The notes below the pieces were generated by a model that ran no database searches, had not been told where the DNA came from, and worked only from the letters and a program-made list of their open reading frames with translations. Positions 1 through 64,000 of a stretch of 64,000 nucleotides of DNA are shown in pieces. The position numbers and the translations under genes are program-made. The stretch is from the IMG/VR virus record IMGVR_UViG_3300011113_000805, positions 186,001 to 250,000 of that record. The stretch is one strand, 5' to 3'. Within the stretch, counting starts at the first letter, position 1. The number at the start of each line of letters is the position of its first letter.

Positions 1-171
1 GAGATATCTCTCAGTCTGAGTGTCTTCCTCCGGAGGCGGCTTGGGAGTGCCTAAACGAACATTTGCAAAGGCGTACTTCCCAAGAGGAGCATTGTGTGGG
101 GCAACCGGGGTATAGGTCTCGTCAGACTCGAGAAGAACTTGGCGAATGAGAGAGCGGAGGAGCTGGGTCAT
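1..171 (-). CDS. Leader-bearing R-S-E ADP-ribosyltransferase family protein, N-terminal part (runs off the window)
   Basis: Manual translation MTQLLRSLIRQVLLESDETYTPVAPHNAPLGKYAFANVRLGTPKPPPEEDT. It shares the leader and the PLGKYAF...PPP.E motif with the ARTs at 41930-47847. ATGA overlap with the upstream stop. Confidence 0.75.
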   Translation of the reverse strand, partial: MTQLLRSLIRQVLLESDETYTPVAPHNAPLGKYAFANVRLGTPKPPPEEDTQTERYL

Positions 172-1190
172 CTTAGTTTATATCTTAGTTTATCCTTGAG
201 ATGTTCCGGAACATCCTCCCAGTATTTGCGATCGAGGCCGTAGATAGCACCGCGCACCTGGAGATCTATTGGAAGGGAGGTGATACCTGTGCTGTGAAGG
301 ACGAGATCGCCACCCACATGGAGGCCTGTCGGGAGGGAGGTGATAGGGGTGTTGTAGAGGTTGAGATGGCCACCCACGTGGAGGCCTGTCGGGAGGGAGG
401 TGATACCTGTGTTACTGAGGTAGGTATCGCCCTTCATGATCCTCTGATCTTCCGGGAGTTGCTCGAGATGTTTCAGTGCTTTCAAGACTGCCCGTATAGG
501 ATCCCACTTCCCAGCTTCGAAGTCACCCATTGCCGAGCGACGAAGAGCCGACTGCTTCACGGGTCGACCCTCTCTGGCGCTGATATCGGGACGATCGAGA
601 GGCGCAAGAAGAGCTGCCCTGTCAACGGGTGTCCAGGATTTAGAACCAACCTGCTTCCACGCCATTGGAACCGCGGTCGTTGGGTCGTAAACGACGGCGA
701 CCCTACCATCATTCCTGCCTGTGAAGACGATACCCTTTACTTCGTGCTGGAGAGACTCATAGACGTTGTGGGCCGAGCTTGAAGTAAATTTGTTGTCCTT
801 CGGTGGTTTAACCTCCTCCAGCACCTTGATGACTGTCTCACTGTAGCCGACTTCCTGGGCTTGCCCAGCAGGTGTGAGCGGGCGCTTATAGACCTTTAGG
901 GCGATCTCAGGATCAAAGATGATGTACCCGTAGAGGTTCACTTTGAGCTTGATGACGTGGTCACCGTAGTAACCTCTTTCAGTCTTCGTATCTTTAAGGT
1001 CATAGACAGTGTAGAGACCCTTCCCGTACATTGCACCGGCACCGGTACCTGGTGTGAACTTGTCCTGCAGCAGAGCGTCGATGAGAGCCTGTGGGTCAGC
1101 TCCTGTCCCATGATAGACGACGGTCTGGGCGCCATAAACTTCTTCCAGGAGGAGGGTTTCACGAATGAAAGAGCGAAGGAGATATGACAT
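168..1190 (-). CDS. PARP/diphtheria-toxin-like ADP-ribosyltransferase with C-terminal LRR-like repeats, leader-bearing
   Basis: YHGT...GAMYGKGLYT motif, three 20-aa repeats (L.L..T.ITSLP.GLHVGG), leader MSYLLRSFIRETLLLEE. Confidence 0.65.
   Translation of the reverse strand: MSYLLRSFIRETLLLEEVYGAQTVVYHGTGADPQALIDALLQDKFTPGTGAGAMYGKGLYTVYDLKDTKTERGYYGDHVIKLKVNLYGYIIFDPEIALKVYKRPLTPAGQAQEVGYSETVIKVLEEVKPPKDNKFTSSSAHNVYESLQHEVKGIVFTGRNDGRVAVVYDPTTAVPMAWKQVGSKSWTPVDRAALLAPLDRPDISAREGRPVKQSALRRSAMGDFEAGKWDPIRAVLKALKHLEQLPEDQRIMKGDTYLSNTGITSLPTGLHVGGHLNLYNTPITSLPTGLHVGGDLVLHSTGITSLPIDLQVRGAIYGLDRKYWEDVPEHLKDKLRYKLR
250..430. repeat. 60-bp tandem repeats encoding LRR-like units
   Basis: gccacccac(a/g)tggaggcctgtcgggagggaggtgata recurs with a 60-bp period. 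Confidence 0.8.
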
Positions 1191-1199
1191 AAAGGCTAT

Positions 1200-3062
1200 T
1201 TATTCATCATTTGAAGAAAGATTAGCCACTCCTAGAATTTTTGCCTTACGAGGTGCCGGATCTGCCGCAAACCAAGTTTCGAGTGTTGAGCGCAATTCTT
1301 CACCACCTGAGAGCGCAAACATTCTAGGATTTCGAATGATTTCGTTGTAGTCACTATCTTCAAGTGCAGCCAGTCCCTTTTTGTACCCAATGTCCCACTT
1401 TTTGACGTCCTTAGTCTTTTGAGACCAGGCCTCAAAATCCTCGTTTGTATAGAAAGCAATTCTTTCACTGCCTTTCTGTACAACAACAAGAGGTGTCATG
1501 ACTCGACAAATGCGACCTTGTGTAAAGAGCTCAGGCCAATACTTGCCAAAGAAGTTTATCAAAAGACCAGCAATGGAATCACCATCAGGATCGGCATCGG
1601 AGTAGATAAGGACCTTGCCATAGCGGAGTTCCTTAGGTTCCTCACCCATTTTCAGGCCAATTGCAGTGAGGAGATCTTTCACTTCTTGATTTTGAATAAC
1701 ACGTGTATTTGCAAGCTCCATTACATTGATAAACTTGCCTCGAAGTGGAAATGCTCCTTGTGTATTGGAATCACGAAATTTTCTAAATGCTGAGGAAGCT
1801 GAGTCTCCCTCGAAGAGACTAAGGGTGCAGTTCTCTCGATCCTTTCCCTTAGCATCGATGAGTTTCAGAACTTTTCCTTTGCCTACCTGCTTGTTGAGCT
1901 CACGAAGCTGCTTCCTTTCATCAGCAAGGGCTTTCTGTTGTGCCCAGTCCAAAATTCGCTGAACGACTTCGGATGCGAGAATGGCCTTAAGAGTCTTTTC
2001 AGAGATCTCAAACTTCGAGCCGAATTCCTTCGAGTCGGTGATGAGTTTCTCTTTCGTCTGCGATGAGAACGCGGGATTGACGATGTCAGCCTGGACCATC
2101 ACGAAGAAGTGATTCCGCAGCTCGGAGGGTCGGAGATCGATCTTGTGTTTCTTGCGAATCTTCTCGCGAATCCACTCGACGACCTGACTCGAGACGTAGT
2201 CGACGTGGGTGCCGCCATCGCGAGTCTCGACAGAGTTCACGAAGGAGACCTGGGAGAAGGACCCTTCCGAGGGAGCGATGGCGACTTTCCAGCGATCGAC
2301 TTCCTCGTAGATGGCGCCCTCGGAGTAGAGGACGCAGTACTCCTTGAAAGAGGAGAACTTGTGAGTGACGCCGTTGAAAGTGACAGTCAGGCGCGGATTA
2401 CAGGCCGCGAGGTCAACGCAGCGCTTCCGCATAACCTCGACAGTGTCGGCGTCGATAGTCGACATTCCGAATCGCTCGAGATCGGGCTCGAAGAGGATCT
2501 CGGTGAAACCCTCCTTGCATTTGACGATCTTCGCCTCGGTGCGCTCGCGCATATTGTTGTTGAAAGTCTGCTGAAACGCGTTCTTCCTGTCAGCGGTCCT
2601 GATGCGAAACCGCTTCGAGAAAATGTTCGTGAGGGTCGACCCCACGCCGTTCGTCCCGGCGACGAGTCGCTCCTCGTCATCGTTGAAATTCGATCCCGCC
2701 TTCAGAGAAGAGAAGATCATTTCCGGGATCCACTCGTCGTACTCTGCGTGTCGAACGACAGGGATGCCGCCGTTGTCCCACACGGTCACAGTCCCGGCGT
2801 CGGGTTCCACGGTGACGCGAATTTCGTTGAGTTTCGGGTTGCGGCGGTGTTCGTCGACGCTGTTGCTGACGATCTCATCGAAAATCTTCAGGAACGCGGG
2901 GTTCACGACCACCCGTCTCTTCTCGAGGCGACCAGTATCGGCAAGAAGATAAATTTCGTCCTCTCGAATCTTAGTAGAACCAACCCACATACCCGGTCGC
3001 GACAAAACATGGTCAATATCAGATAATTTCCGATATTTTTGCTCAATGTTAGTCGATTTCAT
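1200..3062 (-). CDS. DNA topoisomerase IIA large subunit (GyrB-like ATPase + TOPRIM; T4 gp39+60-like)
   Basis: HVLSRPGMW, EIVSNSVDE, DNGGIP, GTNGVG, EGDSA, PLRGK, DADPDG and YKKGL motifs. Confidence 0.95.
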   Translation of the reverse strand: MKSTNIEQKYRKLSDIDHVLSRPGMWVGSTKIREDEIYLLADTGRLEKRRVVVNPAFLKIFDEIVSNSVDEHRRNPKLNEIRVTVEPDAGTVTVWDNGGIPVVRHAEYDEWIPEMIFSSLKAGSNFNDDEERLVAGTNGVGSTLTNIFSKRFRIRTADRKNAFQQTFNNNMRERTEAKIVKCKEGFTEILFEPDLERFGMSTIDADTVEVMRKRCVDLAACNPRLTVTFNGVTHKFSSFKEYCVLYSEGAIYEEVDRWKVAIAPSEGSFSQVSFVNSVETRDGGTHVDYVSSQVVEWIREKIRKKHKIDLRPSELRNHFFVMVQADIVNPAFSSQTKEKLITDSKEFGSKFEISEKTLKAILASEVVQRILDWAQQKALADERKQLRELNKQVGKGKVLKLIDAKGKDRENCTLSLFEGDSASSAFRKFRDSNTQGAFPLRGKFINVMELANTRVIQNQEVKDLLTAIGLKMGEEPKELRYGKVLIYSDADPDGDSIAGLLINFFGKYWPELFTQGRICRVMTPLVVVQKGSERIAFYTNEDFEAWSQKTKDVKKWDIGYKKGLAALEDSDYNEIIRNPRMFALSGGEELRSTLETWFAADPAPRKAKILGVANLSSNDE

Positions 3063-3080
3063 AGTGCTTCCTCCACCAGG

Positions 3081-3111
3081 AATATAATTAGATCATAGGA
3101 GAATGAACAGG
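3081..3111 (-). promoter_or_regulatory. Class B promoter for the topoisomerase gene
   Basis: Minus strand CCTGTTCA-N17-TATATT. The same motif occurs at about 6871, 8996, 17891, 27659, 29074, 30530, 35528 and 54832. Confidence 0.6.
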
Positions 3112-4115
3112 TGGAATTACAGCTATTCAAAAATATTTTGCTTGAAAAGCTTCAAATTTCAAGAAAAGAGCTCGCAATATTTCGCCGTTCGAAATGGGTG
3201 GTTCAAGAACTCGAATCACACACTTCATTTCTTCCAAAGAAAACAAGCGCGGGCATTAGATCCTGGCACATCATCCATGACGTCAAGGAGCAACCTCTTT
3301 GCAGCTATTGCAAAGAGAAAGTTCCGAAATTCAACGCCAACAAATGGGGATATCTTGATTTTTGCAGCGTAAAATGCGGCAGAAATTCTCCGCTGACTCA
3401 AGAAAAACTTGAGATGACTTATCGAAGTCTATATGGAGAGGGTGTCATCAATCCATATCAAGCAGCTATCGTTAAAGAGAAGATTCGTCAAACTTGCGAA
3501 TCTCGATATGGAGTTGATTGTGTGTTCAAAGACACGCAAAAAATGAAATTAGCGATACTCAGAAAGTATGGCGTAGACAAATTCACAAAGACGCCAATGT
3601 TTATCGAAAAAGTCAGAAAAACTTCTTTAGAGCGAACTGGTTTCTTGCACCCTTCTCAATCACCAGCAATCCAAAAAAAGATGAGAGAAACGTGGATGAG
3701 AAATTTTGGAGTTGATCATCCGATGAGAGATCCCACAACTCTGCAGAAAGTTCTGGAGAAAGTCCACTCTTTTAGAGAAGTGGAACTTCCATCTGGAAGA
3801 AAAACCAAACTTCAGGGCTATGAACCTGAAGTTCTACTTCAATTGCTGAATGAATATCCGGAAAACGACATCCTGTTCGGGAAGTCGGAAATTGCGAAAA
3901 GACTCGGAAAAATCACATATGTCGACTTTCAAGGAAAAGAAAGGACGTACTTTCCTGATTTTTACATCATATCAGAGAACAAGGTAATCGAAGTAAAGTC
4001 ATCGTGGACATATGACAAATGCGGAAAAGTTCCTGTCGATAGAAACATCAATCACTTGAAAAGAGATGCCTGTCTTTCTCTCGGTCTTAATTTTGAGTTT
4101 AGAATTCCAAGATAG
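3111..4115 (+). CDS. Free-standing homing-endonuclease-like protein (Zn finger, YGV repeats, PD-(D/E)XK domain)
   Basis: CSYC...FCSVKC, repeated YG/FGVD units, C-terminal YFPDFYI...IEVKS. Opposite strand to its neighbours. Confidence 0.75.
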   Translation: MELQLFKNILLEKLQISRKELAIFRRSKWVVQELESHTSFLPKKTSAGIRSWHIIHDVKEQPLCSYCKEKVPKFNANKWGYLDFCSVKCGRNSPLTQEKLEMTYRSLYGEGVINPYQAAIVKEKIRQTCESRYGVDCVFKDTQKMKLAILRKYGVDKFTKTPMFIEKVRKTSLERTGFLHPSQSPAIQKKMRETWMRNFGVDHPMRDPTTLQKVLEKVHSFREVELPSGRKTKLQGYEPEVLLQLLNEYPENDILFGKSEIAKRLGKITYVDFQGKERTYFPDFYIISENKVIEVKSSWTYDKCGKVPVDRNINHLKRDACLSLGLNFEFRIPR

Positions 4116-4277
4116 CGAGAGCTTTCACTCGCGATCTCCCGCAAGGACAATCTCGTCGAGGATGATCCGCGTCTCCACTGACCCCCGGCGGTCCTATTGA
4201 CAGTGTAGACAATAGTGACAAGATCCCCAGGACTGAAAGACTCCTCAGTGTTCGTCATCGCGATCCCCTCTTGGGAC

Positions 4278-4589
4278 TCAGGATAGAGCCATTGCGATCG
4301 CGGTGGCAAAAGTCAGTGAGACACCTCGCCAAATCGAAGTCTCAAAATTCCTTTCAATGTAAGGATCTGGGGGTTTTGCTAGGCTGGCTAAACCTTGTGC
4401 AATCATAACACTGGCAATAATTGCATTACCAACTAAAAAAGGTAACCAAGCACCGGCATGAAGAAGACATCCACCAATGATGCATTGCAGGATTGCATAA
4501 CCTGCAGATTCATACAGGATGCCTTGACGACGAATAACACTCTCAGCAAACCAGACGGTGTGCAAGGTAATCCAAAAACCGATAGCCAA
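4278..4589 (-). CDS. Hypothetical membrane protein
   Basis: Several hydrophobic segments and an upstream RBS. Confidence 0.6.
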   Translation of the reverse strand: MAIGFWITLHTVWFAESVIRRQGILYESAGYAILQCIIGGCLLHAGAWLPFLVGNAIIASVMIAQGLASLAKPPDPYIERNFETSIWRGVSLTFATAIAMALS

Positions 4590-4660
4590 AGTAACCTCCG
4601 GGCTATATTATAACCACTGAGTGCAAAATGACACACAATATTCGTTATTGTGCAAAAATT

Positions 4661-4900
4661 CTATATGGCTTCAATTTCGTGACCTTCAACCCATCGAGCA
4701 ATATGAAAACCATTGGTCTCAAGATTTGGATTTGCTGTGTCGCCATCGTCGACCAACGCCTCAGTCACGTGCTTAATCTTGCCATATGCTCCTACAGCAA
4801 CTTGCCTTATCTTTCTAACAGTGACAATGATGCCCGGGTCGATAAGTTTTACCTTCTCGCCGACATTGAATGGAATCCTGTACGTATCAAAATTATTCAC
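4661..4900 (-). CDS. Small SH3/KOW-like protein
   Basis: FNVGEKV start, ends W...EIEAI. Confidence 0.55.
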   Translation of the reverse strand: MNNFDTYRIPFNVGEKVKLIDPGIIVTVRKIRQVAVGAYGKIKHVTEALVDDGDTANPNLETNGFHIARWVEGHEIEAI

Positions 4901-4909
4901 AGTTTTCTC

Positions 4910-5308
4910 CTAACTAAAATTACCGGTAATAAGATCCCACGTGCCACTTCCATGGCCAATGCAATGACGGCCATCAATGGTATGATACTTAAGCTCACGC
5001 TGAGGTGAAGATTGCCTGTATGCCACCAGCTGAATAAGCTCTACATAGTTGATGATATCAAGGTATTCATTCATAATGATCCATTCCGGATCAATGGCCA
5101 TGGCCATCCAGTCCATAAAATCATGAATGCCATGTTCAGGCATAACATGAAGAGAGAACCGCCATCCTCCGGAGCTCTTACCAATGTGAAGGACACCGGT
5201 GCCATGCACACGTGACATGGCTGTCCAATGGTCATAAGGCAGTGAATCACTTTTGGCAAGAATATTAGAAACCATCTCTTGCTTCACAAGATACCAATTC
5301 GTGCCCAT
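4910..5308 (-). CDS. Conserved hypothetical phage protein
   Basis: MGTNWY...HIGKSSGGW.F...WD...GNFS pattern. Confidence 0.7.
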   Translation of the reverse strand: MGTNWYLVKQEMVSNILAKSDSLPYDHWTAMSRVHGTGVLHIGKSSGGWRFSLHVMPEHGIHDFMDWMAMAIDPEWIIMNEYLDIINYVELIQLVAYRQSSPQRELKYHTIDGRHCIGHGSGTWDLITGNFS

Positions 5309-5687
5309 CTTTTAGATCCTCTAGAGGTGAACCCACCGTTAGAAGGTTAAGATAGTTCTTAAGAACTAAGTTTGACTCATCTGACTCAATGCAATGAATA
5401 GAATCATTGCTATTCCAATGTAATCTGCCCTTAGAACGTTTTCCACGTTTAAGAGCAATTTCTGCCTTAAACGCGGAAGACCTTGACTCGTAAGGTCCGT
5501 AAACTTTTCCAAGTAACCAAGGACCTTTTCCACGTGTGCTCTTAGCACCACCACGAATCTCACCATTGTGCTGCTTAACTCTACGAAGTGGATCAGTTGT
5601 AGATCCTACATAGGTGAGATTTCTTGTGCTGGAAACAATAACATAAACCCACCATTTGCATGCAACATTACACAAGTTCGAAAACAT
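5265..5687 (-). CDS. GIY-YIG nuclease (SLX1-like)
   Basis: WVYVI...TYVGST.D..RR.KQHNG...GGAK.T, A.K.E. Confidence 0.85.
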   Translation of the reverse strand: MFSNLCNVACKWWVYVIVSSTRNLTYVGSTTDPLRRVKQHNGEIRGGAKSTRGKGPWLLGKVYGPYESRSSAFKAEIALKRGKRSKGRLHWNSNDSIHCIESDESNLVLKNYLNLLTVGSPLEDLKDGHELVSCEARDGF

Positions 5688-6357
5688 TTCCGTTGCTTGT
5701 GATATTGCTCATTATGCCATCATCACAGCATGCACCATTGCTAAAATGGGTTCGAATTCCTGAAATGGTACGAATTCCTGCATTCCTGATGTCAGAAGAA
5801 CCATGCACATGACCAAAAAGATGCCACTGAGGTTTGATTTTCATGATACGCTTTTGAAGCGCTCGGCATCCTACCACTTCAATATTGCCATTCCTGGCAT
5901 AGGTTGAATCAAGAACACCAAATGGAGGCCCATGAGTTACGAGCATGTCGATATCCTCAGGAATATTCTCCCACTTTCGATTGATAGTTTCACGCTGAGT
6001 CATCCAAGCCCAGTCACCATATCGAGGTGTCCATGGAGAACCCCAAATGGTCTTCTGTTCGATTGTGATGAGACTGTCAATGAGAAGGGTGATTCCCATC
6101 GCAGTAACATCAGCCTTTCGAATAAGCCCTCTTTCAAGAGATGTATCATGATTACCAGGCACAAAAATCTTGTGCTTCATAGGTAAGGCTGAGAACCATT
6201 CAAGGAAACGATAAAGCTCTTTCTCATTGAGAATTGGATTGTGTGAGTTCGAGGCATCACCGCTATGAATGACAACATTAACATCATTTGGCACGATCAA
6301 TTGTTCGTGTAATCCATGTGTATCCGAAATGTGCCAAATTTTCATTGGAAACCTCAC
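5668..6357 (-). CDS. Calcineurin-like metallophosphoesterase
   Basis: SDTH, HSGD, GNHD, THGPP and GHVH motifs. Confidence 0.92.
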   Translation of the reverse strand: MRFPMKIWHISDTHGLHEQLIVPNDVNVVIHSGDASNSHNPILNEKELYRFLEWFSALPMKHKIFVPGNHDTSLERGLIRKADVTAMGITLLIDSLITIEQKTIWGSPWTPRYGDWAWMTQRETINRKWENIPEDIDMLVTHGPPFGVLDSTYARNGNIEVVGCRALQKRIMKIKPQWHLFGHVHGSSDIRNAGIRTISGIRTHFSNGACCDDGIMSNITSNGNVFELV

Positions 6358-6608
6358 CCAGCTGATTTGCGTTCCCGAAAGAGAGCTCTAAATTTTGTTT
6401 TCACAGGCCTATCAAAGGGCCAAAAATTTGCCTTGTAGATTTCCTCTACGGCTTCCATGAAATTGGCTTCATGGTAGTAAGTTGTCTCAAGGATCCGCTG
6501 CCCCTCCAGGGGCAACTTATCATTTCGAAAGTCCCAGACGGCACATGCAAACATTGACTTGACTGATTCCGGAATATTGAGTCCTGGCCTCTCCCAGCTA
6601 AATGGCAT
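6354..6608 (-). CDS. Hypothetical protein
   Basis: ORF with RBS inside an operon. Confidence 0.55.
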   Translation of the reverse strand: MPFSWERPGLNIPESVKSMFACAVWDFRNDKLPLEGQRILETTYYHEANFMEAVEEIYKANFWPFDRPVKTKFRALFRERKSAG

Positions 6609-6617
6609 TCTTTCTCC

Positions 6618-6851
6618 TTAGTGAAAATCATTCTTTGCCATCATGCCGATGGCATGCCACCCTTCGTGAATAGAAACACTCAGATCGAGAGGAGGAACAC
6701 CTTCACCCAGCTGAGAATAGTGGAATTCACTATTGACCATCTCATCGATGAGATTATTTACGACAAGGTCACCGGCAATACCGGTCGCCGAAGAAAGGGC
6801 CTTAAGGAAAGCGGTTTCGAGAGGAGTGCGCTGACTTTCGGTAACCATCAT
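6618..6851 (-). CDS. Hypothetical protein
   Basis: GGAGG RBS, directly downstream of a class B promoter. Confidence 0.55.
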   Translation of the reverse strand: MMVTESQRTPLETAFLKALSSATGIAGDLVVNNLIDEMVNSEFHYSQLGEGVPPLDLSVSIHEGWHAIGMMAKNDFH

Positions 6852-6924
6852 ACCTCCATTTGGCATGGATAATATAATCACTTTTTAAGCAGCTGGACAG
6901 GCAAAGAGAGAATAATTTTGCAAA

Positions 6925-7167
6925 TTATTCTTCAGGAATCTCATATGAGATTGCAACATTTGGAATATCCATCAGCTCGCCTTCAAAAAGCACTGTGCTA
7001 TAACCAGGTGTATTGGATTTTTTAATCCAAAGCAGGAAAGTGTTTCCTGGAACCCACTTTCTATCCCTATACATCTCTCCTGGCGGGGAATAACCAGATG
7101 TTCCATGACATGTTACTCTTACGAGATGGCAAGTCATGGAACATTCACTGTGACAAAAGTCGAGCAA
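6925..7167 (-). CDS. Small SH3-like hypothetical protein
   Basis: Beta-rich, ends VLFEGELMDIP; start uncertain. Confidence 0.45.
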   Translation of the reverse strand: MLDFCHSECSMTCHLVRVTCHGTSGYSPPGEMYRDRKWVPGNTFLLWIKKSNTPGYSTVLFEGELMDIPNVAISYEIPEE

Positions 7168-7292
7168 TTCGAATCATGATATTACGAATCTCGGACTTAA
7201 GTTTTGCAATCTCAGGATCAACAGTTGATGATCTTCGAATGTCATCACTGGCAGATTTTATGCTACGCAGTGCTCGAGTTAGCCAGATTTTC

Positions 7293-7649
7293 TCATTCTC
7301 TTCCACGAATCTCCTCCTCGGCTTTAATCTTTCTTGTAGCTCTCAGCAATCCTATAGGATCTTCGGTGTCTGGTAAAAATTCCTCACCTGGATCTTCGTA
7401 AGGATTTCGAAAGTAAGTAGAGCGGAGTGAGTATGATGCCTCTGTTAACTCGCGAATTATCTCACGAACTGTGAGTCTTATGATCGACTCCTTAGGACCT
7501 TCGATGGCGGCAATCTGGCCTTGCGCCTTCTTCCTCGATGTATGACAATTCGAATGTCTTTTTCCCTTCTTGTCCGTGTAAGAGAGAACGTAGTTGCCAC
7601 TGTCACCATCTGACTGCTTGCACTTTTGTTTTTTGATCTTGTAGGGCAT
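7293..7649 (-). CDS. Hypothetical protein with an internal copy of the leader motif
   Basis: Basic N-terminus followed by ESIIRLTVREIIRELTEA; CATACTTA box 5 nt before the ATG. Confidence 0.65.
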   Translation of the reverse strand: MPYKIKKQKCKQSDGDSGNYVLSYTDKKGKRHSNCHTSRKKAQGQIAAIEGPKESIIRLTVREIIRELTEASYSLRSTYFRNPYEDPGEEFLPDTEDPIGLLRATRKIKAEEEIRGRE

Positions 7650-7746
7650 GAATTTAAGTATGCCTTACGTGGAAGCTTATTGGTGACTCTTATAGACAAG
7701 GAATAGGAAGAAAAGAAGTCAAAACATCGCAGGAATAATTATGCAT

Positions 7747-8103
7747 TTACATCCGCCCCTTGTGATTAGGATTTCCACCCCATTCGCCAACTTTCTGAGC
7801 ACCATAAGTGTCCATAGAGATTGTGGTGGTATTACCAATTTGGCATGACTTGCCTTTATTATGTCCTGTGCTGTGTCGCCAAGCTTGCATGTATGCATCT
7901 GCTCGCTGTCGATCAGGAAATCGAAGGACTGTGACACCAGCCATCTTGCCTTCACCGGCAGTGACGCCAATGAGGACAGGAGCATGCTCAGTACCAAGTT
8001 CCTCTACGCAATCAGGGCACTCGTTAATGCGTCCTCCTACACGCCGCTTATGCGCAGAATCAAGAGAAAACTCAGAGCCGCAGTGCTTACATTCACGAAG
8101 CAT
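7747..8103 (-). CDS. Zinc-ribbon hypothetical protein
   Basis: CKHC...CPDC. Confidence 0.7.
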   Translation of the reverse strand: MLRECKHCGSEFSLDSAHKRRVGGRINECPDCVEELGTEHAPVLIGVTAGEGKMAGVTVLRFPDRQRADAYMQAWRHSTGHNKGKSCQIGNTTTISMDTYGAQKVGEWGGNPNHKGRM

Positions 8104-8106
8104 AAA

Positions 8107-8319
8107 TCACTCATCCCAGTCATAGAGTTCATCGTCAATTTCATTGCGACAGATGAGACGATTCGCCTCTTTTACTCTGTCCAATTGGACACTTCGAATT
8201 CCGCGCCAATCAGAAAGTGACCCACCGGTGGCAAAGTGAAGTTTACGATCATAGCCGCGTTGACGCTTGCTATGCTCAATTAGATCGGTAGCATGATTAT
8301 TTTGATATCGTTTTGACAT
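8107..8319 (-). CDS. Hypothetical protein
   Basis: Tightly packed operon ORF. Confidence 0.55.
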   Translation of the reverse strand: MSKRYQNNHATDLIEHSKRQRGYDRKLHFATGGSLSDWRGIRSVQLDRVKEANRLICRNEIDDELYDWDE

Positions 8320-8322
8320 GTC

Positions 8323-8553
8323 TCACACCGGAAGTTCGAAGAAATCTTCATACCCGCCGGCAAGAAGACCCTGCTCGACCATTTCGGCAAGAAATTCCTG
8401 AGTTAGCGTATATGAGTTAGGACCACCAAAGAACGTGGGGAAAATCTCTGCTAGGCGGGACTCTGCATCTTCAACAGTGAATTCACCACCAAGCTCCTCG
8501 GCCATAAGGAGAATTTCATCTTGCATCTGGACATGAATATCAGACATTGACAT
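8323..8553 (-). CDS. Hypothetical acidic protein
   Basis: RBS, tightly packed. Confidence 0.55.
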   Translation of the reverse strand: MSMSDIHVQMQDEILLMAEELGGEFTVEDAESRLAEIFPTFFGGPNSYTLTQEFLAEMVEQGLLAGGYEDFFELPV

Positions 8554-8554
8554 G

Positions 8555-8755
8555 TTACACCTCTTTTTCAGTAGGAACTAGAATATCGACGTCGACCTGC
8601 AATCGACCTTCCTTAAATAGGACTGTCGCCTCTGTCCAATGATCCCTAAAGTCCTCGAAGGCGTCGATGAGGCCTACTACCTTTCCAAGGGATCCACTAA
8701 GTGGATGACCTGGTAATGAAATGGTGACAGTATCACCAATAGAGATTGCCATCAA
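8555..8755 (-). CDS. Small SH3/KOW-like protein
   Basis: ISIGDTV...G..G.VV. Confidence 0.55.
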   Translation of the reverse strand: MMAISIGDTVTISLPGHPLSGSLGKVVGLIDAFEDFRDHWTEATVLFKEGRLQVDVDILVPTEKEV

Positions 8756-8979
8756 TTGCTCCGAAGATCAAGGCTTAACCAAGTGTCAATCACATTTTCT
8801 GAGGCTCGACCATTGATAGCGGCCTGGGCGATAGGAATGTGTTTACAGTTTCGACCAAAAGATCGAAATCCATCACACTCGCACTCCCACTCTCGCCGTT
8901 GACCACGCCAGTAGCCTACATGATAAACACCGGTGCTACCACGAACAATAACAAGTGCAGTAGGCTCAGATGGAAACAT
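8752..8979 (-). CDS. SWIM zinc-finger protein
   Basis: CECDGF....NCKH. Confidence 0.75.
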   Translation of the reverse strand: MFPSEPTALVIVRGSTGVYHVGYWRGQRREWECECDGFRSFGRNCKHIPIAQAAINGRASENVIDTWLSLDLRSN

Positions 8980-9051
8980 CGTATTCTCCTAATAGGAATA
9001 TAATCCCTTCATAGGAATTTGAACAGGTCTATGATTAACAAAATTGCAAAA

Positions 9052-9375
9052 TTATACTAGTGGCAGCAGATCACCATCTTTAATTTCTGCTGTTAGCAAC
9101 ATTCCGTCAATCAAAAGAACGACATAAATCGATTTTCCTGGACGGTACCATCCTGTTGTAGCAGAAACTTTAGGTCTATCAAAGATGTCAAACTGATTCG
9201 AATTAGTATCTATCAGTAGCACAGGATAACCAATTGGCCATTGACTGCTGCTATCCGTGGTGACCATAGGGCGATTTAGTGTCACCAATTTTCCTACTAA
9301 TCGCTTAGTCAGGTGGTCATTATCGCCAAATAGTCTTTCCAAGCAGCTTTTTAGTAGCCCTATTAGTCTTCCCAT
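9052..9375 (-). CDS. SH3-like hypothetical protein
   Basis: G.LV...LLID...LLIDG pattern shared with the 18.5-20.3 kb family. Confidence 0.5.
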   Translation of the reverse strand: MGRLIGLLKSCLERLFGDNDHLTKRLVGKLVTLNRPMVTTDSSSQWPIGYPVLLIDTNSNQFDIFDRPKVSATTGWYRPGKSIYVVLLIDGMLLTAEIKDGDLLPLV

Positions 9376-9512
9376 TCGGAATGCTCATGCTGAGTGACAG
9401 GCGGCCACAGCACAATTCGATCTCCTTCCTGACGTGCAAGTGGCTCATAAAGCCAAGCCTGTTCTGCAACCGCAATAAGAATTTCAGGATCTAGGTGAGA
9501 CATTTTTACCTC

Positions 9513-10127
9513 TTAGATGTCATCATCGTTTTTGCTTTCGTGCTGTTCTAGCATCTCCAACATGGAGATCGAGTGCTCAACAGTTTCAATTGCCCAAGTT
9601 TTTTTGGCAATGTTCGTACGATATGATTTTAGGAGTTTTTCAAATTTCTCCATATGCCGCTTATTGAACGCAATCGCCTTAGGCCATCCACCAACTCCAA
9701 CACGAGCAAGATGAATCGTGTCATGTGCCCGAGAGCCTAACATTGTTTGTGCGAACATCGTTGCCGTTACAATGTTAGGTGCAGATACCCAACCAAGCGT
9801 CTCAAATAGAGAGACATTTTCAGTCGTATCTACTGGATACGAATTGCCGGCAATGTGCGGATACTTTTCGTTACGGGAAGCTACGTACATATCCCATGTA
9901 ACCTTCCACACTGAATTAGGAATATAGTCATGGGGGTCAGGCTTAAGTGTATTACAAACCTGTTTCCAAATAACGTTAACCCGACGTGTAATGCCAGTTG
10001 GCTGCAATGTTGGCCAACATTTTTCAGCCTGAGCTTTTACAATATCTTTGCTGATTAGGTTATTCTCGTGCAACTCAGCATAGCTGACTGGTCGCTTCTT
10101 CAGGATTTTTTCAAGAATGTTTTCCAT
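9513..10127 (-). CDS. Hypothetical protein with a C-terminal coiled coil
   Basis: 204-aa ORF with RBS. Confidence 0.65.
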   Translation of the reverse strand: MENILEKILKKRPVSYAELHENNLISKDIVKAQAEKCWPTLQPTGITRRVNVIWKQVCNTLKPDPHDYIPNSVWKVTWDMYVASRNEKYPHIAGNSYPVDTTENVSLFETLGWVSAPNIVTATMFAQTMLGSRAHDTIHLARVGVGGWPKAIAFNKRHMEKFEKLLKSYRTNIAKKTWAIETVEHSISMLEMLEQHESKNDDDI

Positions 10128-10323
10128 TATTACACCTATTTACTACCAAAGAAAGCTGTTATCGGCAAAACTAGAAACAATCCTACCATCCACCAAAAAA
10201 TCATACTAGTTTCATTAACAGGGCTATTCAACATATCGATGATATGTTTCATCATCATGATGATCTCCATAATGATCTATTATTATGGTTTTTGACAGCT
10301 GAACACTAGTTTTTGTCAAATAC

Positions 10324-10599
10324 TTACAAAATTTTTAGACCATCAGGTTTCATACGAAAGTTACGAACATATCCACCTGATAAAACTTCGAAACTTAGTA
10401 AGTCATCATGCGGGCTACATATTTGAGTCCCTGCCGCTAAACCACCAGCTCTCCAATCGCAGCATTTTAGAACTATGACAGTAGTTCCTGCAGAAATGAC
10501 TATTTCTGCAGAGCCATATAGGTGTACATCATACAGAATACTAAATACTTCACCCCTCTTAGAGTTGAAGTATTGAATCCATTCCGTGTTTGTTCTCAT
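10324..10599 (-). CDS. Hypothetical protein
   Basis: ORF on the coding strand. Confidence 0.5.
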   Translation of the reverse strand: MRTNTEWIQYFNSKRGEVFSILYDVHLYGSAEIVISAGTTVIVLKCCDWRAGGLAAGTQICSPHDDLLSFEVLSGGYVRNFRMKPDGLKIL

Positions 10600-10636
10600 A
10601 ATTCATTATACATGAGAAACCAGAGATTGATAAGTG

Positions 10637-12022
10637 TTAGTGGCCCATTAAGTGACGCAAAAGTGTTTGCGTCTCTATGGCGAGATTTTTGCGAAGTTGT
10701 TTTGATTCATTAACGACTATAACTTTTGAAAAGTTCTTTCCTTTATGCCACTGAACATACTTGTTGTCTGTGAATCGAAGCTCGACCCTTAGCACGTCTT
10801 CAAAAAGACCATTAGAATTTTGCAGATCTACAAAATAAGCTATACCAAAATTTTTCCCTTCACGTAAAATGACTTTTGAAGAGTCATTTCCATCAGGAAG
10901 GGTTACATTTGGAATATTCTTTCTGTTAAATTGCACAATTGCATACGAAGCAGCACCATCGATAATTCCAAGCCATTCACGTGCCTCAAAAAGGAGTGAA
11001 TTTTCCCAATCCGGATTTTGAGCCATCTTTTCATGCACGGTCACCAATGAAGGTTCAATAGGTGCTCTTCCTTTGATTGGGTTCTTGTCTCTTCTCCAAG
11101 TAATACCGGTATCAGGTTCACGTGAGACAGATTTGAAAATTTCACTCGAGGACTTCAGGCCATTGTTGATTTTCAATCGAGAACCACCCAATCTTTTTGT
11201 GTCACCCCACTTGACAGAAATGTCAACCTTTTCTCCATTTGAAAGAATTGCAATCATGTCAACAACACCACTTCCACCAGCAGGTGGATTTCCTGTGACA
11301 TTTGCACCCTCAAGTGCACCTAAATTGCTGGTTAAATTACTTGTCATGACTCTAATTGCATTAATGAAAATTTCACGATCATTAATTCTAGAGTTTGCCC
11401 ATGCATCGGAAATACGTGTATCTTTAACAAAAAGTTTCTCATCTTCCAAAGATGATGAAACAAATTCATCAAATCCTTCATTACGACCTGTGGGGGTTTG
11501 CTCACCACCTAAAGAAAACCAAACCGCCCACTCAGCGGCATATCCCATCATTTTGTCGCTGGTTAGTGTGCTTTTCCCACCTTTTCCTAAGATTGGAATA
11601 AATGGTACAACATACATTCCTGATGTCAAATCAGGATGTTGTGTGATCGTGATAAGAAGAGACTCATATTTTCCAGATCCTACACCAGATTTTGGCGCAG
11701 GATTAGTTCCATCCCATTTTTGAATCTCGATTCCTGGGTTTTTTGCAGCATCTTTAAGGCCGGAAAAAGTCTCTTCGAATGTATCCCATGCTGAGACTTT
11801 TCCTATTTGAACCGGTGATCCAGGACTAAGGTCTGTCTGTAGTCTTCCTCTATTTGCTGTAACAGGAACGACAATGCCACCTGAAAGTTCTGATAGTTTT
11901 AATACCACCTCTCTGTGTTGCTTGGTTCCTTCAGCATAAACTTTAAAGCCCTGACTATTGGGGTTTATTGAAGACTCATTAAGCTGCTTTAAAAGGATCC
12001 GGCAAAGCTCGATTTCTTTCAT
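10637..12022 (-). CDS. Putative PD-(D/E)XK restriction-endonuclease-like protein
   Basis: GYAAE...VDM.....DISVK catalytic-like motif; leader-like L-N-E|S at the N-terminus. Confidence 0.5.
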   Translation of the reverse strand: MKEIELCRILLKQLNESSINPNSQGFKVYAEGTKQHREVVLKLSELSGGIVVPVTANRGRLQTDLSPGSPVQIGKVSAWDTFEETFSGLKDAAKNPGIEIQKWDGTNPAPKSGVGSGKYESLLITITQHPDLTSGMYVVPFIPILGKGGKSTLTSDKMMGYAAEWAVWFSLGGEQTPTGRNEGFDEFVSSSLEDEKLFVKDTRISDAWANSRINDREIFINAIRVMTSNLTSNLGALEGANVTGNPPAGGSGVVDMIAILSNGEKVDISVKWGDTKRLGGSRLKINNGLKSSSEIFKSVSREPDTGITWRRDKNPIKGRAPIEPSLVTVHEKMAQNPDWENSLLFEAREWLGIIDGAASYAIVQFNRKNIPNVTLPDGNDSSKVILREGKNFGIAYFVDLQNSNGLFEDVLRVELRFTDNKYVQWHKGKNFSKVIVVNESKQLRKNLAIETQTLLRHLMGH

Positions 12023-12093
12023 CTTGTTATCCTAACATATTTGCTAATTATGCATTACCGTAACATACAACAAGCGTGCACCTTAAAATGATC

Positions 12094-12197
12094 TTCCTGT
12101 TGTTCCTGATTAAATCATGTGATATCAGGAACAACAGGAAATAGGTATATCCATTGCTTTGCCACAATTCCCTGATAACAACGTTGTTATCAGGGAA
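12094..12197. repeat. Twin inverted repeats (17-bp stem and a 30-bp perfect palindrome)
   Basis: ttcctgttgttcctgat/atcaggaacaacaggaa at 12094-12140 and ttccctgataacaacgttgttatcagggaa at 12168-12197. Confidence 0.8.
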
Positions 12198-12199
12198 CC

Positions 12200-12577
12200 T
12201 TATCTGTCGTTTCGTCTTGCTGCCTTATATGCTTGACGTGCAGCAGTCTGCAATGATTCTGCATAACCATCATCAGATCCGCCATAAACATCGTCAATTA
12301 GAACCCACCCAAACTTCCATGGCTTGCTGGCAGAATCCATTCTTGCTTCATCTGCATATGCATTGTCACCATTAATGTCAAACACAACTGCAGTTGAGTC
12401 CAATCCAATTTGATTAAAATCTATTCTCCACACTTTGTCATCAGTGCTATCATATTCCAGGGTTACTTCACCGATGTTTGGAATATGAACCCTTGTATCT
12501 GCGCTCTCTAATACTAATCTCTTTATTTCATTACGCACAATTTCACGAATCTTTGACTCACTAATGAGAACAGACAT
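12200..12577 (-). CDS. Leader-bearing hypothetical protein
   Basis: MSVLISESKIREIVRNEIKRLVLES. Confidence 0.7.
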   Translation of the reverse strand: MSVLISESKIREIVRNEIKRLVLESADTRVHIPNIGEVTLEYDSTDDKVWRIDFNQIGLDSTAVVFDINGDNAYADEARMDSASKPWKFGWVLIDDVYGGSDDGYAESLQTAARQAYKAARRNDR

Positions 12578-12605
12578 TTTATGTCTCCTTTCATGCTATA
12601 TAGAC

Positions 12606-13892
12606 TTAACAAGCCTTAATTTCTTCACGAATAAGCAACCGAAGAAGATTCACGGCATTTCGACCCTCAGCAACAGGAGGCGGTTTTGAGCTTCCTTTAC
12701 CGTACTTAAAGATCCCTAGGATCATGTTTGCTGCCGCAAAGCTTCCTGTGAATTTATAAGCATTTCCCTTATAAATAAAGACAACTCCCTCCACAGGTGT
12801 TGTCACGTTATCAACAGATCCTAACTTTTCAAGTTGAGACTGAAGAAAACTCATCGATCCAGCATCACCGGCTGCTCTAATATTTGCGATTGCATTACTG
12901 ACTTCCTGCCGAAGACGAACAACCTCAGCGTCATTGTCATTGATAAGAGTAGACTTAAGTCCTCTTAGAAGTTCAACAGCAAATTCATTGATTGCTAATT
13001 CAATAGGCCTAACACAGGCCTTAAGAATCTTTGGTGACTCCTTGACAAAATTATTGACTCTTGTATAAACCTCAGGTGTCAAATTTTTCTTGATATCCGC
13101 CAAAGAAGGAGCACCTGGCATCTTTACACAACGTGCAATCACCATTTCTTCCATTCGTGGTTGCAGTGCCAATTGACCAATCTCGCGCTTAATGCAAGCA
13201 GCTAAATATTGTGCCATGGTTGCTGAGTCATCTAATCCTGTAGAAGACAGTGATTGATCAATTACCGATGTTACCCTATCTAGGATCCTACCATCAGAGA
13301 TGGCACGAAGCCTGGCAATTGCAGGTCCCTTTACCTGCCAAGATTTATCAGATACTGTGTCCTGCATCTGATTTACATAGCCATCAAGAATATCAACACT
13401 TCCATCAGCATCCGGGCCTGCCTCTACTTCACCACCGGAAACATTAAAAACAGGCCAACCGTGAAAGACCAAGGTGTTCTTGTCATAGTTAATGACATTA
13501 GGATTTTTCGTGTAAATGACTTCCATAGAGAACCATCGATCTCCGGATGGGCCAAAAATTCTCGTCCGTTTCTCAGGTGGGATTACACGAAGTGCCTTGG
13601 AAAGAATGCTGAATGCTGAGTCGAAAGCATCCTTAATATTGCCACGACCTTCAAATTTTGCTGCCAATTCCTCAGCATTCATTCCGCCACGTTTAATGTC
13701 ACCACCCGCTCGAGCAACTTTCACATTGCCTTGCTGCTCATCCCAGGTGAAAACAAGGTTCATGCCATCAAGCTTTTCTGTTGCAGATGTCAGTTTTCCT
13801 GACGCAGCGGCAGACAGAATGTCTTTCATCTCCCAAAAGTGAAGATCAGGATTATCATACAAATGCATCAAGTGACCAACTGCACCGCCCAT
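12606..13892 (-). CDS. Ligase-superfamily nucleotidyltransferase-like phage protein
   Basis: TEKLDG (motif I), EGVVF, YKFTG; leader-like segment at the C-terminus (LLRLLIREEI). Confidence 0.6.
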   Translation of the reverse strand: MGGAVGHLMHLYDNPDLHFWEMKDILSAAASGKLTSATEKLDGMNLVFTWDEQQGNVKVARAGGDIKRGGMNAEELAAKFEGRGNIKDAFDSAFSILSKALRVIPPEKRTRIFGPSGDRWFSMEVIYTKNPNVINYDKNTLVFHGWPVFNVSGGEVEAGPDADGSVDILDGYVNQMQDTVSDKSWQVKGPAIARLRAISDGRILDRVTSVIDQSLSSTGLDDSATMAQYLAACIKREIGQLALQPRMEEMVIARCVKMPGAPSLADIKKNLTPEVYTRVNNFVKESPKILKACVRPIELAINEFAVELLRGLKSTLINDNDAEVVRLRQEVSNAIANIRAAGDAGSMSFLQSQLEKLGSVDNVTTPVEGVVFIYKGNAYKFTGSFAAANMILGIFKYGKGSSKPPPVAEGRNAVNLLRLLIREEIKAC

Positions 13893-13941
13893 TTACCTTT
13901 ACCCTCCAAAATTATATCACGTGATTTACAAATTTCAATAC

Positions 13942-14442
13942 TTAATTTTTCTGCTTAACCAACTGAGTTCCACCATAATTTTTCTTGAGCCAATTATTTA
14001 ACTGCACATCAGCGTCAGGTAAAGTGGCATCATCAGGAAGTGATTCAATATCTTTGCCAAGGTCAATGAGAAACTTGTCCTCAACACCGTTGTCTAAGAT
14101 ATCAGAAACATCTGGATCAATTGTAAGAAAGTCCCAAAGCGGACTAGATTCTTTCTCTTTTGGTTTTAGATTTTTTACAATATCAAGGAGATCCTTAATT
14201 TCTGCACCGGCTTCAATTGCATCACTTACAAATGAGGCACCTGGGATAAGAGATAGGGCACCTTTAAGACCTAGAACACCTAACTTTTTTGCCGCATGGG
14301 CACCGGTATCTTTAAGTTTCTTACCTCTAGCGGCACGAAGCTGATTGCGAAGTTCTCCCACTTGGATGTCTTCCTGCATTATTCGCAAAGCTTCATCACG
14401 AATTACCTTACGTAGAGCTGCCTCTGTGATTCTCATAGTCAT
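13942..14442 (-). CDS. Leader-bearing hypothetical protein
   Basis: MTMRITEAALRKVIRDEALRIMQED. Confidence 0.7.
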   Translation of the reverse strand: MTMRITEAALRKVIRDEALRIMQEDIQVGELRNQLRAARGKKLKDTGAHAAKKLGVLGLKGALSLIPGASFVSDAIEAGAEIKDLLDIVKNLKPKEKESSPLWDFLTIDPDVSDILDNGVEDKFLIDLGKDIESLPDDATLPDADVQLNNWLKKNYGGTQLVKQKN

Positions 14443-15059
14443 AACCCCTTTGGCATGTCGCTGCCGGCCTTAATCATTCCAAGATCCCTTAGCTTAATTA
14501 TGACCGAGGGATTGTTTTTTAAGTATCGTTTGGAGAGAGGCGAATCTTCCCAGGCAACATCAGCATCGTATTCAGCTGAATCTTGCTGACAGTTATCTTC
14601 ATCGGTATCAGGTGTCAGCTCATTTTGTAAGTTGTCAAGCTGACGCTTTTCGATATCACTCCTGCCGGCATATTTTTGCCAGACATGACGAGCTCTTTGT
14701 GACACTTCAGCCCGGTCTGACATGAGACCACCACCCTCAAGTGTCGCAATCTCCATTGCAATGTCGTAGAGGAGAGGACCAAGTTTAGGAATCTCCGAGA
14801 GTGACCAAGTGACTTCCCAGGCATCATTGCACACACCCTGCTTCTTAGTAGTTTTAGCAATGTTTATGATGGCTTGGCTGTATGTGCCATGAGTTTTCAT
14901 GTTGGCTATGATTGACCATTGTGGACGGGAACTAGTGCCAGATGATTTCATTATTCTAAACTCGATACCCATTTCCTGAGCTAGCTCAGGTGTCACAGCG
15001 GTCTCTCGAAGGAGCTCACGTCTTACCATGCGGCGAAGTCTTGTCTCTGTGATTCTCAT
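14439..15059 (-). CDS. Leader-bearing GNAT-like acetyltransferase
   Basis: MRITETRLRRMVRRELLRET; LGPLLYDIAME...GLMSDR..VS..A..VW. Confidence 0.65.
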   Translation of the reverse strand: MRITETRLRRMVRRELLRETAVTPELAQEMGIEFRIMKSSGTSSRPQWSIIANMKTHGTYSQAIINIAKTTKKQGVCNDAWEVTWSLSEIPKLGPLLYDIAMEIATLEGGGLMSDRAEVSQRARHVWQKYAGRSDIEKRQLDNLQNELTPDTDEDNCQQDSAEYDADVAWEDSPLSKRYLKNNPSVIIKLRDLGMIKAGSDMPKGL

Positions 15060-15205
15060 ATGACGAAATCTTCCCCTGCAGCTTGTATGTATGCCAGGTG
15101 AGATAAAACGTGTAATGAAAATTGACAATGGGGGATTATAATCCCCCACGTCATAAATCAGAGACTTAGGCTTGTATGCTTTGTCCCGTTATGAGCTCTT
15201 GTGCC

Positions 15206-15460
15206 TCAAAGATATTCCGGGCCGGCGACATCATTGAGGTAACCCTCACACCATCCACGGACTTCATCCTGCATCATGGCACAAGCATCTTCAGGATCGA
15301 TCCCTGCCATTGTCATCTGATCCATGTATTCTTCCATTGCATTGGACAGTGCCTCAGTCGCGGCTGCCTGGGATTCATTGAGCCGACGTCCTCTCCGGAA
15401 CTTTCCTGCTTCTTCACGAACAATACGACGAAGTGTCGCCTCAGTAAGCTTAACGGCCAT
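15206..15460 (-). CDS. Leader-bearing small acidic protein
   Basis: MAVKLTEATLRRIVREE...LNES. Confidence 0.7.
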   Translation of the reverse strand: MAVKLTEATLRRIVREEAGKFRRGRRLNESQAAATEALSNAMEEYMDQMTMAGIDPEDACAMMQDEVRGWCEGYLNDVAGPEYL

Positions 15461-15620
15461 TGTATCTCCTTTGGGGGTCTATATGTTGCCCCAGTTTCTA
15501 TCTATGCAGCACCCGTAGGAAAGGGCTCAAAAGACCCAAAACTATCCGAGCGCTTGTTGCAAGTGGTGCTTAACAGCTACAGCACCTACTCACGTCTGCT
15601 CGGATAGTTGATCCCTATCG

Positions 15621-16220
15621 TCAAATCCCGGGTGGCATATCACTGTCGGCAGTGAGCTGACCAGAATTTTTGAGCTGGATTAATGCAGAGGGACTCCTTA
15701 TTATGTATCGGTACCGGTATATACTATCCTTCTCCCAAGGATTGTTCTTGAGCGTGATCTTTTGGGCACCACTTTCACCACTCATAAACAGACGCCAAAG
15801 ATCCTCATCATAGACATCATCGGCATATAAGCCGTGTTCCGCAACGGCTCCTTTACCTACAAGCGATGCAATTTCGATTCCAAGCGTCCAGAGGAAGACC
15901 CTTAGAGAATGTGGTGCATCGTCATATCCCATGCTCCTAATCTCCCAGGCACCATCAAGGCCCGCAGTATCTGCACTACTGTTATCGATAATGATACCGG
16001 CTACCATATGAGCACCTAGATGATCGGCGCGCGGGGTCCCGTTGTATACCCTCACGTCATAGTATCCCGGCCACTTTGTAAAATATTTGATTCGGAATAT
16101 GTAATTACCCGGCACACCCGCCCCGGTTGTGCTGCCACCTGGCAGCTGCTCGCCTGCCTCTCGAAGGATTTCGCTTCTTACCATACGACGAAGTACTGCC
16201 TCAGTAAGTTTAACTGTCAT
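15621..16220 (-). CDS. Leader-bearing divergent GNAT-like protein
   Basis: MTVKLTEAVLRRMVRSEILREA; GAWEI...EIA...LW; C-terminus resembles the 14439 protein. Confidence 0.55.
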   Translation of the reverse strand: MTVKLTEAVLRRMVRSEILREAGEQLPGGSTTGAGVPGNYIFRIKYFTKWPGYYDVRVYNGTPRADHLGAHMVAGIIIDNSSADTAGLDGAWEIRSMGYDDAPHSLRVFLWTLGIEIASLVGKGAVAEHGLYADDVYDEDLWRLFMSGESGAQKITLKNNPWEKDSIYRYRYIIRSPSALIQLKNSGQLTADSDMPPGI

Positions 16221-16311
16221 TTTGCCTCCCTTAAGGGCCCATATGTTGGCCTAGTCTTATATCTATGCAGTCACCGGCTGTGGTGATCCCAAAAGACCCA
16301 AAACTACATTG

Positions 16312-16629
16312 TCACCACGTGCCTTGCCTGGGCATCCACTGATCAATGAATCCGTGCTCGTCGATATCAAGACTAGGATGATTTTGTACGGCTTTGATTA
16401 CGTCATGTGGAGAAACTTTCTTTCCGATTTTCGGAGTCAGAAAATCTGCCATACTTTCAGGAGTCCATGGACCAGGATCCCCTTCCATTAATTCGTCTAG
16501 AATCATTCCACCAATTTCACCGGTGAATGTGTCATATCCTTCATTACCATATGATGGATCAGCATATGCCTCCTTTAGAATTTCCTGCCTAACAATCTTT
16601 CTTAGATGTGACTCTGTGATTCTCGTCAT
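16312..16629 (-). CDS. Leader-bearing hypothetical protein
   Basis: MTRITESHLRKIVRQEILKEA. Confidence 0.7.
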   Translation of the reverse strand: MTRITESHLRKIVRQEILKEAYADPSYGNEGYDTFTGEIGGMILDELMEGDPGPWTPESMADFLTPKIGKKVSPHDVIKAVQNHPSLDIDEHGFIDQWMPRQGTW

Positions 16630-16961
16630 GCCTCCTTTACTACTAGTGGATCAGCAGAAGTGCCCCAGCAAAAGAGCCCCTTATGGTAATAAGCTTCCCA
16701 TTGTTCCCCATTCTCGCTGTCGCGGAACAATAGAACTGTCTGCTGGGCTGGAACGCCTATCCTGGCTTCCTCACCAGATTCAGTGAACCAGCCAACAAAT
16801 TCGTTAACTCCCGTCATTCCTGAGACATGGTATTTGTTTCCAATCTCCAGGTGCACAAAATTCCGTGTGTTGACTTCTTCTTCCACTTCACCTGTTGATT
16901 CATGCAGCTTTCGAATCTCGTTGCGTACGATTCTACGAAGTTGTGACTCTGTGATTCTCAT
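16626..16961 (-). CDS. Leader-bearing hypothetical protein
   Basis: MRITESQLRRIVRNEIRKLHES. Confidence 0.7.
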   Translation of the reverse strand: MRITESQLRRIVRNEIRKLHESTGEVEEEVNTRNFVHLEIGNKYHVSGMTGVNEFVGWFTESGEEARIGVPAQQTVLLFRDSENGEQWEAYYHKGLFCWGTSADPLVVKEA

Positions 16962-17341
16962 TTAGCTCTCCTATGCAAGCTTGCAATGTGTCCTAGTCTC
17001 TATCTATACTCTTCGCGTGATTCTGTCGGTATCATGGAGAAATATGACTAAAAAAGCCCGGGTTTTATTTTTCAGCATGACCCTCCCCACCCAGGCGCGC
17101 GCGGAGGAAAATTGGGTTGCGGCAAGGAGAGAGGGCACTTTCGGATTTGGAGTGTACACTGGTAACACGGGTAAACGGTTTTGGGTCGGCGGGAAGGTAC
17201 TCGGGAAAAAATTTTACTTGCCTTAGGCCCAGAAGACCCACCCGGGAGCCACTGAATATAGCCCCCAGAGATAGCCCTCAGAAGGGCCCTCGGAAGGGCC
17301 CCCAAAATGGGCCCCTTAGACCGGCCCCGGGGAGAGCCCTG

Positions 17342-17584
17342 TCAGCCGGTCCTGCCAGAACCGCCGGCCCCATTTATCCTTCGGGCGACAGTATCCGTTG
17401 CAACGGCCATTGTGACGGCTAGCCAAACTAGCAATACAAATCCTAGCATCCCCAGCAAGGCACCCAACACCGGAAGAAACCCCTTCACCACCCCAGGCGA
17501 AATGAGATAAATGAGGGTCTCCCAAAACTGGGCAACAAAATCATTCCAAGAAGCAGCAAGAATCATCACTTTCCGTTCCTCCAA
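17342..17584 (-). CDS. Small membrane protein
   Basis: Long hydrophobic helix. Confidence 0.5.
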   Translation of the reverse strand: MEERKVMILAASWNDFVAQFWETLIYLISPGVVKGFLPVLGALLGMLGFVLLVWLAVTMAVATDTVARRINGAGGSGRTG

Positions 17585-17844
17585 CCGCTCACCAGATTCT
17601 TCAGTCCCTCTTGCAGGTCGGAGGCGTTCTCCATAACCTGAGACTTTGCTTTCAGGTCAAGAAGTTCGGTCTCCTGATCGGCACTCAGAACTTTGCACGC
17701 CTGCAAAAAGTTCTGCACGAGACGGAAGGCCTCCCGATTCTTCTTTTTGAGTGCGGAAAGCTCCTTGGAAACCCTCTCAGGGGGATATTCGTTATAATCG
17801 ATTCCGTCGAAACCTTGCCAATCGTACGATTCGAAATCCGTCAT
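17566..17844 (-). CDS. Hypothetical protein
   Basis: GGAG RBS, downstream of the class B promoter at 17891. Confidence 0.6.
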   Translation of the reverse strand: MTDFESYDWQGFDGIDYNEYPPERVSKELSALKKKNREAFRLVQNFLQACKVLSADQETELLDLKAKSQVMENASDLQEGLKNLVSGWRNGK

Positions 17845-17953
17845 CGTCACTCCATCTTGGTTCCCTAGGGAATGTCTCCCCAACATGAAGAACATAATCA
17901 CTTTTGGGTCAACCGGACAGGTACCGGGAGCACATTTTGAACTTATTTTCTGA

Positions 17954-18469
17954 TCAAGAACCAGATCGAATGTGACTCAGAAACCATGTCGACAAGGCTT
18001 CCTTGGCATCTAAATATTCTGGAAGGTACACTAAATTGTCGACCAATTGACTAGCTGTGATCTTGGCATTCTCCGGCTTCATTGTCCCAATGAGCAAATT
18101 GCGGATTTTCACCTGGAGCCTGGAGCCTGTAATAGAGCATGCTCCCCGTTCGGGCATGTCCAGGATCCACGCGGCAGAGATGCTCCCGGGATCTTCTACC
18201 CATTGATCGATGAGGGCCAAGTCGTTGCGAGCCTCAGCATCCAACGGAATGCCTGCGCAGCCGGTGTGGGTACATACACATTCAGTCATGATCTTATCAA
18301 TGCACCAGCGTCCAATGAGCACAATGTCACGATGTGTGACGATGCCGACATGGGCTCCCTCGGGGTCGAAGAGCACATGACCCGGCCGAGCAAGTCCACC
18401 CAAGGCGAGCCTCGTCGATGGAAACTTATCGCCCGTTTCCAGGTTGATGAAATAGTAATCGGTGTGCAT
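17954..18469 (-). CDS. Divergent member of the Imm5-like cassette family
   Basis: HVGIVTHRDIV...RWC...LIDQW.ED...W..SHIRSG. Confidence 0.7.
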   Translation of the reverse strand: MHTDYYFINLETGDKFPSTRLALGGLARPGHVLFDPEGAHVGIVTHRDIVLIGRWCIDKIMTECVCTHTGCAGIPLDAEARNDLALIDQWVEDPGSISAAWILDMPERGACSITGSRLQVKIRNLLIGTMKPENAKITASQLVDNLVYLPEYLDAKEALSTWFLSHIRSGS

Positions 18470-18474
18470 CTGTC

Positions 18475-18518
18475 CTCCGTATATGATCTGTTATTATGCC
18501 GGCAGTGCTTTGTACAGG
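18475..18518 (-). promoter_or_regulatory. Class A junction element (promoter + RBS)
   Basis: Minus strand CCTGTACA-N17-TAACAGATC...ACGGAG. Confidence 0.65.
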
Positions 18519-18537
18519 TCACCGTTGCAAATAGTTG

Positions 18538-18831
18538 CTAATTTTTTGATGTGTCTCGTTCAATGAAAGTAACGTCTTCCTCAACGATGCATATCCACTG
18601 AGGAGTTCCGTTGATGAGAAGATGAGCGTAACGCCGCGACATCGTACGGATGTGGGCCATTCTGGTCCAGGCATTCCAGAAGATATCTCGGCCTCGGCCA
18701 GTATATGCGGCATCCAACAGAAGACAGATACGATCTGTCTCATTGTCCCAGCCTCGATCACGCCAATAAAGCATGCCCCTGAGCAGGATGAGCTCACCAA
18801 TATGGTCGTTGAGGCGACTAATGAAAGTCAT
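18538..18831 (-). CDS. SH3-like protein, W..RGWD subfamily
   Basis: LYW..RGWD...RICLLLD...HLLING.P.W. Confidence 0.7.
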   Translation of the reverse strand: MTFISRLNDHIGELILLRGMLYWRDRGWDNETDRICLLLDAAYTGRGRDIFWNAWTRMAHIRTMSRRYAHLLINGTPQWICIVEEDVTFIERDTSKN

Positions 18832-19112
18832 TCAGCGTCTCCATCGATGAGTTCTATGTTATCAAGCTTCAAGCATACCCACCGAGGGATTCCATCAATG
18901 AGAAGATGAGCGTAATAATTGTTGTCTCCACCCGGGGTACTCGCGTCAAAGTCGAAATCGTAACTCGTTTGATCCATATGAAGAACATCCAGCAGCACAC
19001 AGATACGATCTGTCTCATCGTCCCAGCCTCGACCTCCCCACCAGTAAAGCTCGGTATTGAGACGGATGAGGCCGCCGGCGTGGGCCTTGAACCGGTCAAA
19101 CCTGTGGGTCAT
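18828..19112 (-). CDS. SH3-like protein, W..RGWD subfamily
   Basis: Tandem paralogue of its neighbours. Confidence 0.7.
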   Translation of the reverse strand: MTHRFDRFKAHAGGLIRLNTELYWWGGRGWDDETDRICVLLDVLHMDQTSYDFDFDASTPGGDNNYYAHLLIDGIPRWVCLKLDNIELIDGDAE

Positions 19113-19396
19113 TCAGCACCTTCATGGAGGAGCTCGATGTCATCCATGTCATGAATCTGGATCCACCGCGGTGCGTCATAGATGAAGATCTTTGCGTACG
19201 TAAAGGTACGACTGTTCCCGGCTGCGGTCACAGCCTCGACCAGGCCGGGCATGTTGGAGGTCTCCAACAGGAGACAGATCGTATCTGTCTCATTGTCCCA
19301 GCCTCGACCTCCCCACCAGAAGATCTTGACGTTGAGGCGAATAAGACCACCGGCGTGCGCCTTCAGATCTGAAAGGCAGACCGTATTCCGTGCCAT
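19109..19396 (-). CDS. SH3-like protein, W..RGWD subfamily
   Basis: Tandem paralogue of its neighbours. Confidence 0.7.
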   Translation of the reverse strand: MARNTVCLSDLKAHAGGLIRLNVKIFWWGGRGWDNETDTICLLLETSNMPGLVEAVTAAGNSRTFTYAKIFIYDAPRWIQIHDMDDIELLHEGAE

Positions 19397-19447
19397 GAAA
19401 TCTCCGTGATGTGATCTGTTATGGCGCGGCGACGTTAACGTACATGT

Positions 19448-19738
19448 TCAAGCCTTCTCCTTCCCCTCCACAGTCTTGCCAGTGACGGGATTGACATAGG
19501 ACACGTTGAAGTACACCGTGTCCTCATGGGACCATTCGGCGCCAATGATCGTGGCCCGAATGTTGTGACGGCTCCGGATTCCATTGATAGGGTCGATGAG
19601 GTTTCTTTCAATCATCATCGTCTTGCCCAGCAATGGGGCAATCTGCTTCCGAAGGATCTTGTTCCGGGCGTTCTCGAGGTCGACCAGCACCGCGTTGCTG
19701 AATTCGTCGATATCAGTATCAGTGATCAAACTGGACAT
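19448..19738 (-). CDS. Hypothetical protein (class A cassette)
   Basis: Starts MSSLITD after the RBS of the class A element. Confidence 0.65.
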   Translation of the reverse strand: MSSLITDTDIDEFSNAVLVDLENARNKILRKQIAPLLGKTMMIERNLIDPINGIRSRHNIRATIIGAEWSHEDTVYFNVSYVNPVTGKTVEGKEKA

Positions 19739-19744
19739 GTTTCT

Positions 19745-19789
19745 CTCCGTGATGTGATCTGTTATTATAGTGCCGGCACTTTGTACAGG
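19745..19789 (-). promoter_or_regulatory. Class A junction element
   Basis: ctccgtgatgtgatctgttattatagtgccggcactttgtacagg. Confidence 0.7.
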
Positions 19790-19832
19790 CACTTTGTGCA
19801 AAAAGTGCAAAATTTAGGTCACATCACGTGTC

Positions 19833-19917
19833 ACCAGAATGATCCAGGATGTATCATGCCGGCAACCAATGGTAACATATGGATATCTAGCTATGATACA
19901 TCCTGGATCATTCTGGT
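19833..19917. repeat. 85-nt hairpin element, copy 1
   Basis: 25-bp perfect inverted repeat accagaatgatccaggatgtatcat. Confidence 0.75.
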
Positions 19918-19966
19918 ACAACAGTGTGATATTCGTGTATGCCATGAGACATGCGCCTTGAACCGG

Positions 19967-20290
19967 TCAAGACCGAAGGTCATCAGCACCTTCATGGAGG
20001 AGTTCAACATCGCAAAAACGGATCTGGACCCACTTAGGTGCACCATCGATGAGAAGGTGCAAGCAATGGCGTGCGTAGAAGTCACCATGCTGCGCCGCCC
20101 ACAGGCAATATCGACCCTCGGCATCGACCAAGACGTCTTGGTCGATGCCGGCGGTGTTCAACAGAACACAGATACGACCGTGTTTTCGATCAAAGAAGGA
20201 GCCTCCTCGCCAGAAGAGATCGGTGCTGAGCCGGACGAGACCGCCGATATGGGACTTGAGCTGCTCACGATTAGGCGCATGATCAGTCAT
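19967..20290 (-). CDS. SH3-like protein, W..RGWD subfamily
   Basis: HIGGLV.L...LFW.GG..FD...RICVLL...HLLIDGAP.W. Confidence 0.7.
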   Translation of the reverse strand: MTDHAPNREQLKSHIGGLVRLSTDLFWRGGSFFDRKHGRICVLLNTAGIDQDVLVDAEGRYCLWAAQHGDFYARHCLHLLIDGAPKWVQIRFCDVELLHEGADDLRS

Positions 20291-20423
20291 TCAAGGTCTC
20301 CTTGAATGAGTTCAGCATCATCTTCATGAAGACGCACCCTTCGAGGCTGCATGACGATCGACCACCAGGAAAGGCGCCTTGTTGCTCGATATCGAGTCGC
20401 TCCAAATACGGAGCTGGCCAGGT

Positions 20424-20702
20424 TCAATCCTCATTGAGGTTATACGATCTGCCAGCATCCGGATCGACCCATGGCACGTCACAACGCGCCTTGGAGGCGT
20501 CGCCGTCCATCTCGGGCGTCCAGTCCTGATGGAGCTGGTGCTGATGCTTCAGAGAGTAGATGATGCTATCCACAACAGCATCAAACTCCGGCGTGTTGAG
20601 CGGAACAGGGATCAGCCGCCGGTTGATGAGATCCCAAGCAATGCGGAGTGCAAGGGTTTCGAAGTGATCCACATGGACCACCAGGGTATCGATGTTCTGC
20701 AT
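20424..20702 (-). CDS. Hypothetical protein
   Basis: GGAGG RBS, coupled to the upstream gene. Confidence 0.6.
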   Translation of the reverse strand: MQNIDTLVVHVDHFETLALRIAWDLINRRLIPVPLNTPEFDAVVDSIIYSLKHQHQLHQDWTPEMDGDASKARCDVPWVDPDAGRSYNLNED

Positions 20703-20903
20703 TTACCACCTCCGCCGAGCTGCACCGCCGGCACGTGCGATGTCGTCGAGAGTACAGGCGATCCCGCCCTCCGCGGAGGTGGTCCATTCCCGGATCTCTT
20801 TATTGAGATCACCCTCGTCGAGGATGATGTTGAGCCGCTCCTTGAGGTCAGTGAGGGCGGCATGGATAGCGGTGAGTTCGGCTTCGAGCTGGGAGTTCGT
20901 CAT
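20703..20903 (-). CDS. Hypothetical protein (class A cassette)
   Basis: Starts MTNSQLE after the class A element at 20910-20954. Confidence 0.6.
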   Translation of the reverse strand: MTNSQLEAELTAIHAALTDLKERLNIILDEGDLNKEIREWTTSAEGGIACTLDDIARAGGAARRRW

Positions 20904-20997
20904 ATTCCTCTCCGTGATGTTATCTGTTATTATGGTGACGTCACTTTGTACAGGCACTTTGTGCAAAAAGCACAAATTTTTGATCACATCACAGTTA

Positions 20998-21082
20998 ACC
21001 AGAATGACCCAGGATAGGTTGCAAATTGCGGCCATGGTAACCTATGGATAGGTGCCTGCAATACATCCTGGGTCATTCAGGT
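20998..21082. repeat. 85-nt hairpin element, copy 2
   Basis: Homologous to 19833-19917, with a compensatory base-pair change. Confidence 0.7.
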
Positions 21083-21165
21083 GCAACAGCGTTGACTTAC
21101 ATGGCCGACTCAAAGCTTCGGATTATCTATCCCTTCTGGCCCCGGAACAGCACCTCCATGAGGGA

Positions 21166-21321
21166 TCAGGTGATGTTCGAGTTCTCAGCAGCTCGAGCGG
21201 CAGAAAGAAAGCTGAGCAGCCCCAGCGGAATCCAGGCAACATGCCAAGGTGCCGGGGCACCAATGGCGAAAAGGATCGCTCCGGAGGCGAAGAAGGCGCA
21301 CATCACAGCATTGATATTCAT
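21166..21321 (-). CDS. Small membrane protein
   Basis: Two hydrophobic segments. Confidence 0.4.
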   Translation of the reverse strand: MNINAVMCAFFASGAILFAIGAPAPWHVAWIPLGLLSFLSAARAAENSNIT

Positions 21322-21367
21322 GAGATTCCACAGAGTGATGAATGTTGTTATCGAGATATGCACGTCA

Positions 21368-21625
21368 TCAATCTGTGATGATTGCACGGGCCTCGGCGAT
21401 CGCCCCGATGACGGGCCAGGGGATGGTGACGGCCGAAGTAGGCGGTCCTTCCCAACCCTTCACCCAGATTCCCGTCTCCCAGACTTCAACCTCCACACCG
21501 TAGTACGAGTACGGTGAGAAGACCTGGATCCGGTTCCACTTACACTCAGGGGACCGGATTCGGACTTCCCATCCCTCGTGGGTGAAGATCTGAGCGCCAT
21601 ACTCATTGGTGATCCAGTTGGTCAT
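21368..21625 (-). CDS. Hypothetical Trp-rich protein (class A cassette)
   Basis: Starts MTNWITN after the class A element at 21632-21676. Confidence 0.6.
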   Translation of the reverse strand: MTNWITNEYGAQIFTHEGWEVRIRSPECKWNRIQVFSPYSYYGVEVEVWETGIWVKGWEGPPTSAVTIPWPVIGAIAEARAIITD

Positions 21626-21725
21626 ATTCCTCTCCGTGATGAGATCTGTTATTACGGTGCCGGTCATTTGTACAGGCACCGCGAGCAAATAGTCGAAAGT
21701 TTTTGTCTCACCACGGGACGAGGTA

Positions 21726-23072
21726 TCAATTGCCAGGAAGGGGCTTCTTCATGTAGATGGCGGTCTCACGAGCATCCGGCTCACCCCAGGCAAGCTTCTG
21801 CCCAGGAACCAGAACCCAGGCCCGCCGGATCCGGGAGGCCGCCGGCTTCGAAGCGCCACCGTCGGTGAGGATGATGTACCCCTCACACTTCGTCTTGTGG
21901 GCGTGCTTCGTCGGTGCATCGAAGTCGGTGCCTCCACAGCGGGTACGGAGGGTCTTCGGCACCGTGCCACGCTTCCAGGCCAGGGCGTTCTTCTCGTCCA
22001 CCTCGGTGTCGAAGTAGTAGAGCATGAAGTTCACCCGATGGGAGAGGTGGGCAAGCTCACCGAAGAGGAGGGCGATGTCATCGTCGGACATGGAACCCGA
22101 CTGGTCCAGGTAGACGTTGATGGTCGGGACATAGTCCCGGGTGGTGCCCGGGTGAATGCCCGGGTACTTCTTGTTGAGGCGGAAGACCGACGTCATCCGG
22201 TCGGCCCGCTGGGTGCAACCGACGAACTGCCGGAGGACTGCACGCCAGTCGATCTCCCCGATGACCTTCTTCCGGATCTCCTCCCGCATGGAGACAGGCA
22301 CCGACCCCCAGGAGTTCTTGGCATCGGCACGCTCGGTCGCCGACTTCACGATCTGGCGCATCTTCCCGGCGACGAACTCACGATCCTCGTCACTGAGCTC
22401 ATCCCATCCCTCATGAGAGTCCATCTCGCCGAGGCCGCCTTCACTCTCGCCGGCGCCAGAAGCCTGAGTGTACTCCTTGAAGTCGGGGTCCTGCATGAGA
22501 CGAGCGAAGTACTCCTCGCTGGAGAGGTCACGAGGGAGACTCTGCACCAGAGTGCTTACCCGCTTGAGGAGGTCCTGTCGCTCCTGGGGGAGGGAGGCCA
22601 TGTCCTTGGGCATCTTCAGCGCACGACCCGGAAGAAGACCACAGGCCGGCATCTCGTCTGCCGAGAGGGTGCAGTTGATGGCGAGATCGGTGGCCCAGTT
22701 CCAGGCCAGGTGGGGCTGGTACCGGCGGGTCGTGGTGTGCTCGAGCGCGAGGTGCAACGCCTCGTGCTTCAGGATGCCTCGAACACCAGCCTCCGAGTAG
22801 GCCGCCAGGAAGAGCGGGTTCCACCAGAACCGCATGATGCCCTCCTTGAAGAGGACGCCGGCAGTGGGGATGCCTTCGGTCGCCTCCTTGTGGAGGCTCC
22901 GGACGATGTCGGCGTAGAAGGGCTCACGGAAGAGCAAGGCAACGAGATGGGCATCGATGTCGAACCCCGCCGCATCGGCCTTGAGGCGCTCGATGCTGCG
23001 CTCGGGGAAGTCAGGATGCTCAAAGTTGCCCTTGCGGACGAGGGTTTCAGCGGTGCCGGTGTCGTTGGCCAT
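21726..23072 (-). CDS. vWA-domain metallopeptidase (DUF2201-like; partner of MoxR-type AAA ATPases)
   Basis: HEALH zincin motif, WNWATDLAIN, DQSGSM MIDAS, GGTDF, LTDG. Confidence 0.88.
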   Translation of the reverse strand: MANDTGTAETLVRKGNFEHPDFPERSIERLKADAAGFDIDAHLVALLFREPFYADIVRSLHKEATEGIPTAGVLFKEGIMRFWWNPLFLAAYSEAGVRGILKHEALHLALEHTTTRRYQPHLAWNWATDLAINCTLSADEMPACGLLPGRALKMPKDMASLPQERQDLLKRVSTLVQSLPRDLSSEEYFARLMQDPDFKEYTQASGAGESEGGLGEMDSHEGWDELSDEDREFVAGKMRQIVKSATERADAKNSWGSVPVSMREEIRKKVIGEIDWRAVLRQFVGCTQRADRMTSVFRLNKKYPGIHPGTTRDYVPTINVYLDQSGSMSDDDIALLFGELAHLSHRVNFMLYYFDTEVDEKNALAWKRGTVPKTLRTRCGGTDFDAPTKHAHKTKCEGYIILTDGGASKPAASRIRRAWVLVPGQKLAWGEPDARETAIYMKKPLPGN

Positions 23073-23164
23073 GTTGCTTTCCTCTCGGTGATGATATCTA
23101 TTATTCACTTTTGAGCCCGGAGGACACCCCTCGGCACACCTTTTTTGCAACTATTTTTAGAGGA

Positions 23165-23488
23165 TCAATCACCCAATTGATGGCCGGGCGGGACAATGCA
23201 GGTGTTGCCATTGGCGATGGCTGTGAGCTGCCCACTGTGGTAGAGGGCAATCCGACGGGCCGCGACCAGGTGCTTCCCGCTGAGCCGGCGGCCGGAACGG
23301 ACCCACTCGGCATAGTAGGAACCAGACCGGCTGCTCCACCCAGCAAACCCACGACCATTGTGATGGCTGGCCGTCTGGGCAATCTGCTCATCGGCCGTTT
23401 GACGTTCCCAAAGAGCCACCATCGCACGCTCGACCCATCGATCCTGAGTTGAAAGCTTTTCTTCGATAGCTTCGCGGGTCCACTTCAT
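23165..23488 (-). CDS. Conserved hypothetical phage protein
   Basis: RAMVALWERQTADEQ...HNGRGF; AGGAG RBS. Confidence 0.7.
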   Translation of the reverse strand: MKWTREAIEEKLSTQDRWVERAMVALWERQTADEQIAQTASHHNGRGFAGWSSRSGSYYAEWVRSGRRLSGKHLVAARRIALYHSGQLTAIANGNTCIVPPGHQLGD

Positions 23489-23599
23489 GTGATGTCTCCT
23501 GTGAAGTTGGTTAGATGCGAAAGTCGACCAGGCTTGGTCCTTCATGGAGGCGTCATTAGTATCGGCACTTTGTACAGGCGCCGAGAGAAAATAGCTGAA

Positions 23600-24091
23600 C
23601 TATTTTCCGGACTGGAGGTGTTCAACCAGCCACTTAGCTTGGACTTCGTACGAAGTAGCCTCGGCAGCCCGAGCAGCCCGAGCAGCAGCTCCAGCAGCAC
23701 GAGCAGCCTCAGCAGCAGCCCAAGTAGCCCCAGCATCAGCAGCAGCAGCAGCCCAAGCAGCACGAGCAGCCCAAGCAGCAGCCCGAGCAACACGAGCAGC
23801 CCAAGCAGCAGCTTCCAGCTCCTCAGAAGTGATGCTCTTCTCATCCTCCAGCCACCGGTCCACCAAGGACAGGGCATGTGTCACACTCTGATCCGGCTCA
23901 CGTCCTGATCGAGCCAGTGCCTCACCGGCACACCATCGGGAAAATGACACCAGGTCCCGATGGGTGATGATACCAATGTGCTCCCGGCCTTGCAGGAGGA
24001 TGCAGTTGAGCTGGAGGTTTCGTGTCAGCTCTGCCTCAGACAGAGTCGTCTGCTCACCGGTGACGGGATCAACCAGGACGTACTGGGTCAT
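23600..24091 (-). CDS. Imm5-like Ala-repeat cassette protein
   Basis: Constant N-terminus (Y.L.DPVTG...GIITHRDLV.F.RWCA), WAAARAA repeats, C-terminal WLVEHLQSGK. Confidence 0.8.
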   Translation of the reverse strand: MTQYVLVDPVTGEQTTLSEAELTRNLQLNCILLQGREHIGIITHRDLVSFSRWCAGEALARSGREPDQSVTHALSLVDRWLEDEKSITSEELEAAAWAARVARAAAWAARAAWAAAAADAGATWAAAEAARAAGAAARAARAAEATSYEVQAKWLVEHLQSGK

Positions 24092-24098
24092 GAGATAT

Positions 24099-24172
24099 CT
24101 CCGTGATGAGATCTGTTATTACGGTGCCGGCACTTTGTACAGGCACCGAGAGAAAATAGCTGAACTATTTTC
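24099..24172 (-). promoter_or_regulatory. Full cassette junction: 3' hairpin + class A promoter + RBS (representative copy)
   Basis: GAAAATAG-ttcag-CTATTTTC hairpin over the stop codon, then CCTGTACA-N17-TAACAGATCTCATCACGGAG. Further copies at about 23553, 24651, 25203, 25751, 26359, 29626, 30861, 31262, 31843, 32382, 37201, 37759, 38337, 38954, 39513 and 40712; degenerate copies at 10265, 19402, 23082 and 59846. Confidence 0.8.
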
Positions 24173-24644
24173 CGGACTGGAGGTGCTCCACAAGCCACTT
24201 GGCTTGGGTTTCATATGAAGCAGCCTCAACAGCCCAAGCAGCCCGAGCAGCAGACCGAGCAGCCCAAGCAGCATCAGCAGCCCAAGTAGCATCAGCTGCA
24301 GCCCAAGCAGCCCAAGCAACATCAGCAGCATCAGCAGCAGCAGCCTCAGCAGCCCCAGCAGCAGCTTCCAGCTCCTCAGGAGTAACACTCTGCTGGTCCT
24401 CCAGCCATCGATCGACCATGGTCAGAGCATGGATCGACCTCTGATCAGGCTCATCCACCAGCAGCGTCAGCATCTCACCGGCACACCACCGAGCAAATGC
24501 GACCAAGTCTCGGTGGGTGATGATGCCAATGTGCTCCCGGCCTTGCAGGAGCACGCAATTCTGTCTGAGGTTTCGTATCAGTTCGACCTCAGGCAGAATC
24601 GACTGCTCACCGGTGACGGGATCGATCAAAGTGTACTGGTGCAT
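24165..24644 (-). CDS. Imm5-like Ala-repeat cassette protein
   Basis: Family motifs; start MHQYTL after the RBS. Confidence 0.8.
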   Translation of the reverse strand: MHQYTLIDPVTGEQSILPEVELIRNLRQNCVLLQGREHIGIITHRDLVAFARWCAGEMLTLLVDEPDQRSIHALTMVDRWLEDQQSVTPEELEAAAGAAEAAAADAADVAWAAWAAADATWAADAAWAARSAARAAWAVEAASYETQAKWLVEHLQSGK

Positions 24645-24716
24645 GTCGAGCTCCGTGATGAGATCTGTTATTATGGCTAAGCCACTTTGTACAGGTCCTG
24701 GGAGCAAATAGTTGAA

Positions 24717-25196
24717 CTATTTTCCGGACTGGAGGTGTTCAACCAGCCACTGAGTTTGAACTTCATATGAAGTAGCCCTGGCAGCAGTCTGAGCAGTCCG
24801 AGCAGCCCAAACAGCAGCCTCAGCAGCCCGATCAGCAGCCATGGTAGTAGTCCAAGAAGCAGCCTCAGCAGCCCGATCAGCAGCCATGGTAGCAGTCCGA
24901 GCATCATAAGCAGCAGCTACCAGCTCCTCAGAAGTGACGCTCTTCTCGTTCTCCAGCCACCGGTCCACCAAGGACAGGGCATGTGTCACCTTCAGGTCAG
25001 GCTCATCCACCAGCAGCGTCAACGTCTCACCGGCACACCATCGAGCAAAGGCGACCAGGTCCCGGTGGGTGATGATGCCCAGATGCTCATTCCCTCGAAG
25101 AAGGATGCAGCTGAGCTGGAGGTTTCGGGTGAGCTCAAGCTCCGACAGAGTCGTCTGCTCACCGGTGACGGGATCGATCAAAGTGTACTGGTGCAT
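24717..25196 (-). CDS. Imm5-like Ala-repeat cassette protein
   Basis: Family motifs. Confidence 0.8.
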   Translation of the reverse strand: MHQYTLIDPVTGEQTTLSELELTRNLQLSCILLRGNEHLGIITHRDLVAFARWCAGETLTLLVDEPDLKVTHALSLVDRWLENEKSVTSEELVAAAYDARTATMAADRAAEAASWTTTMAADRAAEAAVWAARTAQTAARATSYEVQTQWLVEHLQSGK

Positions 25197-25268
25197 GTCA
25201 AGCTCCGTGATGAGATCTGTTATTATGGCTGAGCCACTTTGTACAGGTCCTGGGAGCAAATAGTTGAA

Positions 25269-25745
25269 CTATTTTCCGGACTGGAGGTGCTCCACAAGCC
25301 ACTGAGCTTGAGACTCGTACAAAAGCCCACGACTCCCAGCATCCCAAGCAGCCCCGGCAGCAGCCCAAGCAGCAGCCCCAGCAGTCCGAGCAGCCTCAGC
25401 AGCCTCAGCAGCAGCCCGAGCAGCCCGAGCAGCCTGAGCAGCCCGAGCAGCAGCCCCAGCAGCAGCTTCCAGCTCCTCAGGTGTAACACTCTGCTGATCC
25501 TCAAGCCACTGGTCCACCAAGGACAGGGCATGTGTCACCTTCAGGTCAGGCTCATCCACCAGCAGCGTCAGCGTCTCACCGGCACACCATCGAGCAAAGG
25601 CGACCAGGTCCCGGTGGGTGATGATGCCCAGATGCTCATTCCCTCGAAGAAGGATGCAGCTGAGCTGGAGGTTTCGGGTGAGGTCGATCTCAGACAGAAA
25701 AGTTTGCTTACCGGTGACAGAATCAACCAAGGTGTACCGGGACAT
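25269..25745 (-). CDS. Imm5-like Ala-repeat cassette protein
   Basis: Family motifs. Confidence 0.8.
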   Translation of the reverse strand: MSRYTLVDSVTGKQTFLSEIDLTRNLQLSCILLRGNEHLGIITHRDLVAFARWCAGETLTLLVDEPDLKVTHALSLVDQWLEDQQSVTPEELEAAAGAAARAAQAARAARAAAEAAEAARTAGAAAWAAAGAAWDAGSRGLLYESQAQWLVEHLQSGK

Positions 25746-25816
25746 GAGAACTCCGTGATGAGATCTGTTATTTCGGCTGAGTCGCTTTGTACAGGCGCCG
25801 ACGGAAAATAGCTGAA

Positions 25817-26350
25817 CTATTTTCCGGACTGGAGGTGCTGCTCAAACCACTGAGCTTGGACTTCGTATGAAGTAGCTCCGGCAGCAGCTCCAGCAGCCCG
25901 AGCAGCCCAAACAGCAGCCTCAGCAGCCCGATCAGCAGCCATGGTAGCAGCCCAAGAAGCAGTCTGAGCAGCAGCATGAGCAGCCCAAGCAGCAGTCTGA
26001 GCAGCAATATGAGCAGCCCAAGAAGCCCGAGCAGCAGCCCAAGCAGCCTGAGCAGCTGCTTCAGCAGCGTCTTTCAGCTCCTCATTGCTGAGGCTCCTCT
26101 CATCCTCCAGCCACCGGTCCACCAAGGACAGGGCATGTGTCACCTTCAGGTCAGGCTCATCCACCAGCAGCTTCAGCATCTCACCGGCACACCATCGAAT
26201 GAAGATGACCAGGTCCCGGTGGGTGATGATGCCCAGATGCTCATTCCCTCGAAGAAGGAGGTAGCCAATCTGGAGGTTTCGGGTGAGCTTAAGCTCCGAC
26301 AGAGTCCACTGCCGGCCGGTGGCAGGATCAATCAAAGTGTATTTAGGCAT
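25817..26350 (-). CDS. Imm5-like Ala-repeat cassette protein
   Basis: Family motifs. Confidence 0.8.
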   Translation of the reverse strand: MPKYTLIDPATGRQWTLSELKLTRNLQIGYLLLRGNEHLGIITHRDLVIFIRWCAGEMLKLLVDEPDLKVTHALSLVDRWLEDERSLSNEELKDAAEAAAQAAWAAARASWAAHIAAQTAAWAAHAAAQTASWAATMAADRAAEAAVWAARAAGAAAGATSYEVQAQWFEQHLQSGK

Positions 26351-26432
26351 TTCCGAAGCTCCGTGATGAGATCTGTTATTATGGCTGAGCCACTTTGTAC
26401 AGGTCCCGGGAGCACTTTTCTAAAAATGTTTA

Positions 26433-26605
26433 CTCCTTCGCTAGTACCGTACGAAGTTTCAACTGTGCATAAAAACCTCAGTGATGTCTGGATCGCGGTA
26501 CGAGGTTAGCCTTACCGGTGGTTACCCTCACCGGTGAAAACATTTTCCAGTCAATGTTTTCAATTAAGGTGTCAATCGGAAACCCGATGACTGGTAACAC
26601 GAAGC
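26433..26605 (-). ncRNA. Candidate structured non-coding RNA
   Basis: Four adjacent stems in about 170 nt with no convincing ORF, downstream of the tRNA cluster. Confidence 0.3.
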
Positions 26606-26791
26606 TCAGCTAGCTGATACTCCGGAGGCCTTGATCTTCAGAAGGAGGGCAGCGTTGGCTGCAATGATGCCACCAACAATCGGCAGCAGTACCGGTGCTG
26701 AAGGGAGAAGAAGTTGGATGAAACACCACCAACCAAAACCTGCGCCGGTGCCAATGAGGGTGCCAAGAATATGCGACTTCAGCGTTTCCAT
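26606..26791 (-). CDS. Small membrane protein
   Basis: AAAGGAG RBS, METLKSHILG, two hydrophobic helices. Confidence 0.6.
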   Translation of the reverse strand: METLKSHILGTLIGTGAGFGWWCFIQLLLPSAPVLLPIVGGIIAANAALLLKIKASGVSAS

Positions 26792-26806
26792 GCTCTCTCC
26801 TTTGAA

Positions 26807-26891
26807 TGGTAGCCCCAGCCGGACTCGAACCGGCACGCTCAATGAACAAGAGATTTTGAGTCTCTCGCGTCTTCCGTTCCGCCATGGGGCC
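26807..26891 (-). tRNA. trnL: tRNA-Leu(CAA)
   Basis: Cloverleaf with long variable arm, anticodon loop CT-CAA-AA, GTTCGA, CCA end. Confidence 0.93.
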
Positions 26892-26898
26892 AATGAAG

Positions 26899-26973
26899 TG
26901 GTGGGTCATCCGAGACTCGAACTCGGAACTAACGGATTAAGAGTCCGCTACTCTACCATTGAGTTAATGACCC
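26899..26973 (-). tRNA. trnK: tRNA-Lys(CTT)
   Basis: Anticodon loop CT-CTT-AA, CCA end. Confidence 0.93.
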
Positions 26974-26978
26974 GAAGA

Positions 26979-27054
26979 TGGTGGGTTGTCTGGGGCTTGA
27001 ACCCAGGGCCTACGGATTAAAAGTCCGCTGCTCTACCGACTGAGCTAACAACCC
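26979..27054 (-). tRNA. trnK: tRNA-Lys(TTT)
   Basis: Anticodon loop CT-TTT-AA, CCA end. Confidence 0.93.
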
Positions 27055-27058
27055 ATAA

Positions 27059-27146
27059 TGGAGGAAGCGGTGGGATTCGAACCCACGATCCCTTTCAGGA
27101 TGCCGGTTTTCAAGACCGGAGCCTTAAACCGCTCGGCCACGCTTCC
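27059..27146 (-). tRNA. trnS: tRNA-Ser(TGA)
   Basis: Long variable arm, loop CT-TGA-AA, CCA end. Confidence 0.93.
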
Positions 27147-27150
27147 AAGA

Positions 27151-27225
27151 TGGTACTCCCAACGGGAATCGAACCCGTGTTACCGGAGTGAAAATCCGGT
27201 GTCCTGACCGTTAGACGATGGGAGC
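27151..27225 (-). tRNA. trnE: tRNA-Glu(TTC)
   Basis: Loop TT-TTC-AC, CCA end. Confidence 0.92.
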
Positions 27226-27228
27226 GAA

Positions 27229-27302
27229 TGGTTGGGGTGGTAGGATTCGAACCCACATAGCCTGATCCAAAGTCAGGCGTCCTGCCGTTGGACGACACCC
27301 CA
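27229..27302 (-). tRNA. trnQ: tRNA-Gln(TTG)
   Basis: Loop CT-TTG-GA, CCA end. Confidence 0.92.
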
Positions 27303-27319
27303 GTAATGAAAGAATGAAG

Positions 27320-27396
27320 TGGTGCTGAAGGTGGGAATCGAACCCACGGCCTGCGGTTTACAAGACCGCTGCTCTGGCCAACTGAGCTACTTCAGC
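27320..27396 (-). tRNA. trnT: tRNA-Thr(TGT)
   Basis: Loop CT-TGT-AA, CCA end. Confidence 0.93.
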
Positions 27397-27638
27397 ATTT
27401 TCTCGGCCGTCGCCAGCGACTCATTCACATGAACCCAGCTGCCCTCCCGCAGGAGGATGACACAACCTCCGATAGGCCAATCCAACAGGGTCGGCGGCAA
27501 CATGTTCCAGCTGCTCACCCCTGGAGGAAGAGGGTAAGGAATGCAGGTGAGGATCTCATCCCGAGTAAAGACCCGTTCGGGATAAGTCCACCCGCCGCCG
27601 GGGCCAGGGGTAACAATGCTGAAGGTGAGCTCTTCCAC
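27387..27638 (-). CDS. Hypothetical protein inside the tRNA cluster
   Basis: GAGGA RBS with GTG start after a class B promoter; the stop lies within the 5' end of tRNA-Thr. Confidence 0.5.
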   Translation of the reverse strand: MEELTFSIVTPGPGGGWTYPERVFTRDEILTCIPYPLPPGVSSWNMLPPTLLDWPIGGCVILLREGSWVHVNESLATAEKMLK

Positions 27639-27720
27639 GTCGACGTCCTCAGGATTAGAATATAATCACTTTGGTGATTTTGAACAGGCGGTGCCTGCAC
27701 TTTCTTCAACTTTTCTTGAG

Positions 27721-27796
27721 TGGCTCCGGCAACAGGACTCGAACCTGTGACCCGCGGATTAACAGTCCGCTGCTCTACCGACTGAGCTATGCCGGA
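27721..27796 (-). tRNA. trnN: tRNA-Asn(GTT)
   Basis: Loop CT-GTT-AA, CCA end. Confidence 0.93.
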
Positions 27797-27801
27797 ATAA
27801 G

Positions 27802-27878
27802 TGGTCTCCTCGACAGGACTTGAACCTGTGACCCCCGCGTTAGGAATGCGGTGCTCTATCCAACTGAGCTACGAGGAG
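27802..27878 (-). tRNA. trnR: tRNA-Arg(CCT)
   Basis: Loop TT-CCT-AA, CCA end; one anticodon-stem mismatch. Confidence 0.88.
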
Positions 27879-27918
27879 GGGTCGACCACCACCAGGCCCG
27901 GTGGTCATGGGCCACGAC

Positions 27919-29013
27919 TCACTTCTTCTTGTCGTTGATGGCCTGGGCGGCCTGGATGACGCTCATGATCTGGTCCTTCACCAGACCGTGAAACATCTTG
28001 ATGTTGTTGCTGTTGCCGCTGCTCATGACACCGCTGTGCAGCGCCATCTTGCACTCACCGGTGAGGATGTCGAAGAACTTCTTGAGGTTCCCCGCCTGGG
28101 CCAGGGTCCACTTGTTCTCCTTCGAGTGGTCCTTGATCTTTTCGATGATCGCCATCTTGCGCTCGGTGCTGAGCTCACCGATACGGGCCTCCACCTTGGA
28201 CCACCGGTTGAGGACGTCCTCCGCCGTGATGACGCTGCTGTAGTTCTTGACAAAGTCGACCAGGGCCGCGGAGGCCTCGACACCAACGAACCCCAGGGAG
28301 AGGGGGTAGAGGATGGCAGGAGGATTGCCACCGCATTCGGTGAGCTCGATGGCGGCCGCCTTCAGAGCACGGTCGAGCATCGCCCAGGAGCGCTGGCTGG
28401 GAGCCACCTTGCCGGGCTCCACGGCCTTGGTGGGGCGGAGGTGAGCAGGCTGCAGCCGAATGAAGTCGATCAGCAGTTCATTGATGTCGCCCTCGGTCTT
28501 CGCCCAAACGAGCCAGTCCTCCACCGAGGGCTTGAACTCGACCACCCAGAACCGGCTCAGGAGGGCCGGGTCCATCTCGGAGACGGTGTAGTCACCGCCC
28601 CAGTTCACTGCCGCAACCACCTGGGTGCCCGGGTGCAGGCGCTTGGGCTTGCCGTCGGGACCGGACCCGAGCTCACGATCCAGGACGATCTGGAACATGC
28701 TGTTCAGCACGCCGGGCAGGCCGCGGTTGAGCTCATCGAGGAAGAGGACGCAGGGCTCGTTGCAGGCCCGAACGTACCACGACGGCAGCGCGAAGGAGGC
28801 GACACCGGTTTCCTTCGTACGCTCGAGGTCGGGGTAGCCGACGACATCACCTTCGGACATCGTGGAGGCACGCACGTCGATGAGCTCGAGGCCGCGGCGG
28901 TGGGCGAGCTGGTGAACGAGCTGGGACTTGCCAACACCGTGGTCGCCGCGGATGAGCACAGCCTGTGCGGCCGGGAGTGCATTGAGGCAGGTGACGAGGG
29001 TCTTCGCGTCCAT
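27919..29013 (-). CDS. MoxR-like/AAA_5 ATPase
   Basis: Walker A GDHGVGKS, Walker B LFLDELNR, sensor AAVN, DPALLSRF, SQRSW. Confidence 0.9.
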   Translation of the reverse strand: MDAKTLVTCLNALPAAQAVLIRGDHGVGKSQLVHQLAHRRGLELIDVRASTMSEGDVVGYPDLERTKETGVASFALPSWYVRACNEPCVLFLDELNRGLPGVLNSMFQIVLDRELGSGPDGKPKRLHPGTQVVAAVNWGGDYTVSEMDPALLSRFWVVEFKPSVEDWLVWAKTEGDINELLIDFIRLQPAHLRPTKAVEPGKVAPSQRSWAMLDRALKAAAIELTECGGNPPAILYPLSLGFVGVEASAALVDFVKNYSSVITAEDVLNRWSKVEARIGELSTERKMAIIEKIKDHSKENKWTLAQAGNLKKFFDILTGECKMALHSGVMSSGNSNNIKMFHGLVKDQIMSVIQAAQAINDKKK

Positions 29014-29019
29014 GATGAC

Positions 29020-29090
29020 GTCCTTTTCCTGAGGGTTTGTGGGGTTTCGGAACCATTCCGCCCCAACAAGATGAATATAATCACTTTCGG
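29020..29090. repeat. 71-bp promoter/5'-leader repeat, copy 1 (copy 2 at 30476-30546, partial copy at 30837-30856)
   Basis: One mismatch between copies 1 and 2. Confidence 0.85.
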
Positions 29091-29125
29091 TCAAGTTGAA
29101 CAGGTACCGGAGCACCTTTTTGCAA

Positions 29126-29428
29126 CTATTTTCCGATCAACTTGAAATGCCTGATGTGCAACTCGAGGATCTCGCCCTCGTACATGACCTTCACATACAC
29201 GTTGCGGAGGGCAAGGTTATCGGTGGCCACCATCCCCAGCCCGAAGATCCAGACCGTCGGCCCTTCGACAATGACGCCAATGGCGCCGCGACCCATGTGG
29301 GGAATCGAAACCAACGCGCCGGGAACCCAGGCTTTGTTGGTGATCGTCCGGTTCTGTCCAGGACCCTTCTGGTGAACCACCCGTTTCTTGGGCTGAATGG
29401 GCTTTTCACTCAGTGTGCGACGCTTCAT
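29126..29428 (-). CDS. SH3-like protein
   Basis: PGALV...GVIVEG...VKVMYEGE. Confidence 0.55.
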   Translation of the reverse strand: MKRRTLSEKPIQPKKRVVHQKGPGQNRTITNKAWVPGALVSIPHMGRGAIGVIVEGPTVWIFGLGMVATDNLALRNVYVKVMYEGEILELHIRHFKLIGK

Positions 29429-29619
29429 CAGGGGCTCCTCGAATAGAAACGTATGCGATTTTTCGTCAGAGAGCAGGACATCTTGTGTCCACCGCGCGGA
29501 TATTGTTCAGATGCTCCCTCGCGCCGACCAGGACATCCTGGGCAGTCTTCGTGCTCAGGCCAGTCCTTGCCATCCGCCTGCCGGGTGGCCTTGTTGTCGA
29601 AGTCATCTTCGTCGTTCAT
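29428..29619 (-). CDS. Small Cys/His protein (class A cassette)
   Basis: CPGC...H..SC; follows a class A element. Confidence 0.5.
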   Translation of the reverse strand: MNDEDDFDNKATRQADGKDWPEHEDCPGCPGRREGASEQYPRGGHKMSCSLTKNRIRFYSRSP

Positions 29620-29716
29620 ATTCCTCTCCGCGATGATATCTGTTATTATGGTCGGAGGGTTTTGTACAGGTCCGGGGACACCTTTTTTGAAGGAATTTTC
29701 CCCGGACCTGCACCGG

Positions 29717-30466
29717 TCAGGACTCCTCGGAAGCCGCCACCTCGAAGCCGTGACGGCCCAGGCTCAGCCAGCTGGTCCGACCGGTACCGCCGAAGCGGTT
29801 CTTGGTCACCTCGAACTTGCGATGACCGATGAGGGTCTTGTCCTTCTTCTCCCAGCCGAGGTGGATGTGGCAGTCGATCATGTGCTTCATCTTGTTGCTG
29901 CCGGCGAAGGTGCCGCCCTTCGTCACCTGGCCGATGGTGATGACGTTGGTGAAGTTCTCCTTCGCCCAGGTGGTGAGCTTCTCCAGGGAGCGCTCGGCGG
30001 TCCAGCAGGTGATCCGGCCGGTGTCGAACTTGCCATCATCCAGGCACTGGAGGGAGTCGACCATGAGGAAGAAGGGCTTGCCCTTGTTCTCGGGACGATT
30101 GCGGATGGCGTCCGCCGCCTCGATGAGCTTGTCGACGTGGGTCTCACCGCCGACGAGGAAGTTGGGGTCGATGCCGAGGCGGTCCACGGTGCGCTTCACC
30201 TGGAAGAGGCTCTCCTCCGCCGTGTTGAAGAGGACCACGCTGCCGTTCTCGGTGAGGCCGGAGGCCATCGTCAGGAGGGCCGTGGTCTTGCCGGCGCCGG
30301 GCTCGCCGGTGAACATCGTCACCATCGACGGGGTGAACCCCTCGCCACCGAGGCCCTCATCGATCCACTCGATGCCGGAGAGGTGACGCTTCAGGAGCTC
30401 CATCGGCACGCGAACGTCGTTGATGTTGGTACCAACCGCGAAGGTGTCGGAGAACGAGATACGCAT
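29717..30466 (-). CDS. radA: RadA/Sms-like RecA-family ATPase (ATPase domain only)
   Basis: GEPGAGKTT, AEES..QV, VDSLQ, IGQVTK.G..AG, KNRFG; lacks the Zn finger and the Lon-like domain. Confidence 0.82.
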   Translation of the reverse strand: MRISFSDTFAVGTNINDVRVPMELLKRHLSGIEWIDEGLGGEGFTPSMVTMFTGEPGAGKTTALLTMASGLTENGSVVLFNTAEESLFQVKRTVDRLGIDPNFLVGGETHVDKLIEAADAIRNRPENKGKPFFLMVDSLQCLDDGKFDTGRITCWTAERSLEKLTTWAKENFTNVITIGQVTKGGTFAGSNKMKHMIDCHIHLGWEKKDKTLIGHRKFEVTKNRFGGTGRTSWLSLGRHGFEVAASEES

Positions 30467-30560
30467 GTGTATGATGTCCTTTTCCTGAGGGTTTGTGGGG
30501 TTCCGGAACCATTCCGCCCCAACAAGATGAATATAATCACTTTCGGGTCAGTGGGACAGG

Positions 30561-30605
30561 TCTCCGGAGCACCTTTTTGCACATTTTTGTGCAGTGCTCC
30601 GGAGA
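30561..30605. repeat. Strong hairpin upstream of a promoter (second copy at 30892-30936)
   Basis: tctccggagcac...gtgctccggaga 12-bp stem plus an inner tgcaca/tgtgca stem. Confidence 0.75.
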
Positions 30606-30612
30606 TAGCGTG

Positions 30613-30816
30613 TCACCGCCGGCGCCCGACAGAACCGGCAGAGGCATTGAGAATGGACTCGTACTCCCGATCATCATCGTCCTGGAGCGCTCGAAGCGCG
30701 GAGATAATGCGATCGAGGTCCCCGCTTTCGAGGTGGCCATCAGTCGACAGACTGACATAGCCTTCCTTGTCACGATCGATGTACACAATCACAGAACCAA
30801 TGGGCATGTTCTTCAT
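30613..30816 (-). CDS. Hypothetical protein
   Basis: GGAG RBS, behind a class A promoter. Confidence 0.5.
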   Translation of the reverse strand: MKNMPIGSVIVYIDRDKEGYVSLSTDGHLESGDLDRIISALRALQDDDDREYESILNASAGSVGRRR

Positions 30817-30962
30817 GAGACGCTCCGGCGCAGGGAGGAACCATTCCGCCCCAACATGTACTGTTATTTCGGTGGGTGCACTTTGTACAGGTCTCCGGAG
30901 CACCTTTTTGCACATTTTTGTGCAATGCTCCGGAGATAGCATGTCACCGACGACGCCCTATG

Positions 30963-31223
30963 TTAGTAGAGCTGCTTGACCGTGCCGTCGTCATCGAGCT
31001 TGAGGAGGATCGACATGGTGCCATCCATGCACCAGTCCGATCCGAAGGCGAGACCCCGCCCGACGAGGAGGGCGGTCATGGGATGAACAGCCTCGTCCAG
31101 TTCGAACTTGAAGGTGCTCGCATTGTGGTGCTCCAGCGCGCCGGTCTGGAAGGCTTCGTAGAGGTCGTCATTATGATCGAGGCTGCCGTCGAGGGCGGCG
31201 ATAACGAAGATGTACTTCTGCAT
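30963..31223 (-). CDS. Hypothetical protein
   Basis: GGAG RBS, high-GC codon usage. Confidence 0.6.
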   Translation of the reverse strand: MQKYIFVIAALDGSLDHNDDLYEAFQTGALEHHNASTFKFELDEAVHPMTALLVGRGLAFGSDWCMDGTMSILLKLDDDGTVKQLY

Positions 31224-31318
31224 TGCTGACTCCGTATGTGAGAGGAAACCATCAACCAACATGATCTGTTATTATGGTGTCGGCACTTTGTACAGGCACC
31301 GTGAGCAAATAGTTGAAA

Positions 31319-31837
31319 CTATTTTCCGGACTGGAGATGCTCGACCCACCACTGGGCCTGGGCTTCATATGAAGTGTAATCCCGAGAAACCTGAGAAGTA
31401 GCCATGGCTGCATTTGAAGCCCCGTCACCATACACAGCTGCACGCTGCGCGGCAGCCTGGGCAGTCCAAGTGGCAGTTCGGGCAGCAACAAAAGCAACCA
31501 GTGGCGCAGCATCAGTAATAGCAGGAGCAGCAGCCCAAGCAGCAGCACGAGCAGCCGCTTCCAGCTCCTCAGAAGTGACGCTCTTCTCATCTTCAAGCCA
31601 CCGGTCCACCAAGGACAATGCATGGGCCACCCTCTGATTAGGCTCGCCTTTCAATCGAGCCAGCGTCTCATTGGTGCACCATCGAGCGAAGAGAACTAAG
31701 TCTCGGTGAGTGACGATACCGAGGTGCTCCTGGTCTCGGAAGAGAATACAGTTGAGCCTGATATTTTGGGTAAGCTCAAGCTCCGACAGCGTGTGCTGCT
31801 CGCCGGTGACAGGATCGATCAGGGTGTACCGGGCCAT
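31319..31837 (-). CDS. Imm5-like Ala-repeat cassette protein
   Basis: Family motifs. Confidence 0.8.
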   Translation of the reverse strand: MARYTLIDPVTGEQHTLSELELTQNIRLNCILFRDQEHLGIVTHRDLVLFARWCTNETLARLKGEPNQRVAHALSLVDRWLEDEKSVTSEELEAAARAAAWAAAPAITDAAPLVAFVAARTATWTAQAAAQRAAVYGDGASNAAMATSQVSRDYTSYEAQAQWWVEHLQSGK

Positions 31838-31911
31838 GAGAACTCCGTGATGAGATCTGTTATTATGGTGCCCGCACTTTGTACAGGCTCCGGAGCACCT
31901 TTTTGCAAAAA

Positions 31912-32376
31912 TTATTGAGCCGACCTCAGGTGCTCCACCAGCCATTGGGCTTGGGCTTCGAAGGAAACACCGGCAGAGTTATTAGCAGCCCATGCAGCAG
32001 ACCCAGCAACATCAGCAGCGCCGGCAGCACTAGAAGCAGCCCAAGCAGCCCGCGCAGCAACAGCACCAGGGCAAGCAACATCAGCAGCGGCAGCAGCCTG
32101 TTTCAGCTCCTCACTGGAGGCAGAACCCGGGTCGATCAGCCACTTGTCGACCAGGCCCAGCGCAGTATAGACTTCAGGGGGAACCGTGTGACACTGAGCA
32201 AGAGTCTTCTCAACACACCACCGACAGAAGGAGACAACATCGCGATGTGTGATGACGCCGATGTGTTCATCCCCACGAAGGAGGATATGATTGACCCGCA
32301 TATGATGTGTCAGTTCCGACGCAGCTACCGTCGACGTGCCACCGGTGAATGGATTCAGGAGGGTATACCGGGTCAT
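31912..32376 (-). CDS. Imm5-like Ala-repeat cassette protein
   Basis: Family motifs (more divergent). Confidence 0.8.
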   Translation of the reverse strand: MTRYTLLNPFTGGTSTVAASELTHHMRVNHILLRGDEHIGVITHRDVVSFCRWCVEKTLAQCHTVPPEVYTALGLVDKWLIDPGSASSEELKQAAAAADVACPGAVAARAAWAASSAAGAADVAGSAAWAANNSAGVSFEAQAQWLVEHLRSAQ

Positions 32377-32494
32377 GAGGGCTCCGTGATGAGATCTGTT
32401 ATTACGGTGCCGGCACTTTGCACAGGTCCCTGTGCAACTTTTTTGTGAAAATAGTTGCAGGCCTCCCGTGCGCGCGTAATAGGAGATTGCCGTC

Positions 32495-32860
32495 CTAGGG
32501 CCCTGCCGGCTCATGGACTAGCTGGTCACGACGAATCCACATGTGAATGGGCCGGTCCCACATGAAGAGGCACACCCCGACGCTAGGGCCGGCCCATCCA
32601 CCCAGACTGACGACATAGTTGTCAGCAACAACTACAGGCAGAGACTGTGTTTCAGGATGAAAGACCTCCAGAAGAATGCATGCGATCTGTGACTCCGGAG
32701 CTAGTAAGAGGCCGCCGGCGCCAGCAGAGGTCAGGGGCCCCTTAACGAATATGACATCACCCCTCTTTCTTATCAGCTCTGAATAAAATGATTCCCTCTT
32801 CTGAAGACTCACAGCTCGTCCCTTGCCCTGGACATGATGGGGCCCTTTATTTTGTTCCAT
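32495..32860 (-). CDS. SH3-like hypothetical protein
   Basis: GDVI.VKGPL...CILLE...P..MW. Confidence 0.55.
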   Translation of the reverse strand: MEQNKGPHHVQGKGRAVSLQKRESFYSELIRKRGDVIFVKGPLTSAGAGGLLLAPESQIACILLEVFHPETQSLPVVVADNYVVSLGGWAGPSVGVCLFMWDRPIHMWIRRDQLVHEPAGP

Positions 32861-33173
32861 TTTTGAGCTCCAAAATGTCGCGATGTGTGACCCTAGCTAG
32901 CATCACAGAGCCATCTAATACTATGTTAATGTAAAAGGAGCGTATCCACGCAGAGACACAGCTATTGCTCAAGACATGCACGTCTCCGACGTCTTTGAGA
33001 TCACGATCATTTTGATGGTAAGACACAAGGATGACATGTGTATGCGCATCTCGATGACCAAGCCACTTTCTCTGCTTAACGAGATATAGGGGCCCTACCA
33101 ATGTGATGACATTCCCCAACATTGACGTCAATGTCAGCAAATGTTTGTCTTTGTTATCCGTCCTATCCGTCAT
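32847..33173 (-). CDS. SH3-like hypothetical protein
   Basis: GNVITLVGPLY...IVLDG. Confidence 0.55.
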   Translation of the reverse strand: MTDRTDNKDKHLLTLTSMLGNVITLVGPLYLVKQRKWLGHRDAHTHVILVSYHQNDRDLKDVGDVHVLSNSCVSAWIRSFYINIVLDGSVMLARVTHRDILELKNGTK

Positions 33174-33220
33174 CGAATGCTTCCTATCGACTCTTTATGC
33201 CCCCGTGTGTACGCATGCAC

Positions 33221-33363
33221 ACGGGCCCCCTATGCATAGTGTCACATACACCCGGGCCCCCTGGTCATATGCACGGGCCCCCTGGTCATATGCACGGGCC
33301 CCCTGACTGTACGCGGGCCCCCTAGGGGCACACGGCCCCCTGTATATGCTTGGGCGCCCTAGG
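33221..33363. repeat. Non-coding tandem repeats of about 21 bp (cacgggccccctggtcatatg)
   Basis: Six to seven gggccccct-like cores. Confidence 0.75.
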
Positions 33364-33420
33364 TGCATGTGAAGGTCAAAGAAGATGCATGGGGGCCCGG
33401 AAATAATCATCTTGCAAGGG

Positions 33421-33720
33421 TTAATCAAAGAATATGACGCTGCTAGCGTATACCTCAGCTGAATGAATCTTTCCGTCATGCATGAACTGGATTATGCATG
33501 CCTCTTCTGAGGACTTATCGATCGACAAGATGAAATCAATCGGTGAGCACTCATGGGCATGCTTAGCAACACCGGTGAGGACGCATGTAAAATCCGGTAT
33601 ACATTTCAAAGTATGCCAACTCACCAACTCACGAAGTGTGATCACGTTTCCAATATTCTCTCGGAGACGATCAGCAAATGGGCCGTCAAATTGAATATTC
33701 GGTACCGGGAATTTCGACAT
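33421..33720 (-). CDS. SH3-like hypothetical protein
   Basis: GNVITL...CVLTGV...FMHDG. Confidence 0.55.
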   Translation of the reverse strand: MSKFPVPNIQFDGPFADRLRENIGNVITLRELVSWHTLKCIPDFTCVLTGVAKHAHECSPIDFILSIDKSSEEACIIQFMHDGKIHSAEVYASSVIFFD

Positions 33721-33729
33721 ATGCCTTGC

Positions 33730-34050
33730 TCACAGGGGGCTCAGGTTACCGGATGATGTATAGAATCTGTATAGCCTATCACGCAAGAAGCCAATCAGCA
33801 TAATATAGCGATCGCGTAGGTTTGCGTAAGAATTCTTAGTGTACAACAGGGGAATATGACGCTCCTCTTCACTGCTGCATAGGGGAGATATTCCAACCAC
33901 GTGGGTGGAATTTCCACCCACACCTACGACAAGAATGATGTGCTGCTCTTCATTTGTGAATTCTTCAAAATTGGCAATGCTAGGCCTGTCGGCACAAAGA
34001 CCACCGGTGTGCACAACCATGTCTCCAACCTTGATGTCATATGCATGCAT
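33730..34050 (-). CDS. SH3/KOW-like hypothetical protein
   Basis: IKVGDMV. Confidence 0.55.
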   Translation of the reverse strand: MHAYDIKVGDMVVHTGGLCADRPSIANFEEFTNEEQHIILVVGVGGNSTHVVGISPLCSSEEERHIPLLYTKNSYANLRDRYIMLIGFLRDRLYRFYTSSGNLSPL

Positions 34051-34073
34051 GTGTGGATTAGACCTCTAGAGCG

Positions 34074-34544
34074 TTATGCGATATTTTCAGCACTTTCGAT
34101 GTACGACTCGCGAGTGAAGATGCGATAGACACCAGACCCAATAAGCGCAGTCACAATGATCTCCCGGTCGGCTGGTTCATAAGGCTCATATGAGTCATAG
34201 GAATCGTCACTGTATGAATTCGTGCTTGAGACGAGTGAGTCATCGATAATGTAGGTAAAGGCGTCATAACATTCATTGATGTCGGTATGTTTAACAGCAT
34301 CCAAGATGACAATGAGATGAGGGCTGAAATCCTCGGTGTCGACGATTGGGATGTTCCGGCGAGGGTTTCTAGTGCCAGGCTCAAGCCAGAGAAGGGCGCC
34401 CTTAAGGAAGAAAAGGCCACCGGGGTTCTGTTTAATGGCTTCAAGCATCATTTGGGTATCGCATCCTTTAAAGGATCTATCCAGAGCGGGGGTCGAAGTC
34501 AATGATTTTTCTATCCCGCCGAGTAGGTTATCATCAGTGATCAC
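34074..34544 (-). CDS. SH3-like hypothetical protein
   Basis: GGLFFLKGALLW...VILD; start uncertain. Confidence 0.55.
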   Translation of the reverse strand: MITDDNLLGGIEKSLTSTPALDRSFKGCDTQMMLEAIKQNPGGLFFLKGALLWLEPGTRNPRRNIPIVDTEDFSPHLIVILDAVKHTDINECYDAFTYIIDDSLVSSTNSYSDDSYDSYEPYEPADREIIVTALIGSGVYRIFTRESYIESAENIA

Positions 34545-34705
34545 TGTGTCACATTGTGCCGGATCGAATGAAAGTATCTATCCAGAGCGGGGGTCGGAGT
34601 CAATGATTTTTCTATCCCGGGGGCCCTAGGATTCTGGTGGATCGCTGTGTCACATTGTGCCGGATCGAATGAAAGTATCTATCCGGAGCGGGGGTCGGAG
34701 TCAAT
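34475..34705. repeat. Tandem duplication with a 101-bp period
   Basis: atctatcc(a/g)gagcgggggtcg(a/g)agtcaat at 34475, 34576 and 34677. Confidence 0.8.
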
Positions 34706-35051
34706 CATCCTCTGAAGGGAGCTCCCGGATATCATTGGCATCGATAAGAAGGTATCGGGGCGCGCCATCAACCATTACCCATGCTTTAATTCCTGGCATG
34801 GGAGTACTCCCGGGTGGCATGCCCATTGCTGATGTGAATGTTTCTCCATGGGCCTGAGATCTCAATGGTGGATGATTCTGTCTTTCAGGTGTATCTTCAC
34901 CTAGCCATATGGCATACCGGCTCACAGTATCATCAAATCCGCCATTGGGCCAGAACCAGAAGATCTGACCTCGAATCTCGAAAACGTCACCGGTCTTAAG
35001 ATTTGCAAGGGGGCTCGGGCTCTTGTTCTTGTGCATGATCTTATCGGCCAT
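34701..35051 (-). CDS. SH3-like protein related to the W..RGWD subfamily
   Basis: GDVFEI.GQIFW....GFD...VMVDGAPRY. Confidence 0.6.
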   Translation of the reverse strand: MADKIMHKNKSPSPLANLKTGDVFEIRGQIFWFWPNGGFDDTVSRYAIWLGEDTPERQNHPPLRSQAHGETFTSAMGMPPGSTPMPGIKAWVMVDGAPRYLLIDANDIRELPSEDD

Positions 35052-35085
35052 TGTTCATCCTTGCACATCATTGAACATTTTTAGC

Positions 35086-35265
35086 GTTCCCTATAGCTAT
35101 CCACAACCACCTTGTCAATTTGTCAGTTGTGTAATATCAAATTACACATTTGCTTTTAATACTGACATAATTTCGGACGTTGACAGAGTGCCAAAATAGG
35201 CGGTTCCCTATAGCTATCCACAACCACCTTGCTGGTTTGTCAGTTGTGTAATATCAAATTACACA
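35086..35265. repeat. 63-bp direct repeat, two copies
   Basis: 35086-35148 and 35203-35265, differing at 4 nt. Confidence 0.8.
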
Positions 35266-35501
35266 GTTCCTGGAGAAACCCATGCACTTGGAAGATTCGT
35301 GATGATGAGCTCGGCATGAACCGGGATAACAGGCTCGAGCCATGAGATATCACGAACCTCACCGGAGGCGAGATCGAGCACTTCGAGATTATTGATCTTC
35401 ATGCAAACGGCGCCTCCGAAGTCAGGCACCAGGAAAATGTCACCGATGACGAAGTCCTCGAACTTGTGGGTGTTGAAAACGGTACGATTTGTGATCTTCA
35501 T
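35259..35501 (-). CDS. Small hypothetical protein (paralogue of 51682)
   Basis: F.D..IGDIF....MK.....L.SG. Confidence 0.6.
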   Translation of the reverse strand: MKITNRTVFNTHKFEDFVIGDIFLVPDFGGAVCMKINNLEVLDLASGEVRDISWLEPVIPVHAELIITNLPSAWVSPGTV

Positions 35502-36041
35502 GGGTCATTTCCTCCATTGTTGTCTGTAATATAATCACTCTGTGACAGGATGAACAGGTGACGGGAGCACTTTTGTGAAAGATTTTTAGGGGGCCCTAGG
35601 GGACTTGGGCGCCCGCCAACTATAGTCAACTTCCGCCAACTTTATTCTCACACACGCCGCGGCAAAATGTTCAAAAAGAAACCCCTAAATCTCCCATCCC
35701 ATGGGAAAAATGTTTCACCTGATTCAACCAGTACCCATTTAAAAGTTCTCCGGAGAGACATGGTGGAATGCCGCCTGGACCCCGGGCATGCCCACAGAAT
35801 GAGCGGCCCTATGCCTAAAGAGAGTCTCCTGAAGCCTCGTCACATGTACAAAGATACATGCAAGTGGCAAGAAAATGTGTCACAGGAGTCAACTAATGAC
35901 GAGACATAGCAAGAATTTGCATGGCCAGGAAGGGTCTTTCCCGGGGGCCCTAGGGTCTTCCTCGGGGGCCCTATGCGCTGCCGGCGCCGGTGACAGGGTT
36001 CCTTTAAAGGGTGGAATCTATTGGGACAGATGGAGTCTTAT

Positions 36042-36437
36042 TTAATCCACTCCAGTCCTGATGTATTTTCCGACAAACTCTTTTAAAGCTTCTTCCATTT
36101 CATCTTCATTAATGATATCATCCCATGGGACACCATCAGGACCAAGATAGCCATAGCGACTAGTGAATTCTTCTTCGCCCAGGTTTTGATTGATCAAGAC
36201 TGAAGAGTGAGCACGGTTAATCACAATCTTAAGGCTATTAATTAGTTCTGCTGTAATCATAGACGGCCAATTAGATCGCACAATCTCATGGATTTCTGAA
36301 AGTGCATCAAAACCAAAGTAATGAAGAATCGCCAGATGGCCTACACCAATATTTTCGATTAGATTGGTCGTCTCTCCGTCTTCGTATATCGAAAAATAAA
36401 CATTGCTTGTCACAGACACTTTGCCTCGCTTTTCCAA
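36042..36437 (-). CDS. Hypothetical protein
   Basis: ORF on the coding strand; start uncertain. Confidence 0.55.
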   Translation of the reverse strand: MEKRGKVSVTSNVYFSIYEDGETTNLIENIGVGHLAILHYFGFDALSEIHEIVRSNWPSMITAELINSLKIVINRAHSSVLINQNLGEEEFTSRYGYLGPDGVPWDDIINEDEMEEALKEFVGKYIRTGVD

Positions 36438-36707
36438 GCAGCATATTCTTCTTCATTCAGATAAATAGAGCTTTCTTCTTCTAGCATAAGACTCTTTATA
36501 AAGTCTGGCACTTCTGCATAAGTCCAGTTTTGTGCTTCGATTCTGCTCTGGAGCGGTGCATTTTCTAAGAAATAATGGAGTCTTGAGGAGTGGCTGAGAC
36601 ATTCAATGCATTCTTCATTTAGTTTTGCGCCACACTCATTGCAAGGACAAAAGCATTGACTGGATTATTCAGCATCAATCCTGCTCCGGAGAGTACATTT
36701 TGCATCT

Positions 36708-37193
36708 TTATTGACCGGACTGGAGGTGTTCAACCAGCCACTGAGCTTGGGCTTCATATGAAACAGCCCAAGTAGCACGAGCAGCCCAAGTAGCATGAAC
36801 AGTAGCCCGAGCAACATCAGAAGCAGCCCAAGCAGCCCGAGCAGCAGCCCAAGCAGTAGCCCGAGCAGCAGCCCGAGCAGTAGCCCCAGCATCCCAAGCA
36901 TCAAAAGCAGCAGCTACCAGCTCCTCAGAAGTGATGCTCTTCTCATTCTCCAGCCACCGGTCCACCAAGGACAGGGCATGTGTCACAGTGTGATCCGGTT
37001 CACATTTCAGTCGAGCCAAAATCTTACCAGCGCACCACCGAGTGAAGATGACTAGGTCCCGGTGGGTGATGATTCCCAAATGCTCCCGGCCTTGAAGAAG
37101 AACGCAATTGAGCTGAAGGTTTTGGGTGAGCTCTGCCTCAAACAGAGTCGTCTGCCGGCCGGTGACCGGATCAATCAATGTGTATTGGGCCAC
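36708..37193 (-). CDS. Imm5-like Ala-repeat cassette protein
   Basis: Family motifs. Confidence 0.8.
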   Translation of the reverse strand: MAQYTLIDPVTGRQTTLFEAELTQNLQLNCVLLQGREHLGIITHRDLVIFTRWCAGKILARLKCEPDHTVTHALSLVDRWLENEKSITSEELVAAAFDAWDAGATARAAARATAWAAARAAWAASDVARATVHATWAARATWAVSYEAQAQWLVEHLQSGQ

Positions 37194-37266
37194 GTCAAAT
37201 CTCCGTGATGAGATCTGTTATTTCAGCACCGGCACTTTGTACAAGCGCCGAGAGAAAATAGCTGAA

Positions 37267-37752
37267 CTATTTTCCGGACTGAAGGTGTTCAACCAGCCAC
37301 TGAGCCTGAGACTTGTAAGAAAGCCCACGATCCTCAGCAGACCGAGCAACATCAGCAGCAACCCAAATAGCCCGAGCAGCCCGAGCAGCAGCCCAAGCAG
37401 CATCAGCAGCAGCCCAAATAGCCCGAGCAGCGTCAGCAGCATCAACAGCAGCCCAAGCAACCTCAGCGACGGCTTCCAGCTCCTCAGGAGTAACTCTCTT
37501 TTCATCCTCCAGCCACCGATCGACCAGGGTCAAGGCATACTGTGCCTCAGGAGTCGATGTGCCCTTCGCTCGAGCAATTGCCTCCATGGCACACCACCGA
37601 GCAAAGGCGACCAAGTCTCGGTGGGTGATGATACCAATGTGCTCCCGGCCTTGCAGGAGGATGTAGTTAGGAGCGAGGTTTTGTGTCAGCTCGACCTCAG
37701 ACAGAGTCGTCTGCTGGCCGGTAATAGGATCGATCAGTGTGTACAGGTGCAT
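37267..37752 (-). CDS. Imm5-like Ala-repeat cassette protein
   Basis: Family motifs; true start MHLYTL. Confidence 0.8.
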   Translation of the reverse strand: MHLYTLIDPITGQQTTLSEVELTQNLAPNYILLQGREHIGIITHRDLVAFARWCAMEAIARAKGTSTPEAQYALTLVDRWLEDEKRVTPEELEAVAEVAWAAVDAADAARAIWAAADAAWAAARAARAIWVAADVARSAEDRGLSYKSQAQWLVEHLQSGK

Positions 37753-37825
37753 GTCGAGCTCCGTAATGAGATCTGTTATTACAGTGCCGGCACTTTGTAC
37801 AGGCACCGCGAGCAAATAGTCGAAA

Positions 37826-38329
37826 CTATTTTTCGGACCGCAGATGCTCCACCAGCCACTGAGCTTGGACTTCGTACGAAGCAGTCTGAGTAGCCCGAGT
37901 AACCCAAGCAGTCCGAGCAGCAGCCCGAGTAGCCCAAGCAACAGCCTCAGCAGCAGCCCAAGCAGCCCCAGCAACAGCCTCAGTAGTAGCTCCAGCAGCC
38001 CAAGCAACAGCCTCAGCAGCCTGAGCAGCCCCAGCAGCCCGAGCAGCAGCTTCCAGCTCCTCAGGAGTAACACTCTGCTGGTCCTCCAGCCACCGGTCCA
38101 CCAAGGACAGGGCATGTGTCACCTTCAGGTCAGGCTCATCCACCAGTCGAGCCAGCATCTTACCAGCGCACCACCGAGCAAAGGCGACCAAGTCTCGGCG
38201 GGTGATGATGCCAATGTGCTTCCTATCTTGAAGAAGAATGCAATTGAGCTGAAGGTTTCGTGTCAGCTCTGCCTCAGACAGAGTCGTCTGCTGGCCGGTG
38301 GCAGGATCGATCAGTGTGTATTGGGCCAT
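37826..38329 (-). CDS. Imm5-like Ala-repeat cassette protein
   Basis: Family motifs. Confidence 0.8.
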   Translation of the reverse strand: MAQYTLIDPATGQQTTLSEAELTRNLQLNCILLQDRKHIGIITRRDLVAFARWCAGKMLARLVDEPDLKVTHALSLVDRWLEDQQSVTPEELEAAARAAGAAQAAEAVAWAAGATTEAVAGAAWAAAEAVAWATRAAARTAWVTRATQTASYEVQAQWLVEHLRSEK

Positions 38330-38403
38330 GTCAAATCTCCGTGATGAGACCTGTTATTTCAGTACCGGCACTTTGTACAGGTCCTGGGAGCAAATAGTCG
38401 AAA

Positions 38404-38946
38404 CTATTTTCCGGACTGGAGGTGTTCAACCAGCCAACATGCTTGGGCTTCATATGAAGCAATCTCAGTAGCCTCAGCAGCCCAAGCAGCCCGAGCAGCA
38501 GCCCAAGCAGCCTGAGCAGCAAACCGAGCAGCCTCAGCAGCAGCCCAAGCAGCCTCAACAGCCCAAGCAGCCCGAGCAGCAGCCCAAGCAGCCCCAGCAA
38601 CAGCCTGAGCGGCAGTCCAAGCAGCAGCCTCAGCAGTCCGAGCAGCCCAAGCAGCATCAGCAGCAGCTTTCAGCTCCTCAGGAGTAACACTCTGCTGATC
38701 CTCCAGCCACTGGTCGACCATGGTCAGAGTATGTGTCACCTTCAGGTCAGGCTCATCCACCAGTCGAGCCAGCATCTTACCAGCGCACCACCGAGCAAAG
38801 GCGACCAAGTCTCGATGGGTGATGATGCCAATGTGCTCCCCATCTCGAAGGAGGATGCAGCCAATCTGGAGGTTTCGGGTGAGCTCTACCTCAGACAGAG
38901 TCGTCTGCCGGCCGGTGGCAGGATCGATCAGTGTGTATTGGGCCAT
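38404..38946 (-). CDS. Imm5-like Ala-repeat cassette protein
   Basis: Family motifs. Confidence 0.8.
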   Translation of the reverse strand: MAQYTLIDPATGRQTTLSEVELTRNLQIGCILLRDGEHIGIITHRDLVAFARWCAGKMLARLVDEPDLKVTHTLTMVDQWLEDQQSVTPEELKAAADAAWAARTAEAAAWTAAQAVAGAAWAAARAAWAVEAAWAAAEAARFAAQAAWAAARAAWAAEATEIASYEAQACWLVEHLQSGK

Positions 38947-39019
38947 GTCAAATCTCCGTGATGAGACCTGTTATTTCAGTACCGGCACTTTGTACAGGTC
39001 CCGGGAGCAAATAGCTGAA

Positions 39020-39505
39020 CTATTTTCCGGACTGGAGGTGCTCAACAAACGTTTGTGCTTGAGCTTCATAAGTGATGATAGCATGATAATCAAGTGACCA
39101 GGCTATTTCAGCAATAATCTCCAAGGCCCAATTAGCATTGGCAATAACCCGCACCGGAGAAGCAATAATCCAATCCGGTGACCATATAGAAGTCTCACCA
39201 TTGGTGATCACATATCCTGCAATGAAGTCAAGTTGTTCACAGGACAGGCTATTTGGATCCTCTAACCATTGATCGGCTAGCTGTATAGCATACAAAGAAT
39301 CTGGTTCCGGTAGTTCGATCATCCGATTCTTTATCACATCTGCACACCGTCGAGCGAAGACGACCAAGTCTCTATATGTAACGACACCAATATGGTTATT
39401 CCCTTGAAGAAGAATGCAATTAAGCATAAGATTTTGCAATAGCTCGGTTTTAGGTACAGTTTTGCTAAAGCCTGTGAAAGGATTGATTAGAGTGTAATGG
39501 ATCAT
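39020..39505 (-). CDS. Imm5-like cassette protein without Ala repeats
   Basis: Constant termini retained; middle is unique sequence. Confidence 0.8.
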   Translation of the reverse strand: MIHYTLINPFTGFSKTVPKTELLQNLMLNCILLQGNNHIGVVTYRDLVVFARRCADVIKNRMIELPEPDSLYAIQLADQWLEDPNSLSCEQLDFIAGYVITNGETSIWSPDWIIASPVRVIANANWALEIIAEIAWSLDYHAIITYEAQAQTFVEHLQSGK

Positions 39506-39577
39506 AGGAATTCCATGATGAGATCTGTTATTACAGTGCCGGCACTTTGTACAGGCACCGCGAGCAAATAGTCGAAA

Positions 39578-39713
39578 CTATTTTTCGGACCGCAGATGCT
39601 CCACCAGCCACTGAGCTTGAGACTTGTTGTGCTCCTCATCTCGAAGGAGGATGCAATCCTGCCTGAGGTTTCGTGTCAGCTCGACCTTGGACAGGTCGCC
39701 CACCGGCCGGGTC
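39578..39713 (-). pseudogene. Remnant Imm5-like cassette with an in-frame internal deletion
   Basis: Reads LSKVELTRNLRQDCILLRDEEH|NKSQAQWLVEHLRSEK*; start and promoter missing. Confidence 0.75.
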
Positions 39714-40131
39714 AGGCCACCCTCTTCGATCCGCCCTTCTTGGGGGCAACCGGGCCGCGGAAGACCAGGGTGTTGACCACTCCCAAGTACCCGATCGGCT
39801 CCCCCTCAGCAGCCTTCTGCATCGCCTCGGAGGCTACCTCGTCGAGGCCTTCGGACCCTGGCACGGAGAATGCCACGTCCACGTCAGAGTCGTCACGGAA
39901 CCTGTTCCTCTCAAGAACGGAGCCGATGATCCACACGGACACCTCCTCCGCTGGGAGGTCGAGGACCTCCGCGGCCAGTTCCTTGAGGGAGGGTGCGGCG
40001 CCGGCCACGGCGCGGATGGCATCCTTTCTGTACGCGTCGAGGTCGGGGTCTTGGGAGGCAAGGACCTCGTTGAGGGAATGTGTCACTTCTTCACGGATGA
40101 TAGACTTGAGCTTGGATAACTTTATCTTCAT
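39712..40131 (-). CDS. Leader-bearing minimal nucleotidyltransferase (Pol beta superfamily)
   Basis: IIGSV....F..DSDVDVA; leader MKIKLSKLKSIIREEVTHSLNE. Confidence 0.75.
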   Translation of the reverse strand: MKIKLSKLKSIIREEVTHSLNEVLASQDPDLDAYRKDAIRAVAGAAPSLKELAAEVLDLPAEEVSVWIIGSVLERNRFRDDSDVDVAFSVPGSEGLDEVASEAMQKAAEGEPIGYLGVVNTLVFRGPVAPKKGGSKRVA

Positions 40132-40220
40132 GGGCAATAAGTATGTCTGCCGCCGAGAAACCCATTAAAGAATAAAAGCGGGTCAAGTCGTGCGGGCTGT
40201 TTGGAGCAACTTTTGTATCT

Positions 40221-40703
40221 TTATTGACCAGACTTCAGGTGTTCCACAAACCACTGTGCCTGAGACTTGTAAGAAAGCCCACGATCCTCAGCAGACCGAG
40301 CAACATCAGCAGCAGCCTCAGCAGCGTCAGCAGCATCAACAGCAGCCCAAATAGCCTCAGCAGCAGCCCAAGCAGCCCGAGCAGCAGCCTCAGCACCAGC
40401 CCGAGCAGCAGCCTTAGCAGCGTCTTTCAACTCCTCAGAAGTGATGCTTAGCTCATCATCCAGCCACTGGTCGACCATGGTCAGAGCATGCGTCACCTTC
40501 AGGTCAGGCTCATCCACCAGTCGAGCCAGCATCTTACCAGCGCACCACCTAGCAAAGGCGACCAAGTCTCGGTGGGTGATGATGCCAATGTGCTCCCCAT
40601 CTCGAAGAAGGATGCAGTTGAGCTGGAGGTTTCGTGTCAGCTCGACCTCAGACAGAGTCGTCTGCCAGCCGGTGGCAGGATCAATCAAAACATAGTCAGG
40701 CAT
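40221..40703 (-). CDS. Imm5-like Ala-repeat cassette protein
   Basis: Family motifs. Confidence 0.8.
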   Translation of the reverse strand: MPDYVLIDPATGWQTTLSEVELTRNLQLNCILLRDGEHIGIITHRDLVAFARWCAGKMLARLVDEPDLKVTHALTMVDQWLDDELSITSEELKDAAKAAARAGAEAAARAAWAAAEAIWAAVDAADAAEAAADVARSAEDRGLSYKSQAQWFVEHLKSGQ

Positions 40704-40778
40704 GTCCAGGACTCCGTGATGAGATCTGTTATTTCGGCTGAGTCGCTTTGTACAGGCACCGCGAGCAAATAGTCGAAA

Positions 40779-41270
40779 CTATTTTTCGGACCGCAGATGC
40801 TCCACCAGCCAACGTGCTTGGGCTTCATATGAAGCAATCTCAGCAGCAATCTCGACAGCAGCCCAAGTAGCATGAGCAGCGGCCTGAGCAGCCGTGGTAG
40901 CAGCCCAAGCAGCCCGAGCAGCAGCCCAAGCAGTAGCCCGAGCAGCAGCCCGAGCAGCAGCCCCAGCATCCCAAGCATCAAAAGCAGCAGCTTCCAGCTC
41001 CTCATTGCTGACGCTCTGTTGGTCCTCCAACCACCGGTCGACCAGGATCAAGGCATACTGCGTCTCAGGAGCAGGTGTGCCCTTCACTCGAGCCAGTGTC
41101 TCAACTGCTAGCCATCGAACAAAGACAACCAGATCCCTATGGGTAACAATGCCAATATGCTCATTCTCTCGAGCAAGAATGTCATTGCTGGCTATTTTTC
41201 GTGTTAGATCATGCTCTTGTACAATTTTGTTCATTCCCGTAATGGGATTAATTAGTGTATACTCTGTCAT
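40779..41270 (-). CDS. Imm5-like Ala-repeat cassette protein
   Basis: Family motifs; preceded by TTGTAA-N18-TATAAT instead of a class A element. Confidence 0.8.
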   Translation of the reverse strand: MTEYTLINPITGMNKIVQEHDLTRKIASNDILARENEHIGIVTHRDLVVFVRWLAVETLARVKGTPAPETQYALILVDRWLEDQQSVSNEELEAAAFDAWDAGAAARAAARATAWAAARAAWAATTAAQAAAHATWAAVEIAAEIASYEAQARWLVEHLRSEK

Positions 41271-41336
41271 GGCATTTTCCTTAAAGGATTATACCAATCA
41301 AGGTCTCACATTTACAAATTTGAACACCTAACGCTT

Positions 41337-41933
41337 TCACTCGAACTTAATCAATCCCAAACCGGTGAGAGCATCGATGGTTGGTGTTCCTTTCTTTCTA
41401 TAAACTTTGGAAAGTGGTGATCCCTGCCACGTTTCGCCAGGCTGTAGTTTCGCATTAGATGACCTTTGAATACAGTCATCCTCTTCTATGTCAGGTGTGA
41501 TTGTGCCTGGCTTTGAATCAAGCTGTTGATAATGAACATCCGAACGATTGTCATAGTAATACTGCCATACCCTTTTTGCATCAGGTGAAATAATTTTTCT
41601 GTCAGACATCAAGCCAGCAGGACCGGCCAGCTCCATAGCTATATCATAGAGGAGTGGACCCAGCCCGCGGATTCTTGTGTCAGAAGTGTTAACTTCGTAT
41701 GCACCTAAGCAATTCCCGTAGTCTGGCATAGGACGAGCCATTGACAAGGTTCCAACTGAATTGTAGGCATCTTCGAATTTCTCAGCTATAATACGATACC
41801 CGCCTAGTCCAAATTTTGTTTTTGTTACTTTAAAATGTATTCCAAGTTCTGCAGCTTTCTTCGGGGTTAGTGCTGCCTCGACAAGAAGGGTCTCACGGAT
41901 GAGCTGTCGAAGCCTATGCTCAGTGATTCTCAT
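41337..41933 (-). CDS. Leader-bearing GNAT-like acetyltransferase
   Basis: MRITEHRLRQLIRETLLVEA; RGLGPLLYDIAME...SDR..IS..A.RVW. Confidence 0.7.
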   Translation of the reverse strand: MRITEHRLRQLIRETLLVEAALTPKKAAELGIHFKVTKTKFGLGGYRIIAEKFEDAYNSVGTLSMARPMPDYGNCLGAYEVNTSDTRIRGLGPLLYDIAMELAGPAGLMSDRKIISPDAKRVWQYYYDNRSDVHYQQLDSKPGTITPDIEEDDCIQRSSNAKLQPGETWQGSPLSKVYRKKGTPTIDALTGLGLIKFE

Positions 41934-43027
41934 GATACACTCACAATTTCCATCCAGTCGGCCCAAATTGTTCCAAGACCGATGACTTCCTTTTCACTTG
42001 AGAAGTCTTCAAATTCATCAAGGTCCACACCGTAGAAACCCTCAGCATCGAGGAATTTACCAGGATTATTCGCTTTGCTGGCAGCAAAGACTACGGCATA
42101 CAAATTCTTTCCTCTCCTATGCCTATTACGTAATGAGAATTCCTTGGCAATCTCATATGAGGATGACCATGAGGAGGAAAATCTGTCTTCAAGTGGCTTA
42201 ATCTCGAATTTCCCCTTCATCTCCTGCGTCTTGATGCTTGAATCAATTTTCGTGATATCAATCCCCATTCTTTCAAGATCATCGATGTTGAGCAACATTC
42301 CTCGATAGTAGGTACCAGAAGGAGGTTCCATGAAGATGTCTGGGTAGAGGTTGTCCTTTATAAAGCTCATGGCAAGTTGTGATTGCTGGCGAGAAAGGGA
42401 ACGTTTTCCTAAGAAGTGATTACGGATTGAACGAAGAAGGGCGTTCTCAATACTAGTGTTCTTCTCCATTGGAGGAGGACGGGCATTCATCATCTGTCTT
42501 TGCGGTGAGAATGCATACTTGCCAAGTGGGGATTCAGGTGGTGCCTTGGGCTCATATGCAGCCTCATACTCGGCAGCTCTACGACTCTCATCATCAGCTT
42601 CGCGACTTCTCTTCTCCTTTGTGATGGAGTCCGCATCCTTCCGGAGACGGTTTCCCACCCTCTTGATTCCCCTGGAAGCTCTCAGGTTCTTCCTATCATC
42701 GTTGTTGATGAACCTGACAAGCTGTCGGTAGATCCTAGCTAGGAATTTCCCGCCCGGTGTCTCTTTAAGAACGCTGTCGATGACATCATCAGGAGACTCA
42801 TTGGCACCGTAGTCGAACCTGAAACCGGGTACAGACTCCTCGATGATACCAGCAAACTCACCATATGTCGGCCATCGACCGTTGATCACCTCGAAGCTGG
42901 ATCGAATCGTGAACTTCCAATAGTCAAAGACGCCATGGATGGAGTCACCGTCAGAATAGTTGATCCTCGCCTCCGTTAGTAACGTCTCGCGGACGAGCTG
43001 TCGAAGCCTAGACTCAGTGATTCTCAT
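41930..43027 (-). CDS. Leader-bearing R-S-E ADP-ribosyltransferase with an extra N-terminal domain
   Basis: YYRG, SSSWS...A.EF, EKEVI. Confidence 0.75.
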   Translation of the reverse strand: MRITESRLRQLVRETLLTEARINYSDGDSIHGVFDYWKFTIRSSFEVINGRWPTYGEFAGIIEESVPGFRFDYGANESPDDVIDSVLKETPGGKFLARIYRQLVRFINNDDRKNLRASRGIKRVGNRLRKDADSITKEKRSREADDESRRAAEYEAAYEPKAPPESPLGKYAFSPQRQMMNARPPPMEKNTSIENALLRSIRNHFLGKRSLSRQQSQLAMSFIKDNLYPDIFMEPPSGTYYRGMLLNIDDLERMGIDITKIDSSIKTQEMKGKFEIKPLEDRFSSSWSSSYEIAKEFSLRNRHRRGKNLYAVVFAASKANNPGKFLDAEGFYGVDLDEFEDFSSEKEVIGLGTIWADWMEIVSVS

Positions 43028-43512
43028 GGCAGCTCTCCCTTGTAATAATGACTTCCTTTATCTTCCGGAAGTTCACTGAGATCTCGTCTCTCACCCTCTC
43101 GGAAGCCAGCAGCAATAAAGGCTCTTTGCGACTCTTTGTTTATATCTGCAATCCAAACCCTTGCTGGTAAATGCGAAGGATCGTTAAAGAACTCACTGAT
43201 TGCCTTTCTTGCATAGCCTTTGCCTCTTGCCGATGGATCGACGTAAATTGCCCCAGCACGCCAATAGCCTCTATCAAATCTAGGAGTCATAAATCCTACA
43301 GGGTTACCGGAATCATCAAGTATTACGAAACGCGCTGCATCCTTTTCAGGCCCCTTTACGAGGTTCAATCCGGCAAACTCAGGATGCCTGTCTGCATCAT
43401 TAAGGAGACTGTTGAGACGTTCTATGCCTTGATTACCAAGTGATGCTGGTTTAGTCAGTTCCTCCCTAATAAGCTGTCGAAGGAGCGTTTCTATGATGTG
43501 CATTCTAATCAT
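43024..43512 (-). CDS. Leader-bearing GNAT acetyltransferase
   Basis: IYVDPSARGKGYA motif A, N..SQ..F..AGF motif B. Confidence 0.85.
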   Translation of the reverse strand: MIRMHIIETLLRQLIREELTKPASLGNQGIERLNSLLNDADRHPEFAGLNLVKGPEKDAARFVILDDSGNPVGFMTPRFDRGYWRAGAIYVDPSARGKGYARKAISEFFNDPSHLPARVWIADINKESQRAFIAAGFREGERRDLSELPEDKGSHYYKGELP

Positions 43513-44029
43513 TGTCCTTAAATGATAGACTCCTGGTAACACTTGGCATTGTACTTGTCGCTTTCCTGAAAGCATTCATGTATTCTTTTGATGTTACATT
43601 GTGCCGTCTATTTTTGTAATCAGGGAAGCCTTCATCTGCCATCACCCGTTCCATATGAGACTCATCCTCACCGGCCTCCAAGCGAACCTTGTTAAGATGC
43701 TCAATTGTTCCAGTGTATGGACTATATCGACTACTAAATCCAACAAGACTCTTTGTTAGTGTTTGTGCAGGTTCCTGAATCCACTCATCATCACGTTTAA
43801 TGTATTGTTCATAAACTACCCGACCACCGTCATCAGCATTGTCATCCCGTTGCATCTCAATTACACGCGCAATCTGACCTGCATCACCCGAGAATATGAA
43901 TAAGTCTGAAAAGTGCGGTGTGAGAGTCTTTCGAGAACGCTTTAACTTAAAGTCGACTGGAACAACATCACCTTCATGGATGAGCTCTTCCCTAACAATG
44001 CGTCTTAAGATTTTTTCTGAAATTATCAT
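43505..44029 (-). CDS. Leader-bearing hypothetical protein
   Basis: MIISEKILRRIVREELIHEG. Confidence 0.7.
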   Translation of the reverse strand: MIISEKILRRIVREELIHEGDVVPVDFKLKRSRKTLTPHFSDLFIFSGDAGQIARVIEMQRDDNADDGGRVVYEQYIKRDDEWIQEPAQTLTKSLVGFSSRYSPYTGTIEHLNKVRLEAGEDESHMERVMADEGFPDYKNRRHNVTSKEYMNAFRKATSTMPSVTRSLSFKDND

Positions 44030-44062
44030 AGCTACCCTCCTCGAAAATTTATGTCACTATAT

Positions 44063-44692
44063 CTATGCATAAACGATTAGATCAAGCTCGAGCAACGCAT
44101 CAAGGGTAGATGTTTGTCCATCAGCACGTTTGTAAGCTTTAGACAAAGACGACTCAGGCCACATTTCTTCGGTACCATACATGTCATCTGACCATATTCT
44201 TGCGCTGGATTGCACACAGTCGTCTTCTGGGTCTTTTGTCCGAGGTGCCTCTATATCATCGAGTTGTTGTGACCTGATATCAGGCCTTTTGGCATGATAA
44301 TAATCCCAGACACGATGTGCGTTATGAGATACATTTACACGGTCCGAGGTAAGTGGGTCAGGATTGACAAGGTCAATCATAAGGTCATACATAAGTGGAC
44401 CAAGACCATCAATGTATACATAAGATCCATCAATTGACCAAGCACCTAAACATGGATCATTTTCCTTGTGACAAGATAAAAATCCGGCTGTGGTATTATC
44501 ATTTCGATAATATGCTCGGATTTCAATATACTCTGCCTGACGTCTATCTTTGATCTTAAATTTTATGCCTTTTCTTTGTGCATCACTTGGACTTAAAGCA
44601 GCCTCGGTTAGAAGATAAAACTCACGAATGAGTTGACGCAGTTTACGCTCTGCTAGTTTGATGTTGCATCTCAAGTTAGGGATATTTCTCAT
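44063..44692 (-). CDS. Leader-bearing GNAT-like acetyltransferase
   Basis: KLAERKLRQLIREFYLLTEA; GLGPLMYD...SDR..VS..A.RVW. Confidence 0.7.
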   Translation of the reverse strand: MRNIPNLRCNIKLAERKLRQLIREFYLLTEAALSPSDAQRKGIKFKIKDRRQAEYIEIRAYYRNDNTTAGFLSCHKENDPCLGAWSIDGSYVYIDGLGPLMYDLMIDLVNPDPLTSDRVNVSHNAHRVWDYYHAKRPDIRSQQLDDIEAPRTKDPEDDCVQSSARIWSDDMYGTEEMWPESSLSKAYKRADGQTSTLDALLELDLIVYA

Positions 44693-44842
44693 GACTATTT
44701 TCCCTTGCCTGTAGTTTGAATAGCTTTTGTTTCTCAAACGTGGGATCTGTCGCATCTGAAGTGTACTGAAGCTCTTGTGTTCTTTTCGCAAATCCCGCAA
44801 AGTCCTCAAGTAGAATTTCATGAATCAGATTTCTAATAGTGT

Positions 44843-45622
44843 TCATGTGATTCTCACAATATACATGTGATCTAGCTTGATAGATCCAATGCTAATAACT
44901 TCTTGCTCACGTGTATAAATGCCTCCTATGCCACCAATGCCATACAATGACTTAGCATCTAAAAACTTATAACGGTTATCAGCAGGTGATGCACAAAGAA
45001 TTACGTTATACAAATGCTTTGAACCTGCAGGCATAGACCAATATCCTCTATTTGCAAATTCGGTGGCAATTTTAGCGCTGATTGTCCATGAAGACACAGG
45101 GCGATTATCCTTATTTGTGATCACGGTATTGGTGTCATATCGTTCAGCAATTTTTCTCAAATCTTCTGTGGTCTCGATTTCAAATGAATCTTTTGCTTCA
45201 AGAGTCTCGACATCAGAAAACAGATTAGGTGGAAGCATTTTTCTTAATGTGTCGATTGATAGCAAAACACCTCTATAGACAACGTCTTCCTCAGGTTCCT
45301 TAAAAACGTCTGAGTATTTTCCTTTTTTCAAGAAATCAGAAACGATGTTGGCATATTCAGAATTTTTTGTAAATGATTGGCTGCTTTCCGGATCGGAGAA
45401 GTGCATATACAAAGACCAAAAGAGTTTTTGTTCGAAATCCGTATTTGGTTCTTGCGGAGGACGTGGTAGAGGTGCCGGGGGCCCTTGACGCTGTGGAGAA
45501 AAAGCGTACCTCCCTAGTGGCTCATCAGCTGTCATATTGGCAAGAGCCTTTTCGTCTGATTCACTCTCAGCCAATAGGATCTGACGTATAATATGACGAA
45601 TGTTTTTCTCACTCATCATCAT
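44843..45622 (-). CDS. Leader-bearing R-S-E ADP-ribosyltransferase
   Basis: VYRG, SSWT...A.EF, EQEVI. Confidence 0.75.
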   Translation of the reverse strand: MMMSEKNIRHIIRQILLAESESDEKALANMTADEPLGRYAFSPQRQGPPAPLPRPPQEPNTDFEQKLFWSLYMHFSDPESSQSFTKNSEYANIVSDFLKKGKYSDVFKEPEEDVVYRGVLLSIDTLRKMLPPNLFSDVETLEAKDSFEIETTEDLRKIAERYDTNTVITNKDNRPVSSWTISAKIATEFANRGYWSMPAGSKHLYNVILCASPADNRYKFLDAKSLYGIGGIGGIYTREQEVISIGSIKLDHMYIVRIT

Positions 45623-46376
45623 AAGACTCCTCCTTTATTCTGCAGGCCAAAACACTATTGACCTGAATTGTTCCTGTCCCAATGACTTCTTCTTCATAAT
45701 CATAGGAACTAATCTCTCTAAGACGATAAAGTCCTTCACAGTCTATAAATTTTCCTGGATTGTTTTCGATTTTGGCACAGAAAACAATGCAAATATCATC
45801 TTCAACTGCATTCTTTAGGGAAAATTTGACTGCTGTAGAAAGCGCTTTAGTCCAAGATGTTGTATATTTCCCACCCCTGTTTGTGATATCAATTTTCATG
45901 TTAAGCTTTTTCATTCTCTTGCCAATGGCATCAAAATCACCATCGTAATTCATGCCACCAATTGTATTGGGTATGTTGACAAAAGGAATTTTTTCAATGT
46001 CAATATTTGGCAAAACGCTCTTTATGCTTGAAGAACCTTCGAAATGAATTCCACGGTAAATTGTAGCTGCAGGTGGCTCCGCAAAGATATCAGAATAGAG
46101 GCCGACTCTAATGAATTCCTTGATTTGATTAACAGTTTCCTGAGGTATTGGCAAATTATTTCGAAAATGAGAAACTAACTGTAAACGTAAGCCCTCTTCA
46201 TCTGTCGTGTTTTGCTCATAGGGAGGTAATGGTGATCGTGCCCAATGACGATTCGATGCATCGGCAAATGCATACTTTCCAAGTGGGGCATCAATAGGTG
46301 CCTCTGGTTTGTAAGAGTCAACAGCTTCGGTCAAAAGAATATGACGTATAAGCTGTAGGATTGTGGAATCATTCAT
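45609..46376 (-). CDS. Leader-bearing R-S-E ADP-ribosyltransferase
   Basis: IYRG, TSWT...A.KF, EEEVI. Confidence 0.75.
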   Translation of the reverse strand: MNDSTILQLIRHILLTEAVDSYKPEAPIDAPLGKYAFADASNRHWARSPLPPYEQNTTDEEGLRLQLVSHFRNNLPIPQETVNQIKEFIRVGLYSDIFAEPPAATIYRGIHFEGSSSIKSVLPNIDIEKIPFVNIPNTIGGMNYDGDFDAIGKRMKKLNMKIDITNRGGKYTTSWTKALSTAVKFSLKNAVEDDICIVFCAKIENNPGKFIDCEGLYRLREISSYDYEEEVIGTGTIQVNSVLACRIKEESYDDE

Positions 46377-46401
46377 CGCATGTTTCCTTTTAATGGCTTG
46401 T

Positions 46402-47142
46402 TCATGAACTAATAATTTTCTTCGTGACAAATATCTTGTTCACTCGAATCGTATCTACGCCAATAATTTCCCGTTCATCCTTAAATGGTTCGAAATCTCG
46501 AAGCCAATACAGGGGTGACATGTCAATAAACTTTAAAGGGTTCTCTTCCACATCAGCACACAAAATAACCGCATAACCACTTTCACCTTGCGCCAAATTT
46601 AGTTTGTCTAAGTTTCGAATGGCAAATTTCTCAGCTATCTGCTTGCTTTTTGACCATGAGGACGAATATCTGGCTTCTGTATTTGTAATGTCAATATTGA
46701 CATCAATTTCTATTTCTTTGTGAGGTGGCATGTTAAGTATTTGAGATGACTCTACATCAGCCGGCATCCATTTCATCAATGAATTGCTGCTCACGGCTAT
46801 ACCTCGATGTGCTATGACAAATATTGAAGGTTCCGCAAAAATATCAGAATAGAGCCCATTACGAATGAACTCCATAATTTGATTAGCGTATTGATAAGGA
46901 AGTGCATGTTTTCCAACTTCTGTGTGCAATTGCAATGCCCCCAATAGCTTCAATTCTGCGGCATTGTTTCTTTCCCATGGTGGTTTAGGTCTTTGCAGTC
47001 TTTGGTGTAATCCACTGGGCAGATGTGTACCAGCAAATGCATATTTCCCAAGAGGTGCATCAGCAGATTCCTCAGGATCATAAGGCGTAGCAGATTCAGC
47101 CAAAAGGATTTGATGCACAAGAGAACGGAGGTACGTCTTCAT
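46402..47142 (-). CDS. Leader-bearing R-S-E ADP-ribosyltransferase
   Basis: AHRG, SSWS...A.KF, EREII; leader MKTYLRSLVHQILLAES. Confidence 0.75.
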   Translation of the reverse strand: MKTYLRSLVHQILLAESATPYDPEESADAPLGKYAFAGTHLPSGLHQRLQRPKPPWERNNAAELKLLGALQLHTEVGKHALPYQYANQIMEFIRNGLYSDIFAEPSIFVIAHRGIAVSSNSLMKWMPADVESSQILNMPPHKEIEIDVNIDITNTEARYSSSWSKSKQIAEKFAIRNLDKLNLAQGESGYAVILCADVEENPLKFIDMSPLYWLRDFEPFKDEREIIGVDTIRVNKIFVTKKIISS

Positions 47143-47847
47143 TTAGACGACCCTTCTTACCGTAACAGCACTTGCTCGAATAGGTCCCAGACCGATCACT
47201 TCACTCTCAGATCGAAATTCTTCTTCAAAGTCAGCATCGAAATTGAGAATATAAAGTGGTTCTGCATCAATAAATCTGCCAGGGTTATCTACCGATTGCG
47301 CCTCAAAAACGACTGAATACATAGGGCCCCATCGGGATTTATGCTTCTCGGAAAACACGGATGCATCAATGGATGAGAATCTATCAGTCACACTTCTTAT
47401 CTGCGACCAAGACGATGCAAACCTATCCTTAAGCGGGGCAATGAGATAATTGCCGGTTCCTTTCCATGTCTCACCAACATCTAATGATGGCAGGTCAGGA
47501 ACCATGCTCAATAGTTCGGGTGTGATTAGGCGCATTCCACGATAACAAGTTCCTTCAAAAGGATGAAAGACATCTTTGTAGATGCCTTTCTTAACAAAGT
47601 CAACGATTGCTTCACCATAAGCTTTCGTAAGAGGTCTCATTCCAAAAAAATGATCACGAATTGCACGTAAAAATGCACTTTCCTTAGGATTGTTTTTCTC
47701 TAAAGGAGGTGGTTTCTGAATGCCTTGTCTCTGGGGTGAGAATGCATATTTGTCAAGAAGGGATCCCGCAGGAGCAGCTTCAATGTCACTCTCTAGAGAC
47801 TCACATAAGATCTCCTTTATCAAAAGCCTTAAATCTCTTTCATTCAT
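47143..47847 (-). CDS. Leader-bearing R-S-E ADP-ribosyltransferase
   Basis: CYRG, SSWS, ESEVI. Confidence 0.75.
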   Translation of the reverse strand: MNERDLRLLIKEILCESLESDIEAAPAGSLLDKYAFSPQRQGIQKPPPLEKNNPKESAFLRAIRDHFFGMRPLTKAYGEAIVDFVKKGIYKDVFHPFEGTCYRGMRLITPELLSMVPDLPSLDVGETWKGTGNYLIAPLKDRFASSWSQIRSVTDRFSSIDASVFSEKHKSRWGPMYSVVFEAQSVDNPGRFIDAEPLYILNFDADFEEEFRSESEVIGLGPIRASAVTVRRVV

Positions 47848-48089
47848 TATTGAACTATGCATATGCAACAACCCTTAGGCTTTACTATTTAGGTGGTGGC
47901 ATGCAAAGCATTTAAAGATTGTGCCGAATGTAAATTATCCGGAAATTCTACTACAAATGGCACATGAGTATTCGGTGGAACCAATCACAGGAATGATAGC
48001 ATTCCACCCGCACTTATCACAATATTCCAAAGAACGCTGTTGCAAAAGAAGGTACTGCTTAAGCAATTGCTTGTACTTTTTCTTCCACT

Positions 48090-48548
48090 TCATTCAAGAT
48101 CACCATCATTTGAGGTATATGTTTCCATGCTCCATGGACCATTCCAATCTGGACCCATTTCAAAAATGGAATTAAATCGTGCCTTTTCGTCAAGAAATGA
48201 TGGAGACTTGTACTTGTCGTTCATAGTATTGCACCACCACAAGTCGATATCATAGAAACAATATCCATCGGCGGTATTAATGATCGGCAAAGACAAGTAC
48301 CTTCCAATAAAACGACCTTTTCTACCAGAATTAATGTTTGTCCATCGGTGCTTGAATGAGGAAATTGTGGTCCACGTATCACGATAAACATTGTAGAATG
48401 GATCACCAATATTCAACATTCGAATATGCTTCATAAGCATATCATATGTCCTGTTGCTATAGGTGCATCCATCAACATGATGGAATTTTACATACTTGTT
48501 AAGTTTATGAAGAGGTTGATCAGACCACCAAGCTTTACTAGTAGGCAT
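48090..48548 (-). CDS. Hypothetical protein
   Basis: 152-aa ORF on the coding strand. Confidence 0.55.
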   Translation of the reverse strand: MPTSKAWWSDQPLHKLNKYVKFHHVDGCTYSNRTYDMLMKHIRMLNIGDPFYNVYRDTWTTISSFKHRWTNINSGRKGRFIGRYLSLPIINTADGYCFYDIDLWWCNTMNDKYKSPSFLDEKARFNSIFEMGPDWNGPWSMETYTSNDGDLE

Positions 48549-48597
48549 TTATTCGTCCTGCCATATGTTCGTGGTTTCTCCTTAATTGTGCGAGTTC

Positions 48598-48867
48598 CTA
48601 AATGTTCTTTAGCAATTTCCTTGCTTCAGCGGAAGTTTGAAAACTTCCAACTGGTGTATCGACATATCCATAAACTGCCAGGATTTCCCCTCGCTTAGCG
48701 TAATGTGTAAGAGTCTTATTCTTTACACGATAAATAACACCATCTATCGAGTAGATCCCATCAGCTTTGGTTTTTGCCTTTTCGGCAAGTTTATCACGAA
48801 TTTTATCTTCCTTAAGAAGATTCTCAACTTCTTCCTTAACTAAAGTTCTTAGTACAGATTCATTCAT
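48598..48867 (-). CDS. Leader-bearing small basic protein
   Basis: MNESVLRTLVKEEVENLLKED; GAGG RBS. Confidence 0.65.
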   Translation of the reverse strand: MNESVLRTLVKEEVENLLKEDKIRDKLAEKAKTKADGIYSIDGVIYRVKNKTLTHYAKRGEILAVYGYVDTPVGSFQTSAEARKLLKNI

Positions 48868-49068
48868 GTGCTTACCTCTCTCTGCATTATACTTATCATC
48901 ATCAGGATTTATAAGGGGCGAAGCTCGTGAAGTGGAATGTATAGGATCTTCCCGTCGACGAGAGTCGGGAATCGTGTGGTCGACCATGATGGGATGGGTC
49001 CCACGATCATGCCGATCTGTGGTGGTCCGGAAGAGTAGTATCCGCCGTGATCGATGATCTCGGCGAGG

Positions 49069-49278
49069 TCACCGGGCTTCACTGATCACCTCCAACCGGT
49101 CCTCAGGCATGCGCCAGTGGGGACTCCCATTGACCATCAACCAGAAGTACCTCACATTTAGGTCGTTGAAGTCGTACGGTTCACGCGCCTCTCTGAGGAT
49201 CAGGCCCACAAGTCCATCATAGCGATCGGGCTCATCATCCTCATCGGGAATCAGGCGGACGAGATCACCCGGCTTCAT
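49069..49278 (-). CDS. Small SH3/KOW-like protein
   Basis: MKPGDLV...LEVISE. Confidence 0.65.
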   Translation of the reverse strand: MKPGDLVRLIPDEDDEPDRYDGLVGLILREAREPYDFNDLNVRYFWLMVNGSPHWRMPEDRLEVISEAR

Positions 49279-49549
49279 CGATCACCTCCACATTAGCCTC
49301 GTCCACCCAGACCCAGCGAGGTAAACCGTCGATCAGGAGGAGGGCAGCGTCCACGGACGGCTCGTTGGCGGCGGGAAGGGCGGAGGCGGTGGCTCGTAGA
49401 CGGGCACTGGGGAAGTCGGCGGCGGAGTCCAAGATGAGGCAGATCCGACCTGGGCTCTTGTCCCAGCCTCTGCCATCATACCAGAAGAGCTGGGATTTGA
49501 TTTGAAGCAGGCCGCCCTTGTGGGCTTGAAGGGTCTCAAGAAGGGTCAT
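49265..49549 (-). CDS. SH3-like protein, W..RGWD subfamily
   Basis: LFWYDGRGWD...RICLILD...LLIDG.PRW. Confidence 0.7.
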   Translation of the reverse strand: MTLLETLQAHKGGLLQIKSQLFWYDGRGWDKSPGRICLILDSAADFPSARLRATASALPAANEPSVDAALLLIDGLPRWVWVDEANVEVIDEAG

Positions 49550-49940
49550 GTCCCATCCCTGCGAGGCACCCCTTCAACCAAGAAAGCCATTCCGTTTCGC
49601 ACCCGATGTGATCCGCTGGATTGATGATCGATGGGAATCCGGCCGACTGAAGGGTGGCCAGCATCTCCTCACGGACACCCTCGAGGCCTGTGGTGGAGGT
49701 GATGATGACAGGAGTCCCGGAATACCACTCTTCAGCGACCCAGCGTGCCCACATCCTTCCGTCCTGATGAGGCATATCGTGATCGAGAAGGATCCCATCG
49801 AACTGTGTGCGGCCTTCGAGGATGAATGTTTCAGCAAACTCCGGGTCGCAGGTGATGATCCACCGGTGCTTCTCCCGGTCCAGCATTTGGGTGAACTCGT
49901 CATAGCGGGATGGACAATCATCGATGATAAGAAAACGCAT
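49536..49940 (-). CDS. Stand-alone receiver-domain protein (LDHD type, cyclic-phosphate-processing-like)
   Basis: FLIIDD...R, LLDHDM, DG. Confidence 0.65.
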   Translation of the reverse strand: MRFLIIDDCPSRYDEFTQMLDREKHRWIITCDPEFAETFILEGRTQFDGILLDHDMPHQDGRMWARWVAEEWYSGTPVIITSTTGLEGVREEMLATLQSAGFPSIINPADHIGCETEWLSWLKGCLAGMGHDPS

Positions 49941-49992
49941 GTTAGGTCCTTTGTGTTTTACTATACCACATGGGCGGATGGGTTGCATAGGT

Positions 49993-50205
49993 TCACGAGA
50001 TCACCTCCGAGAAATCCTCGAGCTCTGCGTCGGTTCGCTCATCAATCAACCCATCCCGAAGGATCGACCAGAGGCGAACATGTGATCCTCCATGAAGTCC
50101 CAACTGGATCGGCGTGACCATCCTGTGATCGAGGATGAGAAACACCTTTCCGTCCAACGATGAAAGACGCTTGTTCCATCGGCGAAGCTGGCCCTTCTCG
50201 ATCAC
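49993..50205 (-). CDS. Small SH3-like protein
   Basis: IEKGQL..W...W.IL.DG...SEVIS. Confidence 0.55.
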   Translation of the reverse strand: MIEKGQLRRWNKRLSSLDGKVFLILDHRMVTPIQLGLHGGSHVRLWSILRDGLIDERTDAELEDFSEVIS

Positions 50206-50218
50206 TTTCCCTCCATCA

Positions 50219-50402
50219 TTACACACAACTTGGGCAGTAATGCCACTCGAGCTAATCAGCTCCGTGTTCGCAGTGCGTTCCTTTCTTTATCCATCCCGAC
50301 TGGGAGATCTAGGGGTGGTTTGATGCGGGCATCGCAAGAGTTGCATTGGATCTCGACCAAGATTCGCTTTTTGTTGTCTTCACGAACCGCATAGATTTTC
50401 AC
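50219..50402 (-). pseudogene. Disrupted Zn-ribbon gene
   Basis: CNSC...GW...HYCPSC is recoverable only across a frameshift and two in-frame TAG codons. Confidence 0.45.
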
Positions 50403-50659
50403 TTTCCCTCCATCTCAGCCTTCCGCTCCAGGATCCTCTCCCGCTTCTTCTTGAGTGACCGGATGTTGGAGCGGCACTCCTTCACATTGAGGAGGGCGCA
50501 CCTCAGTCGGGATTCCTCCTCCCTCAAGTCGGCCTCGCAGACCTTCAGCATCGTGTTGATCTGCCAGGCATCGAGCGGGACCTTCCTCGAGGGAATTGTG
50601 GAATCGGAGGCTTGTTCCTAACGCCAGTTCTCGATGGTCTCCTGGTCAAAGTTGGGCAT
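50399..50659 (-). pseudogene. Coiled-coil gene with an in-frame TAG at codon 14
   Basis: GGAGG RBS and TAATG coupling; the frame stays open for 72 codons after the TAG. Confidence 0.5.
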
Positions 50660-50973
50660 TACTCCTCCAACCCGAGTACCCGCATTGCCCGGCGCTTTCC
50701 ACGAAGCCAGAACTCATTCGTCTCCTCCCAGTCGCCGCCCTCGTTGGTGTCATCGTTCTCGACGTACCAGCGGAGGCACTCATTGATCTTCTTGAGCTCC
50801 TTGTCCCGCTCGTTCAGGAGGACATTGAGTCGACCGATCTCGGCGTAAAGTGAGGCCCATGCGGATTGTTCGGGCATCGGGATCGAATCGGGCAGGGGAT
50901 TGATGCCCCAGTAAGTGTGATTCGGGCAGCTGACATTGTTTCCGGCGATTCCGCAACTGGGACAGGTGGTCAT
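50659..50973 (-). CDS. Hypothetical protein
   Basis: AAGGAG RBS, CPSC...C..H. Confidence 0.6.
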   Translation of the reverse strand: MTTCPSCGIAGNNVSCPNHTYWGINPLPDSIPMPEQSAWASLYAEIGRLNVLLNERDKELKKINECLRWYVENDDTNEGGDWEETNEFWLRGKRRAMRVLGLEE

Positions 50974-50982
50974 GGGTTCTCC

Positions 50983-51225
50983 TTAGTATCCAAAGATTCC
51001 AAAGATCAGATTCAATTGGCCAATCGAGCAGTCCTTATCGTGACCCTGATTGGTGTACCCCGAACAGCAGAAGTATGGATCGTAGATTCGACCGTAACCC
51101 CCATCACGATTGTACTCGATGAAGGAAGGCATGTCACCAACGAGGACCTCGATCCTCTTAAGGAGTTCACGACACTGGGAATCGGTGAGGTCATCAATCT
51201 TCACGTTGTAGAACTCGGTGGTCAT
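50983..51225 (-). CDS. Hypothetical protein
   Basis: ATGA coupling, CC...GH..DC. Confidence 0.55.
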   Translation of the reverse strand: MTTEFYNVKIDDLTDSQCRELLKRIEVLVGDMPSFIEYNRDGGYGRIYDPYFCCSGYTNQGHDKDCSIGQLNLIFGIFGY

Positions 51226-51482
51226 TCTTCCTCCTTTCCGTTGTCCAGGATTTCCAGGTCCTTCTCCCATCCCCAGAACGTGAAGTGCTCAAGCTCACCA
51301 GGTTCGAGGTAGTACTTTTCTACAGTGAGAAGCTCAATCTCGATCGATCCATGATTTTCCGGTGAAAGTGGACCGTCATCCTCCCAGAGGCTGATGTCTC
51401 GAACGATGCCGGTCCAGCGGTCTCCCCTCTTGTAGAAGTAAGAACCCTTCTTCGGGGCGACAGTGTCTCCGACCTTGATCAT
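51222..51482 (-). CDS. Small SH3/KOW-like protein
   Basis: IKVGDTV...LEIL. Confidence 0.65.
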   Translation of the reverse strand: MIKVGDTVAPKKGSYFYKRGDRWTGIVRDISLWEDDGPLSPENHGSIEIELLTVEKYYLEPGELEHFTFWGWEKDLEILDNGKEEE

Positions 51483-51685
51483 TCCTCCTCCTTTACGACC
51501 TTGATCTCATTCTTGGGAACATTCAGGACCAGGCGCATGTACTTCTGTGCATCCTCGAGGTCGTAGAACATGGCGCGGGCGGTCGGTCCGTCCTCATCCT
51601 CGGTGATGATCCAGTAGACATCGGAGTCATCGCAGTTGTACACATCGACCGGGGCGCACTCGATGTAGGGATTCGTCATCCTCAC
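51479..51685 (-). CDS. Hypothetical protein
   Basis: Coupled ORF. Confidence 0.55.
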   Translation of the reverse strand: MRMTNPYIECAPVDVYNCDDSDVYWIITEDEDGPTARAMFYDLEDAQKYMRLVLNVPKNEIKVVKEEE

Positions 51686-51879
51686 TCCAATTTCAGGGAG
51701 GCGTTAGGAAGGTGATGGACAAGGGTGTCCTTGGGGAAATGATGTAGGTTGCCGGACTGGAGGTTCACGGCGGTGTCCTCGGCATCGACCTTCATGAATG
51801 GGCCACCAAAGTTGAACACCTCACCAACCTCCAGGTCCACGAAACGGGTCTCACCGGTTTCCTTGCGATTGATCTTCAT
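51682..51879 (-). CDS. Small hypothetical protein (paralogue of 35259)
   Basis: F.DL.VGEVF...FMK...AVNL.SG. Confidence 0.6.
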   Translation of the reverse strand: MKINRKETGETRFVDLEVGEVFNFGGPFMKVDAEDTAVNLQSGNLHHFPKDTLVHHLPNASLKLE

Positions 51880-52127
51880 TCATTCTCCTTTGTGTTATCA
51901 TACCCACCGTCATCGGGATTTACAACCTGCAGGTTCTCCTTCGCCCAGGGCTGGAGTTCCCCGTCGATCAGGACCCACCAGTCGCACCAGGAGTTGATGG
52001 GATGGCCATCCTCAAGGGAAACAGGTTCCATGATAATGCCATAGAGGCCTAGAATGCCTGCGTCGATCTCATAGCCTTCCTTAGCATTTACCGTGACAAC
52101 AAGATCACCTGGTTTCATCAAAGACAT
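51876..52127 (-). CDS. Small SH3/KOW-like protein
   Basis: MKPGDLV...WWVLIDG...LQVV. Confidence 0.65.
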   Translation of the reverse strand: MSLMKPGDLVVTVNAKEGYEIDAGILGLYGIIMEPVSLEDGHPINSWCDWWVLIDGELQPWAKENLQVVNPDDGGYDNTKENE

Positions 52128-52323
52128 TGATCACATCAATTAAGGTTATTGGAAAATAGGGATGACTTAAGACATAATTCGGAAACTTGATTTTGATATC
52201 AAAGAATTCTATTGTGCCGCCGCGCTGATTACAAGAGATAACAATTCCAAATTGACCTTGAACATCATATGCTCTATCTGGACCGGGTACAAGACGAACA
52301 AGATCTCCAACATTTACCTTCAT
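52105..52323 (-). CDS. Small SH3/KOW-like protein
   Basis: VNVGDLV. Confidence 0.6.
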   Translation of the reverse strand: MKVNVGDLVRLVPGPDRAYDVQGQFGIVISCNQRGGTIEFFDIKIKFPNYVLSHPYFPITLIDVINVFDETR

Positions 52324-52335
52324 AGGGTTTCACCT

Positions 52336-52602
52336 TTAGCAAGGAGAGTAATAATCAGATACCGGTTTTCCTTGAACATCTAACAACCAATCTGTTGGTG
52401 TCCACATGAGTTTGTCATGCATAAAAATTTGGGACCATTTGACCATTTGAAGACCGGATCCAGTAAAATATCGCTGTACTTCAATGACCAGCATGGATTC
52501 TTGAGCATTACATGAATGCATCATTATTGAACCATCTTCAATGTCCAATTCATCATAGAGTGGTGTGCCCTTAACTAGAGTTACTAGGTCACATAGCTCC
52601 AT
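52336..52602 (-). CDS. Small SH3-like protein
   Basis: DLVTL...W...WL. Confidence 0.5.
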   Translation of the reverse strand: MELCDLVTLVKGTPLYDELDIEDGSIMMHSCNAQESMLVIEVQRYFTGSGLQMVKWSQIFMHDKLMWTPTDWLLDVQGKPVSDYYSPC

Positions 52603-52888
52603 CAATAATCTCCAAATGACGGTCATAAATGTCATATGACACACCATTAAACATTACAGTTGATCCCATTACATCTATGCCTGGCGATATAAATGACTTC
52701 CAGCCACCGATAACGATTCCAATGGTATCTCGTTCTGGACTATCTGTTAGTAGTCGAAACTTATGCGGTCTATACCAGAATTTGTAATCCTCATTGGGGG
52801 CTGGCCTGAACCTAACAAGAGTCCCAACGGGAAGATGGCCTTTGATGAACCTATAGAGCCAATAATAGATTTCATGAAAAATTTTCAT
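52589..52888 (-). CDS. Small SH3/KOW-like protein
   Basis: PVGTLV...GIVI...LEII. Confidence 0.6.
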   Translation of the reverse strand: MKIFHEIYYWLYRFIKGHLPVGTLVRFRPAPNEDYKFWYRPHKFRLLTDSPERDTIGIVIGGWKSFISPGIDVMGSTVMFNGVSYDIYDRHLEIIDGAM

Positions 52889-53126
52889 TGATAGTCGCTA
52901 AGTATTCCTCATCAACCCAGCCAATTTGCCCATTATGCAGGACTTGCACCATTTCATTGACCGCGTCCCACCCTTTAAGTAGAATACCAATCTCGCCGCG
53001 CTCCCAGCTCTTCTTTTGCTTAGCATACAATCCTGTCGGGATTCGATCATAAATGTAGACAGAAGTGATAGGAACCCTATAGGTGATGTTCCACTTGCGG
53101 ATTGTAACAAGATCGCCGGGTTTCAT
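52872..53126 (-). CDS. Small SH3/KOW-like protein
   Basis: MKPGDLV...GWV...L. Confidence 0.65.
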   Translation of the reverse strand: MKPGDLVTIRKWNITYRVPITSVYIYDRIPTGLYAKQKKSWERGEIGILLKGWDAVNEMVQVLHNGQIGWVDEEYLATINENFS

Positions 53127-53214
53127 GTGATTGCCTTCGAATCTTTGCAAAAAGGCATAGACAAAATTCAATTTTCATTGGCACGCTATGAAAGCGTAAG
53201 GCTCCATTCACATT

Positions 53215-53481
53215 TTATGCAATCACTTCGAAATTTTCATAAACTAATAGCACACCTAAACAACCATTAACACTAAGCCTTCCATGTCTTGTTAACTCAG
53301 GCTTGGCTGGGAAATAGAAAAATCCACGACCTGTGATACGCATACCATTGGGCATCACAATTCCATCCGGATAATCATGATGATCCCAATCAATATCCAT
53401 AAGAATTGCGAAATCATCTTTGACTATTCCCATATGTTCTAAATCATCAACAATAACTCTGACAAGATCGCCGGGTTTCAT
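53215..53481 (-). CDS. Small SH3/KOW-like protein
   Basis: MKPGDLV...FEVI. Confidence 0.65.
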   Translation of the reverse strand: MKPGDLVRVIVDDLEHMGIVKDDFAILMDIDWDHHDYPDGIVMPNGMRITGRGFFYFPAKPELTRHGRLSVNGCLGVLLVYENFEVIA

Positions 53482-53699
53482 AGTGGTTCATGCTCGTCAC
53501 TGTATACCCAATGAATAGCACCATTCACAAGAATTTGAGACCGGTCTCTCTTCGTAAATCCGCCAGATATTGAGCCCATGAAAACTGCGACAGTTCCGAT
53601 TGGAACCCAATTCTTGTGAAAGGAAGGTTCGAATTGACCCAATAAAACCTTGTCTTGGTTTTTGTAGGATACTAATTTGATAAGATCACCAGGTTTCAT
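53478..53699 (-). CDS. Small SH3/KOW-like protein
   Basis: MKPGDLI...ILVNG..HWV. Confidence 0.65.
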   Translation of the reverse strand: MKPGDLIKLVSYKNQDKVLLGQFEPSFHKNWVPIGTVAVFMGSISGGFTKRDRSQILVNGAIHWVYSDEHEPL

Positions 53700-53940
53700 G
53701 AAACCACTCTAGAGCTGATGGGCTGATATCAAAAATTTCTCCGTTAATAACACAAGAAATAAGACCAAGTTCGGAATTAAACATATCACTTGAACGGCCT
53801 AATACAAGACAGATTGTTCCTGATTTTGTGCCTCGCACACCTAATGGATAACGAAGTGTAACCAGGTCACCAGCTCTTACAGGCTGTGTGCAACCATATT
53901 GGGATTCAGTGGTCCAAAAGATAATCGGCGCATCGCTCAT
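53686..53940 (-). CDS. Small SH3/KOW-like protein
   Basis: RAGDLV...VING...LE. Confidence 0.6.
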   Translation of the reverse strand: MSDAPIIFWTTESQYGCTQPVRAGDLVTLRYPLGVRGTKSGTICLVLGRSSDMFNSELGLISCVINGEIFDISPSALEWFHETW

Positions 53941-54212
53941 GTGATCACCTTAACACGACAATCAAATTTCCTAACTTTCCACCTGGGAATGCAATCAATC
54001 AAATTATTGTCAACTAGAACTGTGTAATAACGTCTTAACGACGAACCAGTGATTTTGATTATAAGTCCTGGAAACCAATCTTGTTCTTCTGTAACCCAAA
54101 CCCAGCAAATATCACCAGGGCTGATGTCTGTTTCATGATTGATTACATTCAAACTAAATGTGCTCGAGATGGTATTCAGATACCCAGATAATCTCACCTG
54201 TAGTAAAATCAA
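53937..54212 (-). CDS. Small SH3/Tudor-like protein
   Basis: PGDICWV...WFPGLI...YTVLVD; start uncertain. Confidence 0.55.
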   Translation of the reverse strand: MILLQVRLSGYLNTISSTFSLNVINHETDISPGDICWVWVTEEQDWFPGLIIKITGSSLRRYYTVLVDNNLIDCIPRWKVRKFDCRVKVIT

Positions 54213-54504
54213 AAATCTCTACAGCGGATGATGTGGAAAAACCATGAGGAGCACGAATTCGACCCTTCATAACACAATAGACACGGTCGCGGAACACTTC
54301 AACTGATTTTGTCCTGGGAGGTAGATGAGTCTCACCGGCATCATCATGTGGAAGGATTTTGCCTGTCAGAATGTCTTTGCGTAGTTTCTCGCGCCAATAT
54401 TCAATCTCACTATCGGTAAGGGCTTTCCAACCAATAAATCCCGAATGAAAGTTTGGGATGGGCCTAACAAGATCATTCTTATGAAATTTGAACCGTTTCC
54501 CCAT
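54154..54504 (-). CDS. SH3-like protein
   Basis: FHKNDLV...WV...LEHI. Confidence 0.6.
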   Translation of the reverse strand: MGKRFKFHKNDLVRPIPNFHSGFIGWKALTDSEIEYWREKLRKDILTGKILPHDDAGETHLPPRTKSVEVFRDRVYCVMKGRIRAPHGFSTSSAVEIFDFTTGEIIWVSEYHLEHI

Positions 54505-54540
54505 TGTATAAATCCTCAGGAGTTAATTCATATAGCGAAA

Positions 54541-54816
54541 CTATAGTTCTTCAAGATTTTCAATCTTTGCAAGGAAGATCTTCCCATTGCAAATGACAGC
54601 AATTGGATCACTGCGTTCCCTTGACTTCCATGGAATGATCATGCAAATGTCATTTTCCCTTGGAAATGTTGCTGAGTCGATTGATTGCTGAATCTGCTCA
54701 ATAAGAGTTCCGGAATAGAAGTACTTGACGAGTGTTCCAGGCGGATATGTTCCATACACAAGAAGGTATGCATGCCTCTGCACTTGGACAACAAGTCTAT
54801 GAAAGAATTCTTTCAT
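54541..54816 (-). CDS. Small SH3-like protein
   Basis: PPGTLV...VICNG...LEEL; follows a class B promoter. Confidence 0.6.
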   Translation of the reverse strand: MKEFFHRLVVQVQRHAYLLVYGTYPPGTLVKYFYSGTLIEQIQQSIDSATFPRENDICMIIPWKSRERSDPIAVICNGKIFLAKIENLEEL

Positions 54817-54874
54817 AACTGCCTCCTAAATAATATAATCACCTCAGAACAGGTTGAACACTATTTTGAAGCAA

Positions 54875-55144
54875 TTAAGATACCACCCTCAGCATATCGG
54901 ATGTCAGGTAGTGTTTTCCTAAGATATGGGTTTCGCGATAATAATGCAACAATGTGAATATGGCAACAAGATCATTCTTTTCATTGCAATATTGGTCTGG
55001 AGCTTGCTTGACATTCAACACCATGGAAAGGCAACTTCCAGAGGAAACAAACTTTCCTCCAATACTGATGCTGACCAATACCTCGCAAATTTGTCCCAAG
55101 AATTGTTCCCTGATTTCTTCAAATTTAAGCATGGTAATTACCAT
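54875..55144 (-). CDS. Hypothetical protein
   Basis: ORF on the coding strand. Confidence 0.45.
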   Translation of the reverse strand: MVITMLKFEEIREQFLGQICEVLVSISIGGKFVSSGSCLSMVLNVKQAPDQYCNEKNDLVAIFTLLHYYRETHILGKHYLTSDMLRVVS

Positions 55145-55204
55145 TTATACGCAAATGAAGTATCATCTAGATCATTCTGGTGTTCTGGCAGACTACACGG
55201 TGCC

Positions 55205-55525
55205 TTAGTCTAGGTCATCACTGTCAGATGTAGGAGTTGGATTTCGATTGGGACCTGACTTTACCTTTTGAATGCATTTTGCTGGTAGAAAATACCACTC
55301 GAGACCGTTCTTGCCAACAACATGAACCCAAAACCATGGTTGATTTGGGAATTTCGCGGCTGAAATTGGAAAGCTATCAGGCATTCTGGCTTCATGAGGT
55401 GGCATGGCTCCTTGAGCCTTAACGTCAATCAATATAACATGGCCTAACGTTGGGATCTTGACAAGCTCACCGATAAAATTAAGAAGCCGCTTTCTTGCAG
55501 CATCCCTCTCATTTTGAGTAGGCAT
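55205..55525 (-). CDS. SH3-like hypothetical protein
   Basis: IGELV...VILID...WVHV...W. Confidence 0.55.
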   Translation of the reverse strand: MPTQNERDAARKRLLNFIGELVKIPTLGHVILIDVKAQGAMPPHEARMPDSFPISAAKFPNQPWFWVHVVGKNGLEWYFLPAKCIQKVKSGPNRNPTPTSDSDDLD

Positions 55526-55530
55526 AGCGC

Positions 55531-55800
55531 TTACCTGGGCATACTTCGAAGTTTTCCCATCGATGGCGGCTTCAGTGCAAAACTTTCCAAGTTTTCATTT
55601 GTGAGATACGGAAGATAAGCCTTTAGCATCATGTTGAAGCTTGATTCCGGAACTTGTCTATGTGAGAGACTATTGCTCTGTTGGTAAGATGCCAAGGCCT
55701 GATTAATCGTGTAAAGTCCATTCCCTTGCAACACCATTTTGTAAATGATGAGACGCTCGGCAGGAGACCAATTTCTTCCACGAGGTAGGCGTTTACTCAT
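55531..55800 (-). CDS. Possible helix-turn-helix DNA-binding protein
   Basis: RNWSPAER N-terminal motif. Confidence 0.5.
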   Translation of the reverse strand: MSKRLPRGRNWSPAERLIIYKMVLQGNGLYTINQALASYQQSNSLSHRQVPESSFNMMLKAYLPYLTNENLESFALKPPSMGKLRSMPR

Positions 55801-55998
55801 TGTTCTTCTTCCTCAGGTGGTCCTAAAACCAATTCAAGTCCTTGATAAACAGCATCGAGAATATCCTCCTCAGGAATTCCCTCGGCTGCAGCCTGAATAA
55901 CTAGCTCATTGATCTTGTTAAGTAAGTCATTTGAGAATGTCATCAATTTGGCTCCTCCTGATTATAGGACACTGTGCACAGTGTACAACTATTTACCA

Positions 55999-56733
55999 TC
56001 AACGTTGATATACTTCATCAAAGATACACGCCAACTGTTTTCCCATCAATCTAGGCATTCTATCAATAGGAAATCCCATTTTGCTTAATGCGACGCGGGC
56101 TTCATTGTGCCTTGCTTCAAGTTGGGACAAACCGTTAGGTTCAGTCTTAATTTTGTATTTGTAATTAAGCCATTGTCGATCTTGCAATTTGCAGTCATCT
56201 TCGATTGGAGGGGTTTGAGGATCCTCATAATTGTCAAACTCTAGTGCCTCTATTTCACCACTCTTTGCGCGATTATTATAGTTCTTCCAAATTTTGGCAG
56301 CTGAGTCACTCGTTTCGCTTCTATCTGATGTGAGTCCGCCATAGTACCACATTGCAGCTTCATATGCAGCAGGTCCCATTCCTGTTCCTGGCCACGCAGC
56401 TGAGAACTCAACATAGTAAGAACCTAAACACTCAGCATTCCAACTCAATTTATTCACTTTTCTAACAAAAACACCTGATTTGACAATGGGATTACCTAAT
56501 TCTAAAGACTCCTCAATAGCAAAAGGTATTGCCTCTGTGGCCCTGGCATATCTCACACTTTCGATTAGCAGATTTGGATCATAGATTGCAACCCCCTCCA
56601 GCTCGTTTTTATGGCCGCGATGCATGATATCGCAAATTGCATATCCCATACTAACAGCACGTGAAATCGGCGATGTTGATTCAGTCAGCATCATGTGAAG
56701 TATTGTTTCTCGAATAAATTCCCTTAGGATCAT
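55999..56733 (-). CDS. Leader-bearing GNAT-like acetyltransferase
   Basis: MILREFIRETILHMMLTES; GMGPAAYEAAM...GLTSDR..S.SA.KIW. Confidence 0.68.
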   Translation of the reverse strand: MILREFIRETILHMMLTESTSPISRAVSMGYAICDIMHRGHKNELEGVAIYDPNLLIESVRYARATEAIPFAIEESLELGNPIVKSGVFVRKVNKLSWNAECLGSYYVEFSAAWPGTGMGPAAYEAAMWYYGGLTSDRSETSDSAAKIWKNYNNRAKSGEIEALEFDNYEDPQTPPIEDDCKLQDRQWLNYKYKIKTEPNGLSQLEARHNEARVALSKMGFPIDRMPRLMGKQLACIFDEVYQR

Positions 56734-57443
56734 GTGATTTTTACACCTCTAACTGTGATGGGAAGCACCAATGACCAATTGCCGCTAGCGGCTAGTTGCA
56801 GCATTGCATCAGGCCTATAGACCGTCTTTCGAACCAAGCTATTTTTGCTTCTTAAAAGCCAGTCTTTGCGAGCCCTAAGATAAGCAGTCACCCAGGCTTT
56901 TTCATCACCTCCATTTCTTGGGGAAGCTTCTGGAAACGCTGCTCGATGTGTTGCTACCCTACCAGGACCACTGTGAATGCAGGTATCGTAGATCGCTAAA
57001 ACACCTAGCGCAGTCGATATACCAGCGCTCGCTGCATGATTAAGAGCCGGCTGGAAGTAGTCCTCATCAAAGACTTCATCCTGGGCACGCCACATAATGG
57101 GATCAGGCCCTGCTTCACGAAGAAGCCTGATCAACTGTATCACTTCATCTCCCCAAGGACCCTTAGGTGGGACACGCGTTGAGGTATTCGAGCCAAGAGC
57201 AGGAAGAAAAGCTGCCAGTTCATTTGAAAGTTTTCCACCCAATCGGATGTAAGTTCGAACCACTCTATCTAAAGATCCAGATCGATCTGTAGACTGATGC
57301 TTTCCATATGAGATACCGGCTCCATCTGCAAGTATTGTGCAAGTCGAATACGAGCTAGGGCTCGGGATTCTGCCTGTTTCGAAAATAGAAAGAACGGAGT
57401 CAATAACACGCTTTTGTTCTGTGGTAAGCACTGGTAATGTCAT
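56730..57443 (-). CDS. GH46 chitosanase-like, lysozyme-fold cell-wall hydrolase
   Basis: SIFETG...DGAGISYG..Q.T..SGSL, AQD..FD..YF.PA, YDT.IHSG. Confidence 0.8.
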   Translation of the reverse strand: MTLPVLTTEQKRVIDSVLSIFETGRIPSPSSYSTCTILADGAGISYGKHQSTDRSGSLDRVVRTYIRLGGKLSNELAAFLPALGSNTSTRVPPKGPWGDEVIQLIRLLREAGPDPIMWRAQDEVFDEDYFQPALNHAASAGISTALGVLAIYDTCIHSGPGRVATHRAAFPEASPRNGGDEKAWVTAYLRARKDWLLRSKNSLVRKTVYRPDAMLQLAASGNWSLVLPITVRGVKIT

Positions 57444-58105
57444 GCAGTCATTCCTGCAGCTTCTGCAAGAGCTATTACGTGATCTTCACGAACTTTAAAC
57501 ACAACCTGATGATTGACACGTTCAACCCATCCTACATTAAAAAATCTGGGAATTCCGTTCTCTTTTGTGATCCAATGCTCATTTGAAAGTTTCTGATCGG
57601 GAACACAATTTTCTATTGCGGTCCATCGATCGCTATCCGACCACCCAATTTCATCACCATATTCATCAAATTCTGTGTTGTGTTCCTCATATGCCTTCCA
57701 GCTGAAGTCTGGGCCGTAAGGATTGCGAGGGGAGTTTGGGCACCACCACCCAATTGGCTTGAATAATTTCGCATCCTTTGCGGCATAAACATAATGTCTC
57801 GAATACACATCTTCTTCATTTAACCCTTTAAGGCAACCTTGAATTGTTGGGGCGACAGACATTCTGGGAGTTGTTTCATCCTCAATCACATTTCCATGCA
57901 TGTCCTCGTATGGAGAACTTGGCACTTGTAGTCGTGGCATAAATGAATCACCAAGCCATTTAGTGGTTAGGTGAAATGCATTAAACCTCTTCTCAAATTT
58001 TGCAATCTTCCTAGGTTGACGCATGCGTCTCTTTGTGTACAGAGGAATTTCAGTCTCTTCAAGATTGAGGGTTTCAACTAATGACAATATTCTTGAATTT
58101 CTCAT
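57440..58105 (-). CDS. Hypothetical protein, possible ART fold
   Basis: FHLT...PRMSVAPTI.GCL...EHWI. Confidence 0.5.
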   Translation of the reverse strand: MRNSRILSLVETLNLEETEIPLYTKRRMRQPRKIAKFEKRFNAFHLTTKWLGDSFMPRLQVPSSPYEDMHGNVIEDETTPRMSVAPTIQGCLKGLNEEDVYSRHYVYAAKDAKLFKPIGWWCPNSPRNPYGPDFSWKAYEEHNTEFDEYGDEIGWSDSDRWTAIENCVPDQKLSNEHWITKENGIPRFFNVGWVERVNHQVVFKVREDHVIALAEAAGMTA

Positions 58106-58911
58106 GTATCCCCCGTCCATTTATGAACAAGTTGCTTCCATTCATTCTGCGCCATTGTTTGCATTGTGCTGTTGAAAACTGGTAATCCTGTTTTTTCAAT
58201 TAATTCGATTATGTGCAGAGGGTCATGTCTATGCAAGCTTGTATCGCGTCTATTCCAATCTTCAATAATAATTCCTATAGGACTCCAGTTATCTACAATG
58301 AGTTCATTCGATCCATGCATGTTTTCATCGAACGTTTCCTTGCCAAGGATATAGTAATCGGCTGTCTCATCAAATCCTCCTGCAGGATCAGATAAAAAAA
58401 TGTTTGGTCGTTTTGGCAAGCCAGATGAAGCATACTTTGCAAAGTTTAAAGGCTTGACATGCTTATGATACCCAGAAACAACTGCGTCCATATCATTGGC
58501 GGCCAGCGTTGTTCTTCCTTGAATGACAATTCCAATGGGACCCCACCCACTCATGCGGGTAAGAATCTTTTTTCCAGGAAGATAAGCCATAGTTGACACC
58601 TCGTTCTTCCTGCTCATGGAGAGAAATCTTCCTATATCAGCAGGCTTAACCCAGTGAACTTTAACAAGGGACTTCATAAATTCATGGTCAGCCTCAGCAT
58701 TCCAAGCTCTCTTCACATCTTTGGCACCCTTTTTCAACCAAGAGGGACTTGTATCAAAAAAAGGATCATTTATCCAATAATCAGGTTCTGATTCCTGATC
58801 TATGAATGAGCTTGCATAGACTCTATTATAATTGATGTTACTAGTTCTAGATTTGAAGCCCTGACGATCTTCAGCTAAGAACTCACGTATAAGTGTAAGC
58901 ACAGTCTTCAT
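58102..58911 (-). CDS. Leader-bearing hypothetical protein, possible ART fold
   Basis: MKTVLTLIREFLAED; VHW...EVST...NELIV. Confidence 0.55.
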   Translation of the reverse strand: MKTVLTLIREFLAEDRQGFKSRTSNINYNRVYASSFIDQESEPDYWINDPFFDTSPSWLKKGAKDVKRAWNAEADHEFMKSLVKVHWVKPADIGRFLSMSRKNEVSTMAYLPGKKILTRMSGWGPIGIVIQGRTTLAANDMDAVVSGYHKHVKPLNFAKYASSGLPKRPNIFLSDPAGGFDETADYYILGKETFDENMHGSNELIVDNWSPIGIIIEDWNRRDTSLHRHDPLHIIELIEKTGLPVFNSTMQTMAQNEWKQLVHKWTGDT

Positions 58912-58954
58912 TCTTGGCAGCACCTTGCTATGTACTACATAGGCATTACATGTG

Positions 58955-59545
58955 TCAGTCTTCATCAAGCAAGGTGTATGTAAATGACTTGAAGCCGTTC
59001 ACGGCAACTTGTCGCTTGCAAAGCTTCATGAACTCTTCGAAGTCCTTGTCCATTGCCCAAACCTGACATCCTGCGCTCCATTTATCGACATTTGTAGAGT
59101 TACGACCGGCACGATGCAAATTGATGCCGTAAAGACCCTCTGTAATAGTTTTAGGATCTAGATTAAGGACATCATCCTTGTTGTTGTCACGATAAGTCTT
59201 TACTGGCTTTACCTGCCTAAGGGCTTCCTTTCCGCTATGAAGACCAATTTCCCAGCCACCACGATACTGACCAGGAACCAACGCAGCGCACCCTTTGGAG
59301 TTCATGGTTGTCTTCATCCAATAAAGACCTGGGTCGGTAGTCGCTACCCAGCTCCAGAGCCTCATTGCACCGGTATCATCCTTGCATGCAACAAAGATGC
59401 GATCATCGAACTTGTTAACGGTGCCAGTTTTCCTTCGAACACCAACAATATTCAGGTCCCAACTCTTTGTTTCAAAGGTGACATAACCCTTTGACTTTAC
59501 CCAATCAAGTAGCTGTTGTGGTGTTTTTATGTCTTCAATTTTCAT
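58955..59545 (-). CDS. Putative L,D-transpeptidase-like peptidoglycan hydrolase
   Basis: GINLHRA...WSAGCQ (H...SxGC), ATTDPG, PGQY. Confidence 0.65.
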   Translation of the reverse strand: MKIEDIKTPQQLLDWVKSKGYVTFETKSWDLNIVGVRRKTGTVNKFDDRIFVACKDDTGAMRLWSWVATTDPGLYWMKTTMNSKGCAALVPGQYRGGWEIGLHSGKEALRQVKPVKTYRDNNKDDVLNLDPKTITEGLYGINLHRAGRNSTNVDKWSAGCQVWAMDKDFEEFMKLCKRQVAVNGFKSFTYTLLDED

Positions 59546-59563
59546 CTTTATGAATCCTTAGTG

Positions 59564-59836
59564 CTATGTATCACTTTCGTAAGGAAATGGCATCAAATAT
59601 TTCTCTGAAGCCCACGTGAAAGTATGATCTTCAATGCCGTACACAAGGTATTCGTTGGCAAGTTGATACTTTTCAATAAAGATAGAATTGTTATCCCTTG
59701 CACTGCAAATGTGTGATCCACCACAATGATCAAGCCTGACATTCAAAATCATAACTACTGGCGGATTACGAACAAGGTCAGAGATTGAATATCGACAAGA
59801 AAACACTGCCAGATCACCTTTAGAGAACCTGGACAC
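59564..59836 (-). CDS. Small SH3/KOW-like protein
   Basis: FSKGDL...W..E.YL; degenerate class A element upstream. Confidence 0.55.
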   Translation of the reverse strand: MSRFSKGDLAVFSCRYSISDLVRNPPVVMILNVRLDHCGGSHICSARDNNSIFIEKYQLANEYLVYGIEDHTFTWASEKYLMPFPYESDT

Positions 59837-59910
59837 TGCGTCCTCCCTATGATATGATCTGTTACTATAGCACTAGCATTTAGTACAGGACAAAGATAAA
59901 CTTTTGCTAA

Positions 59911-60675
59911 TTATTTATTTCCAGAAAGTTTTCTAATTCTTCTTATAGATTGCCCCTGTTTTCGAAGTTCACGAGCACGATTTACTCTATCCTTTGCATC
60001 TGATGACTCATCACCGGTGATGCTATTGATCACAGTAATTTTTGTGATAGGTGTTACGACTCGTTTCACTTCATCAAGATTTCTAATGTCATCATCATAG
60101 AAGTAAATTTCATCGTACACATGCGCTGGAATTCCGCCATTGATAAAGGCTTTTCCTTTGCTTCGATGTGTTGAATCACCCCAGCCTCCAACGCAAATAA
60201 TTCTGGCAATTGGAACTTTGACACCGGCATGCTGAAGAATAAAACTGGCAATTCCACTTTCGTCCCCTGACTTTCTCCCTGTGAGAACCCAAATGTCACT
60301 GCCGGTCTGACTGGCATCCTGCAAGTGTCGAATACCATTAGCAATGGGCTTTGCAGACGTGTGATCAACATGCACGATGTCGCTGAAGTCTAGGGCAACA
60401 ACATGTCCATCGATGAGATCACCGCCATGCTGGATTGATTTGACACCATGCGAGTCCATTGCCTGCGAGAGATCTGCAAACTCTCGGCTAGTGAGAGAAT
60501 ATCGAAGAGCATTTGGCAAATATTCCAGGCGAGAATGACGAGTTTTCTCAAGGCCTGGAATACGATGAATCTCTACGGGATCTCCCTGAAAGTAGGGGTG
60601 TGCATAAATCATCGCATCCGAGTGCGACAGGGTGTCATCAAAGTCAAAGACATGTGCAGTTTTCATTGCCGGCAT
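59911..60675 (-). CDS. HAD-superfamily phosphatase
   Basis: FDFDDTL, LTGR, K, FYDDD..NL. Confidence 0.75.
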   Translation of the reverse strand: MPAMKTAHVFDFDDTLSHSDAMIYAHPYFQGDPVEIHRIPGLEKTRHSRLEYLPNALRYSLTSREFADLSQAMDSHGVKSIQHGGDLIDGHVVALDFSDIVHVDHTSAKPIANGIRHLQDASQTGSDIWVLTGRKSGDESGIASFILQHAGVKVPIARIICVGGWGDSTHRSKGKAFINGGIPAHVYDEIYFYDDDIRNLDEVKRVVTPITKITVINSITGDESSDAKDRVNRARELRKQGQSIRRIRKLSGNK

Positions 60676-60694
60676 CGCTCATTGCATTAAGTAT

Positions 60695-60910
60695 TCACTC
60701 ACATCGCATGGTCTCATCTGCCGGAACTTGAATTAGGGATCCATCCCTGTCAAGCCGAATGGTTGCCCACATTCTTTGCTGCGCTGCTCCACCAACGAGA
60801 TGCATATCTGTCTGATGAAATGTGAGCTCCACAACTGTTCCAACTTGGTTCATGTTGAAAACTGGGTGAACCCTATCATTGATTTTTACCATCTTTCTTC
60901 TCCGAAACAA
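60695..60910 (-). CDS. Small SH3/KOW-like protein
   Basis: KINDRV...GTVVE. Confidence 0.55.
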   Translation of the reverse strand: MFRRRKMVKINDRVHPVFNMNQVGTVVELTFHQTDMHLVGGAAQQRMWATIRLDRDGSLIQVPADETMRCE

Positions 60911-61005
60911 TATTTTACTTTTGCTATTTAATAGGATATGGCGATTTTTAACAATGTTTAGCTTAAACTCTCACAAATGATACATAGACTTATAGGAGTT
61001 TTGTC

Positions 61006-61344
61006 ATGTTGGACTACACCGAAGTCATTGTTGGTGCACTAACTACCGCAGGAACAGTTCTTGGAAGCTCAGCTGCCTGGAAGTTCTGGGAGAAGAGAGC
61101 TGGTGAGAAGGCAAAACAAGCTGAGATGGATCGAAAGGATGATAACCTCTTCAGAGATGATCTTCGTGAAAGGGTCGCAGCTCTAGAGGCAAAGCTTGAG
61201 AAGTCAGACAAAGAGAAGCAAAGTCTCCAGAAAGAAGTCATCAAGCTTGTGGAGAAAATCGCAATGCTATCTGTTGAAGTAGATTTCCTAAGAAAGGAAA
61301 ACACAGAGTTGCGTGAAAAATTAGGCTATGCAGGAAATGATTAA
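61006..61344 (+). CDS. Membrane-anchored coiled-coil protein (holin-like)
   Basis: N-terminal hydrophobic helix followed by heptads; AGGAG RBS. Confidence 0.65.
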   Translation: MLDYTEVIVGALTTAGTVLGSSAAWKFWEKRAGEKAKQAEMDRKDDNLFRDDLRERVAALEAKLEKSDKEKQSLQKEVIKLVEKIAMLSVEVDFLRKENTELREKLGYAGND

Positions 61345-61374
61345 CCATTTCATTCCTTGCAAGATTAAGATCAT

Positions 61375-62499
61375 TCACCTTGTTAGGTAACCGGTACCAA
61401 CCAGCTTATAGCTAATTTTTTCGTTTAGCTGTAGGCCTGGAGAAATTTCAATTGGATAATCACCTCGAATTACAATTCCTTCCCTCACGTGATTTGCGCC
61501 TGGGATATGGGTGGATCCTTCACTAAGGCTAATAATTTCAGAAGGAATTCCCTTCTCGGTGTTCCATGTTGTTTCAGACAAAATCGGCACCATGGGAATG
61601 TCAAGTTCATTGCAAAAATTTACAAGCTCGGCAAAGGTTAGCCATGTTTTGCTATTTGAATTCCAGCAATCGAAAGCCCTAAATTCGGCGCCCTCTTCAA
61701 CACCATATTTTAGGTCTTGCACTTGCCCATACACTTCACCATATAGAAGGTAGCCGGGCTTTGACTTAAGCTTTTCTTTAAGATTAAACTTTTCTGCCAC
61801 ATCCCACCACAAACCACCAGAGCTTCCTTCTTCAGGCTCCTTCTTAAACAAGGTTCGAGATCGGACCCAAAACTTCAAATCACCATGATGGCTAAGCCAG
61901 CCATATGATGAATTTGCTCCATGGATCTTCTCGGTTACCCATACCTGAGTTCCATTTGGAATGTTTTTCCAATTTTTGCTAAGAGAGTCAACATCATATT
62001 TTTCACAAGGCAATAGACCGACTGGACCGGAAACGGCTAGTCCTGGCTTAAATTTGCCACCTGCCTTGCCGGCATGCATGTTTAGTTCATGCTTTTTGAT
62101 TTGGAGTGCATCTGAAATTTCTTTATTTGTTTTTCCGATGTACGCAGAATCAAACGGAACAATAAGCCCCCTGCTCATAATTCCACGAAGCTTCATTGCT
62201 TTAATTTTTGCATAACCATCGGACTTTGCATTTTTTGCAAGAAATGCAAATAGTGGATTAGAAACAGGCACCATAGGCTCGTTGACAGAATCCAGCCACA
62301 GTGCAATGTCACCCTTTTTGAAGGTACCACTCTTCACAATGGCAAAATTAACATTCGAACCATCAGGAGACACCAAATCCAGTGCATCAGCGTTTGGATG
62401 CTTAAAGACATCTTCAATTGAAATAATCTCTACCAAAGGATTTGCTTCAGAAAAGGAGGGGATTTCATCAACAGGTTCATCATTTACATGCGGATTCAT
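61375..62499 (-). CDS. RNA ligase, DRB0094 family
   Basis: N-terminal HPNAD.L OB-like domain, TEKIHGAN, GEVYG, F..FD, REGIV, YKLV. Confidence 0.88.
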   Translation of the reverse strand: MNPHVNDEPVDEIPSFSEANPLVEIISIEDVFKHPNADALDLVSPDGSNVNFAIVKSGTFKKGDIALWLDSVNEPMVPVSNPLFAFLAKNAKSDGYAKIKAMKLRGIMSRGLIVPFDSAYIGKTNKEISDALQIKKHELNMHAGKAGGKFKPGLAVSGPVGLLPCEKYDVDSLSKNWKNIPNGTQVWVTEKIHGANSSYGWLSHHGDLKFWVRSRTLFKKEPEEGSSGGLWWDVAEKFNLKEKLKSKPGYLLYGEVYGQVQDLKYGVEEGAEFRAFDCWNSNSKTWLTFAELVNFCNELDIPMVPILSETTWNTEKGIPSEIISLSEGSTHIPGANHVREGIVIRGDYPIEISPGLQLNEKISYKLVGTGYLTR

Positions 62500-62603
62500 T
62501 TTAACTTATCCTCTTGATTAATTGGTGTGTATTCTAATGATAACCTGGCAACTGCAAATTTAATACGAAATTCCTAACCAACATCTTCAAGCTGAAAATG
62601 CAA

Positions 62604-63170
62604 TCATAATGAAGCCGGCTTCCACCATGATGGTTCAGGTCCGTGTCGCCACTTCGCAAATCTCACCTTAGATCCCAGGTAGTAATTACGATAACTTTGG
62701 ACAGGATCACCTGGCACTTTGTATTCTTCAGGCATTGCCAAGGCAAATGATGTAAGACCACTACCTGTTGATGCCCATGCCGGTGGCTGTGTGTCAATCG
62801 CCCATTGAGTGACAGATTCAGATTTGATAATCTTTCCATATCGTGCAGTATATTCGTGACAAAGTCCTAATCCGTGCTTTGCTAACCAAGCATAATTCTC
62901 AGGTGTTTGTCGGGCCCAAACAGAGCAAGGATGATTTACATGTGTCATACTATAGGGTGGAACAAGATCAGGATCTGGAATATTGATAGCTAGCCACTCC
63001 TTTAGCTTCTTGCCGCGAAGCTCAACAGGCGGTGACAGCATCTTTTGCCAGCCTACCCAATGAACTGAGCATAAAACTTGGCAAGTTTCAAGTGACATTT
63101 TGCAAATATGCTTATCACATAGATCTTTTGCAGCTAGAATCGGATCCAGGTTGGTCACAAAGATATTCAT
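62604..63170 (-). CDS. denV: Pyrimidine-dimer DNA glycosylase (endonuclease V-like)
   Basis: MNIF...P...A..LCDKH..KM.LE..Q.L, H.NHPC..W, EY..RYGK, YR.YY. Confidence 0.8.
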   Translation of the reverse strand: MNIFVTNLDPILAAKDLCDKHICKMSLETCQVLCSVHWVGWQKMLSPPVELRGKKLKEWLAINIPDPDLVPPYSMTHVNHPCSVWARQTPENYAWLAKHGLGLCHEYTARYGKIIKSESVTQWAIDTQPPAWASTGSGLTSFALAMPEEYKVPGDPVQSYRNYYLGSKVRFAKWRHGPEPSWWKPASL

Positions 63171-63227
63171 TCATTCCTCTATGAGTATGTGATATCGAAT
63201 TGTATTCATCCGATAGAATAATTTCAA

Positions 63228-64000
63228 TCAAGTGGTAGGAACAAACTTCTTGATATAATCCATCACAGCAAGCTCCTTTGCCTTTGCCTCGATGACAACA
63301 TCAATATCGGCATTAAGATGCCGATAAGGACTATGAATATAGTCACTGTGAGCCGAGGGGGCAACAGATTTACCCTCAGTATTTCGGGCTGAGTTGGAGA
63401 GGTGAAAGACGGGCCGAATACCGCTAGGCCAGGTACTCATTGCAAGGCGAAATGCTTCCTCGTATGAGGTGTCACCGTGATTGTTGGCCACCTCAAAGTG
63501 ATGAGAGTCGAAGACGATGGGAACCCCAAGGCGCTGATGGACAATGGCAAGATCATTGACGCTGTAGAGGGAGCCCTTGTCATCGTTTTCAAGGGTGATT
63601 CGTGCTTTCACGGATTCGGGCAAGAGATCCCAGTTCTTGCACCATCGGTCAATTGCTGATGCTTTGTCACCGAACGAGCCACCCATATGAATGTTGATCT
63701 TGGATTCACGAGACCGAGGAAGGCCCATTGCATCCATGATCTCACCATGAATGCGAAGGTCGCGAACACAATTGAGAACAACTTTCTCACGAGGAGAGGT
63801 GAGGCAATTAAACTGCCCTGGATGAAAGGTGAGACGCTGGCCACCGCGCTTCGCAATGGCCGCGGCACGTTCCAGGTTGGAACGAATCGTTCGCCAATCA
63901 GGAAGATTCTCAAGCTCATATTCGGAAGCCCAAGGAAGGATCTCAGAACTCATTCGATAGAGCTTGATGCCATTCCGATTATTCCAGTCAATGATCTTGC
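63228..64000 (-). CDS. uvsE: UV damage endonuclease UvdE (5' end outside the window)
   Basis: YRMSS, R.TFHPGQF, NIH.G, LENDD, FDSHH, H.S, HSD, EAK.KE; frame open to the window edge. Confidence 0.92.
   Translation of the reverse strand, partial: KIIDWNNRNGIKLYRMSSEILPWASEYELENLPDWRTIRSNLERAAAIAKRGGQRLTFHPGQFNCLTSPREKVVLNCVRDLRIHGEIMDAMGLPRSRESKINIHMGGSFGDKASAIDRWCKNWDLLPESVKARITLENDDKGSLYSVNDLAIVHQRLGVPIVFDSHHFEVANNHGDTSYEEAFRLAMSTWPSGIRPVFHLSNSARNTEGKSVAPSAHSDYIHSPYRHLNADIDVVIEAKAKELAVMDYIKKFVPTT

Follow-up and report, generated by a model that had tools for sequence, protein, structure and literature searches.

A family of putative ADP-ribosyltransferases (ARTs) was found in a large, uncultured, T4-like freshwater jumbo phage (257-kb virus record). 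Every ART copy begins with one leader, LRxLIRExLLxE, which also opens about 20 neighbouring proteins unrelated to the ARTs, GNAT acetyltransferases among them. Five of the copies form an array in the 64,000-nucleotide stretch analysed here (the window). By analogy with phage T4, the leader most likely directs each ART to the phage head, from which it would be injected into the host.

An Array of Five ART Paralogues

The five genes, A-1 to A-5, were present in the ORF list at the coordinates given in the first-pass annotation, on the minus strand like all the other genes of the window described here. A-1 (41930..43027; 365 aa; orthologue P0022) consists of a leader (codons 1–19, 42971-43027), an N-terminal extension of approximately 130 aa and the ART domain. 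The leader of A-2 (44843..45622; 259 aa; orthologue P0019) is located at 45566-45622. For A-3 (45609..46379; 255 aa; leader 46329-46379), the mechanical ORF (45609-46430) extended to a TTG at 46430; the ATG at 46379 is likely the true start because the orthologues P0001-P0003 begin at the same methionine. The protein used for modelling was that of A-4 (46402..47142; 246 aa; leader 47095-47142). A-5 (47143..47847; 234 aa; orthologue P0017; leader 47800-47847) lies within a mechanical ORF of 47143-47871, and its likely start, the ATG at 47847, is the end coordinate of the earlier annotation. The four right-hand paralogues, A-2 to A-5, abut without genes between them. The array, described earlier as near-tandem, is broken by four other genes between 43024 and 44846.

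All five proteins have the [YH]RG, serine and ExE[VI]I motifs attributed to them (YRG in A-1, A-2, A-3 and A-5). From A-1 to A-5, the serine motif reads SSWS, SSWT, TSWT, SSWS and SSWS, S-W-[ST] being a variant of the classical S-T-S, and the glutamate motif reads EKEVI, EQEVI, EEEVI, EREII and ESEVI. The paralogy of the five ORFs is, by sequence comparison, far beyond chance, with E-values of 1e-16 to 1e-58 in an all-versus-all BLASTP; a five-sequence profile recovered its own members at 1e-95 to 1e-105 (7e-100 for A-1, 5e-102 for A-2, 2e-95 for A-5). Pairwise identity was 33–41%, and the invariant columns of the alignment corresponded to R242-G243, S286-W287 and E345/E347. Indel-rich variable stretches sit between the catalytic motifs, in agreement with the strong divergence noticed there earlier. 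In R-S-E ARTs, the substrate-recognition loops fall between the catalytic motifs.

Conservation was assessed over 165 domains from metagenome cluster representatives. The catalytic arginine was present in 165/165, the serine in 95%, the tryptophan in 100%, the first glutamate in 96% and the second in 99%, with Q-x-E replacing E-x-E in six domains. R, S-W and E-x-E were near 100% across approximately 150 clusters more than one substitution per site apart. The PLG[KR]YAF...PPP.E.N motif, regarded in the first-pass annotation as private to these proteins, proved to be family-wide and among the best-conserved parts of the 165 domains (F 96%, R 97% and both E 99% in the PLGKYAF...P.E.N segment). 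The paralogues are old, each having its own orthologues in other phages. The suggested expansion of the family was borne out by a family profile search, which found 10 copies in the 257-kb record, five of them in the array. In metagenomes, the family comprised approximately 1,000 clusters. A tblastn search of 50,697 GenBank phage records gave zero matches to the family. Genes for a gp23-type capsid protein, a portal and TerL were found in the same phage, and in another T4-like phage a three-domain family member is located between the gp13 and gp15 genes.

A sixth copy had been placed at the window edge. The partial ORF at 1..171 does carry the leader and PLGKYAF...PPPEED of the family, but it belongs to a distinct, LRR-fused subclade. 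It represents the N-terminal 57 codons of a 333-aa gene (G000:185170-186171) that extends beyond the window; the product combines the leader and PLGKYAF with the ART domain, a C-terminal domain of LRR repeats and the tail YWxNVPEHLKDKLR. LRRs are absent from all five array copies. The family B protein (168..1190; 340 aa) has the same leader and an LRR tail as in the ART-LRR paralogue, with a putative second ART-fold domain of the H-Y-E type (diphtheria toxin/PARP/MbcT-like), for which one of five models was confident. The association of an enzymatic domain with short bacterial-type LRRs recalls the LRR type III effectors (SspH2/IpaH, XopAC, XopL), to which matches were weak (E 2e-4 or worse, far under cut-offs). 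These effectors differ from the ART-LRR copies in domain order, in the enzyme and in delivery, by a secretion system instead of the proposed phage head.

Predicted Fold

All the ART motif elements (the Arg strand beta-1, the Ser strand with its helix, and ExE at beta-5) fit the AlphaFold2 model of A-4 (pLDDT 84, pTM 0.78). R113 of [YH]-R-G (codon 46804-46806) lies inside the predicted strand 110-118, S162-W163 (S162 codon 46657-46659) on strand 161-164 followed by helix 167-180, and E223 and E225 (codons 46474-46476 and 46468-46470) at the beginning of strand 225-228. Foldseek E-values against the PDB were 0.02 at best; its top PDB matches, realigned with VIA, were all ARTs, with Z scores of 4.8–7.7. 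A Foldseek-independent scan of 48,161 PDB chains gave a top 50 made up nearly entirely of the ART superfamily (Z 3.3–7.1), with best scores for KptA (7.1), Vis (6.9), TreX (5.7) and pertussis S1 (5.6), and including Scabin, Arr, HopU1, C3, iota-like and VIP2. The aligned length was approximately 90 residues for KptA versus 132–135 for Vis, an R-S-E enzyme. No single match in the VIA realignment or the chain scan reached a Z of 8. In the AFDB clusters, ESM Atlas and BFVD, the named matches were ARTs, including Alt-type proteins and head-morphogenesis/minor-capsid fusions. The individual Z scores are modest, and the structure compared is a predicted one. The predicted fold and the profile comparisons together support the ART reading of the first-pass annotation for the five array proteins, the R-S-ExE residues being located in those structural elements where they would be expected.

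Relationship to the ARTs of T4

T4 has three ARTs: Alt, ModA and ModB. None of the Pfam, PHROG, NCBIfam or PDB-sequence models recognized the present family, and neither the five proteins nor 107 family members matched PF03496 (ADPrib_exo_Tox) at E-values up to 1. As a positive control, T4 Alt matched PF03496 at 5.8e-36; T4 ModA and ModB were likewise invisible to Pfam. On these searches, the family is previously unnamed and absent from current libraries. An hhalign comparison of the 107-sequence family profile with T4 ModB, as a single-sequence template, gave a probability of 76% (P 2.3e-5, 147 columns) and a score of 37.6, compared to 21.0 for the best of 80 background ORFs. In this alignment YRG corresponds to LYRGI, SSWT to DSFTT and ExEVI to EQEWMI, which suggests a distant relationship. 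The probability was 9% for ModA, and no sequence relation to T4 Alt was detectable by hhalign (score 17). Judged by profile similarity, which is marginal, ModB and ModA are the nearest characterized relatives.

Like ModA and ModB, the family has a catalytic part of approximately 200 aa and, in the profile alignment, collinear R/S/ExE motifs and an upstream E-x-x-T-x-x-E helix, and is encoded by T4-type phages as adjacent paralogues outside Pfam. It differs from them by the additional conserved PLGxYAF...R segment, S-W-[ST] instead of S-x-[ST], the N-terminal leader, 10 copies versus 2, and the LRR fusions of some copies.

A Common Leader and a T4-Type Prohead Protease

The leader is an amphipathic segment of 16–19 residues, M-x2-8-[LI]R-x-[LI][IV]R[EQ]-x-LL-x-E, ending in an L/I-x-E site. 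A leader HMM searched against the six-frame translation gave 35 matches of at least 8 bits, and none in reversed and shuffled controls. Nearly all the matches were within 2–10 residues of a methionine, on ARTs, GNATs and other proteins; approximately 30 otherwise unrelated proteins bear the leader at their extreme N-terminus. It is a statistically real N-terminal signal. The [LI]xE tripeptide, which is commonplace, occurred in the first 30 residues of 30 of the 31 leaders, mostly ending at residues 14–20, compared to 32% of other ORFs. The leader-coding DNA was up to 82–90% identical among some neighbours, and residues 19–33 of T4 ModA form a leader-like stretch.

A T4 gp21-type prohead protease (Peptidase_S77 over cut-off) was found at G000:88364-90076, and two small proteins adjoining it, in the scaffold position, bear the leader. 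In T4, gp21 cuts after L/I-X-E, and Alt and the internal proteins are directed to the capsid by a targeting sequence of 10–20 residues (PMC9026906, PMC5694885). We assumed from T4 (PMC9026906) that the protease of the present phage would also cut at L/I-x-E. By analogy with the internal-protein hotspot of T-even phages, we infer that the leader acts as a signal for capsid targeting, cleavage and injection. The leader as the organizing principle that links the ARTs, their unrelated neighbours and the T4-type prohead protease was absent from the first-pass annotation.

Exchange of Leader-Tagged Cargo

A GNAT acetyltransferase gene with the leader (43024..43503; PF00583, E 1e-6) is located inside the array, along with a leader-bearing protein of 174 aa (43505..44029; leader HMM), for which a database search gave no informative match. 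They are followed by a GNAT-like family C gene with the leader (44063..44692; likely start ATG 44692) and a leader-bearing ORF of 56 aa (44676..44846; 18.6 bits) whose ATG overlaps the A-2 stop codon; the equivalent position of a relative contig is held by a 49-aa ORF. Another GNAT-like family C gene with the leader (41337..41933) has an ATG overlapping the A-1 stop codon. Its product showed a TM score of 0.63 to a cluster with PF00583 in 15% of its members, and feature scores of 0.93–0.94 to GNAT-bearing clusters. Leader-bearing proteins of 89 aa (48598..48867; leader HMM) and approximately 139 aa (39712..40131; 15.7 bits) were also found.

In run X3, 461 other bases took the place of the GNAT gene 43024..43503, and in other runs this gene was swapped out or lost along with neighbouring genes. 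Contigs from RNA libraries, which would bear on expression, may be DNA. In a related contig, the A-1 position was held by a 150-aa GNAT-like gene that bears the same leader. Related populations exchange cargo behind a retained leader.

The locus resembles the ip hotspot of T-even phages, in which unrelated internal proteins (Ip1-3) have only a short N-terminal leader in common and form a polymorphic cluster whose content varies among related phages (PMC3012670, PMC12373910). In its residues the present leader is unlike the T4 capsid targeting sequence, and it is somewhat longer, at 16–19 residues; its cargoes are mostly enzymes (ARTs, GNATs) instead of small restriction-endonuclease inhibitors, and approximately 30 genes per genome bear it, compared to three in T4. 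Capsid-delivered ART or GNAT domains that modify the host are also known from the injected polyvalent/MuF fusions of other phages (PMC7824862), a likeness reflected in the BFVD fold matches to head-morphogenesis/minor-capsid fusions. The present ARTs and GNATs are each encoded by a gene of their own and preceded by a short leader, unlike the domains of giant polyvalent proteins or MuF fusions. Membership of the polymorphic or MuF-fused toxins was rejected: Pfam trafficking and MuF domains were not found, and the four right-hand paralogues have no interposed genes.

Proposed Function and Alternatives

We think it rather probable that the array ARTs are active R-S-E mono-ADP-ribosyltransferases, packaged by way of the leader, injected, and acting on different host targets. 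The catalytic residues are kept, the loops between the motifs differ and LRR domains occur in the second cluster; therefore, the targets of the paralogues are probably different.

ModA and ModB are early, non-virion T4 enzymes that are not packaged. As they are the closest profile relatives, the array ARTs could likewise be active but made after infection, with the N-terminal helix serving another purpose: oligomerization, binding of a partner that all these proteins share, or a common translation-initiation region preserved by gene conversion. Gene conversion is plausible because of the high identity of the leader DNA between some neighbours, and the leader-like stretch of ModA would also fit. 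We consider this unlikely, as the leader stands at the extreme N-terminus of so many otherwise unrelated proteins, terminates in a T4-type cleavage tripeptide, is present on the two small scaffold-position proteins beside the protease, and is kept through cargo swaps in the manner of T-even capsid targeting sequences (PMC3012670, PMC12373910).

Quite improbable, in our view, is that these NAD-using enzymes act elsewhere than on host protein arginines, by ADP-ribosylating DNA or RNA, by attaching RNA chains as described for ModB, or by consuming or modifying an NAD-derived immune signal as a counter-defence. NAD-centred counter-defence enzymes are abundant in jumbo phages (PMC7824862), nucleic-acid-directed ARTs are among the top folds (Tpt1/KptA and Scabin, with DarT lower), and six family members have Q-x-E. 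Against it, the KptA match is much shorter than that to Vis, and the LRR fusions of the sister clade suggest protein partners. The R / S / E-x-E signature with both glutamates marks arginine-directed protein ARTs. That the ARTs would be toxins against competitors or for superinfection exclusion, in the style of polymorphic toxins with immunity genes nearby, recalls the fold matches to the Rhs/T6SS toxins TreX, TreTu and Tre1 and the interchangeable cassettes after a constant N-terminal part; it is very unlikely, given that this part is merely 16–19 residues long, that Rhs, MuF, PAAR and secretion domains were absent in Pfam searches, and that toxin-immunity pairing is not regular, A-2 to A-5 having no partners between them. 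Pseudo-ARTs exist, and the TASOR pseudo-PARP was among the weak Foldseek matches, but catalytically dead internal head proteins retaining the ART fold alone are scarcely credible in view of the conservation of R, S-W and E-x-E across such divergent clusters.

Returning to packaged and injected enzymes, we infer activity, cleavage, packaging, injection and targets as follows. The products of the five genes would be active mono-ADP-ribosyltransferases of the cholera-toxin-like R-S-E class, and the array belongs to a hotspot in which the leader-tagged cargoes are ARTs, GNAT acetyltransferases and small proteins. The leader would dock each protein onto the prohead scaffolding core, and the gp21-type protease would then remove it by cutting behind L/I-x-E. 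Once mature, the enzymes would ride in the head, enter the host with the DNA, and ADP-ribosylate host proteins as infection starts, like T4 Alt. Alt is also an ART of a T4-type phage with a gp21-type protease, and its N-terminal propeptide, beginning MELITE, similarly ends in L/I-x-E (PMC9026906). Alt differs by its size (682 aa), its large N-terminal part and its PF03496 match, and it is packaged, as the array ARTs would be. The phage may thus follow an Alt-like strategy, but with enzyme copies far more numerous than in T4.

Array Genes and Their Copies in the Record

The first-pass annotation had described a near-tandem array of five R-S-ExE ADP-ribosyltransferase (ART) paralogues. Five minus-strand ORFs (A-1 to A-5, at 41930-43027, 44843-45622, 45609-46379, 46402-47142 and 47143-47847) were indeed present with the claimed motifs, R-G, S-W and E-x-E being invariant at 33-41% identity. 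Their paralogy was confirmed by BLASTP (E 1e-16 to 1e-58) and by profile comparison (E 1e-95 to 1e-105), and the ORF fragment at 1-171, proposed as a further member, proved to be a true relative. The start of the third gene could be placed at ATG 46379 from orthologues, and that of the fifth is most likely 47847. The PLGKYAF motif, on the other hand, is not private to the array as had been thought: the segment PLGxYAF...R...P-x-E-x-N-T-x-x-E was equally conserved throughout the family (165 domain instances).

A profile search of the whole virus record (G000) returned ten copies of this family, hereafter family A: the five of the array, on the minus strand, four at G000:180357-186171 and one at G000:253088-254098. 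The five copies outside the array formed a separate, younger clade, and every one carried C-terminal leucine-rich repeats (LRRs; ITSLPxGLxVxGxLxL, about 22 residues per unit) and a tail shared by all five. In a maximum-likelihood tree, the LRR-bearing copies were one well-supported clade, A-1 and A-5 clustered with sequences of other phages and not with A-2 to A-4, and each array gene formed a pair with its particular orthologue on other contigs, the stems of these pairs measuring about 1 to 1.3 substitutions per site. Because of these long-stemmed orthologue pairs the array is, by phylogeny, old and maintained and not a recent duplication burst. Three indel-rich variable stretches were seen, from the R strand to the S strand, after the helix behind S-W, and just ahead of E-x-E. 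We take them to be the substrate-recognition loops of R-S-E ARTs, and such variation would fit a different target for each paralogue.

The family was large. An exhaustive HMM search of 1.84 billion representatives retrieved 1,015 clusters with an E-value ceiling of 1e-3, and 695 when the ceiling was 1e-10. Among the 165 domain instances the arginine was kept in 100%, the serine in 95%, the tryptophan in 100%, the first glutamate in 96% (replaced by glutamine in six) and the second in 99%. Some members possessed two or three ART domains per protein or long N-terminal extensions, and one member with three such domains is encoded between gp13 and gp15 in another T4-like phage. No match to three family A members was obtained by tblastn in 50,697 GenBank phage records, and a search for related loci with a 10-sequence alignment yielded a single IMG/VR contig with one copy.

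Predicted Fold and Relation to T4 Enzymes

The assignment to the ARTs, which the first reading of the sequence had based on motifs, is well supported in silico. The AF2 model of A-4 (246 aa) had a pLDDT of 84 and a pTM of 0.78. Foldseek E values against the PDB were weak (0.02 or worse), yet ART toxins dominated the list, and the VIA second-look alignment gave Z scores of 4.8-7.7 with ARTs throughout. When 48,161 chains were scanned independently of Foldseek, ART-superfamily proteins filled almost the entire top 50, including KptA (Z 7.1), Vis (6.9), TreX (5.7) and pertussis S1 (5.6), together with Scabin, Arr, PltA, HopU1, C3, iota-like, Certhrax, ART2.2, SpvB, C2-I and VIP2; by the tool's own warning the individual Z scores are middling, and the evidence lies in the uniformity of the match list. 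Where matches in AFDB clusters, the ESM Atlas or BFVD carried names, they were likewise ARTs; those in BFVD included phage head-morphogenesis and minor-capsid fusion proteins, with Alt- and ModA-type entries further down. In the model, R113 lies within a strand, S162-W163 on the next core strand followed by a helix, and E223-x-E225 at a strand start, so that the motif residues are predicted to be positioned as in the R-S-E class. Fold and motifs thus place family A in the R-S-E clade of the superfamily.

Domain libraries did not recognize these proteins. Pfam, PHROG and NCBIfam scans of the five returned nothing relevant, Pfam on 107 relatives gave scattered chance matches and no ART family, and profiles of 5 and 107 sequences found no ART among PDB sequences. 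T4 ModA and ModB are experimentally established ARTs. Since as Pfam controls both were also without a match, the silence of the libraries on family A is uninformative. T4 Alt matched PF03496 at 5.8e-36; judged by sequence, family A is not a member of that family.

Alt, ModA and ModB are, like the capsid targeting sequences, textbook T4 biology. A profile-sequence alignment of family A with ModB was collinear over 147 columns (probability 76%, P 2.3e-5), with YRG/LYRGI, SSWT/DSFTT and ExEVI/EQEWMI in register. The score was 37.6, against 21.0 for the best of 80 background ORFs of the same genome, and ModA scored below ModB. The distal part of the PLGxYAF segment aligned with the E-x-x-T-x-x-E helix of both enzymes, and hhalign produced no meaningful alignment with Alt. 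Family A is possibly a distant relative of ModA and ModB.

The Phage Genome

The IMG/VR record is linear, 257,178 bp long and 76% complete according to CheckV, and the window covers its bases 186001-250000. Among its genes are those for a major capsid protein of the gp23 type, a portal of the gp20 type, a large terminase of the gp17 type and a Peptidase_S77 (T4 gp21-type) prohead protease matching above the Pfam cut-off. Identity of the capsid protein to its counterparts in Microcystis phage Mel-JY01, Flavobacterium phage immuto, uncultured huge phages and cyanophages was no more than 30-48%, and this, with the T4-type head genes, identifies the genome by homology as that of a distant T4-like jumbo myovirus. 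In the 570-aa protease ORF (G000:88364-90076, minus strand) the two Peptidase_S77 halves were separated by about 350 residues, which may reflect an insertion or fusion; in PHROG, its N-terminal part weakly matched thymidylate synthase (E 3e-4). The regions flanking the array contained, on the minus strand, a stand-alone response-regulator receiver domain protein (49536-49988; PF00072, E 5e-7, at the cut-off) and a type II topoisomerase subunit (1200-3062).

The Gene Block Around the Array

The array belongs to a block that extends, in minus-strand order, from 48867 to 39712. Many of its genes share a leader, an N-terminal stretch of 16-19 residues. The block opens with a small leader protein (48598-48987), whose match to the Thoeris inhibitor Tad4 in Pfam was sub-threshold and non-significant (E 0.077) and is a lead only. 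A 152-aa ORF without leader comes second, and A-5, A-4, A-3 and A-2 follow consecutively as genes 3-6. Next are a 56-aa leader ORF, a GNAT-like gene of family C (44063-44692), a 174-aa leader protein, a Pfam-recognized GNAT with leader (43024-43503), A-1, a second family C gene (41337-41933), two genes of family D (40221-40703 and 40779-41270) and, last, a further leader protein, all on the minus strand. Neighbouring genes touch or overlap one another, and ATGA junctions occur at 41930-41933 and 44843-44846. Promoter and terminator scans of the block remained at background level without enrichment. Given the tight packing and the several ATGA start/stop overlaps, the block was treated as co-transcribed.

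Family C was present in five copies, the other three at G000:200439-201149, 241999-242733 and 250972-251616, and at least three copies bore the leader. Pfam had no match for the two window copies; in the ESM Atlas the family lay beside GNAT acetyltransferase clusters (feature scores 0.93-0.94; TM 0.63 to a partly GNAT-annotated cluster). Family D comprised 13 paralogues of about 160-180 aa between 17954 and 41270, with alanine-rich C-terminal tails encoded by DNA that repeats with a period of 9 or 12 nt. Neither a leader nor a Pfam match was present in the two copies scanned. The family is located in and beside a stretch of 50-56% GC, most of the remaining genome being at 41-49%.

The Leader and Its Proposed Role in Capsid Delivery

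The leader consensus, M-x(2-8)-[LI]R-x-[LI][IV]R[EQ]-x-LL-x-E, was found at the start of all ten family A proteins, and also at the head of six or seven proteins of a second family (family B), the GNAT at 43024-43503, the two family C genes of the block and several small ORFs. When the record was translated in six frames and searched with a 16-mer HMM of the leader, 35 matches scored 8 bits or more, against 0 in reversed and residue-shuffled controls; 19 of the matches had seeded the HMM and the remainder were independent of it. Almost all began 2-10 residues past a methionine, and all but one were on the coding strand. The tripeptide [LI]-x-E occurred in 30 of 31 leaders, usually ending at residue 14-20, as compared with 32% of other ORFs. 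Two small proteins directly downstream of the protease gene carried the leader, at the position of the T4 core proteins. Among 147 representatives of the family in other metagenomes, 17-23 began with a leader of this type and many more with a looser variant. A leader-like motif, NLLRLLIREEIKAC, was also seen at the C-terminal end of an ORF and not at its N-terminus (12630-12650, G000 ~198647, minus strand). Residues 19-33 of T4 ModA (VRASIREELLSEG; L027:1409-2011, minus strand) resembled the consensus, a likeness that could be accidental or a remnant of common ancestry.

In T4, gp21 cuts after L/I-X-E, and Alt and the internal proteins are targeted to the core of the prohead by propeptides of 10-20 residues, 7 in the case of Alt (PMC9026906, PMC5694885). 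The leader is the sole common feature of T-even internal proteins, and their locus is a polymorphic hotspot (PMC3012670, PMC12373910). From this literature and the leader data we infer that the leader-bearing proteins would be targeted to the capsid, cleaved behind the leader and injected. The best-supported mechanism would be that of leader-tagged, capsid-delivered mono-ARTs working in the manner of T4 Alt and encoded in a cargo hotspot resembling the T-even ip locus.

Family B and the LRR Clusters

In the family B gene at 168-1190 (minus strand) and its five or six paralogues, a conserved domain (VVYHGT...YGKGLY) is combined with the leader and with the LRR tail also seen in family A. The other copies are at G000:815-2011, 181405-182730, 254095-255360, 255357-256475 and 256472-257173, with a partial copy at the contig start. 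Of the five AF2 models one was confident, with a pLDDT of 78, and its best matches were H-Y-E-class ART folds (MbcT, Z 6.5; diphtheria toxin, 5.7; cholix toxin, tankyrases and PARPs; overall 5.2-6.5). At the expected catalytic position there is no glutamate, the sequence reading D-G-R-x-x-x-V-Y-D. The N-terminal domain is tentatively assigned an H-Y-E-class ART fold; if this is right, the record would hold 16-17 ART-fold genes. The hhalign comparison of families A and B was not significant, so the two ART-fold families are not closely related.

ART-LRR and family B-LRR genes alternated in two clusters, G000:180357-187190 and 253088-257173, and all genes of both shared the C-terminal tail YWxNVPEHLKDKLR. 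As T4 Alt is processed at its C-terminus too (PMC9026906), this tail might be a second processing or docking signal.

Distribution and Cargo Exchange

Array DNA occurred in metagenomes of lakes, reservoirs, rivers and drinking water, a dozen studies in all; the phage is thus widespread in freshwater and the array sequence is not a one-off assembly. An assembly artefact was rejected for the further reason that a 9.3-kb contig from an independent study was collinear across 43506-47871, at about 97% identity, and that an NCBI metagenome contig of a related phage (L034; GCA_006365115.1, VFQT010001607.1) had the same gene order.

In the 9.3-kb contig the GNAT gene was replaced, over 43006-43506, by 461 other bases, another freshwater run omitted 43140-44058, and an RNA-library contig set omitted 43020-44686 and 46596-47141. 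One of these deletions takes away the 5' three-quarters of A-4. In L034 the order A-5, A-4, A-3, A-2 and small ORF was conserved, an extra 331-aa gene (9656-10651) followed the small ORF, and the place of the 365-aa A-1 was taken by a 150-aa GNAT-like gene (12466-12918) that begins with the same leader, MRITEYRLRQLVRET. By sequence comparison this is a cargo swap behind a kept leader. The leader-coding DNA was 82-90% identical between some neighbours, and we hypothesize that it may act as a recombination handle. A step back of 1094 at a read joint is best accounted for by the near-identical leader-coding DNA of the adjacent gene, which lies just beyond the stretch compared; a tandem duplication was rejected.

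Discussion

Jumbo phages with several ARTs, and ART or GNAT domains that are injected, have already been described (PMC7824862). Four points are new here: the ART family itself, which is large (about 1,000 clusters at 50% identity) and which no domain library recognizes; its ten copies in one genome, next to six or seven genes of the second ART-fold family; a simple tag in the sequence that ties ARTs to many other genes; and natural cargo swaps behind that tag.

A broader reading is conceivable, although we would sooner bet against it: a capsid-delivered effector system rivalling a bacterial secretion-system repertoire in breadth, with about 30 genes per genome, one cleavable portable leader and a different host protein or defence variant per paralogue. 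Among the tagged genes would be 16-17 for ART-fold enzymes, which fall into two unrelated clades (R-S-E and H-Y-E) and are in many cases fused to LRRs acting as target-binding domains, and several for acetyltransferases. The leader would be a portable address behind which cargoes are swapped between phages, and each paralogue would disable its own host protein or defence variant as the DNA enters.

The leader tag could be used to list candidate injected proteins of uncultured T4-like phages straight from sequence. If it is truly a capsid address, it would provide a direct handle on what abundant freshwater phages inject, together with a diverged set of ARTs whose targets may reveal mechanisms of host takeover or anti-defence.
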